A stretch of 64,000 bases of DNA from Candidatus Peregrinibacteria bacterium. GTDB taxonomy: Bacteria > Patescibacteriota > Gracilibacteria > CAIRYL01 > GCA-016699755. The stretch lies in contig CP065009.1 of the NCBI GenBank assembly GCA_016699755.1, positions 84,937 through 148,936 of the forward strand. Reading direction: 5' to 3'. Position numbers and translations under genes: made by a program. The stretch's first letter is position 1. Each line of letters opens with the position of its first letter. Shown here in pieces: positions 1 to 64,000 of the stretch. The notes beneath the pieces are model-generated. The model was not told the origin of the DNA, ran no database searches, and saw only the letters and a program-made list of their open reading frames with translations.

Positions 1-42
1 CTTCTTCTGAATATTATTAACCCTCATTTTTTTCAACTCTAA

Positions 43-423
43 ATGATATTTTCGCAGAAATTTCGTGCGATTTTCCTCTGTTTATGGATGCTCCTTTCGT
101 TTTCTGCGTGTGAAAGTGGACCGAGTACTATTCCATGCCCAGATTTTTTGCCAGGATGTGCGCTGGGGGGGGGTGACATGAAAAATCATCCGATTTGGGA
201 TCTTCTTTCTGCATTTGTTTCATGGATTATTACTATTAGTGCTACTGGAGCGATTCTTATGTGCATTTTGGCAGGTATTCTTTTTGCGTATTCTGGCGCC
301 AATGAAGAGTGGAGAGGTCGTGCGGCAAAAATGTTTTTCTTTGCTGGACTTGGGCTTCTCGTCTCAATATTTGCCTATTTCATTGTGTCGCTCATTGATA
401 ATTTTTTCAATCCTCTTTCGTAA
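43..423 (+). CDS. small membrane protein, VirB2/TrbC-like (T4SS pilin-like), paralog 1
   Basis: 126-aa ORF with an N-terminal hydrophobic signal (LLSFSAC), then two TM helices flanking a short charged loop (AYSGANEEWRGRAAK). The two downstream ORFs have the same layout. Family call is from remembered topology and motif, not searched. Confidence 0.5.
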   Translation: MIFSQKFRAIFLCLWMLLSFSACESGPSTIPCPDFLPGCALGGGDMKNHPIWDLLSAFVSWIITISATGAILMCILAGILFAYSGANEEWRGRAAKMFFFAGLGLLVSIFAYFIVSLIDNFFNPLS

Positions 424-788
424 TGCGTCTTTTTTCAAGAATTCTCTTTGGCATTATTTTTGTTTTCATTCCGCTCTTTACAGTAAGCGCGACAAATCCA
501 ATGGATATTTTGCAAGATATTGGAAGATCGTTTTCGTTACCAACAATGCCAAGCGGTGAAAATGGTGTACTTACTATTCTTTTGCTTATTATTGAGTTTT
601 TGCTTGGTATTTTCTCTCTATTCCTTACAGTTTCTGCACTGTGGGCAGGTTTTTTATTCCTTACGAGTTTTGGGGAAGAAGAGCGCATTACTCGTGCAAA
701 AAAGCTTGTCATCTGGATGTTTGTGGGGGTGGCGGCGACTGCACTTTCGTATGTCTTTATTCGTGGAGTAATCCTTCTTTTTTCATAG
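423..788 (+). CDS. small membrane protein, VirB2/TrbC-like, paralog 2
   Basis: 121-aa ORF. Its ATG overlaps the previous TAA by 1 nt (TAATG). Signal-like N-terminus, then two TM helices around TSFGEEERITRAKK. Confidence 0.5.
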   Translation: MRLFSRILFGIIFVFIPLFTVSATNPMDILQDIGRSFSLPTMPSGENGVLTILLLIIEFLLGIFSLFLTVSALWAGFLFLTSFGEEERITRAKKLVIWMFVGVAATALSYVFIRGVILLFS

Positions 789-790
789 AA

Positions 791-1177
791 ATGATTCGTA
801 TATTATTTCTCTTCGCAATTTTCCTTCTTCCCTTTGAGCAGAGTTTGGCGAGCGGAATTTGTGATTTTGTCGGAACTTGTGATCCACCAGATCTTATTCC
901 CATAGTTCCTTCTGACATTACTCCGGTAGAAAAGGTGACACTTGTGGTTCTCGCATTTTTGCGTTTTGTGTTTTACGGTATTGGAATTGGTGCTGTTGTT
1001 ATGATTGTGATTGCTGGAGTACGACTTACATTTTCTTTTGGAGGTGAAGAGCAGGTAACCGCCGCAAAAAGTACGCTCCTCTATGCTGTTATTGGGCTTT
1101 TTGCCGTGATTCTCTCTGTTTTCTTGGTGCAAGTCGTGACAGACTTTCTGCTCAATTCCCATTCATACAAAAGCTGA
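791..1177 (+). CDS. small membrane protein, VirB2/TrbC-like, paralog 3
   Basis: The ORF track starts at 641 but that overlaps the previous gene. An in-frame ATG at 791 (MIRILFLFAIFLLPFEQSLASG) gives a signal peptide plus two TM helices around FSFGGEEQVTAAKS. Confidence 0.5.
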   Translation: MIRILFLFAIFLLPFEQSLASGICDFVGTCDPPDLIPIVPSDITPVEKVTLVVLAFLRFVFYGIGIGAVVMIVIAGVRLTFSFGGEEQVTAAKSTLLYAVIGLFAVILSVFLVQVVTDFLLNSHSYKS

Positions 1178-1285
1178 TTGTAGAAATCTCATCCCAAATT
1201 TTTTTTTCGTGATATAGAAGCGGTATTTTTGGAATTTTGTTATTATTTTGGTATACTTTTGATAATACCATTTTTTCCTGATTAG

Positions 1286-3136
1286 ATGAAGACAAAACAC
1301 TTGTTTTCTGTAGTTTTTGTTTTTTTGGTTTCTTTCGAGTTAATAAGTCCACTGCATGTAAGTGCAGAAGGAATGCTCGACATGGCGTGTTTTCGGGAAA
1401 AATCATCAGTCGATCCAGCTTCAAGTGGAACCGTGGAGGTTCGCGTTTTTCCTGGGAATCACCTTTTTTTCGCACAAGACAATATGCCTTTGTCTTTTCG
1501 AACATACCAATACGGAAAAGATGCGCCTTTAGATGTGAAAATAGTAAACATTAGTGGCATCGATTCCGCAAAAGAAAAAGAGCAAAAGTATCTGTTGGAT
1601 GGAAATAATAGTACATCACTGGAATTTGATCCCTATTCAGAAGAACCAAGGGAAATAGTGATCGATGCCGGCATGTTGCTTATGCCAAGAAGTTTTCATT
1701 TCGAATTGCAATATGTGGGAAAGCAAATTCCCTTCTTTTCGGTGTCACGAGACGGGAAAACATTTATTTCAGTATCCGATGTAAAACAGCATTCATTTCG
1801 CTTTTTGAAAATCCGATTTGAAAACTCAGGGTCTAGTGATTCCACAAAAAATACTCTTTCGGTAAGTGAGATTTCCCTTTCAGTCCCCGAAAAAAATACT
1901 TACGTTGTTGCTCTCAAAAACAGTTATCCCTTTGATATTTTTAGTGGATTTGATTGTGAGCAAGATGATGCGTTCCGAAAAACCATTAATGCCCTTGATC
2001 GACAATCGCAAAATACTTCTTTTCGTGTTGATATTGATACGGAAGTATTTGATGTTCAGTTTTCCCCAAACCCAACATATAATTTAGATCGAGATGGCGA
2101 TGGTATTACGAATGACGAAGATAACTGTCCTCTTGTTTCAAATGTAGATCAAAAGGATGGTGACGGTGATCTTGTCGGAGATGCATGCGATCTTGATAGA
2201 GATCGGAAAAATTTCTCCGAACGAGATGCTGATGGTGATGGAATTGGGGATAGTTCCGATAACTGTCCGTACCTCTATAATCCACGTCAGCTCGATGGAA
2301 ATGCCGATAGAAGAGGGGATATATGCTCCGATGATGATAACGACGGAATTATTGGAGAGAAAGATAATTGCCCAACGATTTCCAATTCAAACCAAAAGGA
2401 TATTAACGCCAACGGCATTGGAGATGCGTGTGAATTTGATCAGGATGATGACGGTATTTTTGACAGCATTGACAACTGTGTTCACACGAAAAATCCCGAT
2501 CAAGTAGATGCGGACAACGACCAAATTGGAGATGCGTGTGACAACTGTGAGAAGTACAATCCTCAACAACGAGATGTGAATGGAAATGGAGTAGGAGATA
2601 CATGTGAAGAAGCGGAAAACTACCAAAAAAGCAACGATGACGATGCTGATGGTGTTCTCAATATTTCCGATAATTGTCGAAATATTTCCAATCCCGATCA
2701 AGTTGATACAGATAACGACCAAATTGGAGACAAGTGTGATAACTGCCCACTTCTCCAAAATAACGATCAGACAGATGAAGACCAAAACGGTGTTGGTGAT
2801 TTTTGTGAAGACAGTGACCAAGATGGTATTGTGGGGTATCTCGATAATTGTTTGAGGATTACCAACGCCGATCAGAAAGATTCGGATAATGACAATATTG
2901 GAGATGTGTGTGAAGACGAAGACGATGATGGCATTCCAGCGGTTTTTGACAATTGTCCGTTTCAATACAATGTGGACCAAAAAGATGTTGATCACGATAC
3001 GATAGGGGATGCTTGTGATACCACGGATAATCGATTCCTTGAGTCGAACAAGTGGGTTGTTGTTGGTATTATTGTTGCTTTGACTGCGATATTTGGTGTT
3101 CTTATTGTTGGGCTTATTCGGAAAATTCACTCTTAA
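1286..3136 (+). CDS. secreted, C-terminally anchored protein with a thrombospondin type-3-like calcium-binding repeat array
   Basis: Signal peptide (MKTKHLFSVVFVFLVSF). More than a dozen DxDxDGxxDxxDNCP / DxDxDxxGDxCD units run from about 2087 to 3020. C-terminal TM helix plus basic tail (VVVGIIVALTAIFGVLIVGLIRK). Confidence 0.8.
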   Translation: MKTKHLFSVVFVFLVSFELISPLHVSAEGMLDMACFREKSSVDPASSGTVEVRVFPGNHLFFAQDNMPLSFRTYQYGKDAPLDVKIVNISGIDSAKEKEQKYLLDGNNSTSLEFDPYSEEPREIVIDAGMLLMPRSFHFELQYVGKQIPFFSVSRDGKTFISVSDVKQHSFRFLKIRFENSGSSDSTKNTLSVSEISLSVPEKNTYVVALKNSYPFDIFSGFDCEQDDAFRKTINALDRQSQNTSFRVDIDTEVFDVQFSPNPTYNLDRDGDGITNDEDNCPLVSNVDQKDGDGDLVGDACDLDRDRKNFSERDADGDGIGDSSDNCPYLYNPRQLDGNADRRGDICSDDDNDGIIGEKDNCPTISNSNQKDINANGIGDACEFDQDDDGIFDSIDNCVHTKNPDQVDADNDQIGDACDNCEKYNPQQRDVNGNGVGDTCEEAENYQKSNDDDADGVLNISDNCRNISNPDQVDTDNDQIGDKCDNCPLLQNNDQTDEDQNGVGDFCEDSDQDGIVGYLDNCLRITNADQKDSDNDNIGDVCEDEDDDGIPAVFDNCPFQYNVDQKDVDHDTIGDACDTTDNRFLESNKWVVVGIIVALTAIFGVLIVGLIRKIHS

Positions 3137-3180
3137 GATGGATACACATTTTCTGTTTACCCTTTCTTTTTTCTCCCTTC

Positions 3181-6100
3181 ATGGATTCGCTTCTGAACAA
3201 AATATCTTGGATTATTAGCTTATTTATGGCTTTTATTATTATGTCATTTTTTACCCCTTTCTTGTGGCACATGGGTGGCAATGTTAGTGATAGGATACTT
3301 GCTCAAGTCATTGAAATATTCATTCTCGGGAGTATTTGCAAGCGAATTTTTCTCTCAAAGAAGAGTATTCACACCGCTCTTATGAAGACGAAAACAAAAA
3401 TTCCCAATGAAATGGAAAATCGAGAAGAAGAGATCATGAATGAGCCACTCATTTCCTCTAAAGAGGTTTCTTTTTTCGATGAAGAAAAAGAGATGAAACC
3501 AGAGGAAAGTGTTGATCCAATGGAAAATCGAGAAGAAGAGATCATGAATGAGCCACTCATTTCCTCTAAAGAGGTTTCTTTTTTCGATGAAGAAAAAGAG
3601 ATGAAACCAGAGGAAAGTGTTGATCCATACGATTTTTTTGCTACAAAGGAGGTAGAAACAGACATTCCAAAATCAAAAATAGAGAATCTGAAGGAATCAC
3701 CAGCAAAGCCAAACATGCTTGAAGCATTTTTTACAAAAAATGTACTGGCAAAGGTTGGCGGTATTCTCCTCTTTTTAGGGGTCTTATTTCTCCTACAATT
3801 GGTGTATGCACAGCTTGGACCAGTGGGAAAACTTTTAATTGGTTTTCTGATTGGCTTTATTCTTTATGCCATTGGTGTTTTTCTCGATCGAAAAAAATTG
3901 ACAAAAGAATCGCGAGTGCTCCTCGGTACAGGAATTGTTATTACCTACTTGGTTATTTTTTCGGGAAGATATCTTATTGGAGATCGTTTTGCAGATGCTG
4001 TCATTCTTTCGGAGGGGGTTACGTTTTTTCTCCTTCTCCTGAACACGGTGTTTTCCGTTGTTACTGCGTTGGTGTATCGCTCTAACATTCTCCTCTTTTT
4101 CTCTTTTGTTTTTGCGTATTTTATTCCGTTTCTTATTGGTGCAAAAGCCCAAGACACACCATACACTCTTCTTGGATACGCACTTCTTCTCTCTATTGGG
4201 GGAATATGTCTTCATGCATTGGTACAAAAAAAAGATAAAGATTTCTTCAGTTATCTCCTTGAAATTGCGAGTATTGGTGGGAGCATTCTTCTCCTCATGG
4301 CGCCATTTCAAGATACTCATGAGTGGCTTATAAAGTTGGGAGCAATGGTCTTTCTGTCTCTCACCGTTATTTATACTGCCTTTACTACGGGAAAACGAAA
4401 AAATCTCGCTCTCTATTTTCTTTTTGCATATTTGGTTCTTGCGTTTCACATAGGGGTTGGTGCTAGTGTTCTTGGTCACCTCTTTTATACGGGGACAATT
4501 CTTGCCGGATATATAACCTCTCTGCTTATTTTCTTTGGGCTTGGAGTCGCCTTTTTTCTCATTACCTCTGTTCTTTCACTTTTCTTTCTTCTCGCGGTTC
4601 CACTCGTCATTCTTTTGTGGCTTGTGGGGACTGGATTTATGGAGATATCCTTTGTTCCGTCTCTTTTGGTGATGAGTACGACCTTATATCTTTTTGTGTT
4701 CCTTGCTCTTTCAAAAAAAGTATCAGCACTTCTTCATGTGGGATTTTTTGTTATTTTGGGACTTTTTGCATTTTTTACCAACATCCTGTTCTCTTGGCAT
4801 TCTCATTATTCCTATTTTGGGGAGATGCTTTCCTTTCCTCAGGCTGTCGGAACAGTGCTTACCGCCCTCCTCTTTTTCCTTTTGGCGTCCTTTTTCTCTA
4901 CAAAAAAAGGATTGGGACAACTGTATCCCCTTGGTACCATTATGAGTATCATTATTCTTTTACCTATTATTCAATCGACAGGGAATCTCGTAGTTGTAAG
5001 TATTATCGGAATTGTTGGGCTTTTGGGGCTCAATATGGCTGTTCCACTTCTGAGTAAAGCCCTTGTTACAGAAAAACCGTTCAATGCTATTCTTGGGCTT
5101 ATTGCTGGTGTTCTCTTTGGCGCCGGTGAAATATATGTTTTTGGAACAGAATATTTTCCGGGTGTTACGTTGGGAGTAGCATTTCTCGCATACGCTATTT
5201 TGTATTTTGTGCTTGGATTTTTGATGACTTCTTCTCTAGGTGTTCATTTTTCAGAAGAAGAGGTGTCACCAGAAAACACCTCCAAGAAGAACGTTATTCT
5301 TTCTTTTTTGGGTGTTTCCGTTTCGCTTTTTTCCCTTGCCATTGCATTTGTCTTTTCGAAACATGGAGAAATTGCTTCTGCAGTGTGGCTTTTTGAGGCA
5401 AGCATTCTCTTTTTCTTCTCTGGAAAACTCAAAAATGCAAAAATATATGTTGGTGGACTTCTCCTTATGGGTGTTGGACTTTTAAAGCTCAGCTCTCTTA
5501 TTCTCATTATTCAGGCGAAAGACTATCTCTCTCTTGTGCCACTTACCATTATCGCCGGATCACTCTTTGCAAATTTGAAATTTCTCGAAAACGATAGGAG
5601 CACTTCTCGACATTGGCATGATTTTGGCCATCTTCTCGGTTTGGGAATATTGGTAGCTCTTCTTGCTCATATTATTCCCAATACACAACAGGGATGGTTT
5701 ATTTTTGGAATTGCGCTGGCAAGTATTCCCGTTTCGTATCTGTATTCAAAAATTCCATCGGGGCAAGTTCCCATTGTGATGCGCGCTTTGCTCATCTTCT
5801 TTTTTTGCACACACATTCTTCAGCTCAATCTAATATTCATATCTCTTGAGAATCACCATTGGGAGACACTCAAAGTTATCCAATATGTTTCTACCTTCCT
5901 CTTAGTGGGAACTCATGCTTTTCTCCGTTTGGCAAAACCAAGTGCCGGAGCAATATTTACGGTTTCTCTTCCCGCGTACCTGTTCTTAGCATCCACGTTT
6001 TATATATACAATACCTTTCAAGAGAATGTTTTCGTTATTACTATTTACTGGGGAATTCTCGCCTTCTCGCTTTGCGGATATGGAATTCAAAAAGATATGG

Positions 6101-6315
6101 TGAAATACCGAACAATTGGTTTGTATATTATGACGCTGACTGTGGTTAAAATTCTTACTTACGATATTTGGTACAGCCTCAATGATGCTGTTTTAAGAAT
6201 TGTCGCTCTCATGTTTGTTGGAGCACTTATGATTGTTATGTCGATTCTCTATTCGAAAAAATACGAAGGGAATCTTGTTGGAGAGCTTACTTGGAAAAAT
6301 ATACTGCCGAAATAG
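3181..6315 (+). CDS. large polytopic membrane protein (DUF2339-like?)
   Basis: Start moved to the in-frame ATG at 3181 (MDSLLNKISW), because the track start at 3052 overlaps the previous gene. Roughly 25 or more hydrophobic helices follow an acidic duplicated segment. The DUF2339 resemblance is a weak recollection. Confidence 0.65.
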   Translation: MDSLLNKISWIISLFMAFIIMSFFTPFLWHMGGNVSDRILAQVIEIFILGSICKRIFLSKKSIHTALMKTKTKIPNEMENREEEIMNEPLISSKEVSFFDEEKEMKPEESVDPMENREEEIMNEPLISSKEVSFFDEEKEMKPEESVDPYDFFATKEVETDIPKSKIENLKESPAKPNMLEAFFTKNVLAKVGGILLFLGVLFLLQLVYAQLGPVGKLLIGFLIGFILYAIGVFLDRKKLTKESRVLLGTGIVITYLVIFSGRYLIGDRFADAVILSEGVTFFLLLLNTVFSVVTALVYRSNILLFFSFVFAYFIPFLIGAKAQDTPYTLLGYALLLSIGGICLHALVQKKDKDFFSYLLEIASIGGSILLLMAPFQDTHEWLIKLGAMVFLSLTVIYTAFTTGKRKNLALYFLFAYLVLAFHIGVGASVLGHLFYTGTILAGYITSLLIFFGLGVAFFLITSVLSLFFLLAVPLVILLWLVGTGFMEISFVPSLLVMSTTLYLFVFLALSKKVSALLHVGFFVILGLFAFFTNILFSWHSHYSYFGEMLSFPQAVGTVLTALLFFLLASFFSTKKGLGQLYPLGTIMSIIILLPIIQSTGNLVVVSIIGIVGLLGLNMAVPLLSKALVTEKPFNAILGLIAGVLFGAGEIYVFGTEYFPGVTLGVAFLAYAILYFVLGFLMTSSLGVHFSEEEVSPENTSKKNVILSFLGVSVSLFSLAIAFVFSKHGEIASAVWLFEASILFFFSGKLKNAKIYVGGLLLMGVGLLKLSSLILIIQAKDYLSLVPLTIIAGSLFANLKFLENDRSTSRHWHDFGHLLGLGILVALLAHIIPNTQQGWFIFGIALASIPVSYLYSKIPSGQVPIVMRALLIFFFCTHILQLNLIFISLENHHWETLKVIQYVSTFLLVGTHAFLRLAKPSAGAIFTVSLPAYLFLASTFYIYNTFQENVFVITIYWGILAFSLCGYGIQKDMVKYRTIGLYIMTLTVVKILTYDIWYSLNDAVLRIVALMFVGALMIVMSILYSKKYEGNLVGELTWKNILPK
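3412..3627 (+). repeat. perfect in-frame 2 x 108 bp tandem duplication
   Basis: atggaaaatcgagaagaagagatcatgaatgag...gttgatcca occurs at 3412..3519 and again at 3520..3627. It encodes MENREEEIMNEPLISSKEVSFFDEEKEMKPEESVDP twice. Confidence 0.9.
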
Positions 6316-6365
6316 ATTTTTTGCTCGATGCAGAGATTGTATTTTGTAATTTGAATAAAAAAAGT

Positions 6366-6394
6366 GTTCAAAAAACATGGAGTGTTTTTTGAAC
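6366..6394. promoter_or_regulatory. 12-bp perfect inverted repeat hairpin (terminator or operator)
   Basis: gttcaaaaaaca-tggag-tgttttttgaac lies between the membrane protein stop (6315) and the TrmB-like gene start (6438). There is no clear T-tail, so its role is ambiguous. Confidence 0.35.
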
Positions 6395-6437
6395 TTCACT
6401 GAAACATGTTTGCCGTTTTCCAAAAAAGTATGGAAGA

Positions 6438-7190
6438 ATGCGCTTCGTGAATCCACTTTCTGAAATTCTTGGGCTTTCTCCGCGCGACTTTTCCATTTTT
6501 CGCCTGCTTAATTCTATGGGTGCTATGCCGGCGAGTTCTATTGCGGTGCGCCTCAAAATGAATCGAACAACTGTATTTTCCGCGCTCCGCCGTCTTATTG
6601 AGAAAGGACTCGTGTATGAAATTCCCAAAGCGGGTGGAAAGTATTTTTCTGCGGTTGCTCCACGCGAAATCTTGCGTCAGGCAGAAGATCGGGTTGAGGA
6701 GGAAAAACGACGCATTCCACTTCTTTCTGCACTTGTGGAAGATCTTTCTCGTGAGCAGGGGCAATTTGGCGATCGTCCGGGAGTGTCGTTTTTTGAAGGA
6801 GAAAACGGTGTTATTTCGCTTTTTCAAAAGACACTTTCACTTGGAAAAAAACAGGAGGCATTTTTGACACTCGAAAAGATTCCCACGGAAATTCTTCGCT
6901 ATCTTATGTCGGAGTACATTTCAGAGAAGAAGCGACTTGGAGTGATGAGTCGGGTGCTTGTTCCGGCAGGGGAGCGTTCGGAAAAATATCGTCAACTCGA
7001 TGGAGAAGGAAACCGAAAAACTCGTTTTGTTCCCGAGAGTGCGGCATTTGAAACTGAGATTATTCTTTCAGATTCGTATGTAGCGCTTATCGATTTTCAT
7101 GCGCCTATTGGCGTGCTCATTGAAAGCGTCTCCATTACCACCACACTCCGTTCGGTTTTCGATTTGCTTTGGCACTCCGCAAAATTATGA
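6438..7190 (+). CDS. TrmB-family (winged-helix) transcriptional regulator
   Basis: N-terminal wHTH (LSPRDFSIFRLLNSMGAMPASSIAVRLKMNRTTVFSALRRLIEKGLVYEI), then a coiled linker and a C-terminal domain typical of TrmB-like regulators. Confidence 0.65.
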   Translation: MRFVNPLSEILGLSPRDFSIFRLLNSMGAMPASSIAVRLKMNRTTVFSALRRLIEKGLVYEIPKAGGKYFSAVAPREILRQAEDRVEEEKRRIPLLSALVEDLSREQGQFGDRPGVSFFEGENGVISLFQKTLSLGKKQEAFLTLEKIPTEILRYLMSEYISEKKRLGVMSRVLVPAGERSEKYRQLDGEGNRKTRFVPESAAFETEIILSDSYVALIDFHAPIGVLIESVSITTTLRSVFDLLWHSAKL

Positions 7191-8074
7191 CGGCTTCTGG
7201 ACTTTTACTCCTCAAAAAACCAGCAGGCATTTCGAGTTTTCGGGCGCTTGGTATTGCCAAAAAAAAGTTAGGAATCAAAAAAGCAGGGCATGCCGGAACA
7301 CTCGATAGTTTTGCCGAAGGGTTGCTTGTTTCTGGAATTGGCGAGGGAACCAAAGCGCTTTCGCACCTCTTGCTCTCGGAAAAAACATATAGAACAAAAA
7401 TTGTGTTCGGTGTAACATCAGAAACACTCGATCCGCTTTCGGAATATGTTTTTGAAAAAAGCCTGATGGAATTTTCCTCGGAGAGCCTTCAAAAAGCGAT
7501 TTCCAATTTTTCGGGAGAAATAATGCAAATCCCACCACTCTTTTCTGCTCTCAAAGTACAAGGGAGACGCGCATCAGATAGAGTTCGACAGGGAGAGGAT
7601 ATTGAGCTTGCCCCTCGACAGGTAATGGTGTTTGAGACGCGCCTCCTAGAGAGCGGAGTTCTTTCGGAAGGAGTATTTTCAGGACTTCCCTTTGCGGAGG
7701 TTTTTTTGCGCGTTGGCTCTGGATTTTATGTGCGGAGTTTTGCGCGAGATCTTGGGGAAAAACTCGGAACCTCTGCGCTTTGTATGGAGCTTTGCCGAGA
7801 ATCGGTAGGAAACTTTCTATTAGCAGATGCGCATTTTCCAGAAGAAGTTTGTATGGAAAATCTTCTCCCCATTACTTCCCATTTTTTTACAATGCCATCC
7901 ATTGCTCTTTCGCAAGAACAGGCAGAACGGTTTTTCTTGGGAAATGCTGTTTCTTTTTCATCTGAGATGAGGCATCCAGAATGCACTGTTTTTCTTGAAA
8001 AAAATTGGATTGGGTTTGGAAGTTTGGAGCAGGGAATTTTGCAACCAACACGAGTGGTGAAAATTGGGGCATAG
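7187..8074 (+). CDS. truB: tRNA pseudouridine(55) synthase
   Basis: LLLLKKPAGISSF...GHAGTLDSFAEGLLV carries the catalytic Asp motif, followed by PPLFSALKVQGRRA. The ATG at 7187 overlaps the upstream stop (ATGA). Confidence 0.85.
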   Translation: MTASGLLLLKKPAGISSFRALGIAKKKLGIKKAGHAGTLDSFAEGLLVSGIGEGTKALSHLLLSEKTYRTKIVFGVTSETLDPLSEYVFEKSLMEFSSESLQKAISNFSGEIMQIPPLFSALKVQGRRASDRVRQGEDIELAPRQVMVFETRLLESGVLSEGVFSGLPFAEVFLRVGSGFYVRSFARDLGEKLGTSALCMELCRESVGNFLLADAHFPEEVCMENLLPITSHFFTMPSIALSQEQAERFFLGNAVSFSSEMRHPECTVFLEKNWIGFGSLEQGILQPTRVVKIGA

Positions 8075-8100
8075 TGCAATTGAATCCGGCTTACGAATCT

Positions 8101-8505
8101 TTATTCGGGAGAGACGATGCGCAATTTTGGAAAATATGTTTTGTATCGATTTGTATCACGAGTGAGAAGTGTCATATTCGCAAGAGTCGCATGTGCGCCG
8201 ATGTAAAAACCCGGAAGAGGAGACTGCTTATTGCCACCTCTTTTTTTGTATTCTAAAAAACATTTTCCAGCGAGGAATCCGGCTTCGTATGGCAAATGGT
8301 CGCGTCGGAAAAATTTTGGAGAAAGTGCTTCATCAACTTCTTCAATTTGACGAAATCTCATAGAGACTTCTGAGTAAATAATGGGGTTAATTACCAAAAT
8401 GCAGTTTTCTCCGTATTGTTCAAGCATTCTGGATGACCGCTCACTTCACGTTGGGTCATTCGTAATTACATCAATAAGAATATTGCTGTCTACCAAAACT
8501 TCCAT
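8101..8505 (-). pseudogene. vapC: PIN-domain VapC-family toxin interrupted by an in-frame TGA
   Basis: The ORF at 8101..8427 encodes the C-terminal two-thirds (INPIIYSEVS...GFYIGAHA...LLTRDTNRYKTYFPKL). Upstream in the same frame, MEVLVDSNILIDVITNDPT runs from 8505 to a TGA at 8446..8448. Homologs as I remember them have Trp there (DPxW..WS). Confidence 0.6.
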
Positions 8506-8704
8506 CAGGACATTATAAAATTCATGATTTCTTCCGTGCTCAGCCCCCGATGTTCCAGTGCTCTTCAGCTTACTGATGATCGCTTTTCCACATGAAGAAT
8601 TCGCATCGGCTTTTCTCATTTCGAGGGTGTTGTTCTTTTTCTCAAAAATGACTTCCGTTAAAAATTACAAAAAATCTCCTTTTATCTTAGGCTACAGTAA
8701 TACA

Positions 8705-9619
8705 TTAAAAGAGCCCCAATTGCTCTGGTGGTGGTTCTGCTTGTCCAAATATTTTTTCTGCGCGTGTGATGAGTCTGCGTGAGCTTATGTTCTCCAAAAA
8801 CTTCGGAAGGCTTTTTGGCATGGTGATTGAAATTCTTCCTGCTTCTTCTTGAAAATCTAGGATTTCCAAATCTCGATGGAGAACGGTCATTTTTTTGCTC
8901 AGTACTGCAGATTCTCGGTGTTCCTGCAAAAGGAGTCCATTTTTTCCGCCAATTTCTTCAGCATGTTCAAGTGCATTTTCCACGGTTTTGTATTCCGCCA
9001 AAATCTTTTGCGCCCCCACTGGTCCAATACCTGGAACTCCGACAATTCGGTCGCTACTGTCTCCGGCAAGGGCTTTATAATCTGGCACTTGATGCGGATA
9101 CACACCCATCTTTTCCCTCACGGCTTCGGTATCCATTTTTTTTGGCAATTTGCCTCCGTTTTGTGGATAGAGTAAGGAAACATTTTCTCCAACAATTTGG
9201 AATAAATCCTGATCGCCCGAGAGAATAACTATTTCTGTTTCTGCCTTGTTTCGAAAGTGTTCCGCAACGGTCGCAATAACATCATCTGCTTCAAATCCTT
9301 CTTTGCTCAAAACGGGAAGCTCCATACCTTCCGTAAAAAACGAAAAGATAAAGGGGAGCTGAGTCGAAAGATCTTCTGGCATGTCGGGGCGTCCTGCTTT
9401 GTAGCCTTCCATTTCTTCATGCCGAAATGTTGGTCCACGCAAATCGCGCGCCGCAAAAAGATAAGTCGGCTTCTCGCTTTCGAGTAGGGAAAAAACCGTA
9501 GAAACCACGCCATAGACTGCATTGCTTGGGGCTCCATCTTTCATGGTGAAGTGTTTTGGAACGGCGTGAAAGGAACGGAAAAAGAGATTGGAAATATCAA
9601 TAAGCACAACTTTTTCCAT
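8705..9619 (-). CDS. 5'-3' exonuclease (FEN / Pol I N-terminal domain type)
   Basis: MEKVVLIDISNLFFRSFHA..., YKAGRPDMPEDL, LSGDQDLFQIV, and an H3TH motif (ALAGDSSDRIVGVPGIGPVGAQKIL). Confidence 0.85.
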   Translation of the reverse strand: MEKVVLIDISNLFFRSFHAVPKHFTMKDGAPSNAVYGVVSTVFSLLESEKPTYLFAARDLRGPTFRHEEMEGYKAGRPDMPEDLSTQLPFIFSFFTEGMELPVLSKEGFEADDVIATVAEHFRNKAETEIVILSGDQDLFQIVGENVSLLYPQNGGKLPKKMDTEAVREKMGVYPHQVPDYKALAGDSSDRIVGVPGIGPVGAQKILAEYKTVENALEHAEEIGGKNGLLLQEHRESAVLSKKMTVLHRDLEILDFQEEAGRISITMPKSLPKFLENISSRRLITRAEKIFGQAEPPPEQLGLF

Positions 9620-9646
9620 TACGAAGGGGTGAGAGAGGATACGAAA

Positions 9647-9722
9647 TGGCGCCCCGAGCAGGAATTGAACCTGCGGCCGTCAGCTTAGAAGGCTGCTGCT
9701 CTATCCACTGAGCTACCGGGGC
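9647..9722 (-). tRNA. tRNA-Arg (anticodon TCT)
   Basis: The reverse complement GCCCCGGTAGCTCAGTGGATAGAGCAGCAGCCTTCTAAGCTGACGGCCGCAGGTTCAATTCCTGCTCGGGGCGCCA folds as a cloverleaf. The anticodon loop is CTTCTAA and CCA is encoded. Confidence 0.85.
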
Positions 9723-9781
9723 ACGGGGCAAAGTGTGTCATTTTTTTTTGTTTGTCGCAATTTCTGTCACAATAGTTTTTG

Positions 9782-10252
9782 ATGAAAATTCTTGGTATTG
9801 ATCCCGGCTTGGCAACTATTGGGTTTGCACTTCTCGAAGAAAACAAGATTCTTGATTATGGTGTTTTTAAAACAGAGTCAGGACATCCACTCGCAGATCG
9901 ACTCGTGCAGATTGGTGATGATATTCGAACGCTTCTTGCAGAGTTTCGTCCAGATTGTGCTTTTATAGAAAAACTCTTTTTTGTGCAGAACGTCACAAAT
10001 GGAATGGCAGTGGCACATAGTCGTGGTGTACTCCTCGAAGCATTGGCAAGAGAAGGAATTCCTACGGATGAAATTTCTCCCAAAGATGTAAAAATTGCTG
10101 TGTGCGGATATGGAAATGCCGATAAAAAACAGGTGCAACATGCGATTGCTCGTATCTTTCGCCTTTCTGAGCTTCCTCGTCCAGATGACGCGGCAGACGC
10201 TATTGCTATTGCGTATGCGGGATACTTTTTGCAGAAGAAGATCTTACGTTAA
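9782..10252 (+). CDS. ruvC: crossover junction endodeoxyribonuclease RuvC
   Basis: MKILGIDPGLATIGFALLE..., FIEKLFFVQN, KKQVQHAI, and DDAADAIAIAY, which carries catalytic acidic residues. Confidence 0.9.
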   Translation: MKILGIDPGLATIGFALLEENKILDYGVFKTESGHPLADRLVQIGDDIRTLLAEFRPDCAFIEKLFFVQNVTNGMAVAHSRGVLLEALAREGIPTDEISPKDVKIAVCGYGNADKKQVQHAIARIFRLSELPRPDDAADAIAIAYAGYFLQKKILR

Positions 10253-10346
10253 ATTGCGAAAATGCTATTTTAAAAGTTGTCTCTAGAGCACTTGTTTGAC
10301 AGGTTTTTTTGCTCTACACTGCCCCTGTTTTTTCTTTTTTTCTGTT

Positions 10347-10814
10347 ATGGAACGAACTCTTGTCCTTATAAAACCAGATGCTATTCAACGCGGACTCATA
10401 GGAAATATTATGAATCGTTTTGAGCGAAAGGGTTTAAAACTTGTTGCCATGAAAATGCTTGCAGTAGGAGACGATATTCTCGAAGAGCATTATGCACATA
10501 TTGCGGATAAGCCATTTTTTGTTGGTATGCGCAAATTCATGAAGAGTACACCTATTGTTGCTATGTGCTGGGAAGGAAAAGAGGGGATTGAAGTAGTTCG
10601 TTTGCTCTGTGGATCAACAAACTCAAGAAAAGCAGATGTTGGAACTATTCGTGGCGATCTTTCCATGAGTATTCAGTATAATATTGTTCATGCATCCGAT
10701 TCTCCAGAGGCCGCCCGAGATGAACTCAATCGATTTTTTAAACCCGAAGAATTCTTTTTGTATCAGAAAGACGAGTATCTTCATCTTTATACGGAGGACG
10801 AAAAAGGAGTATAG
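10347..10814 (+). CDS. ndk: nucleoside-diphosphate kinase
   Basis: In-frame ATG at 10347. MERTLVLIKPDAIQRGLIGNIMNRFERKGLKLVAMK... then NIVHASDS, which contains the active-site His. Confidence 0.9.
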   Translation: MERTLVLIKPDAIQRGLIGNIMNRFERKGLKLVAMKMLAVGDDILEEHYAHIADKPFFVGMRKFMKSTPIVAMCWEGKEGIEVVRLLCGSTNSRKADVGTIRGDLSMSIQYNIVHASDSPEAARDELNRFFKPEEFFLYQKDEYLHLYTEDEKGV

Positions 10815-10896
10815 TACTCATTCTGAGGGAGGAAGAAGGGGGTCTTGATAAATTCCCTTCTTTCTTGTAAAATAGAAAGAAATAAAAACAAAAAAT

Positions 10897-13800
10897 ATGA
10901 AAAAATCGCTTATCTCCTTTTTTTTAGCAGGAATTTTTCTTTCCGGTGTTGGCTTTTTCGTTTCTTCCTTTGACGGAGAAAAGGCTGAGATACGGGGAGA
11001 TATTTTACAAAAGAATGTTGTGGAGAAAGAAAATTCTGAAAAAAATATGAGCGAATGGAAAATTTCTCTCGGAGCAGAAAATAGACAGAGCGATAAGTAT
11101 TTGTATGCCGTTAATACTTATACTCCAGATCTGCATCCACAATGTAATGAAGATAGTGATACGAATCCAAAAATAGAGACTTTTACTGTTGCAATAGAAG
11201 AATCCTCTGGGATAGGGATTCTTGCAAAAGTGAGTGATACCGATAATGAGAGGCTCCATTGGGAAATCGATTTTGGAGACTCAGCTTCTAAGTCTGGTGA
11301 TGTTACTGTTGGAAGAAAAATCCAGCCAGTCATTTTGGAAGATCAGTTTTGGGGATGTACGGACTGTTCAGGACGTACCCTTGATGCATGTGATATTGAT
11401 TCCTTCTTGGACAATAATGGCGGTGATCATTGTTATAGTATCCAAGATCCTGTTGGAATTGAGAAGTGTACTTCTGATGAAACAAGAGAGATTATTAGTG
11501 TTGATATAACACAAGGTGTTAATGGTGCGGTGGGTAGCTGTGAAGCAGATCCTCGGGTTCCAGGGACGGATGAATTTAAATATACGATCATGTGTAATAC
11601 ACCGAAGGAATTGTCTGCTACTCATACCTATCAAAAATCGGGAACATATATTGTTACGCTTACGGTAACAGATTTAGAAAAGAATAAGACTATCAAAACG
11701 AAGAGTGTGACAATTGGCGGCGATGATGATGGCGGAGACGATGATGGAGTCCCCCTCGCTGTTTCTCCTACAATTCAATCCGTTGCCGTAGGTGAAACAC
11801 CACAACAACTCAATATTTCTGGAGGAGCTGGAGTAGAGAATTACGTGTATGTTATTGATGATGCTGGGGGAACGGGTATTGGTCGAAACGCTTGTACTGA
11901 CGGAACGAATACATGTTCTTTTACAAAAGCAACTACCGAAGGCGAATTCACAATGACTGTTTCTGATGGAGGTGAATCGATTGGTGTGACTATTGAAGTT
12001 ACTGCGGATTCAGATGGTGGCACAGCATGTCACCTTTGGGAAAACGAGAGTGATATTAAAACTGGTGATATTCCCGATTCTTTTGCTTCTCCTCTTGATC
12101 ACGACAAAAAAAATACCGTTACTGTGGATTGTCAAGAAACAAGTGCGAAAGGATCTTCGGGAAATGATCCCAACAAAAGCACACATATTGTTTGGGAAAC
12201 GGCATGGATATCAAAAGGAGGAAGTGATTGGACAAAAAGCATTACACTCACCGGAGATAAGAGCCTTGACTCTGAAAATGGAAAAAAATGGTTTGTTGGT
12301 ACTGCCAATTTTTCAGAAACCTTTACAAAGGAAGAGCTTGAAGAAATTCAATATATCGCTGTCTATCAATGTGATTACAATGCTACTGATGAAAAATGGG
12401 AGGGGAGTGGTAATGGGACAAGAGCCTGCGGATGCACAAATGATGAGTGTGCAAACAGTGGATTGTGGACACTCCAAGCATTTCAAAAAGGGGCAAGAGA
12501 TGAATCAGGAGATCCTGCGATAACTATTACGGCAGATCCGACTTCTTTAAATAATTCTGGGAATACAGTGCTCAAATGGAATACAGAAAATATTGGTGCT
12601 GATTGGACATGCACAGCATCTGGAGGGGCATGGAGTGGCAAAAAAGATCCCCTCGGAGATACGACAGGAGAAAGCGTAGCGGTGAGCGAAACCACTACTT
12701 TTACCTTGACTTGTGTCCCTCCAGAAGGAACACAGGGGGTTACCGGAACTCTTCGTGTTGAGGTTTTAACAGGAGCAGATTCCCTTTTTTCTGAGTGGGG
12801 TGTTTCTACAGATCAGCCGTTTGTTGGGGACATGAACGGTGATGGTATTCCTGAAGTTGGAGTAAAACGTGGTTCTCAATGGTTTTTTGACTTCAACAAT
12901 AATGGACTTTGGGATGATTGTTCATTGGATGGATGTATTTCAAATTTCGGAACCGTTGCAGATAAACCAATTATTGGAGATTGGAACGGAGACGGAACCG
13001 ATGAAATTGGAGTTTTGCGAGATAAGCAATGGCTTCTAGATATGAATGGAAATGGGGAGTGGAACGGATGTATAACAGACAAGTGTGTAATTGATTGGGG
13101 AGTAGAATATGACGCGGTTGCGGTTGGCGACACAAATGGAGATAACATTGATGAAGTTGGAATAAAACGACGGAATAGTGAAAATACAAATGACGTATGG
13201 CGTTTTGATACGAATAATAATGGAGAATGGGACGGGTGCAGTGTTGATACGTGTTTTTCAGATTGGGGGATTCCTTTTGATACAGTATTTTTGGGGGATT
13301 GGAACGGAAACGGTTCTGACGCTATGGGGTTGAGACAAGGATCAAAATGGTTTTTGGATTTCAACAATAATGGACGCTGGGATGGATGTGAAACCGATAA
13401 ATGTTATGAAGAATGGGGACTATCAAGCGATACTCCTCTCGTAGGAGATTGGAACGAAGATGGAGCTGACGAAATTGGTGCATGGCAAAATGGACAATGG
13501 CTCTTTGATCTCAACGGGAATGGAACTTGGGATGGTGCCCCTGTTCTTACTGCCCTTCCATTGTCTCAAAACATTTCTGTTGGACAAACACCTCAATTAG
13601 TAAAAGCAAAAAGTACTTCTTCTCATCTTACTTATCAGTTTTCCTTAGATAGTGGAGGAACGGGGTTGGAGCTTGCGAGTTCTTGTCCACAATCGGGGAA
13701 TTCTGTTGCAAGTGATACCTGTGCTTTTTCTGGTTCGCCAACAGCAACAGGAACAGCAGTGCTTACCATAAAAGCAGTTCGGAGCGATGGTACAGTGGAG

Positions 13801-16614
13801 GGATTCACAGCAGCGCGTCTTTTGGTTACTTCTTCTCAGTGCTCGGTTGATACTGATTGTTCTACTGGACAGGTGTGTCAAAATGGAGAATGCACACATT
13901 CTGTTTCTGCAACAGGAACAGAAATTCAATTCCTCGGCTTTCGGAGTCAAAATTCCTACGATCCTCCTCCCTCCGACCCTTCAGGTCGAAAGTTGTGTGG
14001 ATCTCAGAACGATAGCGCTCAGATTGCTTTTGAATGGGAGCACAAAAGTGGAGTTCTTCCTCAAAAATATCACTATCGTATTTTAAATGCTGTTGGTGAT
14101 TTTCTTGGTTTTGAAATAGATGTTCCCGAAACATATATTGCCGTTGATGCTCCGCAGGAGAGTGGAAAATATCAAGCAGAAATTACTCCATTCGATTCGG
14201 GAAATATCGCTATTGGAGATGCAGTGCGTTGTGGTTTTGAACAGGTTTCTTCCATTTCTCCTTCTTGTGGCTCCGCCAATGGAGGAAATTTTCCCAACTC
14301 TCCTACAGATAATCTCTGTTCAGCAGGAGCACTCTCTTGGATAGATCAGAGCGCTACTGATGGAACATATAATTGGCAATGCGTTGGAACAAGTACCACT
14401 GTTTCTTGCGAGGCAACTAAGCTCACACTTCCACCGGTCGATCCTCCAAAAACCTGTTCTTCTGGGAATAGTGAACTGAAAACTATTGATTTTACCGGAA
14501 GTGCCCTCAGTCAATGGAAACATGAAATAAGCTATTGCGATTGTGACCTTAGTGATGTTCAAATTTCTACTGCTCGTGTTGCTGGATCAGGACAAACTCC
14601 TCCCTCAGTAACACTCAAACAGAATATTAATTTTAATTCCATTGCCGAAGGACAATGTGATCGAAAAGAAGCCTTCAGTGGAACATCTGCAACCGGAGGC
14701 GCATACACTACTTACCTCAGCTATTGTAAAGCTGGAGGAAAACTCCAAATTAAACACGATGTTCCTGCGGCATCAAACACTGATCCGCAATTGCACGGAA
14801 CGGCGGAAATGACATGTGAGAGCTCTCCCACTGGAACTTGTGGCTCCGCCAATGGAGGAAATTTTCCCAACTCTCCTACAGATAATCTCTGTTCAGCAGG
14901 AGCACTCTCTTGGATAGATCAGAGCGCTACTGATGGAACATATAATTGGCAATGCGTTGGAACAAGTACCACTGTTTCTTGCGAGGCAACTAAGCTCACA
15001 CTTCCACCGGTCGATCCTCCAAAAACCTGTTCTTCTGGGAATAGTGAACTGAAAACTATTGATTTTACCGGAAGTGCCCTCAGCCAATGGAAACATGAAA
15101 TAAGCTATTGCGATTGTGACCTTAGTGATGTTCAAATTTCTACTGCTCGTGTTGCTGGATCAGGACAAACTCCTCCCTCAGTAACACTCAAACAGAATAT
15201 TAATTTTAATTCCATTGCCGAAGGACAATGTGATCGAAAAGAAGCCTTCAGTGGAACATTTGCAACCGGAGGCGCATACACTACTTACCTCAGCTATTGT
15301 AAAGTTGGAGGAAAACTCCAAATTAAACACGATGTTCCTGCGGCATCAAACACTAATCCGCAATTGCACGGAACGGCGGAAATGACATGTGGCGGTGGAT
15401 CAGTTGTTTCTTTGTCTTTTGACGATGGATGGATATCTCACTATACAACAGCACTTCCTCTCCTTCAGGAAGCGGGATTTAAGGGGACATTTTATATTAT
15501 TACCAATGCCATTTCTTCTCTTAGTAATTTAAACTTTGTAGAAAATGCCGATTTCTCTAATCTTAATTCCCAAACCGGTTTCTCCGGATGGGTTCCTCAA
15601 CATTTTGGTTCTCTAACAGCAAATCTTTCTTCTGCTCCCGATCGATTGGGAGCAACAACAGGGTATTCGGCAAAAGTTGAAGTAGTAAATCCCTCTGGAA
15701 ATACAAATAGATGGGCCGGCTTTGTTCCCCAGACAGGAGTCTTGCTCTCGGATTATGTTTCGCAGGATGGAGGGAATCTTGTTGCACCAGATTTTGATAT
15801 CCGAGTCTGGTACAAGTCTACGGTTCCCGTAAAAATATACGCTCAATACGATAGTACAGATAACAGCAAGGATCATATTGAAGTTATTAAAAATCTTGAT
15901 CCGACGACAGATTGGAGTATGGGTACTGCTTGGTTTCGGGCTTCAAGCGCAGACATTTCCGATAATAGTATGACCGTTAAAGTATTTGCGGGAATTGGCG
16001 ATGCGGGAACGCTCTTTGTCGATGATATTTTTGTCACTCGATCAACATTCTATGTGAATCCTTCGCAGATTTTGGAGATACAAAATGCAGGACACGAGAT
16101 TGGATCACACACCAAGACACATCCAGATCTTACCCTTATTTCAGATGCTAAAGCCAATGAGGAGATTACTGACTCTCGAAATGCACTTGTGAGTATTGGG
16201 GTTCCCCATCCAGATACATTTGCATATCCGTTTGGATCAAAAAATGATGGAGTAAAACAAAAAGTGCAGAGCGCTGGATATCTTTCCGCAAGAGGGGTAG
16301 ATAGAGGGGAAAATCCTTCTCAAAAACCAATTGATCTCTATAATCTTCAGGTGCAACAGGTTGACCGAGAAACGTCTCTTGAACAGGTCAAAACTTGGAT
16401 TGATAATGCTGCTACTTCAGGAAAATGGCTCATCCTCATGTTCCATGATATTAATGATGCTACACCTGCCTCTGGAACATGGGATTCAGCTACGGATTAT
16501 CACTATTACGGATCTACCCCTTCTGCTCTTCGAGAAATTCTTCAGTACCTGAAGCAAAAAAATACCTCAGTAAAAACAATTCTCGAAATGACGCAGAATA
16601 TTTCGGCTTCGTAA
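10897..16614 (+). CDS. giant (1905 aa) secreted multidomain protein ending in a polysaccharide deacetylase (CE4/NodB) domain
   Basis: - Signal peptide, and a PKD-like segment (THTYQKSGTYIVTLTVTD).
- Ig-like segments.
- A Cys-rich domain ending CGCTNDEC...WTLQAFQK.
- Five diverged FG-GAP/VCBS-like repeats (GDxNGDGxDEIG).
- A duplicated 191-aa module.
- A C-terminal NodB domain with motifs SFDDGW, GHEIGSHTKTHPD and FAYPFGS. Confidence 0.85.
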   Translation: MKKSLISFFLAGIFLSGVGFFVSSFDGEKAEIRGDILQKNVVEKENSEKNMSEWKISLGAENRQSDKYLYAVNTYTPDLHPQCNEDSDTNPKIETFTVAIEESSGIGILAKVSDTDNERLHWEIDFGDSASKSGDVTVGRKIQPVILEDQFWGCTDCSGRTLDACDIDSFLDNNGGDHCYSIQDPVGIEKCTSDETREIISVDITQGVNGAVGSCEADPRVPGTDEFKYTIMCNTPKELSATHTYQKSGTYIVTLTVTDLEKNKTIKTKSVTIGGDDDGGDDDGVPLAVSPTIQSVAVGETPQQLNISGGAGVENYVYVIDDAGGTGIGRNACTDGTNTCSFTKATTEGEFTMTVSDGGESIGVTIEVTADSDGGTACHLWENESDIKTGDIPDSFASPLDHDKKNTVTVDCQETSAKGSSGNDPNKSTHIVWETAWISKGGSDWTKSITLTGDKSLDSENGKKWFVGTANFSETFTKEELEEIQYIAVYQCDYNATDEKWEGSGNGTRACGCTNDECANSGLWTLQAFQKGARDESGDPAITITADPTSLNNSGNTVLKWNTENIGADWTCTASGGAWSGKKDPLGDTTGESVAVSETTTFTLTCVPPEGTQGVTGTLRVEVLTGADSLFSEWGVSTDQPFVGDMNGDGIPEVGVKRGSQWFFDFNNNGLWDDCSLDGCISNFGTVADKPIIGDWNGDGTDEIGVLRDKQWLLDMNGNGEWNGCITDKCVIDWGVEYDAVAVGDTNGDNIDEVGIKRRNSENTNDVWRFDTNNNGEWDGCSVDTCFSDWGIPFDTVFLGDWNGNGSDAMGLRQGSKWFLDFNNNGRWDGCETDKCYEEWGLSSDTPLVGDWNEDGADEIGAWQNGQWLFDLNGNGTWDGAPVLTALPLSQNISVGQTPQLVKAKSTSSHLTYQFSLDSGGTGLELASSCPQSGNSVASDTCAFSGSPTATGTAVLTIKAVRSDGTVEGFTAARLLVTSSQCSVDTDCSTGQVCQNGECTHSVSATGTEIQFLGFRSQNSYDPPPSDPSGRKLCGSQNDSAQIAFEWEHKSGVLPQKYHYRILNAVGDFLGFEIDVPETYIAVDAPQESGKYQAEITPFDSGNIAIGDAVRCGFEQVSSISPSCGSANGGNFPNSPTDNLCSAGALSWIDQSATDGTYNWQCVGTSTTVSCEATKLTLPPVDPPKTCSSGNSELKTIDFTGSALSQWKHEISYCDCDLSDVQISTARVAGSGQTPPSVTLKQNINFNSIAEGQCDRKEAFSGTSATGGAYTTYLSYCKAGGKLQIKHDVPAASNTDPQLHGTAEMTCESSPTGTCGSANGGNFPNSPTDNLCSAGALSWIDQSATDGTYNWQCVGTSTTVSCEATKLTLPPVDPPKTCSSGNSELKTIDFTGSALSQWKHEISYCDCDLSDVQISTARVAGSGQTPPSVTLKQNINFNSIAEGQCDRKEAFSGTFATGGAYTTYLSYCKVGGKLQIKHDVPAASNTNPQLHGTAEMTCGGGSVVSLSFDDGWISHYTTALPLLQEAGFKGTFYIITNAISSLSNLNFVENADFSNLNSQTGFSGWVPQHFGSLTANLSSAPDRLGATTGYSAKVEVVNPSGNTNRWAGFVPQTGVLLSDYVSQDGGNLVAPDFDIRVWYKSTVPVKIYAQYDSTDNSKDHIEVIKNLDPTTDWSMGTAWFRASSADISDNSMTVKVFAGIGDAGTLFVDDIFVTRSTFYVNPSQILEIQNAGHEIGSHTKTHPDLTLISDAKANEEITDSRNALVSIGVPHPDTFAYPFGSKNDGVKQKVQSAGYLSARGVDRGENPSQKPIDLYNLQVQQVDRETSLEQVKTWIDNAATSGKWLILMFHDINDATPASGTWDSATDYHYYGSTPSALREILQYLKQKNTSVKTILEMTQNISAS
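14266..15391 (+). repeat. in-frame tandem duplication, period 573 bp (2 x 191 aa)
   Basis: Copy A (14266..14818) and copy B (14839..15391) differ at only 4 nt by direct comparison: agt/agc, tct/ttt, gct/gtt, gat/aat. Confidence 0.95.
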
Positions 16615-16617
16615 TTT

Positions 16618-17067
16618 CTATTCTGCCTTAACGGTAATATTGATAGGAATTTCCTTACCCGCACCAAGCAAGATTTTCACCTCGTGTGATCCTGTTGTCT
16701 TGATGTGTCCGTTGGGGAATGAGATGAAGCGCTTGTCAATTTCAATCTTTTTCTGTTCTTTAATCGCTTCTGCAATGTCAGATTCCCCAATTCCTCCAAA
16801 GAGTTTTCCTCCAGAAGAGGTTTTTCCGGTAAGAGTAATTTCTGCGTTTTTAAGCTCTTCTGTAATTTTTTCAATATTCATGAGAACTTCTTCGTGCTTT
16901 CGAACACGATTTTTTCGAATCTCTTCCGCATGTCTTACATCTTTTATATTCGCAATGGCAGCAAATCCTTTGGGAATCAAAAAATTTCGTGCGTATCCTG
17001 CGGCAACCGAAACAATCTCTCCAGCATATCCGACATGACGAACGTCTTGAGTGAGAACAATGTTCAT
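16618..17067 (-). CDS. rplI: 50S ribosomal protein L9
   Basis: In-frame ATG at 17067. MNIVLTQDVRHVGYAGEIVSVAAGYARNFLIPKGFA... is the typical L9 N-terminus. Confidence 0.85.
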   Translation of the reverse strand: MNIVLTQDVRHVGYAGEIVSVAAGYARNFLIPKGFAAIANIKDVRHAEEIRKNRVRKHEEVLMNIEKITEELKNAEITLTGKTSSGGKLFGGIGESDIAEAIKEQKKIEIDKRFISFPNGHIKTTGSHEVKILLGAGKEIPINITVKAE

Positions 17068-19397
17068 TCCTGAGAAAAAAAGGAAAACGATTTTTTTGAT
17101 TTTTCCCAAAACCATGGGAAAAAATCTGATACACCCCTTCCTTCTGAAAACTGTCTTCCTTCACGAATATACCATGAGGAAATATTTCCGTACCGGTCGG
17201 TAATGGTCGGGAGCTTTTTTATCGTAACGTTTTTTATTTTTTTGTCAAAAATCCAGACATATTCTGGAGTATAAAGAAAGATGGCGGGAACCTCATCAAT
17301 AATGATGTCTCGAAGGCGCAGAAGACTGTTTCGTCTTTTTTCAATATCGTGTGTTGTACGAATTTCTTCAAGGAGAATACTTGCTTCTAAATTTTTCCAA
17401 TTAGAATAATTGAAGCCATTTTCTCCAACCTGAGAGAGGTGAAAATAGGGATATGCGTCAAGATTATAGCCAAGATGCTGTGGGAGAAGGAGAAGCTCGT
17501 ATGTTTTTGATCGAATCTTTTCTCGAAACGAATCGGGGCTTTCGGGAGAAAGGACAACTTCTACCCCAATTTTTTCTGATTCATCTCGAACAATCTCTGC
17601 AATTTCCTTCAGGTAATCAAAAGATTCTAAATATGAGAGCTCTAAACGAATATGCCCTCCTTTGTCATTGGTGCGAAATAGCGTGCTCTTTTCTGGTTCT
17701 TCTAGAGAAGACGAGGTATCTGTAGTGTCTGAAGGTGTTTCTTCCACAGTCTCTTCTGGCACCGCTGTTTCTTCCGACGCCCCCTCTTGCTCCACTTGAT
17801 CTCCTTCAGAGACAATAGGATCGGTTGGAATGACTTTTTCGCGTATCAATTCGCGTTTCTTCGTGTCTGGTTCAAAAATAATCGAAACTACTTCTGTGTC
17901 TATTACTTTTTTATTAACATCAAAGAAGTGAATTTCGTATTTATTTTCACCCTCTTTGAGTGTTCCAATTTCTGCATCTGCTCGATACGAAAATCGTCCG
18001 CTTGCAGTATTAAAAAGGCGAAGGTCATACCCATTTACTGCTACAGATGCCGTTCCCTTTGGAAAAGAGCCGACGATATAGAACGCTGATTCTCCGGTGA
18101 TGGCAGATTGTGTTGAAAATGGTTCGTAAATGTATTTTGTTGGGGTAAGGAATGGATTTTCCAAACTCTCTTGACCCATTTCATTTGAGCTTTCTTGAGT
18201 TGTAACTACTCCTTGCTGAGGAGTCTCCTCTTCTTCGGGTTGTTCTGTGTTGTTGTTTTCACTGACCTCTGCTGCAACCTCCGATGGTACTCGTTCTTGA
18301 GGGAAGAAATAGCCAGCAGATCGCATAAGTTCATCAGCTCTATTTTTCGATAGATTTACAATGTCATTTTGCGGCCATAGTTCTACAAGAGGTGTGTCTT
18401 GACGTGTCCCTTGAAATTGTTGAGCGATTTGATCTGTGTCGATTGCTGCACGGATCGCTTGACGAATTGTTTTTGTTGTAAGAGTTTCGTTTTGCAAATT
18501 GAAAAAGATGGCAATATATTGGGGGCTGTAGAAAGGGATACTTTCCATTCGAGGGGTTGAGGGAATCGCCTGAGACTCACGAGTTTGAAGTGGACGAATG
18601 GCATCAAGTTCAGAGAGCTGGTCGAGGAGAGTATTGAGAGAGGGGTATGTACGAAGTACAACAGAGTCAATTGCTGGTCGACCGCGAAAAAAATTGGGAA
18701 AAGCAGTCAGTCGCACTTGTGTGAAATTTGGTTCCCAAACCGTTCCTTCAAACCGATATGGTCCGCATCCAATGGGATTTGATTGAAAACTGTCTTGCAA
18801 AAGCTCGTTGACAGGAATACCTGCCAGAAGGTGACGAGGAACAATTCCAACGGTAAAATTTGTAAAAAATGTTTTTCGTTTTTCTGGAACCGTAAATCGC
18901 ACGGATCTTTCATCTATTTTTTCAATGGTAACATCTGAGAAGGCGCTTTTAAGAAAGGTATTCGGAAAATCTTTGTTTTGGATAACATCTCGAAATGTAA
19001 AGACGACATCATCCGCACTTACAGGATGTCCATCATGCCAAAAAATGTTTTCGTGAAGGGTAAACTCATAAGTAGTCTTGTCGGGAGAAAGAGTATGTGT
19101 TCCGAGATAATCTTCTATTTCTTCGGTTTCGGGGTTGTATCGCATGAGACCTGCAAATACAAGATGTGTAACATCTTGTTCAATATTTTTTGTGGCAAAA
19201 AGAGGACTAAAAAGAGGGGTATCGGGGAAGGCTCCTACCATTCCTTCTGTTATTTCTCCTCCTGGTGCAGGAAGAATATCTGTATTGGTTCGATAAAATC
19301 CGTAAAAAATTGCTCCAAATGAAAGAAGGGCAATAATCAATAAACCCAAAAAAAGAGAGACCCCTGTTTTTTTCGAGAAAAGGGAAGGAATAGTCAT
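17064..19397 (-). CDS. membrane-anchored ABC-type substrate-binding protein, family 5 (peptide/nickel type), with a large internal insertion
   Basis: N-terminal TM helix. LVFAGLMRYNPETEEIEDYLG...YEFTLHENIFWHDGHPVSADDVVFTF is the family-5 SBP signature region. An acidic linker and an Ig-like insert sit mid-protein. The stop overlaps the rplI start. Confidence 0.65.
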   Translation of the reverse strand: MTIPSLFSKKTGVSLFLGLLIIALLSFGAIFYGFYRTNTDILPAPGGEITEGMVGAFPDTPLFSPLFATKNIEQDVTHLVFAGLMRYNPETEEIEDYLGTHTLSPDKTTYEFTLHENIFWHDGHPVSADDVVFTFRDVIQNKDFPNTFLKSAFSDVTIEKIDERSVRFTVPEKRKTFFTNFTVGIVPRHLLAGIPVNELLQDSFQSNPIGCGPYRFEGTVWEPNFTQVRLTAFPNFFRGRPAIDSVVLRTYPSLNTLLDQLSELDAIRPLQTRESQAIPSTPRMESIPFYSPQYIAIFFNLQNETLTTKTIRQAIRAAIDTDQIAQQFQGTRQDTPLVELWPQNDIVNLSKNRADELMRSAGYFFPQERVPSEVAAEVSENNNTEQPEEEETPQQGVVTTQESSNEMGQESLENPFLTPTKYIYEPFSTQSAITGESAFYIVGSFPKGTASVAVNGYDLRLFNTASGRFSYRADAEIGTLKEGENKYEIHFFDVNKKVIDTEVVSIIFEPDTKKRELIREKVIPTDPIVSEGDQVEQEGASEETAVPEETVEETPSDTTDTSSSLEEPEKSTLFRTNDKGGHIRLELSYLESFDYLKEIAEIVRDESEKIGVEVVLSPESPDSFREKIRSKTYELLLLPQHLGYNLDAYPYFHLSQVGENGFNYSNWKNLEASILLEEIRTTHDIEKRRNSLLRLRDIIIDEVPAIFLYTPEYVWIFDKKIKNVTIKKLPTITDRYGNISSWYIREGRQFSEGRGVSDFFPWFWEKSKKSFSFFSQE

Positions 19398-19422
19398 TGA
19401 GAAAGAGAGAGAGGGAATCTCT

Positions 19423-19650
19423 TTAGAGATCTGAGAAAATGTGAATTAGAAGAACATTGAGACAGAAGGCAAATCCTAAAACAACTGTAAGACGATGAAG
19501 GAGCTTTTCTGCACCACGACGTTCTGCCTGAAAACTTCCTCCACCCCCTCCAGCAAGGGAGCCAAGACCTGTTCCACGGTTTTGTACGAGAATAACGAGT
19601 GATAAGAGCATGGAGAGTGCGACCTGTAGACCAACAAGAAAAGAGCCCAT
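19423..19650 (-). CDS. secG: preprotein translocase subunit SecG
   Basis: In-frame ATG at 19650. MGSFLVGLQVALSMLLSLVILVQNRGTGLGSLAGGGGGSF...LHRLTVVLGFAFCLNVLL shows two TM helices with a Gly-rich loop. Confidence 0.7.
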   Translation of the reverse strand: MGSFLVGLQVALSMLLSLVILVQNRGTGLGSLAGGGGGSFQAERRGAEKLLHRLTVVLGFAFCLNVLLIHIFSDL

Positions 19651-19754
19651 ATCTTCAGAAGGAAAGAAAACGCCCACATTATCCGAAAAGGAAATAAAAA
19701 ACGCAAGTACTCCTCTTTCTTTCTTTGCATTTTTCTTGAAAATAAATATATATT

Positions 19755-21770
19755 ATGCAACAATATCAAGACCATTTTCTTATCCTTCTATTTGTGGACG
19801 AAACTCCTCTCTATCCGCAAGAAATTTGGAAAAAAATACCCAATAAAGATCGGAGTGATGTCGCTCCATCTTCTCAATCTGAGTTTTTGTCTGAATTACA
19901 TAGAGAGCAGAATCCTCATCCTCTCGTGCTTCATATTCCAGAAAAAACAGTTGTGCGCTATCGTCTCTCTCGAAAATTAGATAGTACGGTTTTTCTTGAA
20001 AACCATGAAAAAGAGAGGAGTGAGCCTTTCGAATCGAAAGACATTGTTTCTGAGTTTCACATTCCTCAAAACGAGCGTGCAGAAAATCCATTGCATCATC
20101 AAAAATCCACCACCTCTCCTTTTCAGGAAAATGCTTCTTCTCTTCAAAAGAGTTCCCATGTCCCTGTTTCTCTTTCTCAAAAACTTACCGCGCAATCTTC
20201 TTTCTCCTCTCCACTTTCACTCTCTTGTCAGGAAGTAAAATGTGTTTACGGAAAAATATCTAAAAAAGAAGATATTCCTGCCACTCCTTCTGAACGAAAG
20301 GAAACAGTAACAGCCTCTCCAGAAGCCGTTTCGCTTCCCGAAGAAGTTTCTCCTCCTTTGCGGAGTATTCCTCATCAAGCTATTCCTTACGTGTTACAGA
20401 AGGAAAAAGAAGATATTCCTGCCACTCCTTCTGAACGAAAGGAAACAGTAATAGCCTCTCCAGAAGCCGTTTCGCTTCCCGAAGAAGTTTCTCCTCCTTT
20501 GCGGAGTATTCCTCATCAAGCTATTCCTTACGCATTACGAAAGGAAAATGCGCGTCTCACCTCTTCTGTTACTAATATTTCGTCTTCTTCACTTCAAAGT
20601 GTTCCCGAAGGAAGAGTAACACCGTCCATTATTCTTCTTGCTCGAGAAAAGGTGTCTGCTCTGGGGACTCGCACCGCTAATTCTGCTTCTATTCCCTCTC
20701 ATCAAGCTTCAAAAGCATCTCCTTTTTTTCATGGCGCTCCTCAGCAAATTTCTACTACAGAAAAAATTGTTTCTGTAGTAGAGACAAAAATTTCGACATC
20801 TTCTCCTCTCTCTGATTCGGAAAAAAGAAAGGCTGTTCTCAAAAAATCCGATTCAACCTCTCTTCTTTTGGAGGCACCCGTCTTAACAAATGACAAGAAA
20901 GTATCAGAGTCTATCTCCTTGTCTTCGCAGAAAAAAATCCATTCCACCTCTTCCCAAAAATCGGTCGAAGTATCACCGCACCAAATTTCAATTGTTGCAT
21001 CTCGATTGCGATCTCCCATTGTTTCTGATCACAAAAAGAAGAAGAGTCGTTCCACTTCGTCTGCTGGATTTTTACGAGAACTGGTGCGTTTTTCTGTAAC
21101 GAGTGCTGTTATTTTTCTCCTCTCGTTTGGCGCAATGAACTATCCTGCGCTTCAGCAGCTCATTTCTGCACGTCTCGATCCGCGTTCCATGGTGGAAAAG
21201 CAAATCGCTCTTCAGAATGTTGTCCAAAAGAATATCCTCCCTGTCCCCACTCTTCCTGTTGCTGGATTCCAACGCGAAAATCGAAAGAGCTTTCCGCCTC
21301 TTAATATTGCTGTAGGACCACTTGAAAATCGAATTGTTATTCCAAAAATTGGAAAAAATATTCCCATTGTTGAAGTGGGACCAGAATCTCTTATTGATGG
21401 TGACTGGAAACAACTTGAAAAAGATATTCAAGAAGGACTTCGGGATGGAGTGGTGCATTATCCAGGAACTGCTAATCCAGGACAACTGGGAAATGTTTTT
21501 ATTACTGGTCATAGTTCCTACTACCCATGGGATTCTGGGAAATTTAAGGATGTCTTTGCACTTTTGCACGATCTTGATGCAGGAGATGAATTCACCATAT
21601 TTTGGAATCAGGATGTATATCACTATCGCATTTACGAACGAAAAGTGGTGACTCCACAAGAAACAGAAGTACTTCATCAGCCTTCCGATAAGCGAATTGC
21701 TACTCTTATGACATGTACTCCCGTTGGAACTGCAAAAAATCGACTCGTTCTTGTGGCAGAAGAGATCTAA
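19755..21770 (+). CDS. sortase-family transpeptidase with a long N-terminal Ser/Pro-rich extension
   Basis: The C-terminal roughly 200 aa contain IPKIGKNIPIVE, GVVHYPGTANPGQLGNVFITGHSS and the catalytic Cys motif ATLMTCTP. The single TM helix (VTSAVIFLLSFGAMNY) lies about 440 aa into the protein. Confidence 0.8.
   Translation: MQQYQDHFLILLFVDETPLYPQEIWKKIPNKDRSDVAPSSQSEFLSELHREQNPHPLVLHIPEKTVVRYRLSRKLDSTVFLENHEKERSEPFESKDIVSEFHIPQNERAENPLHHQKSTTSPFQENASSLQKSSHVPVSLSQKLTAQSSFSSPLSLSCQEVKCVYGKISKKEDIPATPSERKETVTASPEAVSLPEEVSPPLRSIPHQAIPYVLQKEKEDIPATPSERKETVIASPEAVSLPEEVSPPLRSIPHQAIPYALRKENARLTSSVTNISSSSLQSVPEGRVTPSIILLAREKVSALGTRTANSASIPSHQASKASPFFHGAPQQISTTEKIVSVVETKISTSSPLSDSEKRKAVLKKSDSTSLLLEAPVLTNDKKVSESISLSSQKKIHSTSSQKSVEVSPHQISIVASRLRSPIVSDHKKKKSRSTSSAGFLRELVRFSVTSAVIFLLSFGAMNYPALQQLISARLDPRSMVEKQIALQNVVQKNILPVPTLPVAGFQRENRKSFPPLNIAVGPLENRIVIPKIGKNIPIVEVGPESLIDGDWKQLEKDIQEGLRDGVVHYPGTANPGQLGNVFITGHSSYYPWDSGKFKDVFALLHDLDAGDEFTIFWNQDVYHYRIYERKVVTPQETEVLHQPSDKRIATLMTCTPVGTAKNRLVLVAEEI
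20265..20532 (+). repeat. in-frame tandem duplication, period 141 bp (47 aa)
   Basis: KEDIPATPSERKETV(T/I)ASPEAVSLPEEVSPPLRSIPHQAIPY occurs twice. The two copies are nearly identical at the nucleotide level. Confidence 0.9.
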
Positions 21771-21855
21771 AATAAAGGGTAATATTTCAGAAATGATATT
21801 GCACACTCTTTTTCCGAAGAGTATAAGGCTATAAAATTTCTTAAATTCCCCAAAA

Positions 21856-23496
21856 ATGAAAAAGCAAGTGGATTATGTTCTTCAGAACTGGAGATCTGGA
21901 ATAACAGTTGCACTTGTAAATATTCCTCTCTCCATGGCGCTTGCTATTGCGAGTGGAGCGACTCCCACTCAGGGGATTATTACCGCCTTTTGGGCAGGAC
22001 TTGTTGCTTCTTTTTTTGGGGGGAGTCATTACAACATTGTTGGTCCTACTGGTGCTCTTTCGGGGTTTCTTTTTGGGTTTGCTGTTTTCTATGGTTGGAA
22101 TGCACTTCCGCTTCTCGCACTTTTTTCGGGAATACTTATGCTTTTTGCATTCTTTTTTCGTCTTGATCGATATATCATCTTTATTCCGAGAAGCGTTGTC
22201 TATGGTTTTACCCTTGGTATTGCCATTATTCTTATTCTTGGTCAGGTTGATAACGCCTTGGGAATATATACTGTTGAAAAAGGAGAAAGTGTTCTCGAAA
22301 ATACTTTTATAATTCTTCAGCATATTTCAGAAGTACAACTCCCGATTGTTCTTCTTTTTCTTTTTAGCATGGGATTTTTATTGATATGGAGGAAGAAAAT
22401 CAAAAAATTTCCGGGAGCAATTGTTCTTGCACTTCTTGGTGTTATTGCTTCTTGGATAACAAAGGATTCTTCTTTTTTTGGAATACATTTGTCTACCATC
22501 GGTGATAAATATCCAAATATTCAGGCACAAATAGGAAATTTTTTCTGGTGGAAAGGTGTTTCTTGGGATATTTTTGAGGAAAAAAGTCTTTGGGTAGCGT
22601 CTCTTGCTGTTGCATTGGTTGCTATTCTCGAAACGCTTCTCTCGGGACAAATCGCAGATAATATGACTCATACAAAATTCAATCGTCCAAAAGAAGTCTT
22701 TGGTCTTGCTCTGGCGAATATTTTTTCTGGAATTTTTGGTGGTATTCCGGCAACTGCCGCGCTTGCGAGAACATCGCTTAATATTCAAAGCGGAGCATCT
22801 CATAGGGCATCGGGGATGCTTAATTGTATTTTCCTTATGGCAATTACGCTTATTCTTTTTTCTTTTTTTCGACTGATCCCCCTTGTGATCATCGCCTCCC
22901 TTCTTGTATTTGTCGCTATTTTTATGATAGAGAAAAAATATTTCCGAGATCTTTTTGAAAAGGAAAAATTCTCTTTTTCGCTTTCTCTTCTTGTCGCCAT
23001 TATTACAGTTGTTGACGATCCGCTTATTGGTATTCTTGTTGGAACGGTTATTGCTCTTCTTGTTTTTGTGAGTAATGTTGCCAAAGGTGAAACAGAGGTG
23101 CTTCTTTGGAGAGATGGGAAGATGGTAGAATCTGTTCTTAAAAATGAATTTTTGAAGAAGGTGAATATTGAATCGGATCTCGTGGTGTACAAAATTTCCG
23201 GAACCCTTACCTATTTAAATATGCCAGCCCATTTAGAGGCTGTTCAAAAAATACGCGGAAATCAATATGTTATCGTGTCTCTTCGACATGCATTTTATGT
23301 TGATACAGATGGTATTTCGTATCTTGAAGAAATTATTGAAGCACTCAAAGAGGGGAATGATAAAGTGTTCCTTTCGGGAATCAATCCAGAGATTGAGAAA
23401 AAAATTCGAAAAGAAATGTTCTATCAAAAAAAAATAATAGAAAAGAAAATATTTTCAAGAACGTCAGAGGCAATACAAACGATATTTCAAAAATAG
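21856..23496 (+). CDS. SulP-family anion transporter with a C-terminal STAS domain
   Basis: NWRSGITVALVNIPLSMALAIASGATPTQGIITAFWAGLVASFFGGSHYNIVGPTGALS is the SulP signature region. A STAS-like tail follows (VVYKISGTLTYLNMPAHLE). Confidence 0.85.
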   Translation: MKKQVDYVLQNWRSGITVALVNIPLSMALAIASGATPTQGIITAFWAGLVASFFGGSHYNIVGPTGALSGFLFGFAVFYGWNALPLLALFSGILMLFAFFFRLDRYIIFIPRSVVYGFTLGIAIILILGQVDNALGIYTVEKGESVLENTFIILQHISEVQLPIVLLFLFSMGFLLIWRKKIKKFPGAIVLALLGVIASWITKDSSFFGIHLSTIGDKYPNIQAQIGNFFWWKGVSWDIFEEKSLWVASLAVALVAILETLLSGQIADNMTHTKFNRPKEVFGLALANIFSGIFGGIPATAALARTSLNIQSGASHRASGMLNCIFLMAITLILFSFFRLIPLVIIASLLVFVAIFMIEKKYFRDLFEKEKFSFSLSLLVAIITVVDDPLIGILVGTVIALLVFVSNVAKGETEVLLWRDGKMVESVLKNEFLKKVNIESDLVVYKISGTLTYLNMPAHLEAVQKIRGNQYVIVSLRHAFYVDTDGISYLEEIIEALKEGNDKVFLSGINPEIEKKIRKEMFYQKKIIEKKIFSRTSEAIQTIFQK

Positions 23497-23645
23497 CACT
23501 GCTCTCGCGAAAGGCGAGAATCGTCTGTAGATGCATTGCTCTTCGGTATCCCCTTTATGAGTAATCGTAAAAGACAGCTTTTTATATTGGATTCCAGAAT
23601 TGATCTATGGCGGCAGAATCTCAGGCAGGGGTCCGAAAAAATTGG

Positions 23646-26282
23646 CTATGCCACTATCTCTTTTATTGGGATCGGCTTTTTCCCATGCTTGTGTGGACTC
23701 ATGATATTTTGAAAGAGATTTTGACACTCTCCTGTTCTTTTTACTTTATTCCAAAGTGCCCCACTTCCTTCAATAGCCTTGAGAAGACTACGGAGAACAA
23801 CCCAGTAGAGAAGGAATCGATAGACAATTCTCTGAAGTGGCAAAAAGAGGATAAGCTTCCAGCTTGATTTTTTTTCAGGAAGGAATCCTGCAAGGGCGTA
23901 GAGAAGATCAAATGCAGTAAAGGTGATGTATCCCCAAAATACAATATCTCCACCTCCAAAGATGAATGACAAAATGGCAACAAGATCAATAACAAGCGAG
24001 ATTAGTGGAGTAAGAATGCTATACATAAGCGTATTTGGAAGAATGATCCATCCGAGCGCAGGAAGGCGAATGGAAAAAATCCAACTTTTGTACTTCCAGA
24101 AACACTGAATCGTTCCAAATATCCATCGAAATCGTTGTTTGAGAAAATCTCCAAGAGAAGGCGGGGTTTCTGTATAGCAAATTGCTTCCTCATCATAGAG
24201 GATTCGTTTTCCTTTTGTGAGGATGGCGAGCGTAAGATCCTGATCTTCTACGAGTGTATCGTGGTGATATCCCCCCATGGCAACAACATCTTTTTTCCGC
24301 CATGCCCCAATAGGACCCGGAATAACTGAAATGGCGTTTGCAAAAGAAAATGCAGTTTTTTCGATATTCTGCCCAAGAACATACTCAATACTTTGAAATT
24401 TTGCGAGAAGACGACCCTGATTTGCTACACATACTTTTCCGGCAACACCACTGACGCGAGGATCAAAAAAGTGACGTGCGAGTTTAGTGATGGTGTCTGG
24501 CATAAAAATAGTGTCTCCATCCATGGAAATGATGACATCATATTTTGCAAATGAAACACCAAGGTTGAGTGCGCTTGCTTTTCCACCATTTTCTTTTGTG
24601 ACCAGACGAACTTGGGGATGATTTTTTTCTTTTTCGGCAACAATGGTAGATGTATTGTCCGTCGATCCATCATCTATAACAATAATTTCATAGAGGTGAT
24701 AATCGCTTGTGAGGATACTTTCAATGGTCGCAGCGATATTTTCTTCTTCGTTATATGCAGGAATAAGAACGCTTACTCCTCCTGAATATGATTCTTTGAG
24801 CACACGTCTTCTGATTTTTGCGGCAAGAAAAAACCCAAGGACAAACAGCATTCGTGAAAATGTGAGGAAAATAGCCCCCAAAAAGAGAAGCTCCACACCA
24901 GATCCGATTTTTTCATAAACCCAGAGGCAGAAAACTTCAACGGAAATCTGAACATTATCTAAAAAATTGAGAAATGGTGATCCCATTGTTTGATGTCGAA
25001 CTCTCGCAAGAGGAATATGAGTTTGCTCTTGAATCTTTTTTGATATTTTTTCTCCCACCATGCCAAATTCGGGATCTTCGTCGGAGAGCTTCATTACTTT
25101 TTTCTGCCAATCTTTCAGCGCATCCTGTGTCTTTTGGTCAAATTCTCCTGTAACGAAGATGTCAAGATACCCTTCTCCTTTGAGAAATTCTTGAAGAAGA
25201 GAAACCTCTCCGTTAGTGTTTTCGTCTGTGCTTGCACCATGAAAATTATGTTCGAGAATCTTTCCGTATTTATCCTCCCACTTCCAAAGCGCCTCTTGTG
25301 TTGCTCCATCAAAAATTCCAGTTTTTTCAATATTAAAATCAAATGCCTGCAGAAAAGATTGAAGTTCTGTCACTTCCGAAGAAAACTCTGTATCGCTTGA
25401 GGCAGGGACAATAACATTTTGAATGTTGATATCCTGAGAAATTCCAAGAACATCTGAAACAGTAGTAAAAACGTATCCTTCCGACTTGAGTTTTTGAATA
25501 ATGCTCCTAAGAACTAGCACGGTGTGCTTCGCTCCGTTTCCTTCTCCATCATGGAGTAAGGTGATGTGTCCTTTTCCGATTTTTTGGATAATATTTTGAG
25601 AAACATCTTCGGGAGATTTGGCAAGCCAGTCTCGGGAATCAATATCTGCTCCTACGGGAATAAAACCCATTTCAGTCGCCCATAAGACTGACGGATCACT
25701 TTTGATATAGGGATTGAGTGTTGGATCAACCCCAATTCCCAAGAGAAAAGGGGGACGATAGAGGAGTGTTTTTTCTCCGGTAAGATCTTCGATAATTTTT
25801 TCTGTCGTCAAAAGTTCCATTTTAAGGCGTTTTTCTGATTTGTGAACACTATGAGAATGGGTAAAGCTGTGATTTCCAATTTCATGTCCATCTGCATGAA
25901 TCTGTCGAACAAGATCGGGGTATTTAATGGCGTTTTTTCCAAGGAGGAAAAAATTCGCCTGTATGTGTTCTTCTCGAAGAATATCGAGAATGATAGGAGT
26001 ATATTTTGGATCTGGTCCATCGTCGAAACTAAGGGCAATCTTTTTCTCGTTTTTTGGAGATTCGTAATAGTAATCATAAAATCGTGCGGCATCTGCTGAA
26101 AAATCTCCAGGAGATATTCCTTCTGTTATCCCCACAAACAACATAATGGTGCTTGATATGAAGAAGATAGCAATAGCTCCAAGAGAGAGTCGAAACCATT
26201 TTTTTCGCCGCTTTTTTGGATCGTAGAAAATCAAAGGATGAAAGGTGAGGAGGGAAAAATTGCTTGTATCTCGAAGAGACAC
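23646..26282 (-). CDS. bifunctional polysaccharide deacetylase (CE4) / family-2 processive glycosyltransferase
   Basis: - N-terminal TM helix, then NodB motifs (LSFDDGPDP, GHEIGNHSFTHSH).
- Two PG_binding_1-like repeats.
- GT2 motifs (LIPAYNEEENI, VIDDGSTDNT, DGDT) and QRFRW, with flanking TM helices. Confidence 0.85.
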   Translation of the reverse strand: MSLRDTSNFSLLTFHPLIFYDPKKRRKKWFRLSLGAIAIFFISSTIMLFVGITEGISPGDFSADAARFYDYYYESPKNEKKIALSFDDGPDPKYTPIILDILREEHIQANFFLLGKNAIKYPDLVRQIHADGHEIGNHSFTHSHSVHKSEKRLKMELLTTEKIIEDLTGEKTLLYRPPFLLGIGVDPTLNPYIKSDPSVLWATEMGFIPVGADIDSRDWLAKSPEDVSQNIIQKIGKGHITLLHDGEGNGAKHTVLVLRSIIQKLKSEGYVFTTVSDVLGISQDINIQNVIVPASSDTEFSSEVTELQSFLQAFDFNIEKTGIFDGATQEALWKWEDKYGKILEHNFHGASTDENTNGEVSLLQEFLKGEGYLDIFVTGEFDQKTQDALKDWQKKVMKLSDEDPEFGMVGEKISKKIQEQTHIPLARVRHQTMGSPFLNFLDNVQISVEVFCLWVYEKIGSGVELLFLGAIFLTFSRMLFVLGFFLAAKIRRRVLKESYSGGVSVLIPAYNEEENIAATIESILTSDYHLYEIIVIDDGSTDNTSTIVAEKEKNHPQVRLVTKENGGKASALNLGVSFAKYDVIISMDGDTIFMPDTITKLARHFFDPRVSGVAGKVCVANQGRLLAKFQSIEYVLGQNIEKTAFSFANAISVIPGPIGAWRKKDVVAMGGYHHDTLVEDQDLTLAILTKGKRILYDEEAICYTETPPSLGDFLKQRFRWIFGTIQCFWKYKSWIFSIRLPALGWIILPNTLMYSILTPLISLVIDLVAILSFIFGGGDIVFWGYITFTAFDLLYALAGFLPEKKSSWKLILFLPLQRIVYRFLLYWVVLRSLLKAIEGSGALWNKVKRTGECQNLFQNIMSPHKHGKKPIPIKEIVA

Positions 26283-26507
26283 AAAAGTGATGGTAAAATA
26301 ACAATTTTTTTATTTAAAAAGCAAATTTTAAAACATTATTAAAAATTATAAAGTTATTAATTTTTTTTTATTCAAAAACAAAAAATGTATTTTTATAAAA
26401 AATAAATAAACAAAAAAAAATGTATTTTCACCTCATTTTATTTTTAGGAAAGTATCAGTAAAGAATCAGCACCATTTTTCTGGTGAAAGTCTCTTCTTCT
26501 CTGTCAT

Positions 26508-27758
26508 TTATTCTTCCGAAAAAAGTGTTTCTGGCTCACCTTCCGCTTCTTCGCTCGGAAGCTCTAAACTAGGAACAGTGAGAAGTGAGGAGCCGACAAT
26601 TCCTTGAATATCTCCATAGAGTCCAGAAGTACTTATTACTACTCGCTCAATCTCTTTTTCTCGTTTTTTCCAGAGACGCTCTATAGATCGTCGTTCTGTT
26701 TCTAAATCTGCTTTCATGCCTACAAAAGCGGAGACAATATTTTCGATGCGTCCTCGAAATTCGTTTCCGGTTAAGTATTGGTAGAGAAATTCCATTTTTT
26801 CTCCTTTTCCGATAAGTGATTGTTGTGCCTTTTTTATTTCTGATAAATGGTATCGTAGGGTGCTTACTAAAGGGAGTGCATAAGGAAAGCCACACACCCA
26901 TATACCATCCATCATCCCAAAGTTTTCAATTCCTTCAGGAAGAGTTTGTGAGACAAGAATGCACACATCCGCTTTTACCCGACCCCGATCATCTTTGAGT
27001 TTTGGAATCCAATCATTTCCCCAAGATTTTGTGCTCTTGCTTTCCCATAAAATGATTCCTGATTCCTGTCCTGTAGAGTTTCGAACGGTTTGCACGACAT
27101 CTCCTCCACGAATACCAGTGGGAACATCTGCAATGGTATCGATAGGAAAGGCATTTTGGAGAATGTTTTTGAGATTTATTTCTTGTGCATCGCCCTGAAC
27201 TTGCATAGATCCCTGTTCACTTTTCCTCTTGAGCTCTTCAATGGTTTTTCGCATTTGCTCCATTTGTGTGTCCTTTTCGAGTATTTTTTTCCCTATCTCC
27301 TCATGTGCGTTTTTTTGAGCAACCTCTACAATTCGTTTTCGTTCTTCGTCTATTTTTCGTTCCATTTCGAGTGTCATATTTTTTTCTCGCTCTTCTATTT
27401 CTCTCTTTTGTTTTCTCAGTTCTAATTCTTGGGCGCGCATAGTTTCTAGGGTTTTTTTGCGATCCTCATTTTCTCGTTTTAGGTCTTCCATCTCGGTGAG
27501 AAGTTTTTCGTTCGCCGCTTTTTGTGCCTTATCCCAGAGTTTTACTTTTTCTTCATGAAGTCGTTTTTCGTACGCTTGTTCTGCTTGTTTTTCGCGTTGT
27601 GTAAAGAGTTCTTCTCGTTTTTGGAATTCTATTTCCTGTTTTTTGAGTTCTTGTTCCAAATCCGCTTTGACGTGTTTGCGAATATCACTGGTAAGAGCAT
27701 CGGTGAGCGGAATGCTTGTTCCGCAAGAAGGACAGGTAATACGGGTAGAATCGGTCAT
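26508..27758 (-). CDS. DUF2130-like protein (Zn-ribbon, long coiled coil, C-terminal nuclease-like domain)
   Basis: Start placed at the in-frame ATG at 27758 (MTDSTRITCPSCGTSIPL), because the track start at 27986 overlaps the upstream gene. A long coiled coil is followed by GGDVVQTV...ILWESKSTKSW. The family name is from memory. Confidence 0.5.
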   Translation of the reverse strand: MTDSTRITCPSCGTSIPLTDALTSDIRKHVKADLEQELKKQEIEFQKREELFTQREKQAEQAYEKRLHEEKVKLWDKAQKAANEKLLTEMEDLKRENEDRKKTLETMRAQELELRKQKREIEEREKNMTLEMERKIDEERKRIVEVAQKNAHEEIGKKILEKDTQMEQMRKTIEELKRKSEQGSMQVQGDAQEINLKNILQNAFPIDTIADVPTGIRGGDVVQTVRNSTGQESGIILWESKSTKSWGNDWIPKLKDDRGRVKADVCILVSQTLPEGIENFGMMDGIWVCGFPYALPLVSTLRYHLSEIKKAQQSLIGKGEKMEFLYQYLTGNEFRGRIENIVSAFVGMKADLETERRSIERLWKKREKEIERVVISTSGLYGDIQGIVGSSLLTVPSLELPSEEAEGEPETLFSEE

Positions 27759-27891
27759 ACAGGGTGAGAATTTCTTTGAAAGTGTATCAGAATCTTCTTC
27801 GCAGTACACGGTTTCAGTATTTTGGATGACACAAAAAAATCCCAGCATTTCTGCTGGGATTCCCCCCATTCCCATGATTTTGTGTGAGAAA

Positions 27892-28377
27892 TTACGATTG
27901 CACTTCTGTTGACGATTCCTCTTCTTGGTCTTGCCATTTTCCGTGGCATCCACCATGTCCTCCACCACGTTTTCCGCGATGTCCAAATTCAGGTCCTCTT
28001 CCGTCTTCAGTGTGTGCCTGAATTTCTTTCACGATTTCAGGGTCATCAGACGTAATGGTGATTTTAATACCATTTTCAATGTTTTCCTGTGTTCTTGCGA
28101 CATTGTCTCTTCGTGGTTCTTTTGATTCCTTCGACTGAAGCATAGTAACTGCTTCTTGATTGTCGGATGTCATAGTAATGACAACGCCATTTTCGATATT
28201 TTCGGTGGTTCGAGTAATGCTATCATGGAGTTCACGAATTTGCTCAAATTGTGCACGGTTGAAGTTCCCATTGTTTTCGTTTCCAACGAATGCACCTGAA
28301 GGAGAAGCGAGCGCAATAGTCATCATGAGTGCCCCGATGGCAATAGTTCCGCCGGCAGAGATAGTCTTGATGTTCAT
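27892..28377 (-). CDS. secreted protein with an internal duplicated motif and a His/Gly-rich tail
   Basis: Signal peptide (MNIKTISAGGTIAIGALMMTIALA). TTENIENGVVITMTSDNQEAVTMLQ and TQENIENGIKITITSDDPEIVKEIQ are repeats of each other. Tail: GHRGKRGGGHGGCHGKW. Confidence 0.5.
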   Translation of the reverse strand: MNIKTISAGGTIAIGALMMTIALASPSGAFVGNENNGNFNRAQFEQIRELHDSITRTTENIENGVVITMTSDNQEAVTMLQSKESKEPRRDNVARTQENIENGIKITITSDDPEIVKEIQAHTEDGRGPEFGHRGKRGGGHGGCHGKWQDQEEESSTEVQS

Positions 28378-28396
28378 GTTTTATAGAAAAAAGAAA

Positions 28397-28416
28397 AGTG
28401 GATGACGTCGTCCACT
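28397..28416 (-). promoter_or_regulatory. 20-bp near-palindrome (agtggatgacgtcgtccact)
   Basis: It lies 20 nt upstream of the 28377 start codon. On the minus strand it is followed by a T-rich run. It could be a terminator downstream of the tRNA fragment or an operator. Confidence 0.3.
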
Positions 28417-28543
28417 CTTTAATACTAAGTATATTTTTTTTTCTTTCAGTTTTTTTTGTTTTTTTTCCAAGAATGGGAAAAAGGGGTAATTCACCGCACA
28501 CTTTTCTTGAGGAGAAATTTATTTGCTACGTTTATAGTGGCGC

Positions 28544-28575
28544 GTTATGAATCCCGCGCTCTTACCGACTGAGCT
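28544..28575 (-). repeat. 32-nt fragment of the tRNA(CAT) gene (tRNA positions ~9-39); putative att-type direct repeat
   Basis: gttatgaatcccgcgctcttaccgactgagct is identical to 38337..38368 in the same orientation. The flanks on both sides differ, and no T-arm or acceptor sequence is present. Confidence 0.85.
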
Positions 28576-28843
28576 GTCACTTCTAAAAAACCGAATACTC
28601 CTCTTTACATTCGGATTGGTAAAACAGGGCAGAGAGGATACAAAGGAATCTTTTGCTTTCGCTTTGCCGTTGATTTCAAGCGAAAGAGTTATATTGCAGA
28701 AAACAAAGGAGGGAAAAACTACACGGAAGAAGTTATTTTAGTAGAAAAGAAGAATCCCTTTTCAAGTGCCATTTCTGATTCTTTGGATTATAGAGAAAAG
28801 AAGGGGCTGGAATATCCCTATACAAAAGAGGAAGAAAAGATAC

Positions 28844-28874
28844 AAGAATCTCAAATGATTTCGGTTTGAAAATG
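28844..28874 (+). promoter_or_regulatory. conserved leader motif, copy A (aagaatctcaaatgatttcggtt + aaaATGact)
   Basis: The 23-nt core is identical to 35278..35300. It contains a mini-ORF, ATG ATT TCG GTT TGA, that ends 2 nt before the main ATG at 28872. Confidence 0.5.
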
Positions 28875-29453
28875 ACTCGATATTTTTTCAATACAAAGGC
28901 AACCATTGAGCAATGCAAAAGCATTTCCGTTGTAAAAATGAAGCAATGGGGATTTTTCAATGAGAAAGAAGGTTTTCGGAGTGGTTCTTTTGCTTGGGGG
29001 GATGATCAAAATAAAACAAGCGTGGGATATTCTTTTGCTTTATCGGAAAAAGAACTTCGTCTTCAGTACAGTTTTACAAATGATCTTAATGATCCAAAAG
29101 CGAAACAGGACTACAAAATACGCCTCAGCACTACCCCATGCCGTTATGGTGGGGTTCGGCATTGGATGCACTGCCCGAAGTGTGAAAGAAGAGTGGGGAA
29201 ACTTTATCTTGCGGGAAAGTATGTTTTCGCTTGTCGGCAGTGTTGGAACTTAACTTATGATATTTGCAACGCTTCAGGGTTTGAACGCATTTCAGGAAAA
29301 TGCCTTTCTTATAATGAAATTGATGAAGGGTTTGCAGGTCTCAAAAGATGGTATTACAGAGGAAAAGAGACGAAAAAACACAAAAGACTTTTAAGGCATT
29401 CGGAAAAAGGAGATCGAGCTTTTTTTCTTTTCGGAATAAAATATTGTAAATAA
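28872..29453 (+). CDS. hypothetical protein with a CxxC...CxxC zinc ribbon
   Basis: The ATG at 28872 was chosen by analogy with the second leader copy. RLSTTPCRYGGVRHWMHCPKCERRVGKLYLAGKYVFACRQCWNLTY. I recognised no family. Confidence 0.45.
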   Translation: MTRYFFNTKATIEQCKSISVVKMKQWGFFNEKEGFRSGSFAWGDDQNKTSVGYSFALSEKELRLQYSFTNDLNDPKAKQDYKIRLSTTPCRYGGVRHWMHCPKCERRVGKLYLAGKYVFACRQCWNLTYDICNASGFERISGKCLSYNEIDEGFAGLKRWYYRGKETKKHKRLLRHSEKGDRAFFLFGIKYCK

Positions 29454-29766
29454 TGGCGGTTTCTTGTCCGTCTCAATTCAGCACGCCGCCAGCGAGTGTA
29501 AGCCCCTCTCAAATTCCAGAAAAACAAAATCAAAGCAAAAGCCAGAGAAGAAGAGCAAAGGGGCGTCACTTTATACAACTTATATTCGTGCAAAGTCTCC
29601 CTTATTCTTTCAGGATTTTTGAGAAATTTCTTTATTTGTGGGTTTTTCTTTATTTTCAGAAAAAAGACTTCTGCACAATATCAGTTGTGTAAAAGCGGGT
29701 TTTACAGAGTGATCAAGGATTGGGGGTGGAATTTTTTCTTTTCTCTCGCATGAAAGGAACAAAAAA

Positions 29767-29807
29767 CCGCCCGTAACTGTACCGAGACAGTGCAGGGCGG
29801 TTTTTTT
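29767..29807 (+). terminator. Rho-independent terminator
   Basis: ccgccc-(22 nt with an inner ctgt/acag pairing)-gggcgg followed by ttttttt. A preceding aaaaaa run means it could act in both directions. Confidence 0.6.
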
Positions 29808-29911
29808 GTGGGACTTTCTGAAATGAATGAGGTTTTTTGAAGGAAAAAAAGAAAGATTTTCTCATTTTTTTTCTTTGTGTACAATTCTATGGAAAGGATT
29901 TCCCCATCACC

Positions 29912-31783
29912 ATGAAAAATACGCTTTTTGCTTTGCTTCAAAGTGTTTTAAAAAAAGATGACCGATTTTTTGCAGAAGATCGTTTTCTCAAAAATCAAGT
30001 TATTGAGTATGCTCATAAATATGATGAGCATTTAATAAAATTACTTCTTTCAAATGAAGAAATAAAAGGTTTTTTCTTTAAAGAAATTGAAAAGGCTTTA
30101 ATTTTTAATAAAGACCTTTTTGTAAAATTTGTTTCCAATAAAGAATTTTTACCAGATTCATATACGAGCTTTCGGAACAAAGTGGGCTTGGCGTGTGATG
30201 AAGAAAGCTACATAAAAGAAGTAAAGGATGTTTCACTTGTTTTTCCTTTCAAGGATTGTGTTCTTGAAGGAGGACAAACAAAAGAGGATCAATCACGACA
30301 AGAAGTTTTTCATAATCATATTCTTTCTCCTGATGAAATTTCGGTCCTTTTAAAACCAAAGGTTTTGACGAAATTCAAGAAATGGGACAAGGACGGAGCG
30401 CATGAGGATTTTGAAATAACAGAGAAGGACAATTGGATTATCAAAGGAAATAATTTGTTGGTTTTGCATAGTCTCAAGGAGCGTTTTGTGGGAAAGGTAA
30501 AACTTATTTATATTGATCCACCCTACAATACGGGAAATGATTCTTTCAAATACAATGACCGTTTTAATCATGCTTCATGGCTTGTGTTTATGAAGAATCG
30601 TTTGGAGGTGGCGAAAGAGCTTTTGAGAGAGGATGGAAGTATTTTTATTTCAATTGATGATAGCGAATTTGCTTATCTCAAAATTCTTTGTGACGAAATA
30701 TTTGGACAAGAAAATTTTTTGGCAGATATTATTTGGAACTCCACTAAGTCTGTTACGAACACAGCTATTATTTCCGAATCTCATAATCACACACTCGTAT
30801 TTTTCAAGAAAAAAGAATACTTTGTAAAAAATAGAACTGAATTTCGATTGTCTGAAGATGGCGAAGGATTTTCCAACCCTGATAATGATCCAAGGGGTCC
30901 ATGGAAGGCAGACCCATTTCAGGTTGGTGGTTGGAGACCAAATCAGCAATATGAAGTTAAAAATCCAAATACTGGAGAAATATACAAGCCAAATGAGGGG
31001 TGTAGTTGGAAAAATGATTTTCAAAAATTTCAAGAATTAGAAAAAGATGGTCGCATTGTTTTTGGTACTACTGGAGAAGCAGGACCACAAAGAAAAAGAT
31101 TTCTTTCGGAAGCACTTGAAAGAGGAAAAGTTTCTAAGACAATATGGGATGATGTCGGAACCACGACAGAAGGGACAGGGGAATTAAAAAAACTTGGATT
31201 AGGAGGACTTTTTACTTCTCCAAAACCAGAAAAACTTCTTCAAAGAATTATTGAGCTTTCAACCAAAGAAAATGATCTTGTTCTCGACTTCTTTTCTGGA
31301 AGCGGAACAACCCTTGCTGTCGCTCATAAAATGGGGAGACAATATATCGGGGTGGAACAAATGGATTATATAAAAGACCTTCCAGAAGCACGCCTTCGAA
31401 AGGTCATTGAAGGAGAACAAGGAGGAATTTCAAAAGCGGTTAATTGGCAAGGAGGAGGAAGTTTTATTTATGCAGAACTTTTTGAATGGAATGCGGAATA
31501 TGCCAGAAAAATTCAAGAAACAAAGAACTCAAAAGAACTTTTGAAACTTTGGGAAGAAATGAAGGAAAAACGGCTTTCTTTTTTGAGTGGATATTTAGAA
31601 GTGAAAAAGTTCAATGAAAATATGAAGCATTTTGAAGAATTTTCATTAGAGGAGCAAAAGGCACTTCTTATGGAATCTCTTAATCATAATTTTCTCTATA
31701 TCCCTATTTCAGAAATAGAAGATTCGGAGTATCAGATTTCAGAAGAGGACAAGAAAAAGAACTCTCAATTTTATCAAAAATAA
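29912..31783 (+). CDS. mod: type III restriction-modification methyltransferase (Mod, beta-class N6A/N4C MTase)
   Basis: In-frame ATG at 29912. Motif IV (IYIDPPYNTGND) precedes motif I (VLDFFSGSGTTLAVAHKMGRQYIGVE). The gene lies 2 nt upstream of res. Confidence 0.85.
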   Translation: MKNTLFALLQSVLKKDDRFFAEDRFLKNQVIEYAHKYDEHLIKLLLSNEEIKGFFFKEIEKALIFNKDLFVKFVSNKEFLPDSYTSFRNKVGLACDEESYIKEVKDVSLVFPFKDCVLEGGQTKEDQSRQEVFHNHILSPDEISVLLKPKVLTKFKKWDKDGAHEDFEITEKDNWIIKGNNLLVLHSLKERFVGKVKLIYIDPPYNTGNDSFKYNDRFNHASWLVFMKNRLEVAKELLREDGSIFISIDDSEFAYLKILCDEIFGQENFLADIIWNSTKSVTNTAIISESHNHTLVFFKKKEYFVKNRTEFRLSEDGEGFSNPDNDPRGPWKADPFQVGGWRPNQQYEVKNPNTGEIYKPNEGCSWKNDFQKFQELEKDGRIVFGTTGEAGPQRKRFLSEALERGKVSKTIWDDVGTTTEGTGELKKLGLGGLFTSPKPEKLLQRIIELSTKENDLVLDFFSGSGTTLAVAHKMGRQYIGVEQMDYIKDLPEARLRKVIEGEQGGISKAVNWQGGGSFIYAELFEWNAEYARKIQETKNSKELLKLWEEMKEKRLSFLSGYLEVKKFNENMKHFEEFSLEEQKALLMESLNHNFLYIPISEIEDSEYQISEEDKKKNSQFYQK

Positions 31784-31785
31784 AA

Positions 31786-34374
31786 ATGCTTTTTGAGCAA
31801 TTTGACGGCACTTTGGCAACTCTTGGAAAGAACTTTTTTAAAGAAAAAGTTCCTGAATACATTGTCAAAAATTTGAATTCAAAGTTTGAGCTTCGAGAAT
31901 ATCAAAAAGAAGCGATTGGAAGACTCTCTTTTTATCTCAATGATTATCCAGAAAAGACTGAACCGACCCACCTTCTCTTTAATATGGCTACGGGAAGCGG
32001 AAAAACGCTTATAATGGCATCATCTCTTCTTTTTTTATATGAACAAGGGTATCGGAACTTTATTTTTTTTGTGAATAGCACGAACATTATTAAAAAGACA
32101 CAAGATAACTTTCTCAATTCCCAAAGCTCTAAATACCTCTTCTCACAAAAGATTGAGCAGAGCGGAAAAGAAATTACCATTCGAGAAGTAGAAAATTTTG
32201 AAAGCGCAAATTCAGAAAACATTAATATTGTTTTTACGACTATTCAAGGGCTTCATCGCCAATTGAATGAACCACGAGAAAATGCCCTTACTTATGAAGA
32301 CTTTGAAGAGCAAAAAATTGTTCTCATTTCAGATGAAGCACACCATATAAACGCCTTCACGAAAAAAGGAAAACTTCAAAAAACAGAAGAGGAAGAAAAA
32401 GCTTCATGGGAAGGAACCGTGCGGAGAATTTTTGAGGCAGACCCTCGCAATATCCTTTTAGAATTTACCGCAACTATTGACCTGAGAAACGACGAAATTT
32501 TAAAAAAATACGAAGATAAAATTCTCTTTCGCTATGATCTCAAGAAATTTCGAGAAGAGCTCTTTTCCAAAGAAATTGAGATTTTACAAGGGGACTTAGA
32601 ACCCATTGACCGAGCTTTGCAAGCGGTCGTTTTGAGCCATTACCGAAGAAAAGTAGCAGAAAAAAATGGAATTTTTTGTAAGCCCGTTGTTTTGATGAAG
32701 GCAAAGGATATTAAGGCTTCAGAGTCTTTTGAAGAAGAATTTTCCGTAAAAATAAAAGCTCTCAAAATTTCTGATCTAAAAGCGATTCAAAGCAGAGACA
32801 ATAGAACCATTCAAAAAGCCTTTGCATATTTTGAAGCCAATGATATTTCTTTGGAAAATCTTTTAAGTGAGATACAAGAAGAGTTCGGAAAAGAGCGGTG
32901 TGTTTCCGTAAATTCAAAAAATGAAAGTGAGGAAAAACAGCTTCTTGTCAATTCGCTTGAAGATCAAAACAACGAAATTCGAGTGGTCTTTGCCGTGGAC
33001 AAGCTCAATGAAGGGTGGGATGTTCTCAATCTCTTTGATATTGTTCGACTCTATGAAACGCGAGACAGCGGAAAACAAATCGGAAAAACAACCATGGCAG
33101 AAGCGCAACTCATTGGACGCGGAGCAAGATATTTTCCTTTTCAGAGAAAAGGAACAGAAGAAGATCGATTTAAGAGAAAATTTGATGAAGACATAAGAGA
33201 GGAGCTTCGTATCCTTGAACAGCTTTATTATCACAGCAAGGATGATAGCAAATATATTTCTGAGCTCAATCGAGCACTTATTGAAATTGGGATAAAGTCA
33301 GAACGAGCAAAGGAATTTTATTTAAATATCAAAGAGGATTTTCAAAAGGGACCATTTTGGAACTCTGGCGTTATTTTTACCAATCAAAGAGTAGAAAATG
33401 GATCAAAAGACATTTCTTCTTTTGCAGATGCAAAAATCCCAAAAGACTTTGAATATACTCTGCGGACAGAAGGAATGAATGAAGAAGAAGTTTTTTCCAA
33501 TAAATTGGAAATGAAAAAGGATATAGCAACACAAATAAAATCTTTTGATCTCTTGGATTTTGAAGAAAATCTTTTACGAAGTATTTTGGGAAAATACAGT
33601 TTTTTTTCTTATAAAAATCTCAAGAGCCGATATTTGGGAAACATAGGCTCTTTGAACGAATTTCTTTTTTCTGAAAAGTATTTGGGCGGTGTACGAATAA
33701 AAATCACGGGGAGAAGTGAAAAATTGTTAAATTTAACCATCCGAGAAAAGAAAAAAGCATTGCATCATGTTCTTCAAAAAATAGAATCTCATCTCAAAAC
33801 AAATACACCAGAATATATTGGAACCAATCTTTTTCGAGCCAAACAAGTAAAAGATGTTTTTAAAGACAAAGTTTTGAGACTGGACGCCGAAAGTGAGCGA
33901 GCGCAATTTATGGAAAATTTTGATTTTCATGCTTGCGACTGGTACGCACAAACAGAGCTTCATGGAACAAGTGAAGAAGAGGCACTTTTACTCTTTATCC
34001 AGAGTTTTATTGATGAACTCAAAAAAAAATACGAAGGGGTGTATTTGGTCCGAAATGAGCGATTTTTCACTCTTTATACTTTTTCAGAAGGAAGAGCCTT
34101 TGAGCCTGATTTTATTCTTTTTTTAGAAGATAAAAGCCAAGAAAAAAAAGTTCAAGCGTATCAAATTTTCATTGAACCAAAAGGAAAGCATTTGATAAAA
34201 GAAGATCAGTGGAAAGAAGACTTTTTGAAAGAAATTGAAGAAAACTATGAGGTGGACTATAAAACTGAAACAAAAGATTTTAAACTAATAGGATTGCCAT
34301 TTTTTAATAAAGAACAAGAAAAACATACTCATGAATTTGAAAATACTATAAGAGAACAGCTTTCTTTGTTTTAA
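31786..34374 (+). CDS. res: type III restriction enzyme Res subunit (SF2 helicase plus PD-ExK nuclease)
   Basis: REYQKEAI, Walker A (MATGSGKT), DEAH (LISDEAHH), and a C-terminal EPDF...IEPKG nuclease motif. Confidence 0.85.
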   Translation: MLFEQFDGTLATLGKNFFKEKVPEYIVKNLNSKFELREYQKEAIGRLSFYLNDYPEKTEPTHLLFNMATGSGKTLIMASSLLFLYEQGYRNFIFFVNSTNIIKKTQDNFLNSQSSKYLFSQKIEQSGKEITIREVENFESANSENINIVFTTIQGLHRQLNEPRENALTYEDFEEQKIVLISDEAHHINAFTKKGKLQKTEEEEKASWEGTVRRIFEADPRNILLEFTATIDLRNDEILKKYEDKILFRYDLKKFREELFSKEIEILQGDLEPIDRALQAVVLSHYRRKVAEKNGIFCKPVVLMKAKDIKASESFEEEFSVKIKALKISDLKAIQSRDNRTIQKAFAYFEANDISLENLLSEIQEEFGKERCVSVNSKNESEEKQLLVNSLEDQNNEIRVVFAVDKLNEGWDVLNLFDIVRLYETRDSGKQIGKTTMAEAQLIGRGARYFPFQRKGTEEDRFKRKFDEDIREELRILEQLYYHSKDDSKYISELNRALIEIGIKSERAKEFYLNIKEDFQKGPFWNSGVIFTNQRVENGSKDISSFADAKIPKDFEYTLRTEGMNEEEVFSNKLEMKKDIATQIKSFDLLDFEENLLRSILGKYSFFSYKNLKSRYLGNIGSLNEFLFSEKYLGGVRIKITGRSEKLLNLTIREKKKALHHVLQKIESHLKTNTPEYIGTNLFRAKQVKDVFKDKVLRLDAESERAQFMENFDFHACDWYAQTELHGTSEEEALLLFIQSFIDELKKKYEGVYLVRNERFFTLYTFSEGRAFEPDFILFLEDKSQEKKVQAYQIFIEPKGKHLIKEDQWKEDFLKEIEENYEVDYKTETKDFKLIGLPFFNKEQEKHTHEFENTIREQLSLF

Positions 34375-34378
34375 GATA

Positions 34379-34876
34379 ATGACTACAGCAAATTATGACA
34401 ATGCAAAATCAAAGGCACTTGATCTTCTCAGGCTCTATGATATTCAAGAACCGATTGTTCCTGTTTTTGATATTGCGAAACAAGAAGGACTCAAAATTTC
34501 TTTTTTTACTCCAGAATCAGCAGAACTCAAAGAAATTTCGGGTATACTTCAAGAAGACACCAAAACAATATTTATCAATTCCAGTGACTCTCCTCAAAGA
34601 CAAGTTTTTACCGTTGCTCATGAGCTGGGGCATTGGACAATGAAACACAAAAGAAAAGATGAAGTTCTCTATCGAATGAGTAGTATTATTACAAAAGACC
34701 CCCAAGAACAAGAAGCAAATTGCTTTGCCAGTCATCTCTTGGTCCCAAAGGAATTTTTAGAAAAAAAGATAAATGAATTTAGCCTTAATATAAATGATAC
34801 TGCTATTCTGGCAAAGCTCTTTGGAGTCTCCGAAGAAATGATTCAATACCGTATAAAATCATTTTCCTATGAGTAA
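34379..34876 (+). CDS. ImmA/IrrE-family zinc metallopeptidase (DUF955/COG2856-like)
   Basis: HEXXH motif (VAHELGHWTMKH), a downstream EQEANCFASHLLVP, and a small 165-aa size. No HTH domain and no adjacent Xre gene. Confidence 0.8.
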   Translation: MTTANYDNAKSKALDLLRLYDIQEPIVPVFDIAKQEGLKISFFTPESAELKEISGILQEDTKTIFINSSDSPQRQVFTVAHELGHWTMKHKRKDEVLYRMSSIITKDPQEQEANCFASHLLVPKEFLEKKINEFSLNINDTAILAKLFGVSEEMIQYRIKSFSYE

Positions 34877-35279
34877 AGATAATTTCAAAAAAATATTGGA
34901 GAAGGTGATGGAATCAATTTCTCTTTCTGATGAGAAAAATATTACCTTGGGTTTGAATGATGAAAGAAAAAAAGTTGAGAAAGAAAAAACAATTATCGAA
35001 AGTTTAGAAAAAGAAAAACAAAAAAAAGAACAGGAAATAAGACACCAAGAAAGAAAGGATGTTCTCGATATGAGAAAAATATGGTCAATTTGGCTTTTAC
35101 GCCTTATTTGGCTTATTGCTCTTTTTGATATGGGCATTGTTCTTGGGTATGGTTTCCAATATCTTACTTTTGACAATGAAAGTTTTGTAGCAATTATTAT
35201 AGGGGAAAATCTCTTAAAAATTGCAGGATTGGCTTTTATAGTCGTCAAATTCTTATTTAATGGGAAAAGTACAAAGTAA
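34869..35279 (+). CDS. hypothetical coiled-coil protein with two C-terminal TM helices
   Basis: 136-aa ORF overlapping the ImmA-like gene by 8 nt. Lys/Glu-rich N-terminal half, then IWSIWLLRLIWLIALFDMGIVLGYGF and FVAIIIGENLLKIAGLAFIVVKFLF. Confidence 0.5.
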   Translation: MSKDNFKKILEKVMESISLSDEKNITLGLNDERKKVEKEKTIIESLEKEKQKKEQEIRHQERKDVLDMRKIWSIWLLRLIWLIALFDMGIVLGYGFQYLTFDNESFVAIIIGENLLKIAGLAFIVVKFLFNGKSTK

Positions 35280-35308
35280 GAATCTCAAATGATTTCGGTT
35301 AAAAAATG
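35278..35308 (+). promoter_or_regulatory. conserved leader motif, copy B
   Basis: It has the same 23-nt core as 28844..28866. The mini-ORF ATG ATT TCG GTT AAA AAA TGA has a stop that overlaps the main ATG at 35306 (ATGA). Confidence 0.5.
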
Positions 35309-36418
35309 ACTAACTTTCAAATAGAATTGGCAGAACCAGAAAAGCTCTTTCTTGTGTATTACTCTCTTTTTTATCACAAAAGAAAAGAATGGAATGAAAA
35401 TCTCAAAGGAAAGTATATTTATTTTGATGGAATCGTGAGAGGATGTATTGCAAGTGATGAAATCAAAAAATATTTGGAAGAGTTATATGAAGAAGAAATT
35501 TTGACTTCCTTTTATGTTTGGGATTACAAAATAGAAAAGAAGGAAGATGTTGATAAACTTTTTTTTATAGGTAAAAAAAAGCCAAAAGGGCTTTTAGAAG
35601 ACATAGGCTTTCTCAAAATATTTCCTGATATAGGTGGATATGGCGATTTTAAGCATTATGATTTATATGCGGAAATAAATGAAGAAAAAGCAGAACAATA
35701 TATTTCTGAATATCTTGAGAAGTGGAAAAAAAATGATCTTTATTTCACGGAATTCAATATTTTACGAAAAGAAAAGCAAATTGAGATGGTCGTCCAAGAT
35801 ATTTTTTCCATTATCAAAAATCATTCTCATACAAACTTCCTGATTCATTCAACGAGGATGAGCATAGGGGATGAAATGGATTTTGTTGCGACTGTTCTTT
35901 TTTTGCAAAGCGTAGGAGATATTCATATTTCTGGATTCTTTTCCAAAGGTACTAGGTATTACTCTTCTGAAAAAGAAACAATTCATTTCCGCATTACCCT
36001 TACCGAAAAATTCTTTGAAGACTTTACCTACAGCCAAAAATCAGGACTTGTCCATTTTGATTTTAAAGAACTGACCACAAAGGAAAAATACGAAAAAATA
36101 TTCTTTGACGCTCCCTACAGGATCTGGATAAACAAAACAGAATACCGAATGAACAAAGGAAAGTTTCCGTATGAACTTATGAATGCCTCCTTTGATGATA
36201 TGGCAATAAAAAGCGTTCCAATAGACGAATTAAAAACATTAATGAAACTGGAAGAAAAAGGCATCCAAAAAGGAATTGATAACTTCAGAATAACTCTGAG
36301 AGATAAATTTTCTTTCCCTGCAAATGAGCTCTTTTTCTCGGTACAAGATGGAGAAATAACCCTAAATCCAAAAATATTCAAAAAAAGGGAAAAAAAGGAA
36401 GAAATAGAAAAGAAATAG
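35306..36418 (+). CDS. hypothetical protein (370 aa), possible C-terminal OmpR/CadC-like winged helix
   Basis: Long ORF with coding-like composition. The tail ...FPYELMNASF...IDELKTLM...GIDNFRITLRDKF...ELFFSVQDGEITL resembles the Trans_reg_C pattern. This is weak, by eye only. Confidence 0.45.
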   Translation: MTNFQIELAEPEKLFLVYYSLFYHKRKEWNENLKGKYIYFDGIVRGCIASDEIKKYLEELYEEEILTSFYVWDYKIEKKEDVDKLFFIGKKKPKGLLEDIGFLKIFPDIGGYGDFKHYDLYAEINEEKAEQYISEYLEKWKKNDLYFTEFNILRKEKQIEMVVQDIFSIIKNHSHTNFLIHSTRMSIGDEMDFVATVLFLQSVGDIHISGFFSKGTRYYSSEKETIHFRITLTEKFFEDFTYSQKSGLVHFDFKELTTKEKYEKIFFDAPYRIWINKTEYRMNKGKFPYELMNASFDDMAIKSVPIDELKTLMKLEEKGIQKGIDNFRITLRDKFSFPANELFFSVQDGEITLNPKIFKKREKKEEIEKK

Positions 36419-36650
36419 GAATATTCTTAGGATTGCTCCTTTGTCAGAATAGGAGCATGAAAAAGCAAGCAGAAACCTCAATCAGAGAAACGGCATTCAG
36501 CACCTTTGAATTCTCCTGTCATTACCCCGAAGAAAACCCCATAGGAGCAGAAAAAGACATTGCTCATGTTCTCTCTCATGTAGGCGTTTTTGATACTTTG
36601 AAAAAAAATCAATCTTGATACCAAAATTCATTTGGGATACAGTACCCCCG

Positions 36651-38321
36651 ATGAAAGCATTTCCAAGTGAAAACAGCGGAAAAAGAAGAGTCGCCATTTA
36701 TATTCGTGTCTCAACTGCCGAACAAAAAATAGAAGGATACAGCCTTGAGGCACAACGGAAAAAACTCCTCGATTATGTGAATAATAACACTGCTCTCAAT
36801 CTCACTACAAAAGAAGAGTGGATTTTTACCGATACCCACACAGGAAGTGATCTTGTGCGTCCACAACTGGAAAAACTCAGAGAAGGAGTCCGAGAAAGAA
36901 AATTTGACGCGGTTTTGGTTTGGAAGATTGACCGCCTTTCTCGAAGCCTCAAGCACCTCCTCATGATGTTTGAAGAAATGGAAAAGCATGATGTCAGCTT
37001 TATTTCAGTACAAGAAAACATTGATTTCAAGGGTCCTATTGGAAAATTGATTTTTCAAATATTCGGAGCCATTGCCCAATTTGAACGGGAACTCATAAAA
37101 GGAAGAACACAAATGGGAAAAATCGCTTCAGCAGAAATGGGAAACTATACAGGAAATTCTATTCCTTATGGATATGAAGCCGTAAAAAATAAAAGTGGAA
37201 GAGGAAAGCGTCTCAAAATTATTCCACAAGAAAAGGAATGGGTTGAAAAGATGTATCAATGGTCAATTTATGAAGAAATGGGACTTGGACAAATTACCAA
37301 TCGCCTGAATACCCTTGGAGTTCCGAGAGGAAATCAAACAAAAGAAAAAAGCTTTCTTTGGACAGAAAAAATTGTCAGAAATATTCTCTCGAACCCAATC
37401 TACAGAGGGGAATTTGTAGCAAATAGGAAAGATGAAAATGGAAGAATTCTTCCTGAAGACAAGTGGACAGTGGTGGAAATTCCTCCTTGTGTCTCTGAAT
37501 TTACCTTTCAGCAAGCTCAGAATGCCCGTGGAGACCGAAAGGGAAGTGGAGCCGAGACAGACTACCTCTTGAGCGGAAAAATCAAAGACATGGGTCTTAA
37601 AAAGCCAAAGTCATTTGTTGGAAAAAAACGCTCAGATCATGCTTATTCTTACGCCAGAAAACAGTTTAAAGAAAAAGACGGAACGCCCCACCCTGTTTTT
37701 GAGATTCCTGCCAAACAAATTGAAGAATATGTTTGGGGAAAGATTATGGAAGCCATGCAAAATCCAGAAACTTTTATCAAAACCTACCTTTCTCAAGAAT
37801 ATTCTCAAAAAACCAGTATCGTCCAAATTGAAGAAGAAATTTCCCTCTTGCGAGAAAAGAAGGTGAATGTGGAAATGAATATATCCAGAATTGAAAATGC
37901 TTTTGAGAATGGAACTTATTCAGAAGAAAAAATGACAAAAAGAATTATGGAGAAGGAAGAAGAAATGAATCGAATTGAAGACGGCATACAAGAAAAAGAA
38001 GATAAACTTATTTTCTTAAGTTCTCTTGATATTGAAGTGGAAAAGCTCAAGAGTGCTTCAGAAGAAGTAAAATACCGACTGGAAAATTTGACCCCAAAAC
38101 AAAAGAAAATTCTCTGTAATTTGTTTGTTGATCGGATTGAAATGAATCGAACAAGGGAAGGTTCAAGATGGAAAGTAAGTGCGGAAATCTTCTTTCGGTT
38201 CAACCCTCAGAAGTTTAACAAGGGGAGTGAGGAGGGTAGAACTGGGGAAGACCTTGAAGAAAACGAAAAAAAGACTTCCTCGGAAGAAAAAGCCTTGAAT
38301 GGTGCCACGGGGCGGATTTGA
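36651..38321 (+). CDS. large serine recombinase (integrase)
   Basis: ATG at 36651. RVAIYIRVSTAEQ carries the catalytic Ser. Also DAVLVWKIDRLSRS and FGAIAQFERELIKGRT, then a recombinase domain and a coiled coil. The stop lies inside the tRNA gene. Confidence 0.85.
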   Translation: MKAFPSENSGKRRVAIYIRVSTAEQKIEGYSLEAQRKKLLDYVNNNTALNLTTKEEWIFTDTHTGSDLVRPQLEKLREGVRERKFDAVLVWKIDRLSRSLKHLLMMFEEMEKHDVSFISVQENIDFKGPIGKLIFQIFGAIAQFERELIKGRTQMGKIASAEMGNYTGNSIPYGYEAVKNKSGRGKRLKIIPQEKEWVEKMYQWSIYEEMGLGQITNRLNTLGVPRGNQTKEKSFLWTEKIVRNILSNPIYRGEFVANRKDENGRILPEDKWTVVEIPPCVSEFTFQQAQNARGDRKGSGAETDYLLSGKIKDMGLKKPKSFVGKKRSDHAYSYARKQFKEKDGTPHPVFEIPAKQIEEYVWGKIMEAMQNPETFIKTYLSQEYSQKTSIVQIEEEISLLREKKVNVEMNISRIENAFENGTYSEEKMTKRIMEKEEEMNRIEDGIQEKEDKLIFLSSLDIEVEKLKSASEEVKYRLENLTPKQKKILCNLFVDRIEMNRTREGSRWKVSAEIFFRFNPQKFNKGSEEGRTGEDLEENEKKTSSEEKALNGATGRI

Positions 38322-38376
38322 ACCGCCGACCTCGGGGTTATGAATCCCGCGCTCTTACCGACTGAGCTACCGTGGC
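38300..38376 (-). tRNA. tRNA with CAT anticodon (Met, or Ile2 if lysidine-modified)
   Basis: The reverse complement GCCACGGTAGCTCAGTCGGTAAGAGCGCGGGATTCATAACCCCGAGGTCGGCGGTTCAAATCCGCCCCGTGGCACCA folds as a cloverleaf. G1-C72 is paired, so it is not an initiator type. CCA is encoded. Confidence 0.85.
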
Positions 38377-38426
38377 AAAAAACGGATTTCATGCTATCAT
38401 GCTCTTGAGAAATTGCCAAGCATACC

Positions 38427-38924
38427 ATGTTTTCTCCTCTCTCTCTCGGTACTCACCAATCTTTTCCTGTTTTTTTACCACAAACACCAGTGCTTTTTTC
38501 TGGCACTCTTCTTACTCTACGAGATGGAACGCTCCGAACTCTTTTTTCTGAAAAAGAAGGGAAGTCCGATTTTTTACGAGGAGCAGTAATCTATTTTTGC
38601 GGTCCAACGCCTCCTCCCCTTGGAAAGCCTATTGGTTCGTGTGGTCCCACAACAAGTTCGCGTATGGAACCGTTTTTTCCAAATCTTATTTCTGCCGGAG
38701 TGCATGGCATTTTGGGAAAAGGGGAAATTTCAACGGCTTCTTCTAAGCTTCTTGCAGAGCACAATATTCCTTATTTTGGTGTGGTGGGTGGTATTGGTGC
38801 GTTTCTTGCTGAATGCGTGGAATCTGCTCATATCCTTGCTCTTCCCGAGCTTGGTGCAGAAGCGGTGTGGGAACTTACAGTAAAGAATTTTCCAGCGATT
38901 GCCCTGCCGTATCATTGTGAGTAG
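38427..38924 (+). CDS. Fe-S hydro-lyase beta subunit (class I fumarate hydratase / tartrate dehydratase C-terminal domain)
   Basis: GAVIYFCGPTPPPLGKPIGSCGPTTSSRMEPFFPNLISAGVHGILGKG...YFGVVGGIGAFLA...ELGAEAVWELTVKNFPAI. Confidence 0.7.
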   Translation: MFSPLSLGTHQSFPVFLPQTPVLFSGTLLTLRDGTLRTLFSEKEGKSDFLRGAVIYFCGPTPPPLGKPIGSCGPTTSSRMEPFFPNLISAGVHGILGKGEISTASSKLLAEHNIPYFGVVGGIGAFLAECVESAHILALPELGAEAVWELTVKNFPAIALPYHCE

Positions 38925-39480
38925 GTGGTTTTTTTTGAAGCCAGTCAGAAAGTTTTGTTTCGAGTTGAGGAAAAATATCATTCTGAAGCTTTTCCTGTTC
39001 TTCTTCCGAAAAATTTGAAAGAACAAATGTAGATGTATTAATTCCGTGTTCTGAGCGAAGCATAGTATCAACTCCTATTTTGAGGCGTGCGACATTCTCT
39101 GATCCCAAGAGATTTATAATATCTTTTATGCCATTATGCCCTCCAGAACTCCCTTTTTCTCGAAAGCGAATGTTTCCAAAGAACTGATCTTTATCATCAA
39201 AAATAATGAGAATGTCTTTTATGGGAATTTTCCAAAATTGCTGTGCGGCGAGCACAGATTTTCCCGAAAGATTCATAAAAGTTTCGGGGAGGAGGAAGCA
39301 GATCTTATCTAAGCAGAGTGGAGATACTCCTTCGGTTATGCTCCCGAAAAGTTTTTTTTGTTCCCGAAACTCTGGAAAATTCCATTTTTTTTGGAGAAAC
39401 TTTGCCGTCATCCATCCAACATTGTGTCGGGTATGTTCATATTTTTTGCCGGGGTTTCCGAGGAAGACAATGAGTTTCAT
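38875..39480 (-). CDS. pth: peptidyl-tRNA hydrolase
   Basis: In-frame ATG at 39480. MKLIVFLGNPGKKYEHTRHNVGWM..., then GSSGGHNGIKDI. Confidence 0.85.
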   Translation of the reverse strand: MKLIVFLGNPGKKYEHTRHNVGWMTAKFLQKKWNFPEFREQKKLFGSITEGVSPLCLDKICFLLPETFMNLSGKSVLAAQQFWKIPIKDILIIFDDKDQFFGNIRFREKGSSGGHNGIKDIINLLGSENVARLKIGVDTMLRSEHGINTSTFVLSNFSEEEQEKLQNDIFPQLETKLSDWLQKKPPTHNDTAGQSLENSLL

Positions 39481-39528
39481 GAGCAATACACATACTATCA
39501 TATTCCCTCAAAAATCGTGTAGCTACTG

Positions 39529-40791
39529 TTACGCTTTTCGTAGCGCATCAATCGGATTCATTTTTGCGGCTTTTCCTGCTGGGGCATAACCAAATACCAG
39601 TCCAACTCCAGCGGAAATCCCAATTCCTAAGACAATAGAAGAGGTGGGGAGAATAAAAGGCCAATCAAAAGTAAAGAGGTGCGCTACAACACTCACGAGG
39701 TAGGCAATACTGCTTCCGAGTCCTATTCCCAAAAATCCTCCCAAGAGACAAATAATAATCGATTCCGAAAGGAACTGAAACCGAATGGCAAATGGACTGG
39801 CACCAATTGCTTTTTTAAGTCCAATTTCTGAGGTTCGTTCTGTGACCGCTACATACATAACATTCATAATTCCTACGCCACCAACAACAAGCGAAATACA
39901 GGCAATGGAGAAAAGGAGGAGAGAGATGCCATTTGTTACGGTATTAATAATATCCATTGATTGGTCCATTGTGCGTACGACAAAATCATCTTTGTCTGGA
40001 TTTTTAATTCCATGGTTTTTTCGAAGAACACGTTCTGCTTGTGAAACCGTTGTGCTCAGAAGCTGTCGGTTTTTCATTTTGAGTCCGATAGCATTGACGT
40101 GATTTTGTCCGAGAATTTTCTTTTGTGCTGTTTTTATGGGGAGATATACAAAATCGTCTACTGTCATAAAGAACTTGAGTCCCATTTCTTCTGCAACGCC
40201 GATAACTCGAAAGTTTTTTTCGCCCATACGAATGTTCTGTCCTACAGCAGGAGAATCTCCGTAGAGCTCCTTTTTTATTCCACTTCCCAGTACTACAACT
40301 TGTGCGAGGGATTCATTTTCTTTTGGTGTAAAAAATCGTCCTTCCGAGAATGTTAAATTTTCTGTGGTAGCATATTCTGTATTTGTTGCCCAAAAGGTAG
40401 CTCGTTTTTCCGTTCCTTTGTGGGTAAATTTTTCTTGTCCCATAGCAAGAGTATAGCCTGTCTCTATGTTAGAAAGTTTGAGGAGACTATCTTTATCACC
40501 TGTGGTGAGGGTGGTAATTTGTATTCCAGTGACGAGGGCTTGTCCTGAAGTGCGGTCTTTTTCTGCACGACTTCCACGACTTGGTACCTGCACTTCAATC
40601 CATATTGTTTCTGGAGTAATACTTGCAATTTGATTCAAAATAAGCGCTCGTACGCCGGCGCCAACAGAGAGAACAATAATAACAATGGCAGTTCCTACTA
40701 TAATTCCAAGCGCAGTGAGCGCACTTCTCCCTGGGCTATTCCGAAGTGCCTTGAGTGAAAGCCGTAAAATTCCAAAGATGAGTCGTATCAT
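39529..40791 (-). CDS. ABC transporter permease, MacB/FtsX type
   Basis: N-terminal TM helix, a large extracytoplasmic domain, and a C-terminal FtsX-like 3-TM bundle (ERTSEIGLKKAIGAS). Confidence 0.8.
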   Translation of the reverse strand: MIRLIFGILRLSLKALRNSPGRSALTALGIIVGTAIVIIVLSVGAGVRALILNQIASITPETIWIEVQVPSRGSRAEKDRTSGQALVTGIQITTLTTGDKDSLLKLSNIETGYTLAMGQEKFTHKGTEKRATFWATNTEYATTENLTFSEGRFFTPKENESLAQVVVLGSGIKKELYGDSPAVGQNIRMGEKNFRVIGVAEEMGLKFFMTVDDFVYLPIKTAQKKILGQNHVNAIGLKMKNRQLLSTTVSQAERVLRKNHGIKNPDKDDFVVRTMDQSMDIINTVTNGISLLLFSIACISLVVGGVGIMNVMYVAVTERTSEIGLKKAIGASPFAIRFQFLSESIIICLLGGFLGIGLGSSIAYLVSVVAHLFTFDWPFILPTSSIVLGIGISAGVGLVFGYAPAGKAAKMNPIDALRKA

Positions 40792-42026
40792 TATTCGTAG
40801 CGAAGCGCATCAATAGGTTTAAGTTTTGCTGCACGTCGAGCAGGAGAAAGTCCAAAAACAATTCCGACAAAAAGTGCCACAAGAAACGAAATCCCCATAG
40901 AAAGTAGGGAAACAGAAAACACCCAATCGTATTCCAAATGCCATGCCACCGCCGCAATAACAAATGAGAAAAAGACACCAAAAAGAATGCCAAGAATACC
41001 TCCGGTTCCGGTGAGGAGAACTGCTTCCAAAAGGAATTGTCCCTGAATTTGTGACGGACGTGCGCCAATAGCTTTTTTGAGTCCTATTTCTCGAGTGCGT
41101 TCTGTAACACTCATGAGCATAATATTGGTTATACCAATCCCCCCTACCACCAAAGAAATAGCGGCAATACTCGCAAGGAAAAAGCGAAGGGCACTTGTAA
41201 TTCCACTTAAAATTTCCACGGCTTGCGAAAGTGAGCGAACGGAGAAATCATCATCCTTTGCATTTTTAATATCGTGTCGCTGACGAAGGAGCCTGCGGAT
41301 ACGCTCCATGGAAGAATTTACATTTTTTTCATTGTCTATTTTTATCCGCATAAGCCCTATGTGTCGTACGCCGAGAAGTATTTTTTGCGCAGTGGAAAGC
41401 GGAATAAAAAGTTGTGTATCAGGATTATTCACGAGAGAAGCCCCCTTTTTTTCCAGAACGCCAATGACACGAAAGGGGATACGGCGAATTGTGATTGTCT
41501 TTCCAATGGGGTCTGTATGCGGAAATAAATCTTCCTGAAGTTCACTGCCGAGTACTGCTACTTTTTTGGAAGCGCGTTCTTCCGCGGTAGTAAAAAACCG
41601 TCCGCGCTGAACGATATGATTTTCTACCATGGGATAATCTGCAGTAACACCGTTGAATGTTCCGTCGATACTTTCTTTTTCCGCTACAACTTCTCCGGTT
41701 CCATTGCTGTAGGCGGAGACACCCTCGATATTTGGCAGTTTTGCGACTGCGCGAGCATCGTCTATGGTAAGTGTAGTAATGGCAATGCCCATTGCCGATG
41801 CCGGAGGACCATTATCATTTGATGCACCAGGAAGCACACCCACTAAATTTGTCCCGATTTTTTTGACAGAAGAAGTAATAAGCGACTCTGCTCCGGCTCC
41901 TACAGACATAATCGTAATGACAGAAGCAATACCAATAATAATTCCAAACATCGTGAGGATAGTTCGGGTTTTGTTCTCCAGAATGCCCGAAAGCGCAAGC
42001 CGAAGCACAAGAAGTTGTGATTTCAT
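40791..42026 (-). CDS. ABC transporter permease, MacB/FtsX type (paralog)
   Basis: Same architecture as the previous permease (ERTREIGLKKAIGARPSQI). It overlaps both neighbours by 1 to 4 nt. Confidence 0.8.
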   Translation of the reverse strand: MKSQLLVLRLALSGILENKTRTILTMFGIIIGIASVITIMSVGAGAESLITSSVKKIGTNLVGVLPGASNDNGPPASAMGIAITTLTIDDARAVAKLPNIEGVSAYSNGTGEVVAEKESIDGTFNGVTADYPMVENHIVQRGRFFTTAEERASKKVAVLGSELQEDLFPHTDPIGKTITIRRIPFRVIGVLEKKGASLVNNPDTQLFIPLSTAQKILLGVRHIGLMRIKIDNEKNVNSSMERIRRLLRQRHDIKNAKDDDFSVRSLSQAVEILSGITSALRFFLASIAAISLVVGGIGITNIMLMSVTERTREIGLKKAIGARPSQIQGQFLLEAVLLTGTGGILGILFGVFFSFVIAAVAWHLEYDWVFSVSLLSMGISFLVALFVGIVFGLSPARRAAKLKPIDALRYE

Positions 42027-42745
42027 TCAGAATCTTCCGAAGAAGTGGGAGGGCAATGTTTTGTACAAATATCTTCTGTTATTTGCCCATCACGGATGAC
42101 AATTTTTCGTTCAGCATACGCTGCAATATCATCCTCGTGCGTTACCATAATAATGGTATTCCCTTCTTGATGAAGTTTTTGAAAAATCGCCATCACTTCG
42201 TTTCCCGATTTTGTGTCTAAATTTCCCGTTGGTTCATCCGCAAAAATAACCTTTGGATTGTTCACCAGTGCGCGAGCAATAGAAACGCGTTGTTGCTGTC
42301 CACCAGAAATTTGATTGGGTCGATGAAATATTCGATCCGAAAGTCCCACTTCTGCGAGAGCTTTTCGTGCACGTTCTTCTTGTTCTTTATCCGAAATACG
42401 TGCGTAAATCATTGGTAATTTTACGTTGTCGAGCGCGTTCATTTTTGAGAGAAGGTAGAACATCTGAAACACAAATCCAATCTTTCGGCTTCGGATTTCC
42501 GCAAGTTCTTCTTCATCAAATCCACGTGTTGATTCCCCGTCAAAAAAATATTCTCCTTCATCAGGAACATCCAAAAATCCCATAATATTCATGAGAGTCG
42601 ATTTCCCCGAGCCAGAAGGACCCATAATAGCAACAAATTCTCCTTTGGAAATTTCAAGAGAAATTCCTTTTAAAATATGCGCCGAAATCACTCCTGTTTG
42701 GTAGCTTTTGGTAATGCCAGAAAGAGAGAGTAGTGGGCGCGACAC
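42023..42745 (-). CDS. ABC transporter ATP-binding protein (MacB/LolD-like)
   Basis: Walker A (GPSGSGKST), signature ([15 protein letters not shown]) and Walker B ([11 protein letters not shown]). Confidence 0.9.
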
Positions 42746-42763
42746 AGGGAGATTAAGAAAAAG

Positions 42764-44755
42764 TTACCCGTCGGTTTTTTCATAGAGAATGACTCGTTCT
42801 CCTTCATTGAGTCCTTCAAGAACCTCTATAGCCTCTTCTCCTTCAAGTCCAGTTCGGATATTTTTCCGTATTTTTTCACCGTTTTCCAAAACAGAGACAA
42901 ATGCTTGTTCTCCTTCATATTGTAGGGCTTCTACGGGAATGGTGAGTGCTTCTTTTTTCTCTTCTGCCAAAATTTCCAAATCTGCTGTCATTCCCGAGCG
43001 CACTCGCTCATCGGGATTTGTGAGCGAAACCTTTATCTGATAATAAACGACTCCTTGAATTATGGTTTCTGCCGGATCAACATGGAATACTTCGCCCATC
43101 AGTTTTTCTCCGCTCGGAAAGGCATCAAAATCAATTTCTACTGGATCTCCCACATTTACTGGCAAAATATCGGTCTCTGGAACATTTGCAAGAATATAGA
43201 GTCCATCTGTTTTTATGGTGATCATATCTTCGGCAGTCGTAATGCTTTCTCCCGTTTCAAATGCAACGTCTGTCACTATTCCATCTCGTGGAGCTCTGAG
43301 AATTGTTTCTTCCAAATTTGCTCTCGCTCTTTTCCATGCAGAAAGTTTTTGATTCACATTTGCCTGGAGCGATGCCACATCTACACTGCGTGGTTCAGCA
43401 ATAAGTTGCTCGTGCTGTTTTTCTGTACTGAGGAGAGCGACTTTTTTGGTTCCAATCGTTCTCTGCGCACTAGCAACATTGACTGAATTTTCTGTTTTTA
43501 TGTTTTCGAGTGATTGCATAGCAATTTCAAGTGCACTCTGTGCAGTATCTACATTTGCTTTGGCGGTGTCGATTTCTTTGGATTTCGAAACATCTGCCGT
43601 ATCCTTATCGAGCACCGATCCAGAAATAATTTGTTCTCGATTCCGTACGGTTTCAAGTTCACTGGAGAGGGAATCTTGTCCAGTTTTTACTGTTCCGCGA
43701 AGTGTTTGGAGAACAGTTTCTGATAGGCTTTCTCCGGTGATGGAATTTTCGAGAGCGACAAAAGTCTCATCGAGCATGGTTTTTGCAGTAATGAGAAGTA
43801 CATCCATTTGTTCCAATAGTGCTGTGGAAGTTTCGGTATTCCAGTTTGGTATTATCTCTTCAAAATCACCTTCTATTCCCAAAAGACCAGTTTTGCTTTG
43901 ACGGTAGGCATCTTTTGCACGTCGTACGGCATCTTCATTTCGAAATCCGATAAATCTTCTTCGGTCGCTGTAACTTGTTGTATCAAATTCCAAAATATCA
44001 TCGGTAATAGCAATGGCATTTCGGACTTCATCAAGTGCAGAAATGATGGTTTTTTGTGCAGAAATAAGATCATCTGAAAGTCCTTTTTGTGCGCTTTCTT
44101 CTGTTTTTCCTCCCGATCTCACGGCATTTTCGTACGCAATTTTCGCATTTTCTAAAGTAATCTCAGCATTCTTTACTTCACGTTCTCCTTTTTCAATTCG
44201 CTGTTTTCCAAGCTGTTTTGTGTCTTGCAGTTCTTCTGCCGCATGTTTGAGTTCAAGCTGTGATTGTTCCTTTTTCACTTCAGAAACAGCGCGTTCTTCC
44301 CTATTTGGTCCTGCGTATTTTAAGTCGAGTTCTGCCTGTGCCATGTTGAGTGCCGCCTCTGCCTGTTCGACATCAATATTGAGCTGATTTTCCTCAAGAA
44401 GTGTAAGAATATCTCCCTTTTTTACCTCGTCTCCTTCGCCGACAAGGACATTAGAAATTTTTCCACCTCGTTCAAAACGGAGTCCAATAGTCGAGCCAGA
44501 TTCTGTGCTTCCACTGATATCAACAATATGATGAACGTCTTTTGTGGATACGGTTTCTGTGACATATTCCACCGCCTTTTCCTTTGGTCCCCAAAGTGCC
44601 CATCCCACAAGCCCAAGAATGGCGATGGTAAGTATTCGTCTTCCCCATTTTATCAGTTTTTTTCGGGTTCGCTTTTGGGAAATATCCGGTGATGAATTTT
44701 GCGAAGTATCAGTTTCCATATCTTTCGCTTCAATAAAGGCAAAAAATCCGCTCAT
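42764..44755 (-). CDS. HlyD/MacA-family membrane-fusion (adaptor) protein with a very long coiled coil
   Basis: N-terminal TM helix, a biotinyl-lipoyl-like segment (VGEGDEVKKGDIL), a coiled coil of about 300 aa, then beta-barrel segments. It is the first gene of the efflux operon. Confidence 0.7.
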   Translation of the reverse strand: MSGFFAFIEAKDMETDTSQNSSPDISQKRTRKKLIKWGRRILTIAILGLVGWALWGPKEKAVEYVTETVSTKDVHHIVDISGSTESGSTIGLRFERGGKISNVLVGEGDEVKKGDILTLLEENQLNIDVEQAEAALNMAQAELDLKYAGPNREERAVSEVKKEQSQLELKHAAEELQDTKQLGKQRIEKGEREVKNAEITLENAKIAYENAVRSGGKTEESAQKGLSDDLISAQKTIISALDEVRNAIAITDDILEFDTTSYSDRRRFIGFRNEDAVRRAKDAYRQSKTGLLGIEGDFEEIIPNWNTETSTALLEQMDVLLITAKTMLDETFVALENSITGESLSETVLQTLRGTVKTGQDSLSSELETVRNREQIISGSVLDKDTADVSKSKEIDTAKANVDTAQSALEIAMQSLENIKTENSVNVASAQRTIGTKKVALLSTEKQHEQLIAEPRSVDVASLQANVNQKLSAWKRARANLEETILRAPRDGIVTDVAFETGESITTAEDMITIKTDGLYILANVPETDILPVNVGDPVEIDFDAFPSGEKLMGEVFHVDPAETIIQGVVYYQIKVSLTNPDERVRSGMTADLEILAEEKKEALTIPVEALQYEGEQAFVSVLENGEKIRKNIRTGLEGEEAIEVLEGLNEGERVILYEKTDG

Positions 44756-44952
44756 TGTACCATGTTTTTTTCCTTCGAAACAACTCTCGCTGTTTTTCGG
44801 AGGAAATAAAAGTTTCTTTTTTCAAGAGTTTTTTCTTCCCTTGTTGCTTTTTATTCCTTTTGCTCCTCTCTAATTTCTATTTGACAAATAGGAGGGATAC
44901 TCGTACGGTTGCCATAAAGTGATCTTTCTTTTTCACTCTTTAATTTTCTCCT

Positions 44953-47900
44953 ATGAAAAAATTTATTGCATTCTTTTCGGGAGTTTTTCTTTTCGCTCCC
45001 TTTTTTGCGTTTGCTGAGCAACAAGAAAAATTCGTTACTCCCGCTGCTTCTTTTTCGGCGACGAGTGTCGTTGCTCCTGAGAGTGTTCCAGGAGAGGTAC
45101 TCGTTCGTTTTAAGAAGAATACTAAGCTCAAAGGAGAATCATTTCAAAATCGCATTGATGCGCTGGCAAAAAAGAAGTCGCTCAAAAAGGGAAAGGTATT
45201 TCAAAAGGAGGGTATTGCCGTATTTCGACAAGAGGGAAAAAAGACCGAAGAGATTATCAGTGCTCTTCAAGGTGATGCCGAAGTAGAAAGCGTTCAGCCA
45301 AATTATATCTATCAGGCAACGGCGCAGACAAAATTTTGGAATATTGGAAATGATAAAAACTCTGGAGTAAATGCCGATCTTGTATGGGGAGATTCTACTG
45401 GTGCAGGAGTAGTAGTTGCGATTGTTGACTCGGGAATTGATTGGGATCATCCAGATTTAGTAGCAAATCACTGGACAAATGCTGGAGAGACAAACTGTAC
45501 AGATGGCATAGACAACGACAGTAATGGTTATATTGATGACTGTGATGGATGGGATTTTATTGGATCAAATTATACCACTCCCGCGGATGACAACAGCCCC
45601 AACGATTATTATGGACACGGAACCCATGTCGCAGGAACCGTAGCAGAGGTAAACAACACCGTCGGTTTGGTGGGAGTTGCTCCAGGTGCGAGCCTTATGG
45701 CAGTGAAGGCGCTTGATGATTCTGGTTTTGGAACAACGGCGAGCATTGTTGATGCTGTTGGATATGCTGTAGAAAATGGTGCGGATGTTATTAATATGAG
45801 TCTGGGTGCCTCTGTTGGCGATTCCCTTTTGGAGACTGCGGTAAATGATGCATTTTCTGCAGGAGTTGTTGTGGTTGCCGCCGCTGGAAATTCTGGAGGA
45901 ACGTCCCCACACTATCCTGCGGCATACACGTCGGTTGTTGCGGTAGGAGCAGTTGATAGCAGTAATCTTCTTGCCTCTTTTTCAAGCCATGGTTCTTGGG
46001 TTGATGTTGTTGCTCCAGGAGTAGCCATTGCTAGCACATATCCCGAGCATCTTACTCCTCCAGGGTATCTTCCGTATGCCTATATGGATGGAACCTCTAT
46101 GGCGACGCCTCATGTTTCTGGACTGGCGGCGCTCTATTTGCAAGCACATCCGAGTGCTACTCCTACAGAAGTACGAGATGCCATTCGTGCTGGAACGGTT
46201 GATTTGGGAGATCCTGGTGTAGATACAACGTTTTCTTACGGATTGGCAGATGCTCCGAGTATTGTCTATGGAAAAGCCGGTGCAGGAGATCTGGTCATCA
46301 ATGAGCTTGCATGGGCAGGTTCTTCTGCAAGTACCAGTGATGAATGGATTGAGATTCGAAATGTGCGAAATGTCCCCACCAATGTTGGTGCGTTTGAACT
46401 GACACAAAGTGCCGGAACGGAGACACTTATGGTAAAAATTCCAAGTGGAATGATTCCTGCGAATGGCTACTTTCTTCTGTCGAACAACGCAAAAAATTAT
46501 GCTTTTTCAGGAGGAGAATCGGTGCTCAATGTCGATCCCGATGTAGTCAACACCGATGTTTCACTTTCAAATACAGCTCTTCAGGTAAAACTCTATGATG
46601 GAGTCTTCGCCTCTGGAACACTACTCGATACTGCGGGAGATGGGAATACGCCCCTTGTAGGAAGTAGTGTTGACCCAAAGGCAACCATGAGTCGAAAAAC
46701 CATTCCGAGTGATGGAACACTTGCTACAAATTGGTTTACGAGTACAACAACGGGAACAAATTATGATTCGGGAGCAATTGAGAAGGGGACGCCAAAAGAA
46801 GCCAACGAATCTGATCCTGTTCCGCTCGACGTGACCCCGCCAGTTCTTAGTAATGGTGCTCCAAGCGGAGAATTTTCTGCGGGAACGACAGGAGCAACTC
46901 TTTCTCTCGATACTGATGAAGCGGCGACATGTAAGTATGACACCGTTTCGGGAACCGATTACGCAAGTATGCCAAATACCTTTACTACAACAGGAGGAAC
47001 TTCTCACTCCGAAGACATTGCGGGGCTAGCTGACGGTGGATCATATTCTTATTATGTTCGTTGTGAAGATACTGCCGGAAACAACAACCCCGATGATTTT
47101 AGTATTAGTTTTACGGTTGCAACAGCAACTACTTTGAATGGGAAAGTTGATCTTCTCATCCGCAACAAGATTAGTGGAAAATGGATTATGAAGTTCACAA
47201 AGTCCGATCTCACTGGATTTGATAATGCCTTCACAAGTACATACAGCCCAGACTATGAATTCTATCCAGCAGATTTCAGCGGAGATGGGAAAGTTGATCT
47301 TCTCATCCGCAACAAGATTAGTGGAAAATGGATTATGAAGTTCACAAAGTCCGATCTCACTGGATTTGATAATGCCTTCACAAGTACATACAGCCCAGAC
47401 TATGAATTCTATCCAGCAGATTTCAGCGGAGATGGGAAAGTTGATCTTCTCATCCGCAACAAGATTAGTGGAAAATGGATTATGAAGTTCACAAAGTCCG
47501 ATCTCACTGGATTTGATGATGTCTTCACAAGTACATACAGCCCAGACTATGAATTCTATCCAGCAGATTTCAGCGGAGATGGGAAAGTTGATCTTCTCAT
47601 CCGCAACAAGATTAGTGGAAAATGGATTATGAAGTTCACAAAGTCCGATCTCACTGGATTTGATAATGCCTTCACAAGTACATACAGCCCAGACTATGAA
47701 TTCTATCCAGCAGATTTCAGCGGAGATGGGAAAGTTGATCTTCTCATCCGCAACAAGATTAGTGGAAAATGGCTTATGAAGTTCACAAAGTCCGATCTCA
47801 CTGGATTTGATAATGCCTTCACAAGTACATACAGCCCAGACTATGAATTCTATCCAGCAGATTTCAGCGGAGATGGGAAAGTTGATCTTCTCATCCGCAA

Positions 47901-48171
47901 CAAGATTAGTGGAAAATGGCTTATGAAGTTCACAAAGTCCGATCTCACTGGATTTGATGATGTCTTCACAAGTACATACAGCCCAGACTATGAATTCTAT
48001 CCAGCAGATTTCAGCGGAGATGGGAAAGTTGATCTTCTCATCCGCAACAAGATTAGTGGAAAATGGCTTATGAAGTTCACAAAGTCCGATCTCACTGGAT
48101 TTGATGATGTCTTCACAAGTACATACAGCCCAGACTATGAATTCTATCCAGCAGATTTCAGCGGAGAATAA
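44953..48171 (+). CDS. secreted subtilisin-like (S8) protease with a lamin-tail-like domain and seven C-terminal FG-GAP-like repeats
   Basis: - Signal peptide and an I9-like propeptide.
- Catalytic Asp (VAIVDSGID), His (HGTHVAGT) and Ser (GTSMATPHVSG).
- LTD-like segment (VINELAWAGSSASTSDEWIEIRN).
- 7 x 49-aa repeats at the C-terminus. Confidence 0.9.
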   Translation: MKKFIAFFSGVFLFAPFFAFAEQQEKFVTPAASFSATSVVAPESVPGEVLVRFKKNTKLKGESFQNRIDALAKKKSLKKGKVFQKEGIAVFRQEGKKTEEIISALQGDAEVESVQPNYIYQATAQTKFWNIGNDKNSGVNADLVWGDSTGAGVVVAIVDSGIDWDHPDLVANHWTNAGETNCTDGIDNDSNGYIDDCDGWDFIGSNYTTPADDNSPNDYYGHGTHVAGTVAEVNNTVGLVGVAPGASLMAVKALDDSGFGTTASIVDAVGYAVENGADVINMSLGASVGDSLLETAVNDAFSAGVVVVAAAGNSGGTSPHYPAAYTSVVAVGAVDSSNLLASFSSHGSWVDVVAPGVAIASTYPEHLTPPGYLPYAYMDGTSMATPHVSGLAALYLQAHPSATPTEVRDAIRAGTVDLGDPGVDTTFSYGLADAPSIVYGKAGAGDLVINELAWAGSSASTSDEWIEIRNVRNVPTNVGAFELTQSAGTETLMVKIPSGMIPANGYFLLSNNAKNYAFSGGESVLNVDPDVVNTDVSLSNTALQVKLYDGVFASGTLLDTAGDGNTPLVGSSVDPKATMSRKTIPSDGTLATNWFTSTTTGTNYDSGAIEKGTPKEANESDPVPLDVTPPVLSNGAPSGEFSAGTTGATLSLDTDEAATCKYDTVSGTDYASMPNTFTTTGGTSHSEDIAGLADGGSYSYYVRCEDTAGNNNPDDFSISFTVATATTLNGKVDLLIRNKISGKWIMKFTKSDLTGFDNAFTSTYSPDYEFYPADFSGDGKVDLLIRNKISGKWIMKFTKSDLTGFDNAFTSTYSPDYEFYPADFSGDGKVDLLIRNKISGKWIMKFTKSDLTGFDDVFTSTYSPDYEFYPADFSGDGKVDLLIRNKISGKWIMKFTKSDLTGFDNAFTSTYSPDYEFYPADFSGDGKVDLLIRNKISGKWLMKFTKSDLTGFDNAFTSTYSPDYEFYPADFSGDGKVDLLIRNKISGKWLMKFTKSDLTGFDDVFTSTYSPDYEFYPADFSGDGKVDLLIRNKISGKWLMKFTKSDLTGFDDVFTSTYSPDYEFYPADFSGE
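47140..48168 (+). repeat. 7 x 147 bp near-identical in-frame tandem repeats
   Basis: The unit is GKVDLLIRNKISGKW(I/L)MKFTKSDLTGFD(NA/DV)FTSTYSPDYEFYPADFSGD. The only variation I found is at three nucleotide positions plus the final codon. Confidence 0.95.
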
Positions 48172-48185
48172 TTCTTAAAAACCTT

Positions 48186-49305
48186 ATGGAGAGAGTACTT
48201 GTTATTGCATGCATGCCCCTCTACGCTGGGAAGGGCTCTAGTCTCAGGGCAATGAAGGCAATTGAGGTGCTTTCTCAAAAATATGAAGTTGATGTGGTGT
48301 GTTATGCCACAGGAAAGGAAAACCCCCGTGAGGGGGTTTCTTTTTTTCGAACACCAAAATTTTTTAAACCAAATCTCAGACCTTTTCAGATATCTTTCTT
48401 TCGAATTATTTTGGATTTTTTTGTTCTGATGAGGGCTTTTTCTCTTTTGTGTACTCGTCATTATAGCGTCATACATGCTGAAGATTTTGAGGCGGCATGC
48501 ATTGCTCGTGTTCTCGTGTTCTTTCGTTTGCAAAAAAAAATGGTATACAACCTTCATAATCGTATATCCGATAATCTTGGTGTGAGTTTAAAGAAAGATA
48601 GAGGGATTTTTACATTCCTTCTTCTCCGTATAGAAAAAAGTATTATCCAAAAATCAGATCTCATTGTTTGTAATTGGAAGCGATATCAAGAAGATAATGA
48701 TTTTGCTTTTGGGGAAAAAAATATTATGGTACGACAGTATTTCTCTTCAAGAAAAGGAGCCATTTCTCCCTTCTTATTTTCCAAAGCACTATCTCTTGTA
48801 TTCAGGAAATACACTTGGTTATCAGGGGGTATTTGAGTTCCTTGTCCAAACACAAAATGCCTCTTTCGCTTTGCCACTTGTTATTGTTGGGAAAGCTGAT
48901 GAAGCTCTTCGCAAGAATGTCTCTCATTTGGAGCGAGAAGGGAAGGTTTTTTTTCTCGGAGAAAAAACTATTGAAGAGACAAATATTCTCATAAAAAAAT
49001 CATTTTTTTGTATTCTCCCAAGGCTTACGGTCTGTTCCAGTATGAAAGTTCTTCATTATTTTTCGAATGATAAACCAGTGTTTGCCAAAAATATTCCCTA
49101 TAATAATGAATGTATTGTTCACGAAAAAAATGGAATCCTTTATGATTCTCCTTCCGAACTTCTTGCCTTTTATGAAAAGGCAGTGACGAATAGGTCGTTT
49201 TATAAAAGTCTTTCTGTGGGGGCTGCTATTACCGGAAAAAATATTCGTGATAATTGGCTTCAAAATGATTTTATCCAAGCGTATGGGAATACGATTCAAA
49301 AGTAG
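48186..49305 (+). pseudogene. family-4-type (GT-B) glycosyltransferase split by a +1 frameshift at a poly-A tract
   Basis: The N-terminal half is in the frame of 48186..48836 and the C-terminal half is in the frame of 48664..49305. The frames meet at GGGG-A7 (48711..48721). Removing one A gives ...FAFGEKILWYDSISL... Confidence 0.65.
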
Positions 49306-50395
49306 CAATGAACACCATATACTTCATCTTATTGACAAAGAGGGAGTTGGCGGAGTTGAGATCCTTGTGCAAAATCTTGCAGAGTCTTTTTCTTCCATCA
49401 GGTGTTCATATCTTTTTTTGAGGTCATCAAAAAAAACAACTGAAAATATTTTTCGAAAACATTTTTATAAGTGGAGTATCTCCCCCTTCTTCTTCTTGAT
49501 TTTCTTTTTGAGACGAGAAAATATCCATCTTGTCCATACGCATCATCGAAAAGGATTCTATCTTATGTGTCTTATAAGCCTTTTTCTCAGCTATATTGTG
49601 TTTGTTCATCATGAGCACGGGGATGTTTTGCAAAAACAAAATACTTTCTATCGTTTCTTTTTACTTCTTTTTCAGAAGAGGATCTCTCGAATTATTGCTG
49701 TTTCCACTCCTCTTCAGGAAGAAATACAAAAGATAGTTCCTCATGTACATTGTGATGTTCTTTTAAACCCTCTCTTGTCTCAGAAAGGTAACATTTCTTT
49801 GGATGATCAAATGATACTCAAAGAAATAGAGGGTATTAAAAAGACGACACCGTTTCTTATTGGATATTTTGGAAGGATAGAGTTAGTGAAGCGGCTTGAC
49901 GTTCTTTTGCATGCACTTTCGCTTCTTTCGCTTCCTCGTGATGCTTGGAGGGCTGTTTTTTTGGGAGAAGGAAAGCAAAAAAAATTTCTGCAAAAGCTTT
50001 GCTCTCAAAAGAATCTTTCTAAAAATGTCTCATTTCTTCCTTCTATCTCGTCTCATGCTTGCCAAACAGCATATTCATTTCTTGATGTTTCGGTACTCTG
50101 TTCCGAATTTGAAGGTCTCTCTCTTTTTCTTCTGGAATCTCTGCAAAATGAAATTTCGGTTATCATCTCTGATGTTCCGGCTCCGAATGCTTATATTTCG
50201 CATGAAAAAAATGGTCTTCTTTATCCATTTGGTGATGCGAAAGCACTTTCACTTCTTATCGAAAAACTATTTCATAATTTCGTATTGCGTCACAAAATAG
50301 CAAAATCTGGACGTCTCTTTGCTGAAAAGACATTTCCAAGTCAAGATGAGTACAATGCTCATCTTGAAAAGATATATCTTGAAGTTCTCTCGTGA
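49283..50395 (+). CDS. glycosyltransferase, GT-B fold (family 4-like)
   Basis: HILHLIDKEGVGGVEILVQNL at the N-terminus and the EX7E-type motif SEFEGLSLFLLESLQNEISVIISD. The start is uncertain (49247, 49265 or 49283). Confidence 0.7.
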   Translation: MGIRFKSSNEHHILHLIDKEGVGGVEILVQNLAESFSSIRCSYLFLRSSKKTTENIFRKHFYKWSISPFFFLIFFLRRENIHLVHTHHRKGFYLMCLISLFLSYIVFVHHEHGDVLQKQNTFYRFFLLLFQKRISRIIAVSTPLQEEIQKIVPHVHCDVLLNPLLSQKGNISLDDQMILKEIEGIKKTTPFLIGYFGRIELVKRLDVLLHALSLLSLPRDAWRAVFLGEGKQKKFLQKLCSQKNLSKNVSFLPSISSHACQTAYSFLDVSVLCSEFEGLSLFLLESLQNEISVIISDVPAPNAYISHEKNGLLYPFGDAKALSLLIEKLFHNFVLRHKIAKSGRLFAEKTFPSQDEYNAHLEKIYLEVLS

Positions 50396-51657
50396 AAAAG
50401 AAGATTTTTCAGGAATCGGTGTGGTCATTTTCTTCAAAAGGAGTTGGCATTCTCCTGTTTTTTTTGAACAGCTCTCTTCTTGCTCATCTTCTTGGAAAAG
50501 AAGTTTTTGGACAATGGATAGTACTTTTTTCTCTCTTTTCTCTCTGTCATTTTTTCACACTTTTTGGAGTAAACGATTATCTCAGGAAAGAATTGGTACA
50601 GAGCCACTCAAAAGAATATCGAAAAATCGTCTTCCCTTTTTTTGTTGTTCGAGGGGTAGTTACTCTTTTTTCGGGTATTCTTCTGTTCTTCTTTGTGGAT
50701 GGAACATCTATTTTTTCACCGGTATTCATTAGTATTATTTTGACTTTCCTTATTCCTTTTCTTCTTCTCTACGGAATTCTCGATTTTCTTCATCAAATAT
50801 TTTTCGGGTTGCACCGTATAAAATATTCCTTCTTTTTGAGCTGTATTGAACAGATATCATTTTTCTCTTTCCTTTTTTGTTTTTCTTTAATACAAGAGAT
50901 TACTCTTGAGTCTGTTTTTATATTTCATCTTCTCTCCTTTTTTCTGGCAGTTGTTTTTGGGGCGTTCTTTTTTTTGTATCAGACACGAGCAGAAAAAAAC
51001 ACGCCACTCCTTCTTTTTGATAGGAAGACATATTTTTCCCTCTTTTTTCACAGTTTTCCCTATTTTGTAGTGCAAGCAGGAACCTATTTCTTTTCCTATA
51101 TTGATATTTTGCTTCTTGGGATTGTCGCTTCACCTGTCTATGCCGGAGTGTATGGTATTGCAAAAAATGTTGTTTCGAAAATCCCCCATATCAACACTGC
51201 TCTTTCTCTCTCATTTTCTCCTGTCTTTTCTAATATTGCGAGAAAGGACGCTGGTTTTCAGGAGAAAAAGAATATTCTCCTCCATTATGTTTTTCTCAAT
51301 ATAATCATTCTTGTATGTATCTCTATAGGGATTCTCTTGTTTTCTGATATTTTTGTTCGTCTCATTTGGGGAAATACATACCAAGAGGCATCGTTCTTTT
51401 TGCGATTGCTTATCCCCTATATGATATCTTTTTCCTTGCTGTCGTCATTTGGGGCGATTCTTGACTACAACAATGCCATAAGAAAAAGAGCGATTATTTA
51501 CATTTCTTCTTCTGTGCTCTTTCTCCTTCTCTTTTTTGTGTTAAAGGGAAAATTACACGCCATTCTTATTTCTCTTTCACTCTCTTGTGTTGTGGCAAGC
51601 TTTGCTCATTTTATTCTCTTGTTTCAAAAAATATTCAATAAAGATACACAGAACTGA
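50392..51657 (+). CDS. Wzx-like polysaccharide/oligosaccharide flippase (MOP superfamily)
   Basis: GTG start overlapping the upstream stop (GTGA). About 12 or more TM helices. The N-terminus SVWSFSSKGVGILLFFLNSSLLAHLLGKEVFG is typical of the family. Confidence 0.65.
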   Translation: MKKKIFQESVWSFSSKGVGILLFFLNSSLLAHLLGKEVFGQWIVLFSLFSLCHFFTLFGVNDYLRKELVQSHSKEYRKIVFPFFVVRGVVTLFSGILLFFFVDGTSIFSPVFISIILTFLIPFLLLYGILDFLHQIFFGLHRIKYSFFLSCIEQISFFSFLFCFSLIQEITLESVFIFHLLSFFLAVVFGAFFFLYQTRAEKNTPLLLFDRKTYFSLFFHSFPYFVVQAGTYFFSYIDILLLGIVASPVYAGVYGIAKNVVSKIPHINTALSLSFSPVFSNIARKDAGFQEKKNILLHYVFLNIIILVCISIGILLFSDIFVRLIWGNTYQEASFFLRLLIPYMISFSLLSSFGAILDYNNAIRKRAIIYISSSVLFLLLFFVLKGKLHAILISLSLSCVVASFAHFILLFQKIFNKDTQN

Positions 51658-53470
51658 CACCATCTGGTGAAAGATAGACTTTATTCATTACATTATTTCG
51701 GAAAAATTTTTGGCTCTCTTCTTGAATATGTATGGTATAGAGTGTCTCTATGTTTGCTCCATGAACAGTGACCCACACTCTTTTCTTTTGACGTTTTTTT
51801 TCTTCTAGAATTTTTAAAAATTCTTTATGCGAAGGAATAATAATGGCTCCAGTGCGAAGATCAAAATATTCATTTTTTTTCGGGTTTAACAAGGCAAATT
51901 CTCGCCACATATTTTTCCATCGATAATTTTCATTGAGTATATAATCTGGCTTTAGATTTGTGTAGAACGTTGTATAATCCATGGTATTGATCCAGATGTC
52001 TCCCTCACGATAATTTGCATTTAAAAATTTGAGAATTGTTTTTGAATCAGTTCGTATTTTTTGACTCCAAGTTGATCGAAACGGATTTTGTTCAACGCTG
52101 TCTCCATATTGAATATTGATCTGGTTCCAAAAAAAAGGATGCAGAGAAAAAAGGGCAAGAATAGTGAAGGTAAAAAGCACCATTCTTTGTGGAACATGTT
52201 TCTTGACAAGAATTTCAGAAGTAGTGGAGACAGAGAAAAAAGCGAGAATAACAATGAGCGGTTCGAACAGGAAATAAAGTCGAGGGGCTTTATCAAAGGT
52301 GTTTACAATATCGAAAATCCCACTGCTAATGAGAAACGTCAAAAGAAGATAATCATGGAACTGAGGGGTGTATTTCTGAAATCCTTTTCTTTTTACTATA
52401 AAAAATGTTTGAAAAATAAGCGGAGCAAGAATCCAGAAGGGAATATGGTATCTTTGGTAGAAGTCATAGGCTTCAAAAGTAAGGTTCGAAAAGGAGTTTG
52501 CAGGAATATTAAGGAGAAGCCCTTTTCTTTCGGAGGTTTCTATTTGATATTCTTTTTTCGCCCCTTCTGGAATTTCTTTTTCAAAAAAATAGAGTGGATT
52601 TCCGATGATGTATAATACAAAAAAAGGCGCGAGAACAAGAAGAATCTTTGCAAGGGCACGTTTTTTTCTTTCCTTTGTGTTGTCAAACAAAAATCGGAGT
52701 GTTATTGCGGCGAGAATTCCTCCAAAAAGAATATTTCCAAGCTCACTGTTAAGATTGAGAAGAAAATGAATACCAAAAGAAATGACGAGAAAAATATTCT
52801 TTCGTTTCCACACTCCTTGCCAAAGGCTCCATAGACCAACAAGAAAGAGAAAACTATTTAAAGTATAAAATCTCGCAAATTGTGCATATTCTATGCTGTA
52901 CGGAGAAAATGTTAAAAAGATAAGAACAAAAATGGCGATTTTCTTATCAACCTTTTTTGCAAAAAAATAGGAAATAAAAAGGATTCCAACGCTTAAAAAA
53001 ACATTTGGAAGTCTGAGCATAAGCTCGTTCTCTCCTCCAAAGTAACAAAATAATGCAACGAGATAGTGATAGGGGATTCCTCTCCAGTAATACTCATTTC
53101 CAGAGGGGGAGAGGGGAATGCCATTCTCGAGAATGGATTTTACATATGTTCCTGTGAGAAACTCGTCCCACCAGAGACTCAATTCTCCTAAACGGTAGAA
53201 ACGAATAAGAAAGGCAAGAAGAATGAGCAATATAACAAATATGGTTTCGCCTTTTTTCCATACTTCATTTTGGTGAATATCTTTTTCTTGGGAAAAATAT
53301 TCTCTACATAAAAATATGCAGGCAATAAAAGCTGCAGAGAAAATAGCAAAGAAGTATTCTGGTGTACTTCCTCGTAGCAAAAAAAATGCAACAGGGATGA
53401 TCCCAATAAAAAAAAGTGGAATACTTTGAAGAATTGAAAATATTTTAGAATTCATTTTCAAATGGAACAT
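51635..53470 (-). CDS. GT-C fold glycosyltransferase (ArnT/PMT-like, family 39/83)
   Basis: Polytopic N-terminal half with a first-loop motif (FYRLGELSLWWDEFLTG) and a soluble C-terminal domain. Confidence 0.6.
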   Translation of the reverse strand: MFHLKMNSKIFSILQSIPLFFIGIIPVAFFLLRGSTPEYFFAIFSAAFIACIFLCREYFSQEKDIHQNEVWKKGETIFVILLILLAFLIRFYRLGELSLWWDEFLTGTYVKSILENGIPLSPSGNEYYWRGIPYHYLVALFCYFGGENELMLRLPNVFLSVGILFISYFFAKKVDKKIAIFVLIFLTFSPYSIEYAQFARFYTLNSFLFLVGLWSLWQGVWKRKNIFLVISFGIHFLLNLNSELGNILFGGILAAITLRFLFDNTKERKKRALAKILLVLAPFFVLYIIGNPLYFFEKEIPEGAKKEYQIETSERKGLLLNIPANSFSNLTFEAYDFYQRYHIPFWILAPLIFQTFFIVKRKGFQKYTPQFHDYLLLTFLISSGIFDIVNTFDKAPRLYFLFEPLIVILAFFSVSTTSEILVKKHVPQRMVLFTFTILALFSLHPFFWNQINIQYGDSVEQNPFRSTWSQKIRTDSKTILKFLNANYREGDIWINTMDYTTFYTNLKPDYILNENYRWKNMWREFALLNPKKNEYFDLRTGAIIIPSHKEFLKILEEKKRQKKRVWVTVHGANIETLYTIHIQEESQKFFRNNVMNKVYLSPDGVSSVYLY

Positions 53471-55106
53471 CCTCTTTGCGAAGTGTGATTTTTAGAGAAT
53501 CAATTCGTATTGAGCTTCGATATCCCTCAAGGGATTTTGCTGAAAGACGAAGGAGAAGTTTTTTCCCGTCATTTTTATCGTTCTCATGCTTCTTCCATGC
53601 GAGTTTCACTCTTCCCTTTTTATATGGAGTGAGAATGTAGGAAATATTGCTCATTTTTGCAATATCAAACGGAATAGTGGCGTAGGGGGCGGTCTCAAAA
53701 ATTCCTTCTGGTGTCATGGCAAAACCATTTTCTTCGGAGGAAATAAGGAGGTCATTTTTGGCAATATATATTTCGTTTATGGGTTTTTCGAGAGAGATTT
53801 GTGTTGCCTCAAGAAAGGATATTTTTTTGCTCTCATCGTTCACCAGAATGTTTTGTTCTGAATAGTCATGAGCGGCTTTTGCAGATATTTCTCCAGACAG
53901 TGAGTAGAGGGTAATCGGCTTTGTTATTATATTTTTTGCGACATCATTGTCGCGGTCAGCGATATGTATGCCATTCATTTGAACATATTTGGTATTTAAA
54001 AATAAGTTTCGAATGACTGCATCGCTTCCGTCTCCAATATAGCGAAATTGAATAGTGTACATTGTTGGTTGTTTTTCTTTGGGTGCCTCTATCTTTTGCA
54101 TGTAGCTTTGGATATTGGTCATTCTATCATTTTCAGTGTCTCCATCGTCAGAAAGAATATCATAAAAAATAATGCCATTCTGGTCTGATATTTTTATTTC
54201 ATATATATCCTCTCCTTTGTATATATTTAGATCCTGTTTATCGAAATATATCTCTAAATCACTATCTGTAAGAACACTTATAGTGGCATCTCCTCGAAGG
54301 GAATAGGGGATGCGGGTGACATTTGATTCCAAGATATTTTGTTCTTTTTCGTATCCAACAGGAACTCCCACTTTCATTATTGGTACTTCATTCTTTTGTT
54401 TTTTTGGAGCTAAGTTTTTTTGAAAGTTATACTTTTGAGGCAGAATATAATCTAGCGTAGCAATTTGAGGCACTGCTTTTTCTTTGATGATAGGGTTTCC
54501 AAAATCGTCAATCTTAATAGCTTTTGTCACATTTTTTTTGGGTGGATTCTCCAAAAATTCTTGAACGCTTTTATACTGTTTTCCTGCTTTTCCTGCTTCA
54601 TCATCTTTTGTTTTTTGAAGCAATGTTAGCCCCAATTCTTTATCGAAAATACTTTTCCAATTTCCCCCCAAATACTTCTGAAAATCATTGAGATATTGAT
54701 GGTCAAGAGCGTGGCATGTCCAATCAAACACTGGTTCATTGAGAACAATATCTTGTTGTTCTCGAAGACACGCTTCGAGCACTGGGGTATCAGGATTTTC
54801 AAATTCCGCTTCCACAACAACCGAATTGTAATCATCAATATTTTTCGGTGCATCAAGAGTAATTTCTACTGCATCTTTGGTCATAACATATTTCTCAATC
54901 TCGGCGATGGTTCCATCTTCTCGTGGTTCCAGAGAATATTGCTTCATAAGACCATTTATTTGAACATTTTTTGTATTTATATTGTCTTGGAAGTTTATTT
55001 CGTACGTAATGTTTTGATGGAGGAAAAATGCGAGCGAAAAAACGCCGAAGGCTCCTATAAGGAGTACTATCGTGAAGAAAAAAAAGTGGTTTTTGGTACA
55101 TTGCAT
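53445..55106 (-). CDS. hypothetical N-terminally anchored extracytoplasmic protein
   Basis: 553-aa ORF with one N-terminal TM helix (FFFFTIVLLIGAFGVFSLAFFL). Its 3' end overlaps the GT-C gene start, suggesting co-translation. I recognised no family. Confidence 0.5.
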   Translation of the reverse strand: MQCTKNHFFFFTIVLLIGAFGVFSLAFFLHQNITYEINFQDNINTKNVQINGLMKQYSLEPREDGTIAEIEKYVMTKDAVEITLDAPKNIDDYNSVVVEAEFENPDTPVLEACLREQQDIVLNEPVFDWTCHALDHQYLNDFQKYLGGNWKSIFDKELGLTLLQKTKDDEAGKAGKQYKSVQEFLENPPKKNVTKAIKIDDFGNPIIKEKAVPQIATLDYILPQKYNFQKNLAPKKQKNEVPIMKVGVPVGYEKEQNILESNVTRIPYSLRGDATISVLTDSDLEIYFDKQDLNIYKGEDIYEIKISDQNGIIFYDILSDDGDTENDRMTNIQSYMQKIEAPKEKQPTMYTIQFRYIGDGSDAVIRNLFLNTKYVQMNGIHIADRDNDVAKNIITKPITLYSLSGEISAKAAHDYSEQNILVNDESKKISFLEATQISLEKPINEIYIAKNDLLISSEENGFAMTPEGIFETAPYATIPFDIAKMSNISYILTPYKKGRVKLAWKKHENDKNDGKKLLLRLSAKSLEGYRSSIRIDSLKITLRKEDVPFENEF

Positions 55107-55310
55107 TTGCTCTTTTGAAAAGGAGTAGAATTTTTATCAGTTGTTCTTTTTACCATGTCATTTTCTTTTTGTAAAATTTTGTTTTTAATTTCTATGACAA
55201 AAGTAATTTTTGGCTTTGATGTTGATCTCGGACGTGTAAATCAAAACAAAAACTCTAATTTAGAGCGAGGAGAATCCGAGGGAAAAGGGGAAGAAAAGAA
55301 GGGGAGTAGT

Positions 55311-55341
55311 ATAAGAAAAACACCTCTTGTAGAAGAGGTGT
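55311..55341 (-). terminator. Rho-independent terminator downstream of rplK
   Basis: On the minus strand: ACACCTCTT-CTAC-AAGAGGTGT followed by TTTTCTTAT. It lies about 30 nt after the rplK stop. Confidence 0.55.
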
Positions 55342-55371
55342 TGTATTGTTCAAATGAAAAAATATTTTTCG

Positions 55372-55797
55372 TTACGCTTCTACCTTAATTCCCATTGATC
55401 GAGCGGTTCCGCCAATAATTTTCACAGCGGCATCCATATTGTTGGCATTGAGATCTTTCATTTTCGTGGTGGCAATTTCTTCAAGCTGAGCTCGGGAAAT
55501 GGTTCCAATTTTATCGAGATGAGGCTTTGGACTCCCCGATTGTTTTCCGAGTGCTTTTTTGAGAAGAATTGCTGCAGGAGGGGATTTAACAATAAATGTA
55601 AAACTTCGGTCTTCATAAACCGTAATGACTACCGAAACCACAGTATCACCCATTTCTCGTGTTTTCTCATTGAATTGGGTACAAAAATCTTGAATGGGCA
55701 CTCCTGCCGATCCAAGTGCGGGTCCCACTGGTGGTGCAGGATTCGCTTTTCCTGCTGGAACTTGAAGTTTGACTATTTTTGTGACTTTCTTCGCCAT
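55372..55797 (-). CDS. rplK: 50S ribosomal protein L11
   Basis: [46 protein letters not shown]. Confidence 0.9.
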
Positions 55798-56435
55798 TAT
55801 TGAAAAAAGAGAGGAAAAATGTTCGATTTCATCAGGGCATCATGGTAACTCCTTTGATATTGAAAGGCAAGCACTTTTCTATCGGAACGCGCTACCATAA
55901 AAACCGTATCGGGGAAAGTAATAGTGTCATTGAGGTAGAAATTCGCTTTTCCTACCGTATTTTGTGGTTCGGAGAGGGAAACTTTTGCATTTAAGTTCTT
56001 TGGAAGAGCACCATCAATCTTTGCTCGAACGAGAGAGAAGAGGCGTCCTGCGCTCATAGATTCAGTTGGAATAACGCGACTCACCTGACCTATTTTTTCT
56101 CCATTCCACAAAAATGGAAAGGTAACAACAAGAAAACCGTCTCGTTCTGGCTGAACCGAAGCATGCTGAAAGAGGGCAGAATGACGATTCCCCATCTCAA
56201 GAGAAGCACCCTTTGATTCAAGCTGAGCAACGGAGAAATATTGCTTTGGATCCACTCCTTTAACAACAGGCGTTTCACCATCCTTATTTTCCTCAGAAAC
56301 GGCATATTGACTTTCTTCTTGCGGAAGAAGAGCCACCTCCGCTCGATCAAGAGTTTCTGGGCGAACCACAATTTCGAGGGAAACAACGGCGAGTGCTACC
56401 CCTAAAACACCGGAAGCAACGAGGAGAGTCCGCAT
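55797..56435 (-). CDS. hypothetical N-terminally anchored protein inserted between nusG and rplK
   Basis: Start placed at the in-frame ATG at 56435 ([23 protein letters not shown]), because the track start overlaps nusG. The stop TAA overlaps the rplK ATG by 1 nt. Confidence 0.5.
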
Positions 56436-56445
56436 GAAAAAAGTG

Positions 56446-57033
56446 TTATTTCTTTTGAATCTGAGAAAAAGAGAGCTCCATGGGGGTTTCGCGTTCAAAG
56501 AGTGTAACAAGGACGCGAAGCTTTCCTTTTTCGGGATATACCTCGCTGACAACACCCTCATGAGTGGCGAATGGTCCATCGATAATTTTCACGATATCGC
56601 CTTTTCCAAAGTCTGCTTTGTACTTTGGTTCATTAACTCCCATTCGTTTTCGTACAAGTCCAAATTCCTCAGGAGTAACGGGAACTGGAATATTTCCCGA
56701 TCCAACAAAACCGGTGACGTTTGGTGTATTCCGCACAACATACCAACTCTCATCTGTAACAACCATGCTGACGAGCACGTATCCTGGGAAAATACATTTT
56801 TTGCGTTGGACAGGTTTTCCTTTTCGCAAAATAACTTCGGTTTCTTTTGGAACAACAATTTCAAAGATTTTTCCTTGCATATTCATCGACTCAATTCTCT
56901 GCTCTAGCGCATTTTTTACGGAATCTTCATATCCAGAGTAGGTATGAATTACATACCAATTCCGTCCTGCTTTGGAATCTTGACGACCAGCAGATTCTTC
57001 TGTTGCTGTTTTGATAATGGTATCTTCTGACAT
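56446..57033 (-). CDS. nusG: transcription termination/antitermination factor NusG
   Basis: NWYVIHTYSGYEDSVKNAL (NGN domain) and GDIVKIIDGPFATHEGVVSEV (KOW domain). Confidence 0.9.
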   Translation of the reverse strand: MSEDTIIKTATEESAGRQDSKAGRNWYVIHTYSGYEDSVKNALEQRIESMNMQGKIFEIVVPKETEVILRKGKPVQRKKCIFPGYVLVSMVVTDESWYVVRNTPNVTGFVGSGNIPVPVTPEEFGLVRKRMGVNEPKYKADFGKGDIVKIIDGPFATHEGVVSEVYPEKGKLRVLVTLFERETPMELSFSQIQKK

Positions 57034-57038
57034 ACGTA

Positions 57039-57215
57039 CTAAAGAGAGAGAATAACTTTGCTGAGAACCAAGTCCACAAGACCAATGATGATGGCGCTTG
57101 ATCCAACAAAGATAGCGGCAACAATGCTAATGCGCATGGCATGATTTTTGGTAGGCCACTGAACCTGTCGAAGCTCATGAATAGCCTCCTGAAGGTATTT
57201 TTTAACGGAATTCAC
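57039..57215 (-). CDS. secE: preprotein translocase subunit SecE (58 aa, GTG start)
   Basis: Not in the ORF track. My translation is VNSVKKYLQEAIHELRQVQWPTKNHAMRISIVAAIFVGSSAIIIGLVDLVLSKVILSL*, directly upstream of nusG. Confidence 0.65.
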   Translation of the reverse strand: MNSVKKYLQEAIHELRQVQWPTKNHAMRISIVAAIFVGSSAIIIGLVDLVLSKVILSL

Positions 57216-57289
57216 GAAAAAATAAGACAGGAAAGAAAAAGTATCACTTTTCGATTTTGAAGTATTTTTTTCAAATCTGCAAGAAAGTA

Positions 57290-58285
57290 TTATACAAAAA
57301 GCTCGGAAATCTGTACGGCATTGAGTGCCGCACCTTTTAAGAGTTGATCTCCGCAGAGAAAAAAGTCGATTCCGTTTTCCCCAAAAATAAGACTCTGTCG
57401 AATGCGCCCTACTTCTACATTTTCCTTTTGAGAAGCGGTGAGTGGCATAGGATAGAGAAATTCTTCTGGTGCATCTCGCACCTCTACTCCGGGCGACATC
57501 TTGAGAATTTCCCTTGCCATTTCTGGGGAAATCGGTTTTTCTGTTTCAATGGTTACCGATTCCGCATGCGCCCGAAAAGTAGGAATGCGAACTGCGGTAC
57601 ATGAAATTGGAAGATTTGGCGCTCCGAAAATTTTTCTCGTTTCCCAAGTCACTTTCATTTCTTCTCGGGTGTAGCCATTTTCTTGAAATGAATCGATATG
57701 AGGAATGAGGTTAAAAGGGATTGGATGAACAAATTCTTTATTCAAAACAGGTTCTCCATTTAAGAAGTGTTGTGTTTCGGTGCGGAGTTCTTCCATGGCA
57801 GGCGCTCCGGCTCCGCTTGTTGCTTGATAAGTAGAAACAATGACTTTTTTACAAGTGAATTCTCTGTGGAGCGGATAGAGGGCAACATTTAAAATGAGTG
57901 TACTACAGTTTGGATTTGCAATAAGTTTGTGCCCTTGTGCCGCTTTGGGATTTACTTCTGGACAAATGAGCGGTACATCGTTTTCTAAGCGAAAAGCAGA
58001 GGAGTTATCAATAACAATTGGTTTTCCCTTCGCGATTTCTCTTGCATATTCTTTGGCAAAACTGCCAGAAACTGCCATAAGCACAAAATCTAAATTCTTT
58101 GTTTTTTCCACGGAAAATTCTTCAACAGTTTTTTCTCCAAATGGAGTTTGAAACACCTTTCCGGCGCTTCTTGCACTTGCAAACAGATGAAGCTCCGAAA
58201 GTGGAAAATTGCGCTTGTGGAGAACGGAAATCATCTCTTGTCCTACAGCACCGGTGCATCCCACAATTCCCACAGAAGACGACAT
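57290..58285 (-). CDS. asd: aspartate-semialdehyde dehydrogenase
   Basis: In-frame ATG at 58285. VGIVGCTGAVGQEM (NAD(P)-binding), IANPNCSTL (active-site Cys) and STYQATSGAG. Confidence 0.9.
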   Translation of the reverse strand: MSSSVGIVGCTGAVGQEMISVLHKRNFPLSELHLFASARSAGKVFQTPFGEKTVEEFSVEKTKNLDFVLMAVSGSFAKEYAREIAKGKPIVIDNSSAFRLENDVPLICPEVNPKAAQGHKLIANPNCSTLILNVALYPLHREFTCKKVIVSTYQATSGAGAPAMEELRTETQHFLNGEPVLNKEFVHPIPFNLIPHIDSFQENGYTREEMKVTWETRKIFGAPNLPISCTAVRIPTFRAHAESVTIETEKPISPEMAREILKMSPGVEVRDAPEEFLYPMPLTASQKENVEVGRIRQSLIFGENGIDFFLCGDQLLKGAALNAVQISELFV

Positions 58286-58690
58286 ACTTGAATTGGAAAA
58301 AAGCGGAAAGGAGAATACAGAAAACATTTGAGAAAGGGAACTCCTGTGAAAGTAAAATGAGAACATGGTTTGGGTTTGCGACTTACCATGTTCACAATAA
58401 TTTCAATTTCAGCATGTCGTGAAAGTTGCTTTGAAATTACTTGCAATGACTCTTTTTTTGGATGGGATTTTGCACAGAGTCCAATGCAATTCAATTCCAG
58501 CAAAAAAAATATATATTAAACAATAAAAATTGTTGACAGAAAGAAATTAGTAATGATAAAAAATGCACTATTTTTGAGCAATTCGTTCTTTTACATCATT
58601 GTTGTTCTGGTGAGTATTCTTCTGTATTTCATTGCTAAAGATTGCAAGAAATCTATTTTTGATAGCGTTTCTTGTTCTTCGGTATATTGA

Positions 58691-59143
58691 ATGCAGATAT
58701 CCTGCTCGCCAGAAAGGTGGGCTTCTGAAAAAAAGAGGAATTTTGTTATGTTAGCTATATACCTGTGTTTGTCCTACAGTCTCCTATATGTGGGAGTGCT
58801 GATTTTTACCCATAGTGGGTTTTTTGCTTGGACACTATTTGTCCTAATCTTGCTCTTTCTCCTTAACGTTATTATTCGGGGACCTTTTTCCCCGTCACCA
58901 CATCCTCTTTTGAAGCTCCAACTCATTATTGGGGTTTTTGGATGGACTATTCTGGACATTGTTTTGATCAGAGGGATTTTTATGTGGGAGGGGGAGGAAA
59001 TAAATTATCTCCCCCTTAGAATTTTCATCTCGGTCTACTTGATCCCATTTTTTTTCTTTAAGTTTGTGGTTTGCTTTGTGATGATCTGTGATAAATGGGC
59101 TTCTTCTTGGCAAGTGTTACCAATAAGAAGAAGAGCAGGATAA
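58691..59143 (+). CDS. hypothetical membrane protein (about 4 TM helices)
   Basis: 150-aa ORF with four hydrophobic helices. No family recognised and the start is uncertain. Confidence 0.4.
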   Translation: MQISCSPERWASEKKRNFVMLAIYLCLSYSLLYVGVLIFTHSGFFAWTLFVLILLFLLNVIIRGPFSPSPHPLLKLQLIIGVFGWTILDIVLIRGIFMWEGEEINYLPLRIFISVYLIPFFFFKFVVCFVMICDKWASSWQVLPIRRRAG

Positions 59144-59149
59144 GACCTA

Positions 59150-59179
59150 CTGGAATCTCCTTGTATGAGGAGATTCCAG
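59150..59179 (+). terminator. 11-bp stem hairpin between convergent genes
   Basis: ctggaatctcc-ttgtatga-ggagattccag followed by tgcttttctt. It lies between the 59143 stop and the secA stop at 59196. Confidence 0.5.
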
Positions 59180-59195
59180 TGCTTTTCTTGGTGCC

Positions 59196-61868
59196 TTAAT
59201 CTTCTTTTCCACAACACTTCTTGTACTTTTTTCCGCTTCCGCACGGACACTGGTCATTTCTCCCTGCTTCGGGTTGTTTTTGTGGTGTGGTAGATTCTGC
59301 TCGAACACGTCCAGAGGATATTTTTGAAACGGCGGAAGGGGGAATATTATTTGCTGAAACTCGGTGTGGACCCGCGCGAGAAACCGTATCTTCTGCGGTG
59401 AGTGCTGTTGTAATTTCTTCCGCGTTAGTTTGAATATTTTTCGGTTTTTCTTCGGGAATTTCTTGTCCAAATCGAATTTCAATATTCATTTGGAACATAG
59501 TGCGTATAACCGAATTCTGAACTTTCTGAAGTAAGGTTTTAAACTTTTCGTAGCCAATTGCTTGGTACTCGTGGAGTGGATTTTTTTGAGCATATCCCAC
59601 AAGTGCTACTTGTTCTCGTAAGTGAGTCATGTCATCGATATGCTCCATCCAAAATTGGTCAATAGTCCGCAGAGTAACCATACGCTCGGCTTGTCGAAAA
59701 TATTTTGCATCCGAAAGAGCATCTTCCCGTTTTTGGTATTCGGTGGTGAGAAAGGTTCGTGCGAGTTCTTCTATTCTCTCTTCTGTTTCGGCGGTTTCGT
59801 AATCTACTATGGTTGGGGCACCGTGTTGATGAAGTGCAGAAATACCCGCGGCAAATTCTTTGAGCTCATACTGATGTGCTTCGCGTCCATGAATATGGAG
59901 ATTTCTCAGGAGTTCCACTTCGCCCTCAATCCACTTGAGAATCTCTTCGTGAATATCTCCTTGGTTTAGTATTTTTCGTCGTCGTCGGTAGATAATTTCT
60001 CGTTGGCGGTTCATAACATCGTCGTATTGTACGACATGTTTTCGAACATCAAAGTGATGTCCTTCTACTTTCTTTTGTGCCGATTCAATCGATCCGCTAA
60101 TAAGTCGGCTTTCAATGGGCATATCATCTGGAATTTTGAGCGTTTCCATCATTTTTTGAAGACGATCAGAACCAAAAAGACGCATGAGCGAATCTTCTAG
60201 TGATAAGAAAAATTGTGTTTCTCCCTGATCTCCTTGTCGTCCCGCACGTCCGCGGAGCTGATTATCGATGCGACGTGATTCGTGTCGTTCGGAACCGATA
60301 ATGCAAAGCCCACCAAGTTCTGCCACACCTTCTCCAAGTTTAATATCTGTTCCGCGTCCTGCCATATTTGTGGCGATAGTGACTGCTCCAAATTGTCCGG
60401 CATTTGCCACGATTTCTGCTTCTCGAGCGTGATTTTTTGCATTGAGCACTTCGTGCGGAATGCCTTTTTGTTGCAAGAGAAAAGAGAGTGCTTCGGATCG
60501 TTCGATAGAAATAGTTCCGATGAGAACTGGTTGCCCAGAAGCATGTTTTTCTGCTGTTTTTTGGGCAATGGCAATAAATTTTCCGCGCTCATTTTTGTAG
60601 ACAACATCCGCTAAATCCTTTCGCGTTATGGTTCGATTTGTGGGAATAACAGCAACTTCTAATCCGTAAATTTTCAAAAACTCTTCCTCTTCTGTTTTCG
60701 CCGTTCCCGTCATTCCTGAGAGTCTGTGGTACAGTCGAAAGTAGTTCTGAAACGTAATCGTCGCCAATGTTTTGCTTTCGCGACGAATTTCTACCTTTTC
60801 TTTCGCTTCAAGTGCTTGGTGCAAGCCATCCGAATATCTGCGTCCAGGCATGAGACGTCCCGTGAATTCATCCACAATAATGACTTCTCCGTCTTTAACG
60901 ACATAGTCTTTATCTCGGTGATAGACTGCTCGCGCTCGCAAAGCTTGTTCAATGTGATGCACTTCCGCAAAACCAGCATCGCTGTAGACATTTTCTACTC
61001 CCATGAGCTGTTCCATTTTTTTGATACCATCTTCTGTGAGTACCGCTGTTTTTCGTTTTTCGTCCAAGTTGTAGTGTGTGTCTTTTTCGAGGTGTCGCAC
61101 GAGTGTGTCATATTTTTGATATTTTGAAGTCGATTCTTCTGCTGGAGCCGAAATAATGAGTGGTGTACGTGCTTCATCCACAAGGATAGAGTCGACCTCA
61201 TCCACAATGGCATAATGGAGTTCGCGCTGCACAATGTCTCGTGGAGTTGTTGCCATATTGTCTCGAAGGTAATCGAAACCAAATTCATTATTTGTTCCGT
61301 AGGTAATATCCGAAGCGTAGGCCTCTTTTCGTCCAGAGCGGTCGACATCATTTGTAATGACCCCCACAGAAAGTCCAAGATATCGGTAGAGGTGTCCCAT
61401 CCACTGGGCATCACGTTTTGCAAGGTAATCATTCACGGTAATGACATGTACGCCTTTTCCGGCGAGTGCTTCGAGATATGCAGGAAGCGTGCAAACCAGT
61501 GTTTTTCCTTCTCCTGTTTTCATTTCAGAAATACGCCTGCTGTGGAGGACAGCGCCTCCTACAATTTGAACATCATAGGGAATCATATTCCAAGTTTCTT
61601 CCTTTCCATTTACCTCAAAAGTACTTCCCGAAAGCCGACGACAAGCATTTTTAACAACAGCAAAAGCTTCAGGAAGAAGAGCCTCCGTTGTTTCTCCATT
61701 TTGAATTCGCTCTCGAAATTCGTCTGTTTTTGCCCGAAGCTCTTCATCGGAAAGAGCTTGAAGTTGTTCTTCAATCTTGTTGACCTCTTCTACCTTTTTC
61801 CACGCGGCTTTTACGGCTTTTTCAGAGGGGTCTCCCATGACTTTTTGGAGGAATGATGTGACGCTCAT
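59196..61868 (-). CDS. secA: preprotein translocase ATPase SecA
   Basis: In-frame ATG at 61868 (MSVTSFLQKVMGDPSEK). MKTGEGKTL (Walker A), DEVDSILVDEARTPLIIS, and a C-terminal zinc motif (CPCGSGKKYKKCCGK). Confidence 0.9.
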   Translation of the reverse strand: MSVTSFLQKVMGDPSEKAVKAAWKKVEEVNKIEEQLQALSDEELRAKTDEFRERIQNGETTEALLPEAFAVVKNACRRLSGSTFEVNGKEETWNMIPYDVQIVGGAVLHSRRISEMKTGEGKTLVCTLPAYLEALAGKGVHVITVNDYLAKRDAQWMGHLYRYLGLSVGVITNDVDRSGRKEAYASDITYGTNNEFGFDYLRDNMATTPRDIVQRELHYAIVDEVDSILVDEARTPLIISAPAEESTSKYQKYDTLVRHLEKDTHYNLDEKRKTAVLTEDGIKKMEQLMGVENVYSDAGFAEVHHIEQALRARAVYHRDKDYVVKDGEVIIVDEFTGRLMPGRRYSDGLHQALEAKEKVEIRRESKTLATITFQNYFRLYHRLSGMTGTAKTEEEEFLKIYGLEVAVIPTNRTITRKDLADVVYKNERGKFIAIAQKTAEKHASGQPVLIGTISIERSEALSFLLQQKGIPHEVLNAKNHAREAEIVANAGQFGAVTIATNMAGRGTDIKLGEGVAELGGLCIIGSERHESRRIDNQLRGRAGRQGDQGETQFFLSLEDSLMRLFGSDRLQKMMETLKIPDDMPIESRLISGSIESAQKKVEGHHFDVRKHVVQYDDVMNRQREIIYRRRRKILNQGDIHEEILKWIEGEVELLRNLHIHGREAHQYELKEFAAGISALHQHGAPTIVDYETAETEERIEELARTFLTTEYQKREDALSDAKYFRQAERMVTLRTIDQFWMEHIDDMTHLREQVALVGYAQKNPLHEYQAIGYEKFKTLLQKVQNSVIRTMFQMNIEIRFGQEIPEEKPKNIQTNAEEITTALTAEDTVSRAGPHRVSANNIPPSAVSKISSGRVRAESTTPQKQPEAGRNDQCPCGSGKKYKKCCGKED

Positions 61869-61995
61869 TTTGTTATTGGGTGAGAATATTCCGACCCAAT
61901 ATATCAAAAATATGAAGAACTGTCTCCTGAAAAAAATATAAAACAAGGGATGAGAGTGAGCCCATCCCTCTACAATATCTTAAGGGAAGAAGAAC

Positions 61996-64000
61996 TTATT
62001 TTTTAAACCACTGAAGTTGCCAGAATGACTCATTGCAAGTGTCATCTTTGCATCCACATTTCCACTCATTTGTACGCCACTGACACGTAAAGGCAGCGAC
62101 ATAATTCTTTTCTTTTAAGTCACCGTTTTGAAATGTCTTCTTTCCCTCACCAACACACCAATCTCCTGAATCGTCCTCTACGTTACAGTTAAAAGTAAAC
62201 TCATTCCAAGAACTCTTTTCTTCCGAATACATATAGCCCTTTTTGTAGACATACGTATTCTTATTTTCATTTCCTGTTTCAAAAGTAGCGGTATCTTCAT
62301 TGCAGGTTACCTGAAGAAGAAGAGGTTTTATACTGGAGAATATATTATATGCGGCACCATAATCTTGTGGAACTTCATCAGAATTGCGGAGCTCAGAGCA
62401 CTCTCTTGATGAGGAGCTCTCACATGTCATTTCCGCCGTTCCGTGCAATTGCGGATCAGTGTTTGATGCCGCAGGAACATCGTGTTTAATTTGGAGTTTT
62501 CCTCCAACTTTACAATAGCTGAGGTAAGTAGTGTATGCGCCTCCGGTTGCAAATGTTCCACTGAAGGCTTCTTTTCGTTCACATTGTCCTTCGGCAATGG
62601 AATTAAAATTAATATTCTGTTTGAGTGTTACTGAGGGAGGAGTTTGTCCTGATCCAGCAACACGAGCAGTAGAAATTTGAACATCACTAAGGTCACAATC
62701 GCAATAGCTTATTTCATGTTTCCATTGGCTGAGGGCACTTCCGGTAAAATCAATAGTTTTCAGTTCACTATTCCCAGAAGAACAGGTTTTTGGAGGACGA
62801 GGGGGAGGAGGAGGTATTGTATTATCTGTGACGATAATCGTTGCGACTGCATCTGTTTGTCCAGTCTTTTTTACGGTGAGTGTTGCTGTTCCGATGGCAG
62901 TTGGTGCGGTAAGAGTGCATGTTGTGGATCCGTCTGAACACTGATTTTTGGTGATACCTGTTGTTCCGGCATTCAGAGTAAAGGTGTGTTCACTGGCACT
63001 ATTGGAAACAGCAATATTCGTGACGGATGCTCCAACGGCAATGGATTGAGTTGTAGGAGAAACAGCAAGGGTGGCTCCACCTCCTCCACCAGATACGGCG
63101 GCGAGAATTTTTTCTGCATTCGCAAAGCCACATCCCGATTTTACATCTTTTCCGGGTGCATCAATGTCTTCTGCATTGTCACACATAATTTGTAAGATTT
63201 GCGCAGGAGTGAGCGAAGGGTCTTTCGACTTCATGAGTGCGGCAATGCCGGCAATATGTGGGCTTGCCATAGACGTTCCAATAAGCCTTGCATATTGATT
63301 TGATAACCATGTACTTCCAATGCCATTTTCTCGGCAGCTTTCAGTGTTATTTCCTACGCATTCTCCTGCTCCGGGGGCGGCAATATCGACCCAATTTCCA
63401 TAACTTGAGAAGGGAGCAATTTTTTTATAGAAATCTGTTGCCCCTACGGTGATAATTCCATTACAACTTGCTGGTGTTTCTGTTGGATTTCCTTCCTGTC
63501 CACTATTTCCAGAGGCAACCACTATGGTAACTCCTGCGTTAACAGCAGTATTAATTTGGTTCTGCCAATTATTACTGCATACGCCATCGCCGCCGAGACT
63601 CATATTGATGACATTTGCTCCATTTTGAGTGGCATAGCTTATCGCCTCAAAAATATCGTTGTCGTATGCTCCTCCGTCACCACCAAAGACCTTAAGAGGC
63701 ATTATTTTTGCGTCTGGAGCAATGCCCACAACACCATTGTTATCTTTTTTGGCGGCGATTGTACCCGCAACATGTGTTCCATGTCCCTCTGTGTCACTTG
63801 GATCTGTATCGTTGTTTCCTGAAAAATCATATCCGGTAACAAGTTGTCCTTGAAATTCAGGATGATTAAGGTCAATTCCTGTGTCAATAACTGCGACGAC
63901 TACTCCTTCTCCAGTAACTCCAGTCGCCCATACTTTATCGGCATTGACTCCCGCATTATTTTGATTATTAAAGTAGTGCCAGAGGTTGTCTTTATTTTCA
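61996..64000 (-). CDS. subtilisin-like (S8) protease, 5' end beyond the window
   Basis: The frame stays open to position 64000. My translation gives VVVAVIDTGID (Asp), GHGTHVAGT (His) and GTSMASPHIAG (Ser). An Ig-like domain, the shared module and a Cys-rich C-terminal domain follow. Confidence 0.85.
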   Translation of the reverse strand, partial: ENKDNLWHYFNNQNNAGVNADKVWATGVTGEGVVVAVIDTGIDLNHPEFQGQLVTGYDFSGNNDTDPSDTEGHGTHVAGTIAAKKDNNGVVGIAPDAKIMPLKVFGGDGGAYDNDIFEAISYATQNGANVINMSLGGDGVCSNNWQNQINTAVNAGVTIVVASGNSGQEGNPTETPASCNGIITVGATDFYKKIAPFSSYGNWVDIAAPGAGECVGNNTESCRENGIGSTWLSNQYARLIGTSMASPHIAGIAALMKSKDPSLTPAQILQIMCDNAEDIDAPGKDVKSGCGFANAEKILAAVSGGGGGATLAVSPTTQSIAVGASVTNIAVSNSASEHTFTLNAGTTGITKNQCSDGSTTCTLTAPTAIGTATLTVKKTGQTDAVATIIVTDNTIPPPPPRPPKTCSSGNSELKTIDFTGSALSQWKHEISYCDCDLSDVQISTARVAGSGQTPPSVTLKQNINFNSIAEGQCERKEAFSGTFATGGAYTTYLSYCKVGGKLQIKHDVPAASNTDPQLHGTAEMTCESSSSRECSELRNSDEVPQDYGAAYNIFSSIKPLLLQVTCNEDTATFETGNENKNTYVYKKGYMYSEEKSSWNEFTFNCNVEDDSGDWCVGEGKKTFQNGDLKEKNYVAAFTCQWRTNEWKCGCKDDTCNESFWQLQWFKK
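62414..62797 (-). repeat. third copy of the 384-nt module from the giant protein (inverted orientation)
   Basis: The reverse complement matches 15015..15391 with 2 mismatches and 14442..14825 with 4 mismatches, checked line by line. Identity stops abruptly on both sides. Confidence 0.95.

Follow-up and report, generated by a model that had tools for sequence, protein, structure and literature searches.

A tRNA-Met(CAT) gene in the 64,000-nucleotide stretch of a Candidatus Peregrinibacteria genome that we analysed (hereafter the window) is very probably (probability about 0.8) the target of a ~9.7-kb integrative defence island whose own large serine recombinase placed it at the CCA end that the gene encodes. 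An earlier note on this DNA had proposed an accessory island at this tRNA, and this was borne out. A 32-nt direct repeat, which the note had taken for the island's boundary and att core, was not supported in that role by a comparison of the island family, which placed the crossover at the TGGT of the tRNA CCA end.

Results

The limits of the island were mapped by comparing nine homologous islands from other candidate-phyla-radiation genomes, which located the crossover at TGG(T), the reverse complement of the tRNA CCA end. The only sequence common to the attL and attR sites of these nine islands is TGG(T/A)N, and at attL it is directly followed by a conserved right arm. At locus L007 an independently detected 15-nt direct repeat lies at the same crossover position, and at L010 the last 17 nt of the tRNA recur in two older tandem attL remnants located 170-340 nt upstream of attL. 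All mapped relatives cross over at the CCA end, with cores of 4-17 nt. Seemingly un-integrated copies contain only TGGTG plus ~7-12 tRNA-like bases. In the window, the attL core TGGT, reverse complement of A73-CCA, was assigned to 28617..28620 (plus strand, ± ~10 nt) from the attL/attR comparison of the nine islands and from the in-frame tail described below, and the same comparison placed the attR core TGGT at 38300..38303 (plus strand), at the encoded CCA end of the tRNA. The island therefore extends from ~28621 to 38303, with a period of 9,683 bp that falls within the 7.6-11.3 kb of its relatives. The attL layout (a hairpin, then TGGT, then the right arm) is also that of the relatives. Because the right arm of the window is the most diverged of the set and contains a 3-codon insertion, the attL junction could alternatively lie ~10 nt further right, at GG 28628. 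The dyad symmetry typical of att sites was not detectable. No attP or attB junction of this island was seen, so that its current mobility is unproven.

The target itself, an intact tRNA-Met(CAT) gene in host DNA, occupies 38300..38376 on the minus strand (ARAGORN; Rfam 71 bits), with a promoter-like site (TTGGCA-17-TAGCAT with TG; 38391..38419, minus strand) upstream of it on the host side. A crossover within TGG(T) leaves the tRNA body host-derived and intact, and shifts the native terminator of the tRNA to the far (attL) side. The terminator-like hairpin at 28581..28614 (minus strand; 8-pair stem, TTTTTT tail) can be read as this native terminator, which the insertion has moved 9.7 kb away; the same arrangement of a hairpin followed by TGGT is present at attL of the related islands L010 and L173. 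Just downstream of the tRNA, a second terminator-like hairpin with a T-run (38271..38296, minus strand) lies antisense within the 3' coding region of the recombinase and can be read as a replacement terminator brought in by the island. Similar hairpins are present in relatives, but their rate in controls was also high. The predicted empty site reads ...CATTCGGAT/TGGT/GCCACGG..., where the slashes enclose the core.

The large serine recombinase that the earlier note had seen abutting the tRNA was confirmed by its Resolvase (130 bits) and Recombinase (64 bits) Pfam domains. In its integrated, truncated form it is a 556-aa protein (36651..38321, plus strand), the reading frame of which stops 22 nt inside the tRNA with GGT GCC ACG GGG CGG ATT TGA, antisense to the acceptor and T arm. 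The RVSTxEQ motif of the nucleophilic-serine catalytic domain is invariant across 22-40 relatives and the catalytic residues are conserved; this domain matches TP901-1 at E 6e-21. Zinc-binding cysteines are absent from the YLLSGK...FVGKKR...YSYARKQF region, both of the window's protein and of the consensus of the family, and there was no PF13408 match. An AF2 model of the long-form relative P0025 displays a beta domain, a long helical hairpin and a beta hairpin, and in Foldseek searches this relative aligned over 546-620 columns with the SPbeta, PhiC31 and Bxb1 integrases (E 1e-21 to 1e-16).

The missing 3' part of the recombinase ORF lies at the opposite end of the island, where the attP right arm at 28621..28869 (plus strand; nhmmer E 4e-7) encodes the tail GYKGIFCFRFAVDFKRKSYIAENKGGKNYTEEVILVE... 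up to a TGA stop at 28867-28869. Searched against 1469 six-frame pieces, a tail HMM built without the window matched only 28573-28866 (E 8e-10). When both island ends are joined, the recombinase frame stays open and encodes the conserved tail of 40-80 residues. This holds for 10 reconstructed junctions (nine loci and the window), with ORFs open for 39-83 codons (83 in the window) and a common motif. Natural, uninterrupted long forms with the same tail occur in public data which, together with the open rejoined frame, indicates that integration truncates the integrase. The attP site lies inside the recombinase ORF, with the predicted junction ...CCTTGAA/TGGT/AAAACAGGG..., and in the free element a long enzyme would be made whose C-terminal part consists of a disordered linker and then the conserved beta-hairpin tail. 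Integration cuts the ORF at the Gly codon GGT and supplies six residues and the TGA from the antisense strand of the tRNA acceptor and T arm. This truncation may alter the activity of the enzyme.

Among relatives of the recombinase with at least 32% identity, 46 of 57 have a convergent tRNA within 300 nt, as compared to one in ten of those below 32%. All 46 convergent tRNA sites start with TGG, and together they represent 21 anticodons. In a typical relative, exactly 22 nt are shared between the recombinase ORF and the tRNA, and the ORF ends at a TGA in the T-loop antisense. This clade draws its members chiefly from Peregrinibacteria, Gracilibacteria and other Patescibacteria. A search of IMG/VR yielded no close relatives, the best match there being 34% identical. 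A paralogue with 89% identity at another tRNA of the same genome implies recent activity.

The cargo list of the earlier note, with all genes on one strand, was reproduced by Pfam, PADLOC and ORF analysis (all features given in this paragraph are on the plus strand). The best explanation of the gene content is a backbone of four genes with a separate set of cargo genes. To the backbone we assign the gene at the left end (28872..29453), whose 195-aa product is Cys-rich and Zn-ribbon-like and gave no family match in profile searches; it has homologues in islands L010, L013, L055 and L060 and adjoins the mapped attL in L010. The second backbone gene encodes a 370-aa protein (35306..36418) that lies next to the recombinase in related islands, with tblastn matches in L010, L012, L013 and L030. 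Between this gene and the recombinase, the fourth member of the backbone, a small ORF of ~53 aa (36457..36618) with the motifs HYPEENP and GVFDGI is kept at the same position, immediately before the recombinase gene, at some 20 related loci. It has no family match and is a candidate regulator or directionality factor. The cargo would then comprise an adjacent Mod-Res pair that identifies a type III restriction-modification system, an ImmA/IrrE (M78) CapP-like metalloprotease found by profile searches (34379..34876), which may also be a regulator, and a 136-aa protein (34869..35279). Mod, the methyltransferase, is encoded at 29837..31783 (Pfam N6_N4_Mtase and TypeIII_RM_meth; PADLOC MTase_III 591 bits) and Res at 31786..34374 (Pfam ResIII; PADLOC REase_III 485 bits). 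The 136-aa protein had no family match in Pfam, PADLOC or other profile searches; in its translation, read by eye, a hydrophobic C-terminal stretch looks membrane-spanning. No virion structural, packaging or lysis genes indicative of a prophage were found, and among the five proteins scanned the only PHROGs matches were the integrase and the metalloprotease, Pfam and PADLOC having assigned Mod and Res to type III restriction-modification.

A composition scan agreed with the A/T-richness that had been noticed earlier, with 30-36% G+C in the interior and 40-45% in the flanks. A related species, rather than carrying the same genes without the repeat, has neither the tRNA nor the island at this position, and synteny with it breaks at the locus. 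Furthermore, none of the island proteins clusters with another protein at ≥90% identity. These three features (low G+C, no tRNA or island here in the related species, and no such cluster mates) point to a foreign origin. The uniqueness of the proteins at 90% identity and the lack of any detected junction reads or circular forms would also suit an old, fixed and immobile remnant, with a decayed or domesticated recombinase. We consider such a remnant improbable, given that the recombinase keeps all family-invariant residues, that the composition is still foreign, that the severed tail ORF is open and matches the family profile, and that the 89% paralogue sits at another tRNA of the same genome. 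The left end, which the earlier note had suspected of being eroded and immobilised, retains at attL the conserved right arm and continues the recombinase frame for 83 codons, so that nothing points to immobilisation. Excision of the island may still be occurring.

The 32-mer GTTATGAATCCCGCGCTCTTACCGACTGAGCT does occur as two perfect copies in direct orientation, at 28544-28575 and 38337-38368 (plus-strand coordinates), as first noticed. Further copies with up to 3 mismatches are absent from the window (0 expected by chance), and the repeat is not widespread. Its identification as a D-arm/anticodon segment holds, with an extent of raw tRNA-Met(CAT) positions 9-40 instead of ~9-39, covering the D arm, 5' anticodon stem, anticodon loop and one more base. 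Its edges are sharp, similarity ending abruptly at the repeat boundaries. The right copy (38337..38368, minus strand; exact repeat search) is part of the tRNA. The left copy (28544..28575, minus strand) is an orphan tRNA-Met fragment that belongs to host DNA and is separated from the island by 41 nt. As had been remarked, no tRNA 3' half accompanies it: the adjoining 44 nt to its left resemble that half no better than shuffled or random genomic windows do. The left copy has no homology to the left ends of related islands, and no other locus among the 41 compared has a mid-tRNA repeat. Judged from the sequence comparisons, the 32-mer is real and sits immediately beyond the island, but is probably not its recombination site. 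We also considered and rejected it as an Islander-type displaced att fragment, as it is internal to the tRNA (9-40) and 41 nt outside attL, and the duplicated core is TGGT.

In a metagenomic contig, L002, which is 99.7% identical to the window, a lone 32-mer connects the left and right outer flanks. This contig is the sole 'empty' allele observed, and it is joined via the 32-mer and not via TGGT. At face value L002 favours the 32-mer copies as boundaries of the island. The element would then have carried an attP with tRNA positions 9-77, and recombination within 9-40 would have rebuilt a tRNA by uniting a 5' stub of the host with a 3' half carried on the island; a truncated tRNA would remain after excision. 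The perfect, sharp-edged repeat and the extension of the recombinase ORF into the tRNA 3' half fit this scheme as well. We nevertheless regard it as very unlikely. In every mapped relative the crossover is at the CCA end and the core is 4-17 nt long. The attP right arm, which is conserved, and the in-frame tail begin 41 nt to the right of the repeat, and a tRNA-type terminator lies between the repeat and TGGT. In addition, the excised circle would hold an attL-like plus an attR-like site, the empty site would be without a functional tRNA, and L002 is explained just as well by homologous deletion or by the collapse of a k=31 repeat node. L002 is either a real deletion allele in which the tRNA is destroyed or a k=31 assembly collapse.

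Under integration at the CCA end, the left 32-mer would be a separate host-side tRNA fragment and the canonical empty site would have the order left flank, 32-mer, 41 nt, intact tRNA. The only role that we infer for the 32-mer is that of a substrate for homologous deletion, which would take out the island plus the tRNA 3' half. With a slightly better than even chance, the two copies are what is left of an earlier event at this tRNA that has nothing to do with the present island. A previous element with a long tRNA mimic, tandem duplication of part of a tRNA, or a rearrangement could have produced them; in that case L002 would be a RecA-type deletion joining one copy to the other. This explanation concerns the repeat only and is compatible with CCA-end integration. 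It is in line with the left copy lying in the host flank beyond the terminator, with the synteny breakpoint and with the tandem att remnants at related loci (L010 and L054). On the other hand, no other fragment of an older element and no second tRNA copy is detectable, perfect 32-nt identity with unrelated flanks is hard to reach by decay, and no other locus of the 41 has such a repeat.

Discussion

Site-specific islands in tRNA genes are classically ascribed to tyrosine integrases, and the earlier note was right to single out a serine-type recombinase at a tRNA as unusual. The island resembles Islander-signature islands, which have tyrosine integrases, in abutting a functional tRNA, in having its integrase gene at the tRNA-proximal end, in its defence cargo and in its ~10 kb size. 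It differs from them in its serine-type enzyme (no tyrosine recombinase lies between the island ends), in a duplicated core of only ~4-5 nt (the CCA end) and in the absence of a displaced tRNA 3' fragment.

The recombinase shares with PhiC31, Bxb1, TP901-1, A118, SPbeta SprA and CcrAB a resolvase catalytic domain with the conserved Ser, followed by the recombinase domain. As in PhiC31/Bxb1-type large serine integrases, a coiled coil is inserted into a beta-rich domain, the putative att core is short, and the int gene lies beside attP; the full-length fold of SPbeta, PhiC31 and Bxb1 is matched by the predicted fold of the long-form relative. In contrast to the PhiC31/Bxb1-type enzymes, the present clade targets the tRNA CCA end (21 anticodons), its zinc-ribbon region lacks cysteines, and attP lies inside the ORF, so that integration removes a conserved tail. 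Mycobacteriophages BPs and Brujita, which have integration-dependent immunity, likewise carry attP in a phage gene, and when they integrate at a host attB associated with a tRNA, the product of that gene is shortened and behaves differently. In those phages the repressor gene is the one cut short and the integrase belongs to the tyrosine recombinases, whereas here the integrase itself is truncated, with a putative functional consequence. In streptococcal ICEs integrated in rumA, attR lies, as here, inside the gene for the serine integrase, and the integrase of the excised element differs in length and C terminus (PMC4701971). Those elements are conjugative and their target is a protein-coding gene instead of a tRNA; a conserved severed tail domain is not known to have been described for them.

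According to a 2015 statement, serine integrases do not target tRNA genes, in contrast to the targeting inferred here. A populous serine-integrase clade that targets tRNA genes at the CCA end departs from the textbook view. Tentatively, and at somewhat less than even odds, we propose that in a large CPR clade of serine integrases the crossover takes place at the universal encoded CCA end, with the att site in the ORF acting as a built-in switch. If so, close relatives of the enzyme could settle on almost any tRNA gene. The enzyme made by the free element would be long and would end in a structured beta-hairpin tail, and integration would replace this tail with six tRNA-antisense residues, changing activity, directionality or stability. 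Serine integrases are favoured tools for genome engineering, and a near-universal target motif beside conserved tRNA sequence, combined with a C terminus that is rewritten by integration could inform the engineering of target range and the control of directionality. CCA cores common to many tRNAs could also drive chromosomal rearrangements, and small defence islands such as this may be one of the chief channels of gene flux in lineages where little mobile DNA is known.

Gene content and composition of the island

Gene calls and family searches between the two copies of the 32-mer revealed genes on the + strand only. They encode a Cys-rich protein of 195 aa, the type III enzymes Mod and Res, an ImmA/CapP-like protease, two proteins of 136 aa (with a hydrophobic stretch at the C terminus) and 370 aa (with no assigned function), and a 556-aa large serine recombinase (36651-38321), the ORF of which extends 22 nt into the tRNA. 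The cargo and single-strand layout described in an earlier note are thereby borne out, as is the A/T-richness that it claimed, with an interior of 30-36% G+C against 40-45% outside. The Zn-ribbon protein, the 136-aa and 370-aa proteins and a small ORF had no family in Pfam, NCBIfam, PHROGs or PADLOC. Exact-protein look-ups gave no record for the recombinase (with two start codons), its paralogue P0002, the ABC permease, ImmA or Res, and the island proteins had no mates at 90% identity or above among ~15 billion proteins.

Comparison with related islands separates a backbone from the cargo. The backbone consists of the Zn-ribbon-like gene, which adjoins the mapped attL in the window and in the related locus L010, the gene for the 370-aa protein and the small ORF (36457-36618, ~53 aa). 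The small ORF lies immediately upstream of the recombinase; it is present in ~20 related loci with the motifs HYPEENP and GVFDGI and is a candidate directionality factor. The cargo varies between islands; that of L173, for instance, comprises a type IIG enzyme and an Mrr-like nuclease.

The recombinase belongs to a clade that targets tRNA genes

We surveyed recombinases from one genome per species, giving 80 loci. Of the 57 relatives with at least 32% identity and sufficient downstream sequence, 46 are followed within 300 nt by a tRNA gene in convergent orientation, while this was the case for 1 of 10 relatives below 32% identity; the background chance of such a tRNA, estimated from other tRNAs in the same loci, is ~0.5%. 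All 46 tRNAs, which cover 21 anticodons, start with TGG on the recombinase strand, i.e. their CCA is encoded. The serine recombinase at a tRNA reported earlier is confirmed, and it is a member of a large tRNA-targeting clade.

The recombinase ORF usually overlaps the tRNA by exactly 22 nt, with its TGA stop in the T-loop antisense TTGAAC, and this fixed overlap results in an invariant C-terminal glycine (codon GGT). In a second group the ORF reads through 52-58 nt of the tRNA, as far as a stop in the D-arm antisense; the subclade with a 58-nt readthrough (stop in GCTCTAA/G) comprises L021, L045, L046, L051, L053, L056, L057, L060, L061 and L064. On the opposite strand, the 3' coding region of the recombinase forms a hairpin with a T-run just after the tRNA. 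A lenient scan for such antisense terminators was positive in 25 of 27 relatives, but also in 43% of control windows, so that their being common in relatives is no more than suggestive.

Large serine integrases usually carry a zinc ribbon at the position of residues ~300-345. The window enzyme is a bona fide member of this family, except that this region has no cysteines, as in the whole clade; the predicted fold is still integrase-like. A paralogue with 89% identity lies elsewhere on the same 1.56-Mb contig, and its C terminus shows a different tRNA abutting it. In IMG/VR we found no recombinase match above 34% identity.

The island probably ends at the CCA end of the tRNA

Direct repeats of at least 12 nt were found in only three of 41 related loci (L007, L010 and L054), a rarity explained by cores of only 4-5 nt, and short-repeat searches near Zn-ribbon homologues gave no informative repeat. 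In L007 a 15-nt repeat spans the tRNA 3' end, and in L010 the last 17 nt of the tRNA recur in two attL remnants, which are arranged in tandem 170-340 nt upstream of the mapped attL. L010 thus has three tandem attL-like units (1503-1519, 1676-1692 and 1844), in all of which a hairpin precedes a tRNA 3'-end core; they look like fossils left by integrations that hit one tRNA-Ile in succession. In L054, 33 nt from the 3' half of tRNA-Arg (positions 45-77) occur at 11639-11671, between recombinase and intact tRNA, and there is a 17-nt repeat with TGG at its end 10.8 kb upstream.

The left ends of the homologous islands L010, L172 and L173 share TGGTGAG..AAGG..GTTAC after a reverse-complement terminator hairpin. 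A profile of these ends matched the window at 28630-28805 (E 4e-7) as well as left ends in L005, L007, L013, L019 and L038, with the L007 match falling exactly on the independently found 15-nt repeat. When attL and attR of nine related islands were placed side by side, TGG(T/A)N alone was common to them; these islands measure 7.6-11.3 kb. In the window, attL reads ...cattcggat TGGT aaaacagggcagagaggatac (core 28617-28620) and attR reads ...gccttgaa TGGT gccacgg (core 38300-38303), giving an island period of 9,683 bp. The 32-mer was therefore not upheld as the island boundary, since the nine attL/attR pairs move the ends to the tRNA CCA end.

Just outside attL, on the tRNA strand, a terminator-like hairpin occupies 28581-28614, which is what the displaced native tRNA terminator should look like. 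Copies without a tRNA have after the recombinase only TGGTG and ~7-12 tRNA-like bases, and appear to be un-integrated. Under the CCA-end model, the canonical attB would read ...ACATTCGGAT TGGT GCCACGGGGCGG... and attP would read ...AAAGCCTTGAA TGGT AAAACAGGGCAGAG...; dyad symmetry in the reconstructed attP, attB, attL and attR was no better than in shuffled sequence.

The 32-mer and its tRNA

The repeat itself and its placement, as first noted, were confirmed: the window holds exactly two copies (28544-28575 and 38337-38368) in direct orientation, where chance expectation is zero, and the right copy is contained in tRNA-Met(CAT) (38300-38376, minus strand) at raw positions 9-40. Identity ends abruptly at the borders. 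The left copy is located in host DNA, 41 nt outside attL and beyond the terminator-like hairpin, and is best interpreted as an orphan piece of tRNA on the host side rather than an att site. Decay of a once complete tRNA copy was rejected, both for the left 32-mer and for its flank as a tRNA 3' half, by an alignment score no better than for shuffles or random genomic windows. A simple tandem duplication was likewise rejected, and no other related locus has a comparable repeat. No other copy of the tRNA 3' end was found in the window at up to 3 mismatches, and the 32-mer is absent from IMG/VR. To the right of both copies (28576-28596 and 38369-38388), AAAAAAC(C/G)GA(A/T)T follows after 8-9 unrelated bases; this could be a coincidence or a remnant of older homology.

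Three runs of one study contributed Logan contigs with 99.6-99.9% identity to the window flanks. Four of them start or stop at 28573 and 38339, exactly the points at which the 32-mer forces a branch in a k=31 de Bruijn graph. In contig L002 the left flank, a single 32-mer and the right flank are joined without a break (...TAGTGGCGC-32mer-ACCGTGGC...). This is possibly a genuine deletion between the copies, with loss of the island and terminator along with the 3' half of the tRNA, which would be tolerable only if tRNA-Met is redundant; it is equally described by a collapsed repeat node of the k=31 assembly, which is also possible. Given that the island proteins lack mates at 90% identity or above, the three runs may be entirely without the island; a distance of only 78 nt would then separate the 32-mers, and no island would be needed to account for the contig breaks.

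The JGI metagenome contig L084 (Ga0055456_10065314, 132-208) has this tRNA-Met, altered by two compensatory changes in the T stem, between different flanks and with no island beside it, and thus an unoccupied TGGT site in a relative. It did not lead to a second tRNA-Met locus: its flank protein has no homologues, and its context is absent from the window. The CAT tRNAs of the window (38300-38376), L004 (8004-8080) and L011 (5357-5433) all have an A31·C39 mismatch at the anticodon-stem base, and this together with their G1-C72 pair means that they are not of the initiator type.

The integrase gene is split by its own putative attachment site

When the sequence left of attR was joined at TGG to that right of attL, the recombinase frame stayed open for 39-83 codons in all ten reconstructed junctions (nine loci and the window). 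The resulting tails share the motif G..G..GY..F.F...FKK......EEVYL.E, and natural uninterrupted proteins of 584-612 aa in a public collection carry the same tail; the reconstructed tail of L013 is near-identical in places to that of one related protein, P0025. A tail profile built without the window gave a single match among 1469 six-frame pieces of the window, in the + frame at 28573-28866 (E 8e-10). The AlphaFold model of the long-form P0025 (mean pLDDT 78) has the usual domains, a disordered linker (520-559) and a tail that forms a confident beta hairpin, and in Foldseek it matched the full-length SPbeta, PhiC31 and Bxb1 integrases.

The open junction frames, natural long forms and fold together imply that the free element should encode a longer enzyme. 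Once in the chromosome, the gene is cut off from its tail and closes with six residues and a stop codon read from the antisense of the tRNA; in the window, the frame of the long form would run to TGA 28867-28869 and overlap the start of the following gene. As read from the sequence, the recombinase gene is thus split by its own attachment site.

Synteny around the tRNA-Met locus

A related species, with 77% identity in the FumB-like protein, has the genes TruB, aminotransferase, FumB and Pth in this order and lacks a tRNA upstream of FumB. In the window, which has no aminotransferase gene, TruB and FumB are separated by 30 kb of predominantly housekeeping genes (7952-38433 versus L087/L088), so that the tRNA-Met locus is a synteny breakpoint. 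It is speculation that recombination between CCA-end islands at different tRNAs causes such rearrangements. A second stretch missing in the related species (1159-6441), between pilin-like genes and a TrmB-like gene, holds the genes for a protein with thrombospondin type 3 repeats and for a DUF2339 membrane protein of 1087 aa. The related species in turn has a small ParE-like toxin pair between Pth and a MacB-type permease (L087, 11182-11746), where the window (39501-39529) has nothing. The FumA-C/TtdB-like gene (38427-38924, +) and the peptidyl-tRNA hydrolase gene (38875-39501, minus) overlap convergently by 50 nt (38875-38924).

Relation to known tRNA-targeting islands

The window island works like classical tRNA-targeting islands, but it has neither the tyrosine integrase nor the displaced 3' fragment of a tRNA that define that class. 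In a 2026 survey, tyrosine integrases had longer cores and preferred RNA genes (PMC13626063). An att site inside a serine integrase gene is known from streptococcal integrative conjugative elements in rumA (PMC4701971), and a tycheposon preprint mentions a large serine recombinase in 27 of 937 elements. Within the incomplete literature covered, we found no description of tRNA-targeting serine integrases or of this clade.

The finding is real and of interest, partly for a reason other than that given in the earlier note. Its significance shifts to an island that ends at the tRNA CCA end, to a clade of serine recombinases that targets tRNA genes, and to an integrase gene that appears to be split by its own att site.

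Follow-up and report, generated by a model that had tools for sequence, protein, structure and literature searches.

Two secreted proteins and their shared module

The window, i.e., the whole stretch of 64,000 nucleotides analysed, carries the genes of two secreted proteins that have one nearly identical DNA segment in common. The first is a giant surface protein of 1905 amino acids (positions 10897-16614, plus strand), with Pfam matches to PF01522 (E 3e-25) and PKD_4 (E 9e-6). From the N-terminus, it is composed of a signal peptide, a PKD domain, a Big-like domain, a Cys-rich region, FG-GAP-like repeats, two successive units each made of a CGSANGG mini-domain and the module considered here, and a C-terminal polysaccharide deacetylase. 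The two units form a tandem duplication with a period of 573 nt (14264-15391, plus strand; repeat family D2, spacing 573), in whose translation the mini-domain, an LPPVDPPK linker and the module follow one another, and they display 4 differences in 555 nt. Further tandem arrays are present in the window according to the same repeat search.

The second protein is an S8 subtilase (61996-64000, minus strand; PF00082, E 5e-66). The end of the window falls inside its gene, and the visible part covers residues 183-849 of the 849-residue protein P0018, including the catalytic motifs VIDTG, HGTHV and GTSMASP. The catalytic domain is followed by a Big-like domain (62821-63081), a poly-proline linker with codons for PPPPPR (62797-62814), the module, and a C-terminal Cys-rich domain (61999-62397; ...WKCGCKDDTCNESFWQLQWF) that is kept in subtilase orthologues, all on the minus strand. 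The preliminary description of this DNA presented the subtilase as unrelated to the giant protein, which proves incorrect: its Big-like domain is common to residues 287-372 of the latter (38% amino-acid identity, E 5e-12) and its Cys-rich domain matches residues 365-531 (26%, E 3e-9). Relatives of the subtilase carry many different C-terminal Pfam domains. To note, a second S8 protein encoded in the window carries FG-GAP repeats.

Searching the window by tblastn returned three copies of the module only, all in the same codon phase. Copies A (14442-14825, plus strand) and B (15015-15391, plus strand) belong to the first and second 573-nt units of the giant protein, while copy C (62414-62797, minus strand) lies in frame within the subtilase gene and encodes 128 residues, PPKTCSS...AEMTCESS. 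The repeat search reports A and C as an inverted pair of 384 nt (380/384 identical), and B and C (62421-62797) as an inverted pair of 377 nt (375/377 identical). Mismatches with copy C therefore number 2 for B and 4 for A, in agreement with the initial description and with the three-way alignment. This alignment contains exactly five variable columns within the module: copy A is distinguished by T at column 113 (C in the other two), by C at column 289 and by C at column 334 (T in the other two in both cases), copy C by A at column 263 (T in the others), and copy B by A at column 384 (G in the others). Three variable sites are thus private to copy A and one each to copies B and C; in copy C the five columns, in ascending order, fall at window positions 62728, 62578, 62552, 62507 and 62457. 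The mosaic of variants shared with B and with A that had been read from these sites is void, because among three sequences every variable site is private to one copy. Four of the five are non-synonymous, which is the neutral expectation for so few sites and was rejected as a sign of selection; the five bases could also include polishing errors, as reads can be mis-assigned among paralogous copies in repeats.

The borders of identity are sharp, and the flanks cannot be aligned among the copies, in agreement with the initial claim. At the 5' side, the first identical letter is the T of the CGT or GAT codon that precedes CCT CCA AAA (P-P-K); the linker codons of the subtilase share the microhomology CCTCC(A) with the donor sequence GAT CCT CCA. 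At the 3' side, identity between C and B ends after ATGACATGTG, from where copy B continues into GGGSVVS and the deacetylase part. Identity between C and A ends after ...GAGAGCTC (E-S-S), and these two copies share 8 nt past the end point of B.

A rare all-beta domain

An AF2 model restricted to this segment displays a 128-residue all-beta fold with 8 strands (pLDDT 92.1, pTM 0.85). Judging from this model, the module is one complete domain that is predicted to fold autonomously. It belongs to a very rare family, with 15 representatives among 1.84 billion proteins, and homologues in other organisms are 22-66% identical in amino acids. The residues His27, Cys72, Cys95, His105 and His118 are invariant in the family and are all kept in copies A, B and C. 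In every close relative (P0004, P0005, P0009 and P0179) the module is preceded by a CGSxNGG mini-domain; copy C in the subtilase is the only copy without it.

The family is undescribed. A Pfam search with the module gave no match at E<=0.1, and a PDB profile search no match at E<=1. Structural analogues were sought in the PDB with Foldseek and rejected, since the hits are weak beta-barrel or lectin look-alikes (best E 0.13, TM <=0.38). The related-locus search found no relatives of the module in genome contigs, none of the JGI metagenome contigs matched when scanned for exact 44-mers, and the literature search returned nothing specific on this module or on surface-protein shuffling in CPR bacteria. 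With its confident all-beta fold, three invariant histidines and conserved cysteine pair, and as it has no relative in Pfam or the PDB, the module may be a new domain with a binding function or a metal site.

A module-free orthologue of the subtilase

Protein P0019 (737 residues, 74.5% amino-acid identity) is the positional orthologue of the subtilase. The S8-SecA-Asd neighbourhood is common to both, the synteny anchors in the window being SecA (59196-61946, minus strand) and aspartate-semialdehyde dehydrogenase (Asd; 57290-58366, minus strand); PheS is encoded upstream of P0019 in L001. P0019 has the architecture of the window subtilase, S8, Big-like, poly-Pro and Cys-rich C-domain, but without the module, and has no counterpart of residues 404-532 of P0002. 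Its linker reads ...TVTDDD-PPPPPPPP-GGGKN-CSELTSNDEVP, to be compared with ...VTDNTI-PPPPPR-[PPK...MTCESS]-SSRE-CSELRNSDEVP in the window. This shared architecture minus the module points to an in-frame insertion into the poly-Pro linker in the lineage of the window. The more distant subtilases P0020-P0022 do not contain the module either.

Copies A, B and C are 99% identical at the nucleotide level, as against 71% for the subtilase and its orthologue (29% diverged), whose third codon positions are only 49% identical. Paralogous module copies of the related lineage, from sister samples of one study, are 75-81% alike. The copies thus cluster by lineage: 97-99% identity within the window, 75-81% in the related lineage and 60-66% between lineages. 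Since the paralogous copies of the related lineage have reached only 75-81%, the copies do not appear to be in a long-standing equilibrium.

A probable recent domain insertion

The best explanation, to which we give a probability of roughly three in four, is the recent intragenomic copying of one complete extracellular domain from the giant protein into the linker of the subtilase. The 384-nt stretch encoding this beta-domain would have been copied from an internal unit of the 1905-residue protein (CGSANGG mini-domain, Pro linker, module) into the poly-proline interdomain linker of the secreted subtilase, 47.6 kb away and on the other strand. The insertion would have occurred in frame, leaving both adjoining subtilase domains intact. 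The founding event was probably an illegitimate or microhomology-mediated recombination, or a template switch, because the junctions are without transposon hallmarks, their sole feature being a microhomology of Pro codons (CCTCCA). It would be recent: divergence among the copies amounts to 0.5-1%, against 29% between the surrounding gene and its orthologue. The insertion is older than the split from strain X, a strain seen in independent metagenome runs (X1-X3) that is 0.3% diverged from the window.

The likely donor, judged from sequence comparison, is a unit of the A type from the interior of the giant protein. That the module follows CGSxNGG in all close relatives, except in the subtilase copy, designates the giant protein as the source, and the GAGAGCTC that copy C shares after MTC with A, and not with B, designates the A type. 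The SNPs conflict with the latter choice, as they place copy C nearer to B while its 3' end is A-like; the assignment therefore needs later changes in A, or conversion. Following the insertion, copies A, B and C, along with a probable further pair of diverged copies located elsewhere, may have become substrates for RecA-type homologous recombination, and gene conversion, its non-crossover outcome, may keep reshuffling the few variant sites. These later steps are less certain than the insertion itself.

Gene conversion and the alternatives

The case for conversion comes from strain X. In its three main copies, columns 289 and 334 are C/C, against T/T in window copies B and C, as read from unphased contig depths. 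At column 334, the C unitig reaches 3.4x the flank depth and T is found on two contigs of diverged copies only; at column 289, C alone is seen. The runs indicate 3 near-identical and 2 diverged module copies, and the diverged ones share exact tracts of at least 84 nt with the main ones. A second context of the Big-like domain (236-nt segment 62828-63063 in the window) also appears in the runs. This evidence relies on k=31 de Bruijn contigs, which can pop SNP bubbles, and on depth ratios. RuvC is encoded in the window (9779-10252). The concerted strain difference at two sites favours a continuing gene conversion among the copies, which is plausible but not proven.

The same data may be read as the sign of an old insertion, in which the 99% identity would be upheld purely by continual conversion of dispersed copies (concerted evolution), with nothing recent about it. 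The concerted difference at columns 289 and 334, the exact tracts shared by diverged and main copies, and the clustering of copies by lineage would all fit such a scheme. It is nonetheless unlikely: the only orthologue available (75% amino-acid identity) is devoid of the module, which makes the insertion younger than that split; the paralogous copies of the relative were free to diverge to 75-81%, so that copies of this family are not, as a rule, strongly homogenised; and the neighbouring A/B tandem duplication, with its 4 differences in 555 nt, is equally young.

It is very improbable that the subtilase possessed the module ancestrally and that the lineage of the orthologue then lost it by deletion. 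A single close orthologue is available, and a deletion between Pro-rich microhomologies would be easy. However, the distant subtilases P0020 and P0021, which possess the same C-terminal Cys-rich domain, are also without the module, and copy C is without the CGSxNGG partner present everywhere else. Furthermore, an ancestral module would hardly be 99% identical at synonymous sites when third positions in the rest of the gene are at 49%, unless it had been overwritten by conversion.

An assembly or polishing artefact, either a chimera mis-joined at a repeat or a near-identity created by consensus polishing, had to be considered for a metagenome-derived genome with 384-nt repeats that exceed the length of short reads. 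The junctions of copy C are however present, at single-copy depth, in independent runs of the slightly different strain X. The 3' junction is found in X1-X3 (contig 61500-62443, depth ~10), and the 5' junction in X1 (a 90-nt unitig, 62768-62857, depth 7.7), though it is missing from the contigs of X2 and X3; the junctions of the giant protein are all present. The depth of the module unitig, 2.5-4.3x that of its flanks, fits three or more real copies. Besides, the reading frame is kept across both junctions, the subtilase runs on into the C-terminal domain expected from its orthologue, and the contig is 1.56 Mb long, all of which makes an artefact highly improbable.

Equally little credit can be given to a mobile or templated-diversification element (transposon or MITE, intein or intron, phage cassette, or the template/variable repeat pair of a DGR), even though the module is multi-copy, sharply bordered and inverted, and CPR genomes often carry DGRs. 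The in-frame translation of the module gives a conserved protein domain, with homologues at 22-66% amino-acid identity in other organisms. A transposon or MITE was rejected, as the module displays no terminal inverted repeats (best match 13/40) and no target duplication (longest shared flank word 3 nt), and all three copies are in-frame coding sequence; a phage or plasmid origin was rejected as well, tblastn giving no match in the phage and plasmid searches. As for a DGR, the mismatches over the three copies (T/C, T/A, C/T, C/T and G/A) involve adenine in only 2/5 cases, in different copies, 384 nt exceeds the usual variable repeats, and the module is not at the C-terminus. No match to the reverse transcriptase family was found in the Pfam-scanned ORFs around both loci (1286-21770 and 44953-64000).

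Comparison with known systems

In Helicobacter pylori, RecA-dependent intragenomic recombination of paralogous surface-protein genes (babA/babB/babC, and sabA/sabB/hopQ) gives rise to chimeric genes and transfers binding regions among them (PMC3960876). As in these adhesins, the recombination considered here would involve surface-protein genes at separate loci. Conversely, the H. pylori genes are paralogous over their whole length and exchange is guided by long homologous 5' and 3' regions, whereas the homology is here limited to one 384-nt domain in genes otherwise non-homologous at that point, so that a founding non-homologous insertion is required. The organism also differs, being here a small-genome uncultured bacterium and not a pathogen under immune selection.

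The repeats of Gram-positive wall-anchored proteins (e.g., Rib/alpha-C of group B streptococci, G5-E of SasG/Aap, Mub of lactobacilli) are near-identical at the DNA level, and are expanded and homogenised by recombination. The A/B tandem pair resembles them, as whole folded domains are encoded in near-identical DNA repeats. These repeats are mainly tandem within one gene, however, while here the unit, minus CGSANGG, would have jumped to the gene of a different enzyme, 47.6 kb away and inverted. The recipient resembles the secreted subtilases that accrete domains (C-terminal PKD, Big, P-domain, FG-GAP, lectin), in which variable binding modules come after the S8 catalytic domain. Contrary to the ancient architectures from which subtilase shuffling is usually deduced, donor and recipient are at 99% nucleotide identity and a module-free positional orthologue is available, so the event can be dated and its junctions read.

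Neisseria pilE/pilS and Borrelia vlsE rely on arrays of promoterless silent cassettes that donate to a single expression site. Like these, the present case would involve a segmental, non-reciprocal transfer into an expressed surface-protein gene, but there is no cassette array: all three copies lie in long, complete ORFs with signal peptides, and exchange would yield almost no diversity because the copies are nearly identical. The preliminary description had put forward a recent domain transfer or ongoing conversion between two surface proteins, in the form of a cassette-like exchange of an exposed module. The transfer is supported by the module-free orthologue and by the coincidence of the segment with one domain, and conversion stands as plausible. 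Cassette-like exchange, in the sense of programmed variation, finds no support, as all copies are in full-length ORFs and neither silent cassettes nor a recombinase are associated with them.

Possible inversion and biological meaning

A more speculative and rather doubtful possibility is that the inverted, in-frame, 99%-identical copies serve as a switch operated by homologous recombination. If a crossover took place within the module, the intervening 47.6 kb would be inverted and the downstream parts of both genes swapped, still in frame. One product would join the N-terminal part of the giant protein and the module to the Cys-rich C-domain of the subtilase; the other would join S8, Big and module to the deacetylase, possibly with the CGSANGG-module unit in between. 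Two isomers would then coexist in the population, with catalytic and targeting parts re-paired, and the conversion suggested by comparing the strains would be what this process yields when no crossover results. Such an inversion creates no new junction k-mers, and is hence invisible to the contig data used; a search for long-read runs containing the locus returned none.

The recent insertion of the domain into the subtilase linker is a clean but not unprecedented case of bacterial domain shuffling. Whereas shuffling is otherwise mostly deduced from old architectures, one can read here the donor, the recipient, the unoccupied site in the orthologue and the two junctions, and the case illustrates how a few bases of microhomology may suffice to place a whole folded domain in a proline linker. 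The protease would thereby have gained a putative ligand-binding or targeting module that the deacetylase-bearing giant protein displays twice. The organism is CPR-like and has a small genome, and bacteria of this kind are considered to lead a host-attached life; giving a secreted protease a new target through the module of a giant wall-modifying protein may bear on attachment or feeding.

The module and its host proteins

The 128-aa module (PPKTCSS...AEMTCESS) is found by tblastn at three sites only in the window, with equal codon phase in all. By repeat search, copies A (14442-14825, plus strand) and C (62414-62797, minus strand) form an inverted repeat pair of 384 nt at 99% identity, while copy B (15015-15391, plus) pairs with C over 377 nt (62421-62797, minus), again at 99%. 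The three-way alignment exhibits five variable columns. The near-identity of C with the other copies reported in the preliminary description is borne out, as two columns (263, 384) separate C from B and four (113, 263, 289, 334) separate it from A. So are the sharp borders: identity starts one base 5' of CCT CCA AAA (P-P-K) and stops after ...ATGACATGTG against B, while against A it runs eight bases further, to GAGAGCTC; the flanks beyond are unalignable. Of the five changes, four alter the amino acid, which is what recent mutations free of selection should give.

Copies A and B belong to a giant secreted protein of 1905 aa (10897-16614, plus; ORF translation and Pfam). From the N- to the C-terminus, it possesses PKD, Big-like, Cys-rich and FG-GAP-like repeat domains, two 191-aa units and a polysaccharide deacetylase (PF01522, E 3e-25). 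Each unit assembles a CGSANGG mini-domain, an LPPVDPPK linker and the module. Copy C belongs to an S8 subtilase (61996 to 64000, minus; PF00082, E 5e-66), of which the window holds the 3' 667 codons; the full-length protein P0018 (849 aa) is encoded on a 1,560,578-bp contig. Contrary to what had been stated, the two proteins are not unrelated: they also share a Big-like domain (38% aa identity, E 5e-12) and a Cys-rich "WKCGC" domain (26%, E 3e-9). The module is 97-98% identical between them at the amino-acid level, as compared to 26-38% for these other common domains.

The Cys-rich domain, ending in ...WKCGC.D..C....W.LQ.F, is located at 61999-62397 (minus), the subtilase C-terminus, and at 11990-12490 (plus), residues 365-531 of the giant protein. 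The orthologues P0019-P0021 of the subtilase have kept this domain, which is undescribed and without a Pfam match.

Independent sequencing runs

Both loci are present in the Logan contigs of three activated-sludge runs (X1-X3). Their strain, strain X, shows ~12 differences from the window over 3680 flank positions (0.3%); the runs thus represent more than the source assembly itself. A chimeric assembly is very unlikely given the junctions recovered. The 3' junction of C lies inside long contigs in all three runs (depth ~10), the 5' junction occurs in X1 alone, on a unitig of 90 nt (62768-62857, depth 7.7), and the giant-protein junctions are all present, as loose ends.

Module unitigs reach 2.5-4.3 times the flank depth, and three further contigs carry a diverged module (1159 nt, depth 11.4; 465 nt, 9.3; 177 nt, 18), preceded by CGSANGG-like sequence and sharing exact tracts with the main copies, such as 62521-62604. 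These depths and contigs indicate that strain X has about three copies that are near-identical and two that have diverged. The latter, matching window positions 62467-62550 and 62693-62797 on contigs of 1159, 465, 177 and 160 nt, are each at single-copy depth; about 350 nt after one of them stands another CGSANGG start (joint 15339 to 14260). The two diverged copies probably belong to a further surface protein with two units, encoded at another genomic site. Database searches of 485-3334-aa proteins returned no further module-bearing protein from the window's own genome.

A 236-nt piece of the subtilase Big-like domain (62828-63063) also forms a separate unitig in X1-X3. Below 62828 it runs into different sequence (reverse complement GAGTGGTGGTAGCGATTCTGGTGATGACGA, roughly SGGSDSGDD), on contigs of up to 3985 nt at single-copy depth. 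This segment therefore appears to recur in a second gene at ~99% identity, as another shared module.

Insertion of the module into the subtilase

The closest subtilase among 5.8 billion proteins is P0019 (737 aa), the positional orthologue: the gene order S8-SecA-Asd is common to its locus and the window (SecA, 59196-61946; Asd, 57290-58366). PheS lies upstream of the P0019 gene in loci L001 and L002; the window stops inside the subtilase gene. P0019 stems from a distinct species, since it is 74.5% identical to the window subtilase (49% at third codon positions) and the SecA proteins are 90% identical. It displays the same S8, Big-like, poly-Pro and Cys-rich C-domain architecture without the module. 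Its linker reads ...TVTDDD PPPPPPPP GGGKN CSELTSNDEVP..., against ...VTDNTI PPPPPR [PPKTCSS...AEMTCESS] SSRE CSELRNSDEVP... in the window. The more distant P0020 and P0021, with the same C-domain, also lack it. Judging from these comparisons, the module is an insertion and not an ancestral presence in the subtilase; the recent transfer between two surface proteins proposed earlier is thus well supported, as an intragenomic domain insertion.

An exhaustive phmmer search of 1.84 billion representatives yields 15 matches to the module. The close ones (61-73% aa identity) are P0004, P0005, P0009 and the short fragments P0006 and P0012; P0179 (2809 aa) harbors two copies, DUF11 repeats and an LIQTG-type C-terminal sorting signal. 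In all of these proteins whose sequence next to the module survives, the module precedes or follows a CGSxNGG mini-domain via a Pro linker, the very unit present twice in the giant protein. Named relatives of the CGSxNGG domains are Paceibacteria-type; like the 1.56-Mb contig size and the presence of a sortase, this is consistent with a CPR bacterium. This partner is missing from the subtilase copy only, and the post-module GAGAGCTC is common to C and A (the internal unit), not B. The subtilase is therefore the recipient, and the likely donor an A-type unit in the giant protein or else an array very like it.

In a relative's locus (L004, 6545-14499), S8 subtilase genes (1055 and 704 aa) border the P0005 gene on either side, and P0005 has a Big-like domain very similar to the one in the syntenic subtilase orthologue. 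In that lineage, therefore, module-bearing genes habitually lie next to subtilases and have parts in common with them. The related genome with P0004 (L003; ENA ERZ1714332 contig_498, 1.50 Mb) has genes split into many short ORFs (e.g., SAICAR synthase, TPP enzyme, Complex1_51K), as is typical of a long-read assembly left unpolished; the gene calls of this genome are thus not reliable.

The 5' junction of C falls within Pro codons on both sides (donor GAT CCT CCA AAA; recipient CCT CGT CCT CCA AAA), and the P0019 linker begins GAT CCT CCA. The founding event would most likely be a microhomology-mediated illegitimate recombination or a template switch. The module has no terminal inverted repeats (best 13/40), no target duplication is seen at C (the flanks share no word longer than 3 nt), and searches for relatives in phages and plasmids returned none. 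A diversity-generating retroelement was rejected, the mismatches among the copies having no adenine-specific pattern, and a programmed cassette system, should the term cassette-like exchange be so read, is not supported.

The window contains several very young intragenic repeats: the 573-nt A/B pair in the giant-protein gene, 7 x 147 nt (46991-48172; 96-100%) in the terminal part of another S8 protease, which has FG-GAP repeats, 2 x 141 nt (20263-20544; 96%) in a protein with a sortase domain, and 2 x 108 nt (100%; 3411-3626) inside ORF 3052-6315, which has a DUF2339 membrane-protein match. Local duplication is hence active in its repeat-bearing genes, several of which encode surface proteins.

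Possible gene conversion among the copies

The earlier case for conversion drew on a SNP "mosaic". This argument is void because, in a comparison of three sequences, each site that varies must set a single copy apart (A 3, B 1, C 1). What makes conversion plausible is strain X. At column 334, its unitig with cytosine has a depth of 32.8, against 9.6 for the flanks, which amounts to all three main copies, and T occurs on two diverged-copy contigs only; at column 289 only cytosine is seen (41.2/41.2). Window copies B and C have T at both columns, which outgroup residues F and V in the module alignment indicate to be ancestral. Two copies changed alike at two sites between strains 0.3% apart imply at least two conversion events, in either lineage. 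Alternatively, popped bubbles in the contigs or a mis-polished window assembly could account for the difference. Ongoing conversion is likely but unproven. A long-standing equilibrium among the copies is disfavored: in a related lineage, represented by a pair of sister samples from a single study, paralogous copies are only 75-81% identical at the nucleotide level.

A new domain family

The module corresponds to a complete domain, and its family is new and undescribed. The alignment of 18 sequences reveals six invariant positions (H27, P53, C72, C95, H105, H118) and four nearly invariant ones (G19, W25, G80, G119), to which CPR-type copies add four cysteines (C5, C33, C35, C125). AlphaFold2 run on this alignment predicts eight β-strands (pLDDT 92.1, pTM 0.85). 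Neither Pfam nor a profile search of the PDB gives a match, and Foldseek returns no PDB analogue (best E 0.13, TM ≤ 0.38). Distant members (22-33% aa identity) are small single-domain lipoprotein-like proteins or tandem pairs within ~300-aa proteins of GC-rich bacteria. The three invariant histidines suggest that the module may be a putative binding or metal-site domain.

Implications for surface-protein evolution

Overall, the preliminary observation is confirmed and its interpretation partly supported. Since C is inverted relative to A and B, keeps their reading frame and matches at 99% over 384 nt, a crossover between inverted copies would invert 47.6 kb and swap the C-terminal parts of both proteins in frame. 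Such an inversion makes no new junction k-mers, so contigs are blind to either isomer; no long-read run holding the locus was found. The kinds of phenomenon involved are known: domain shuffling, and ectopic conversion between genes for surface proteins, of which the H. pylori bab/sab genes are a case (PMC3960876). It constitutes an unusually clean example of domain shuffling, and the module represents a new domain family.
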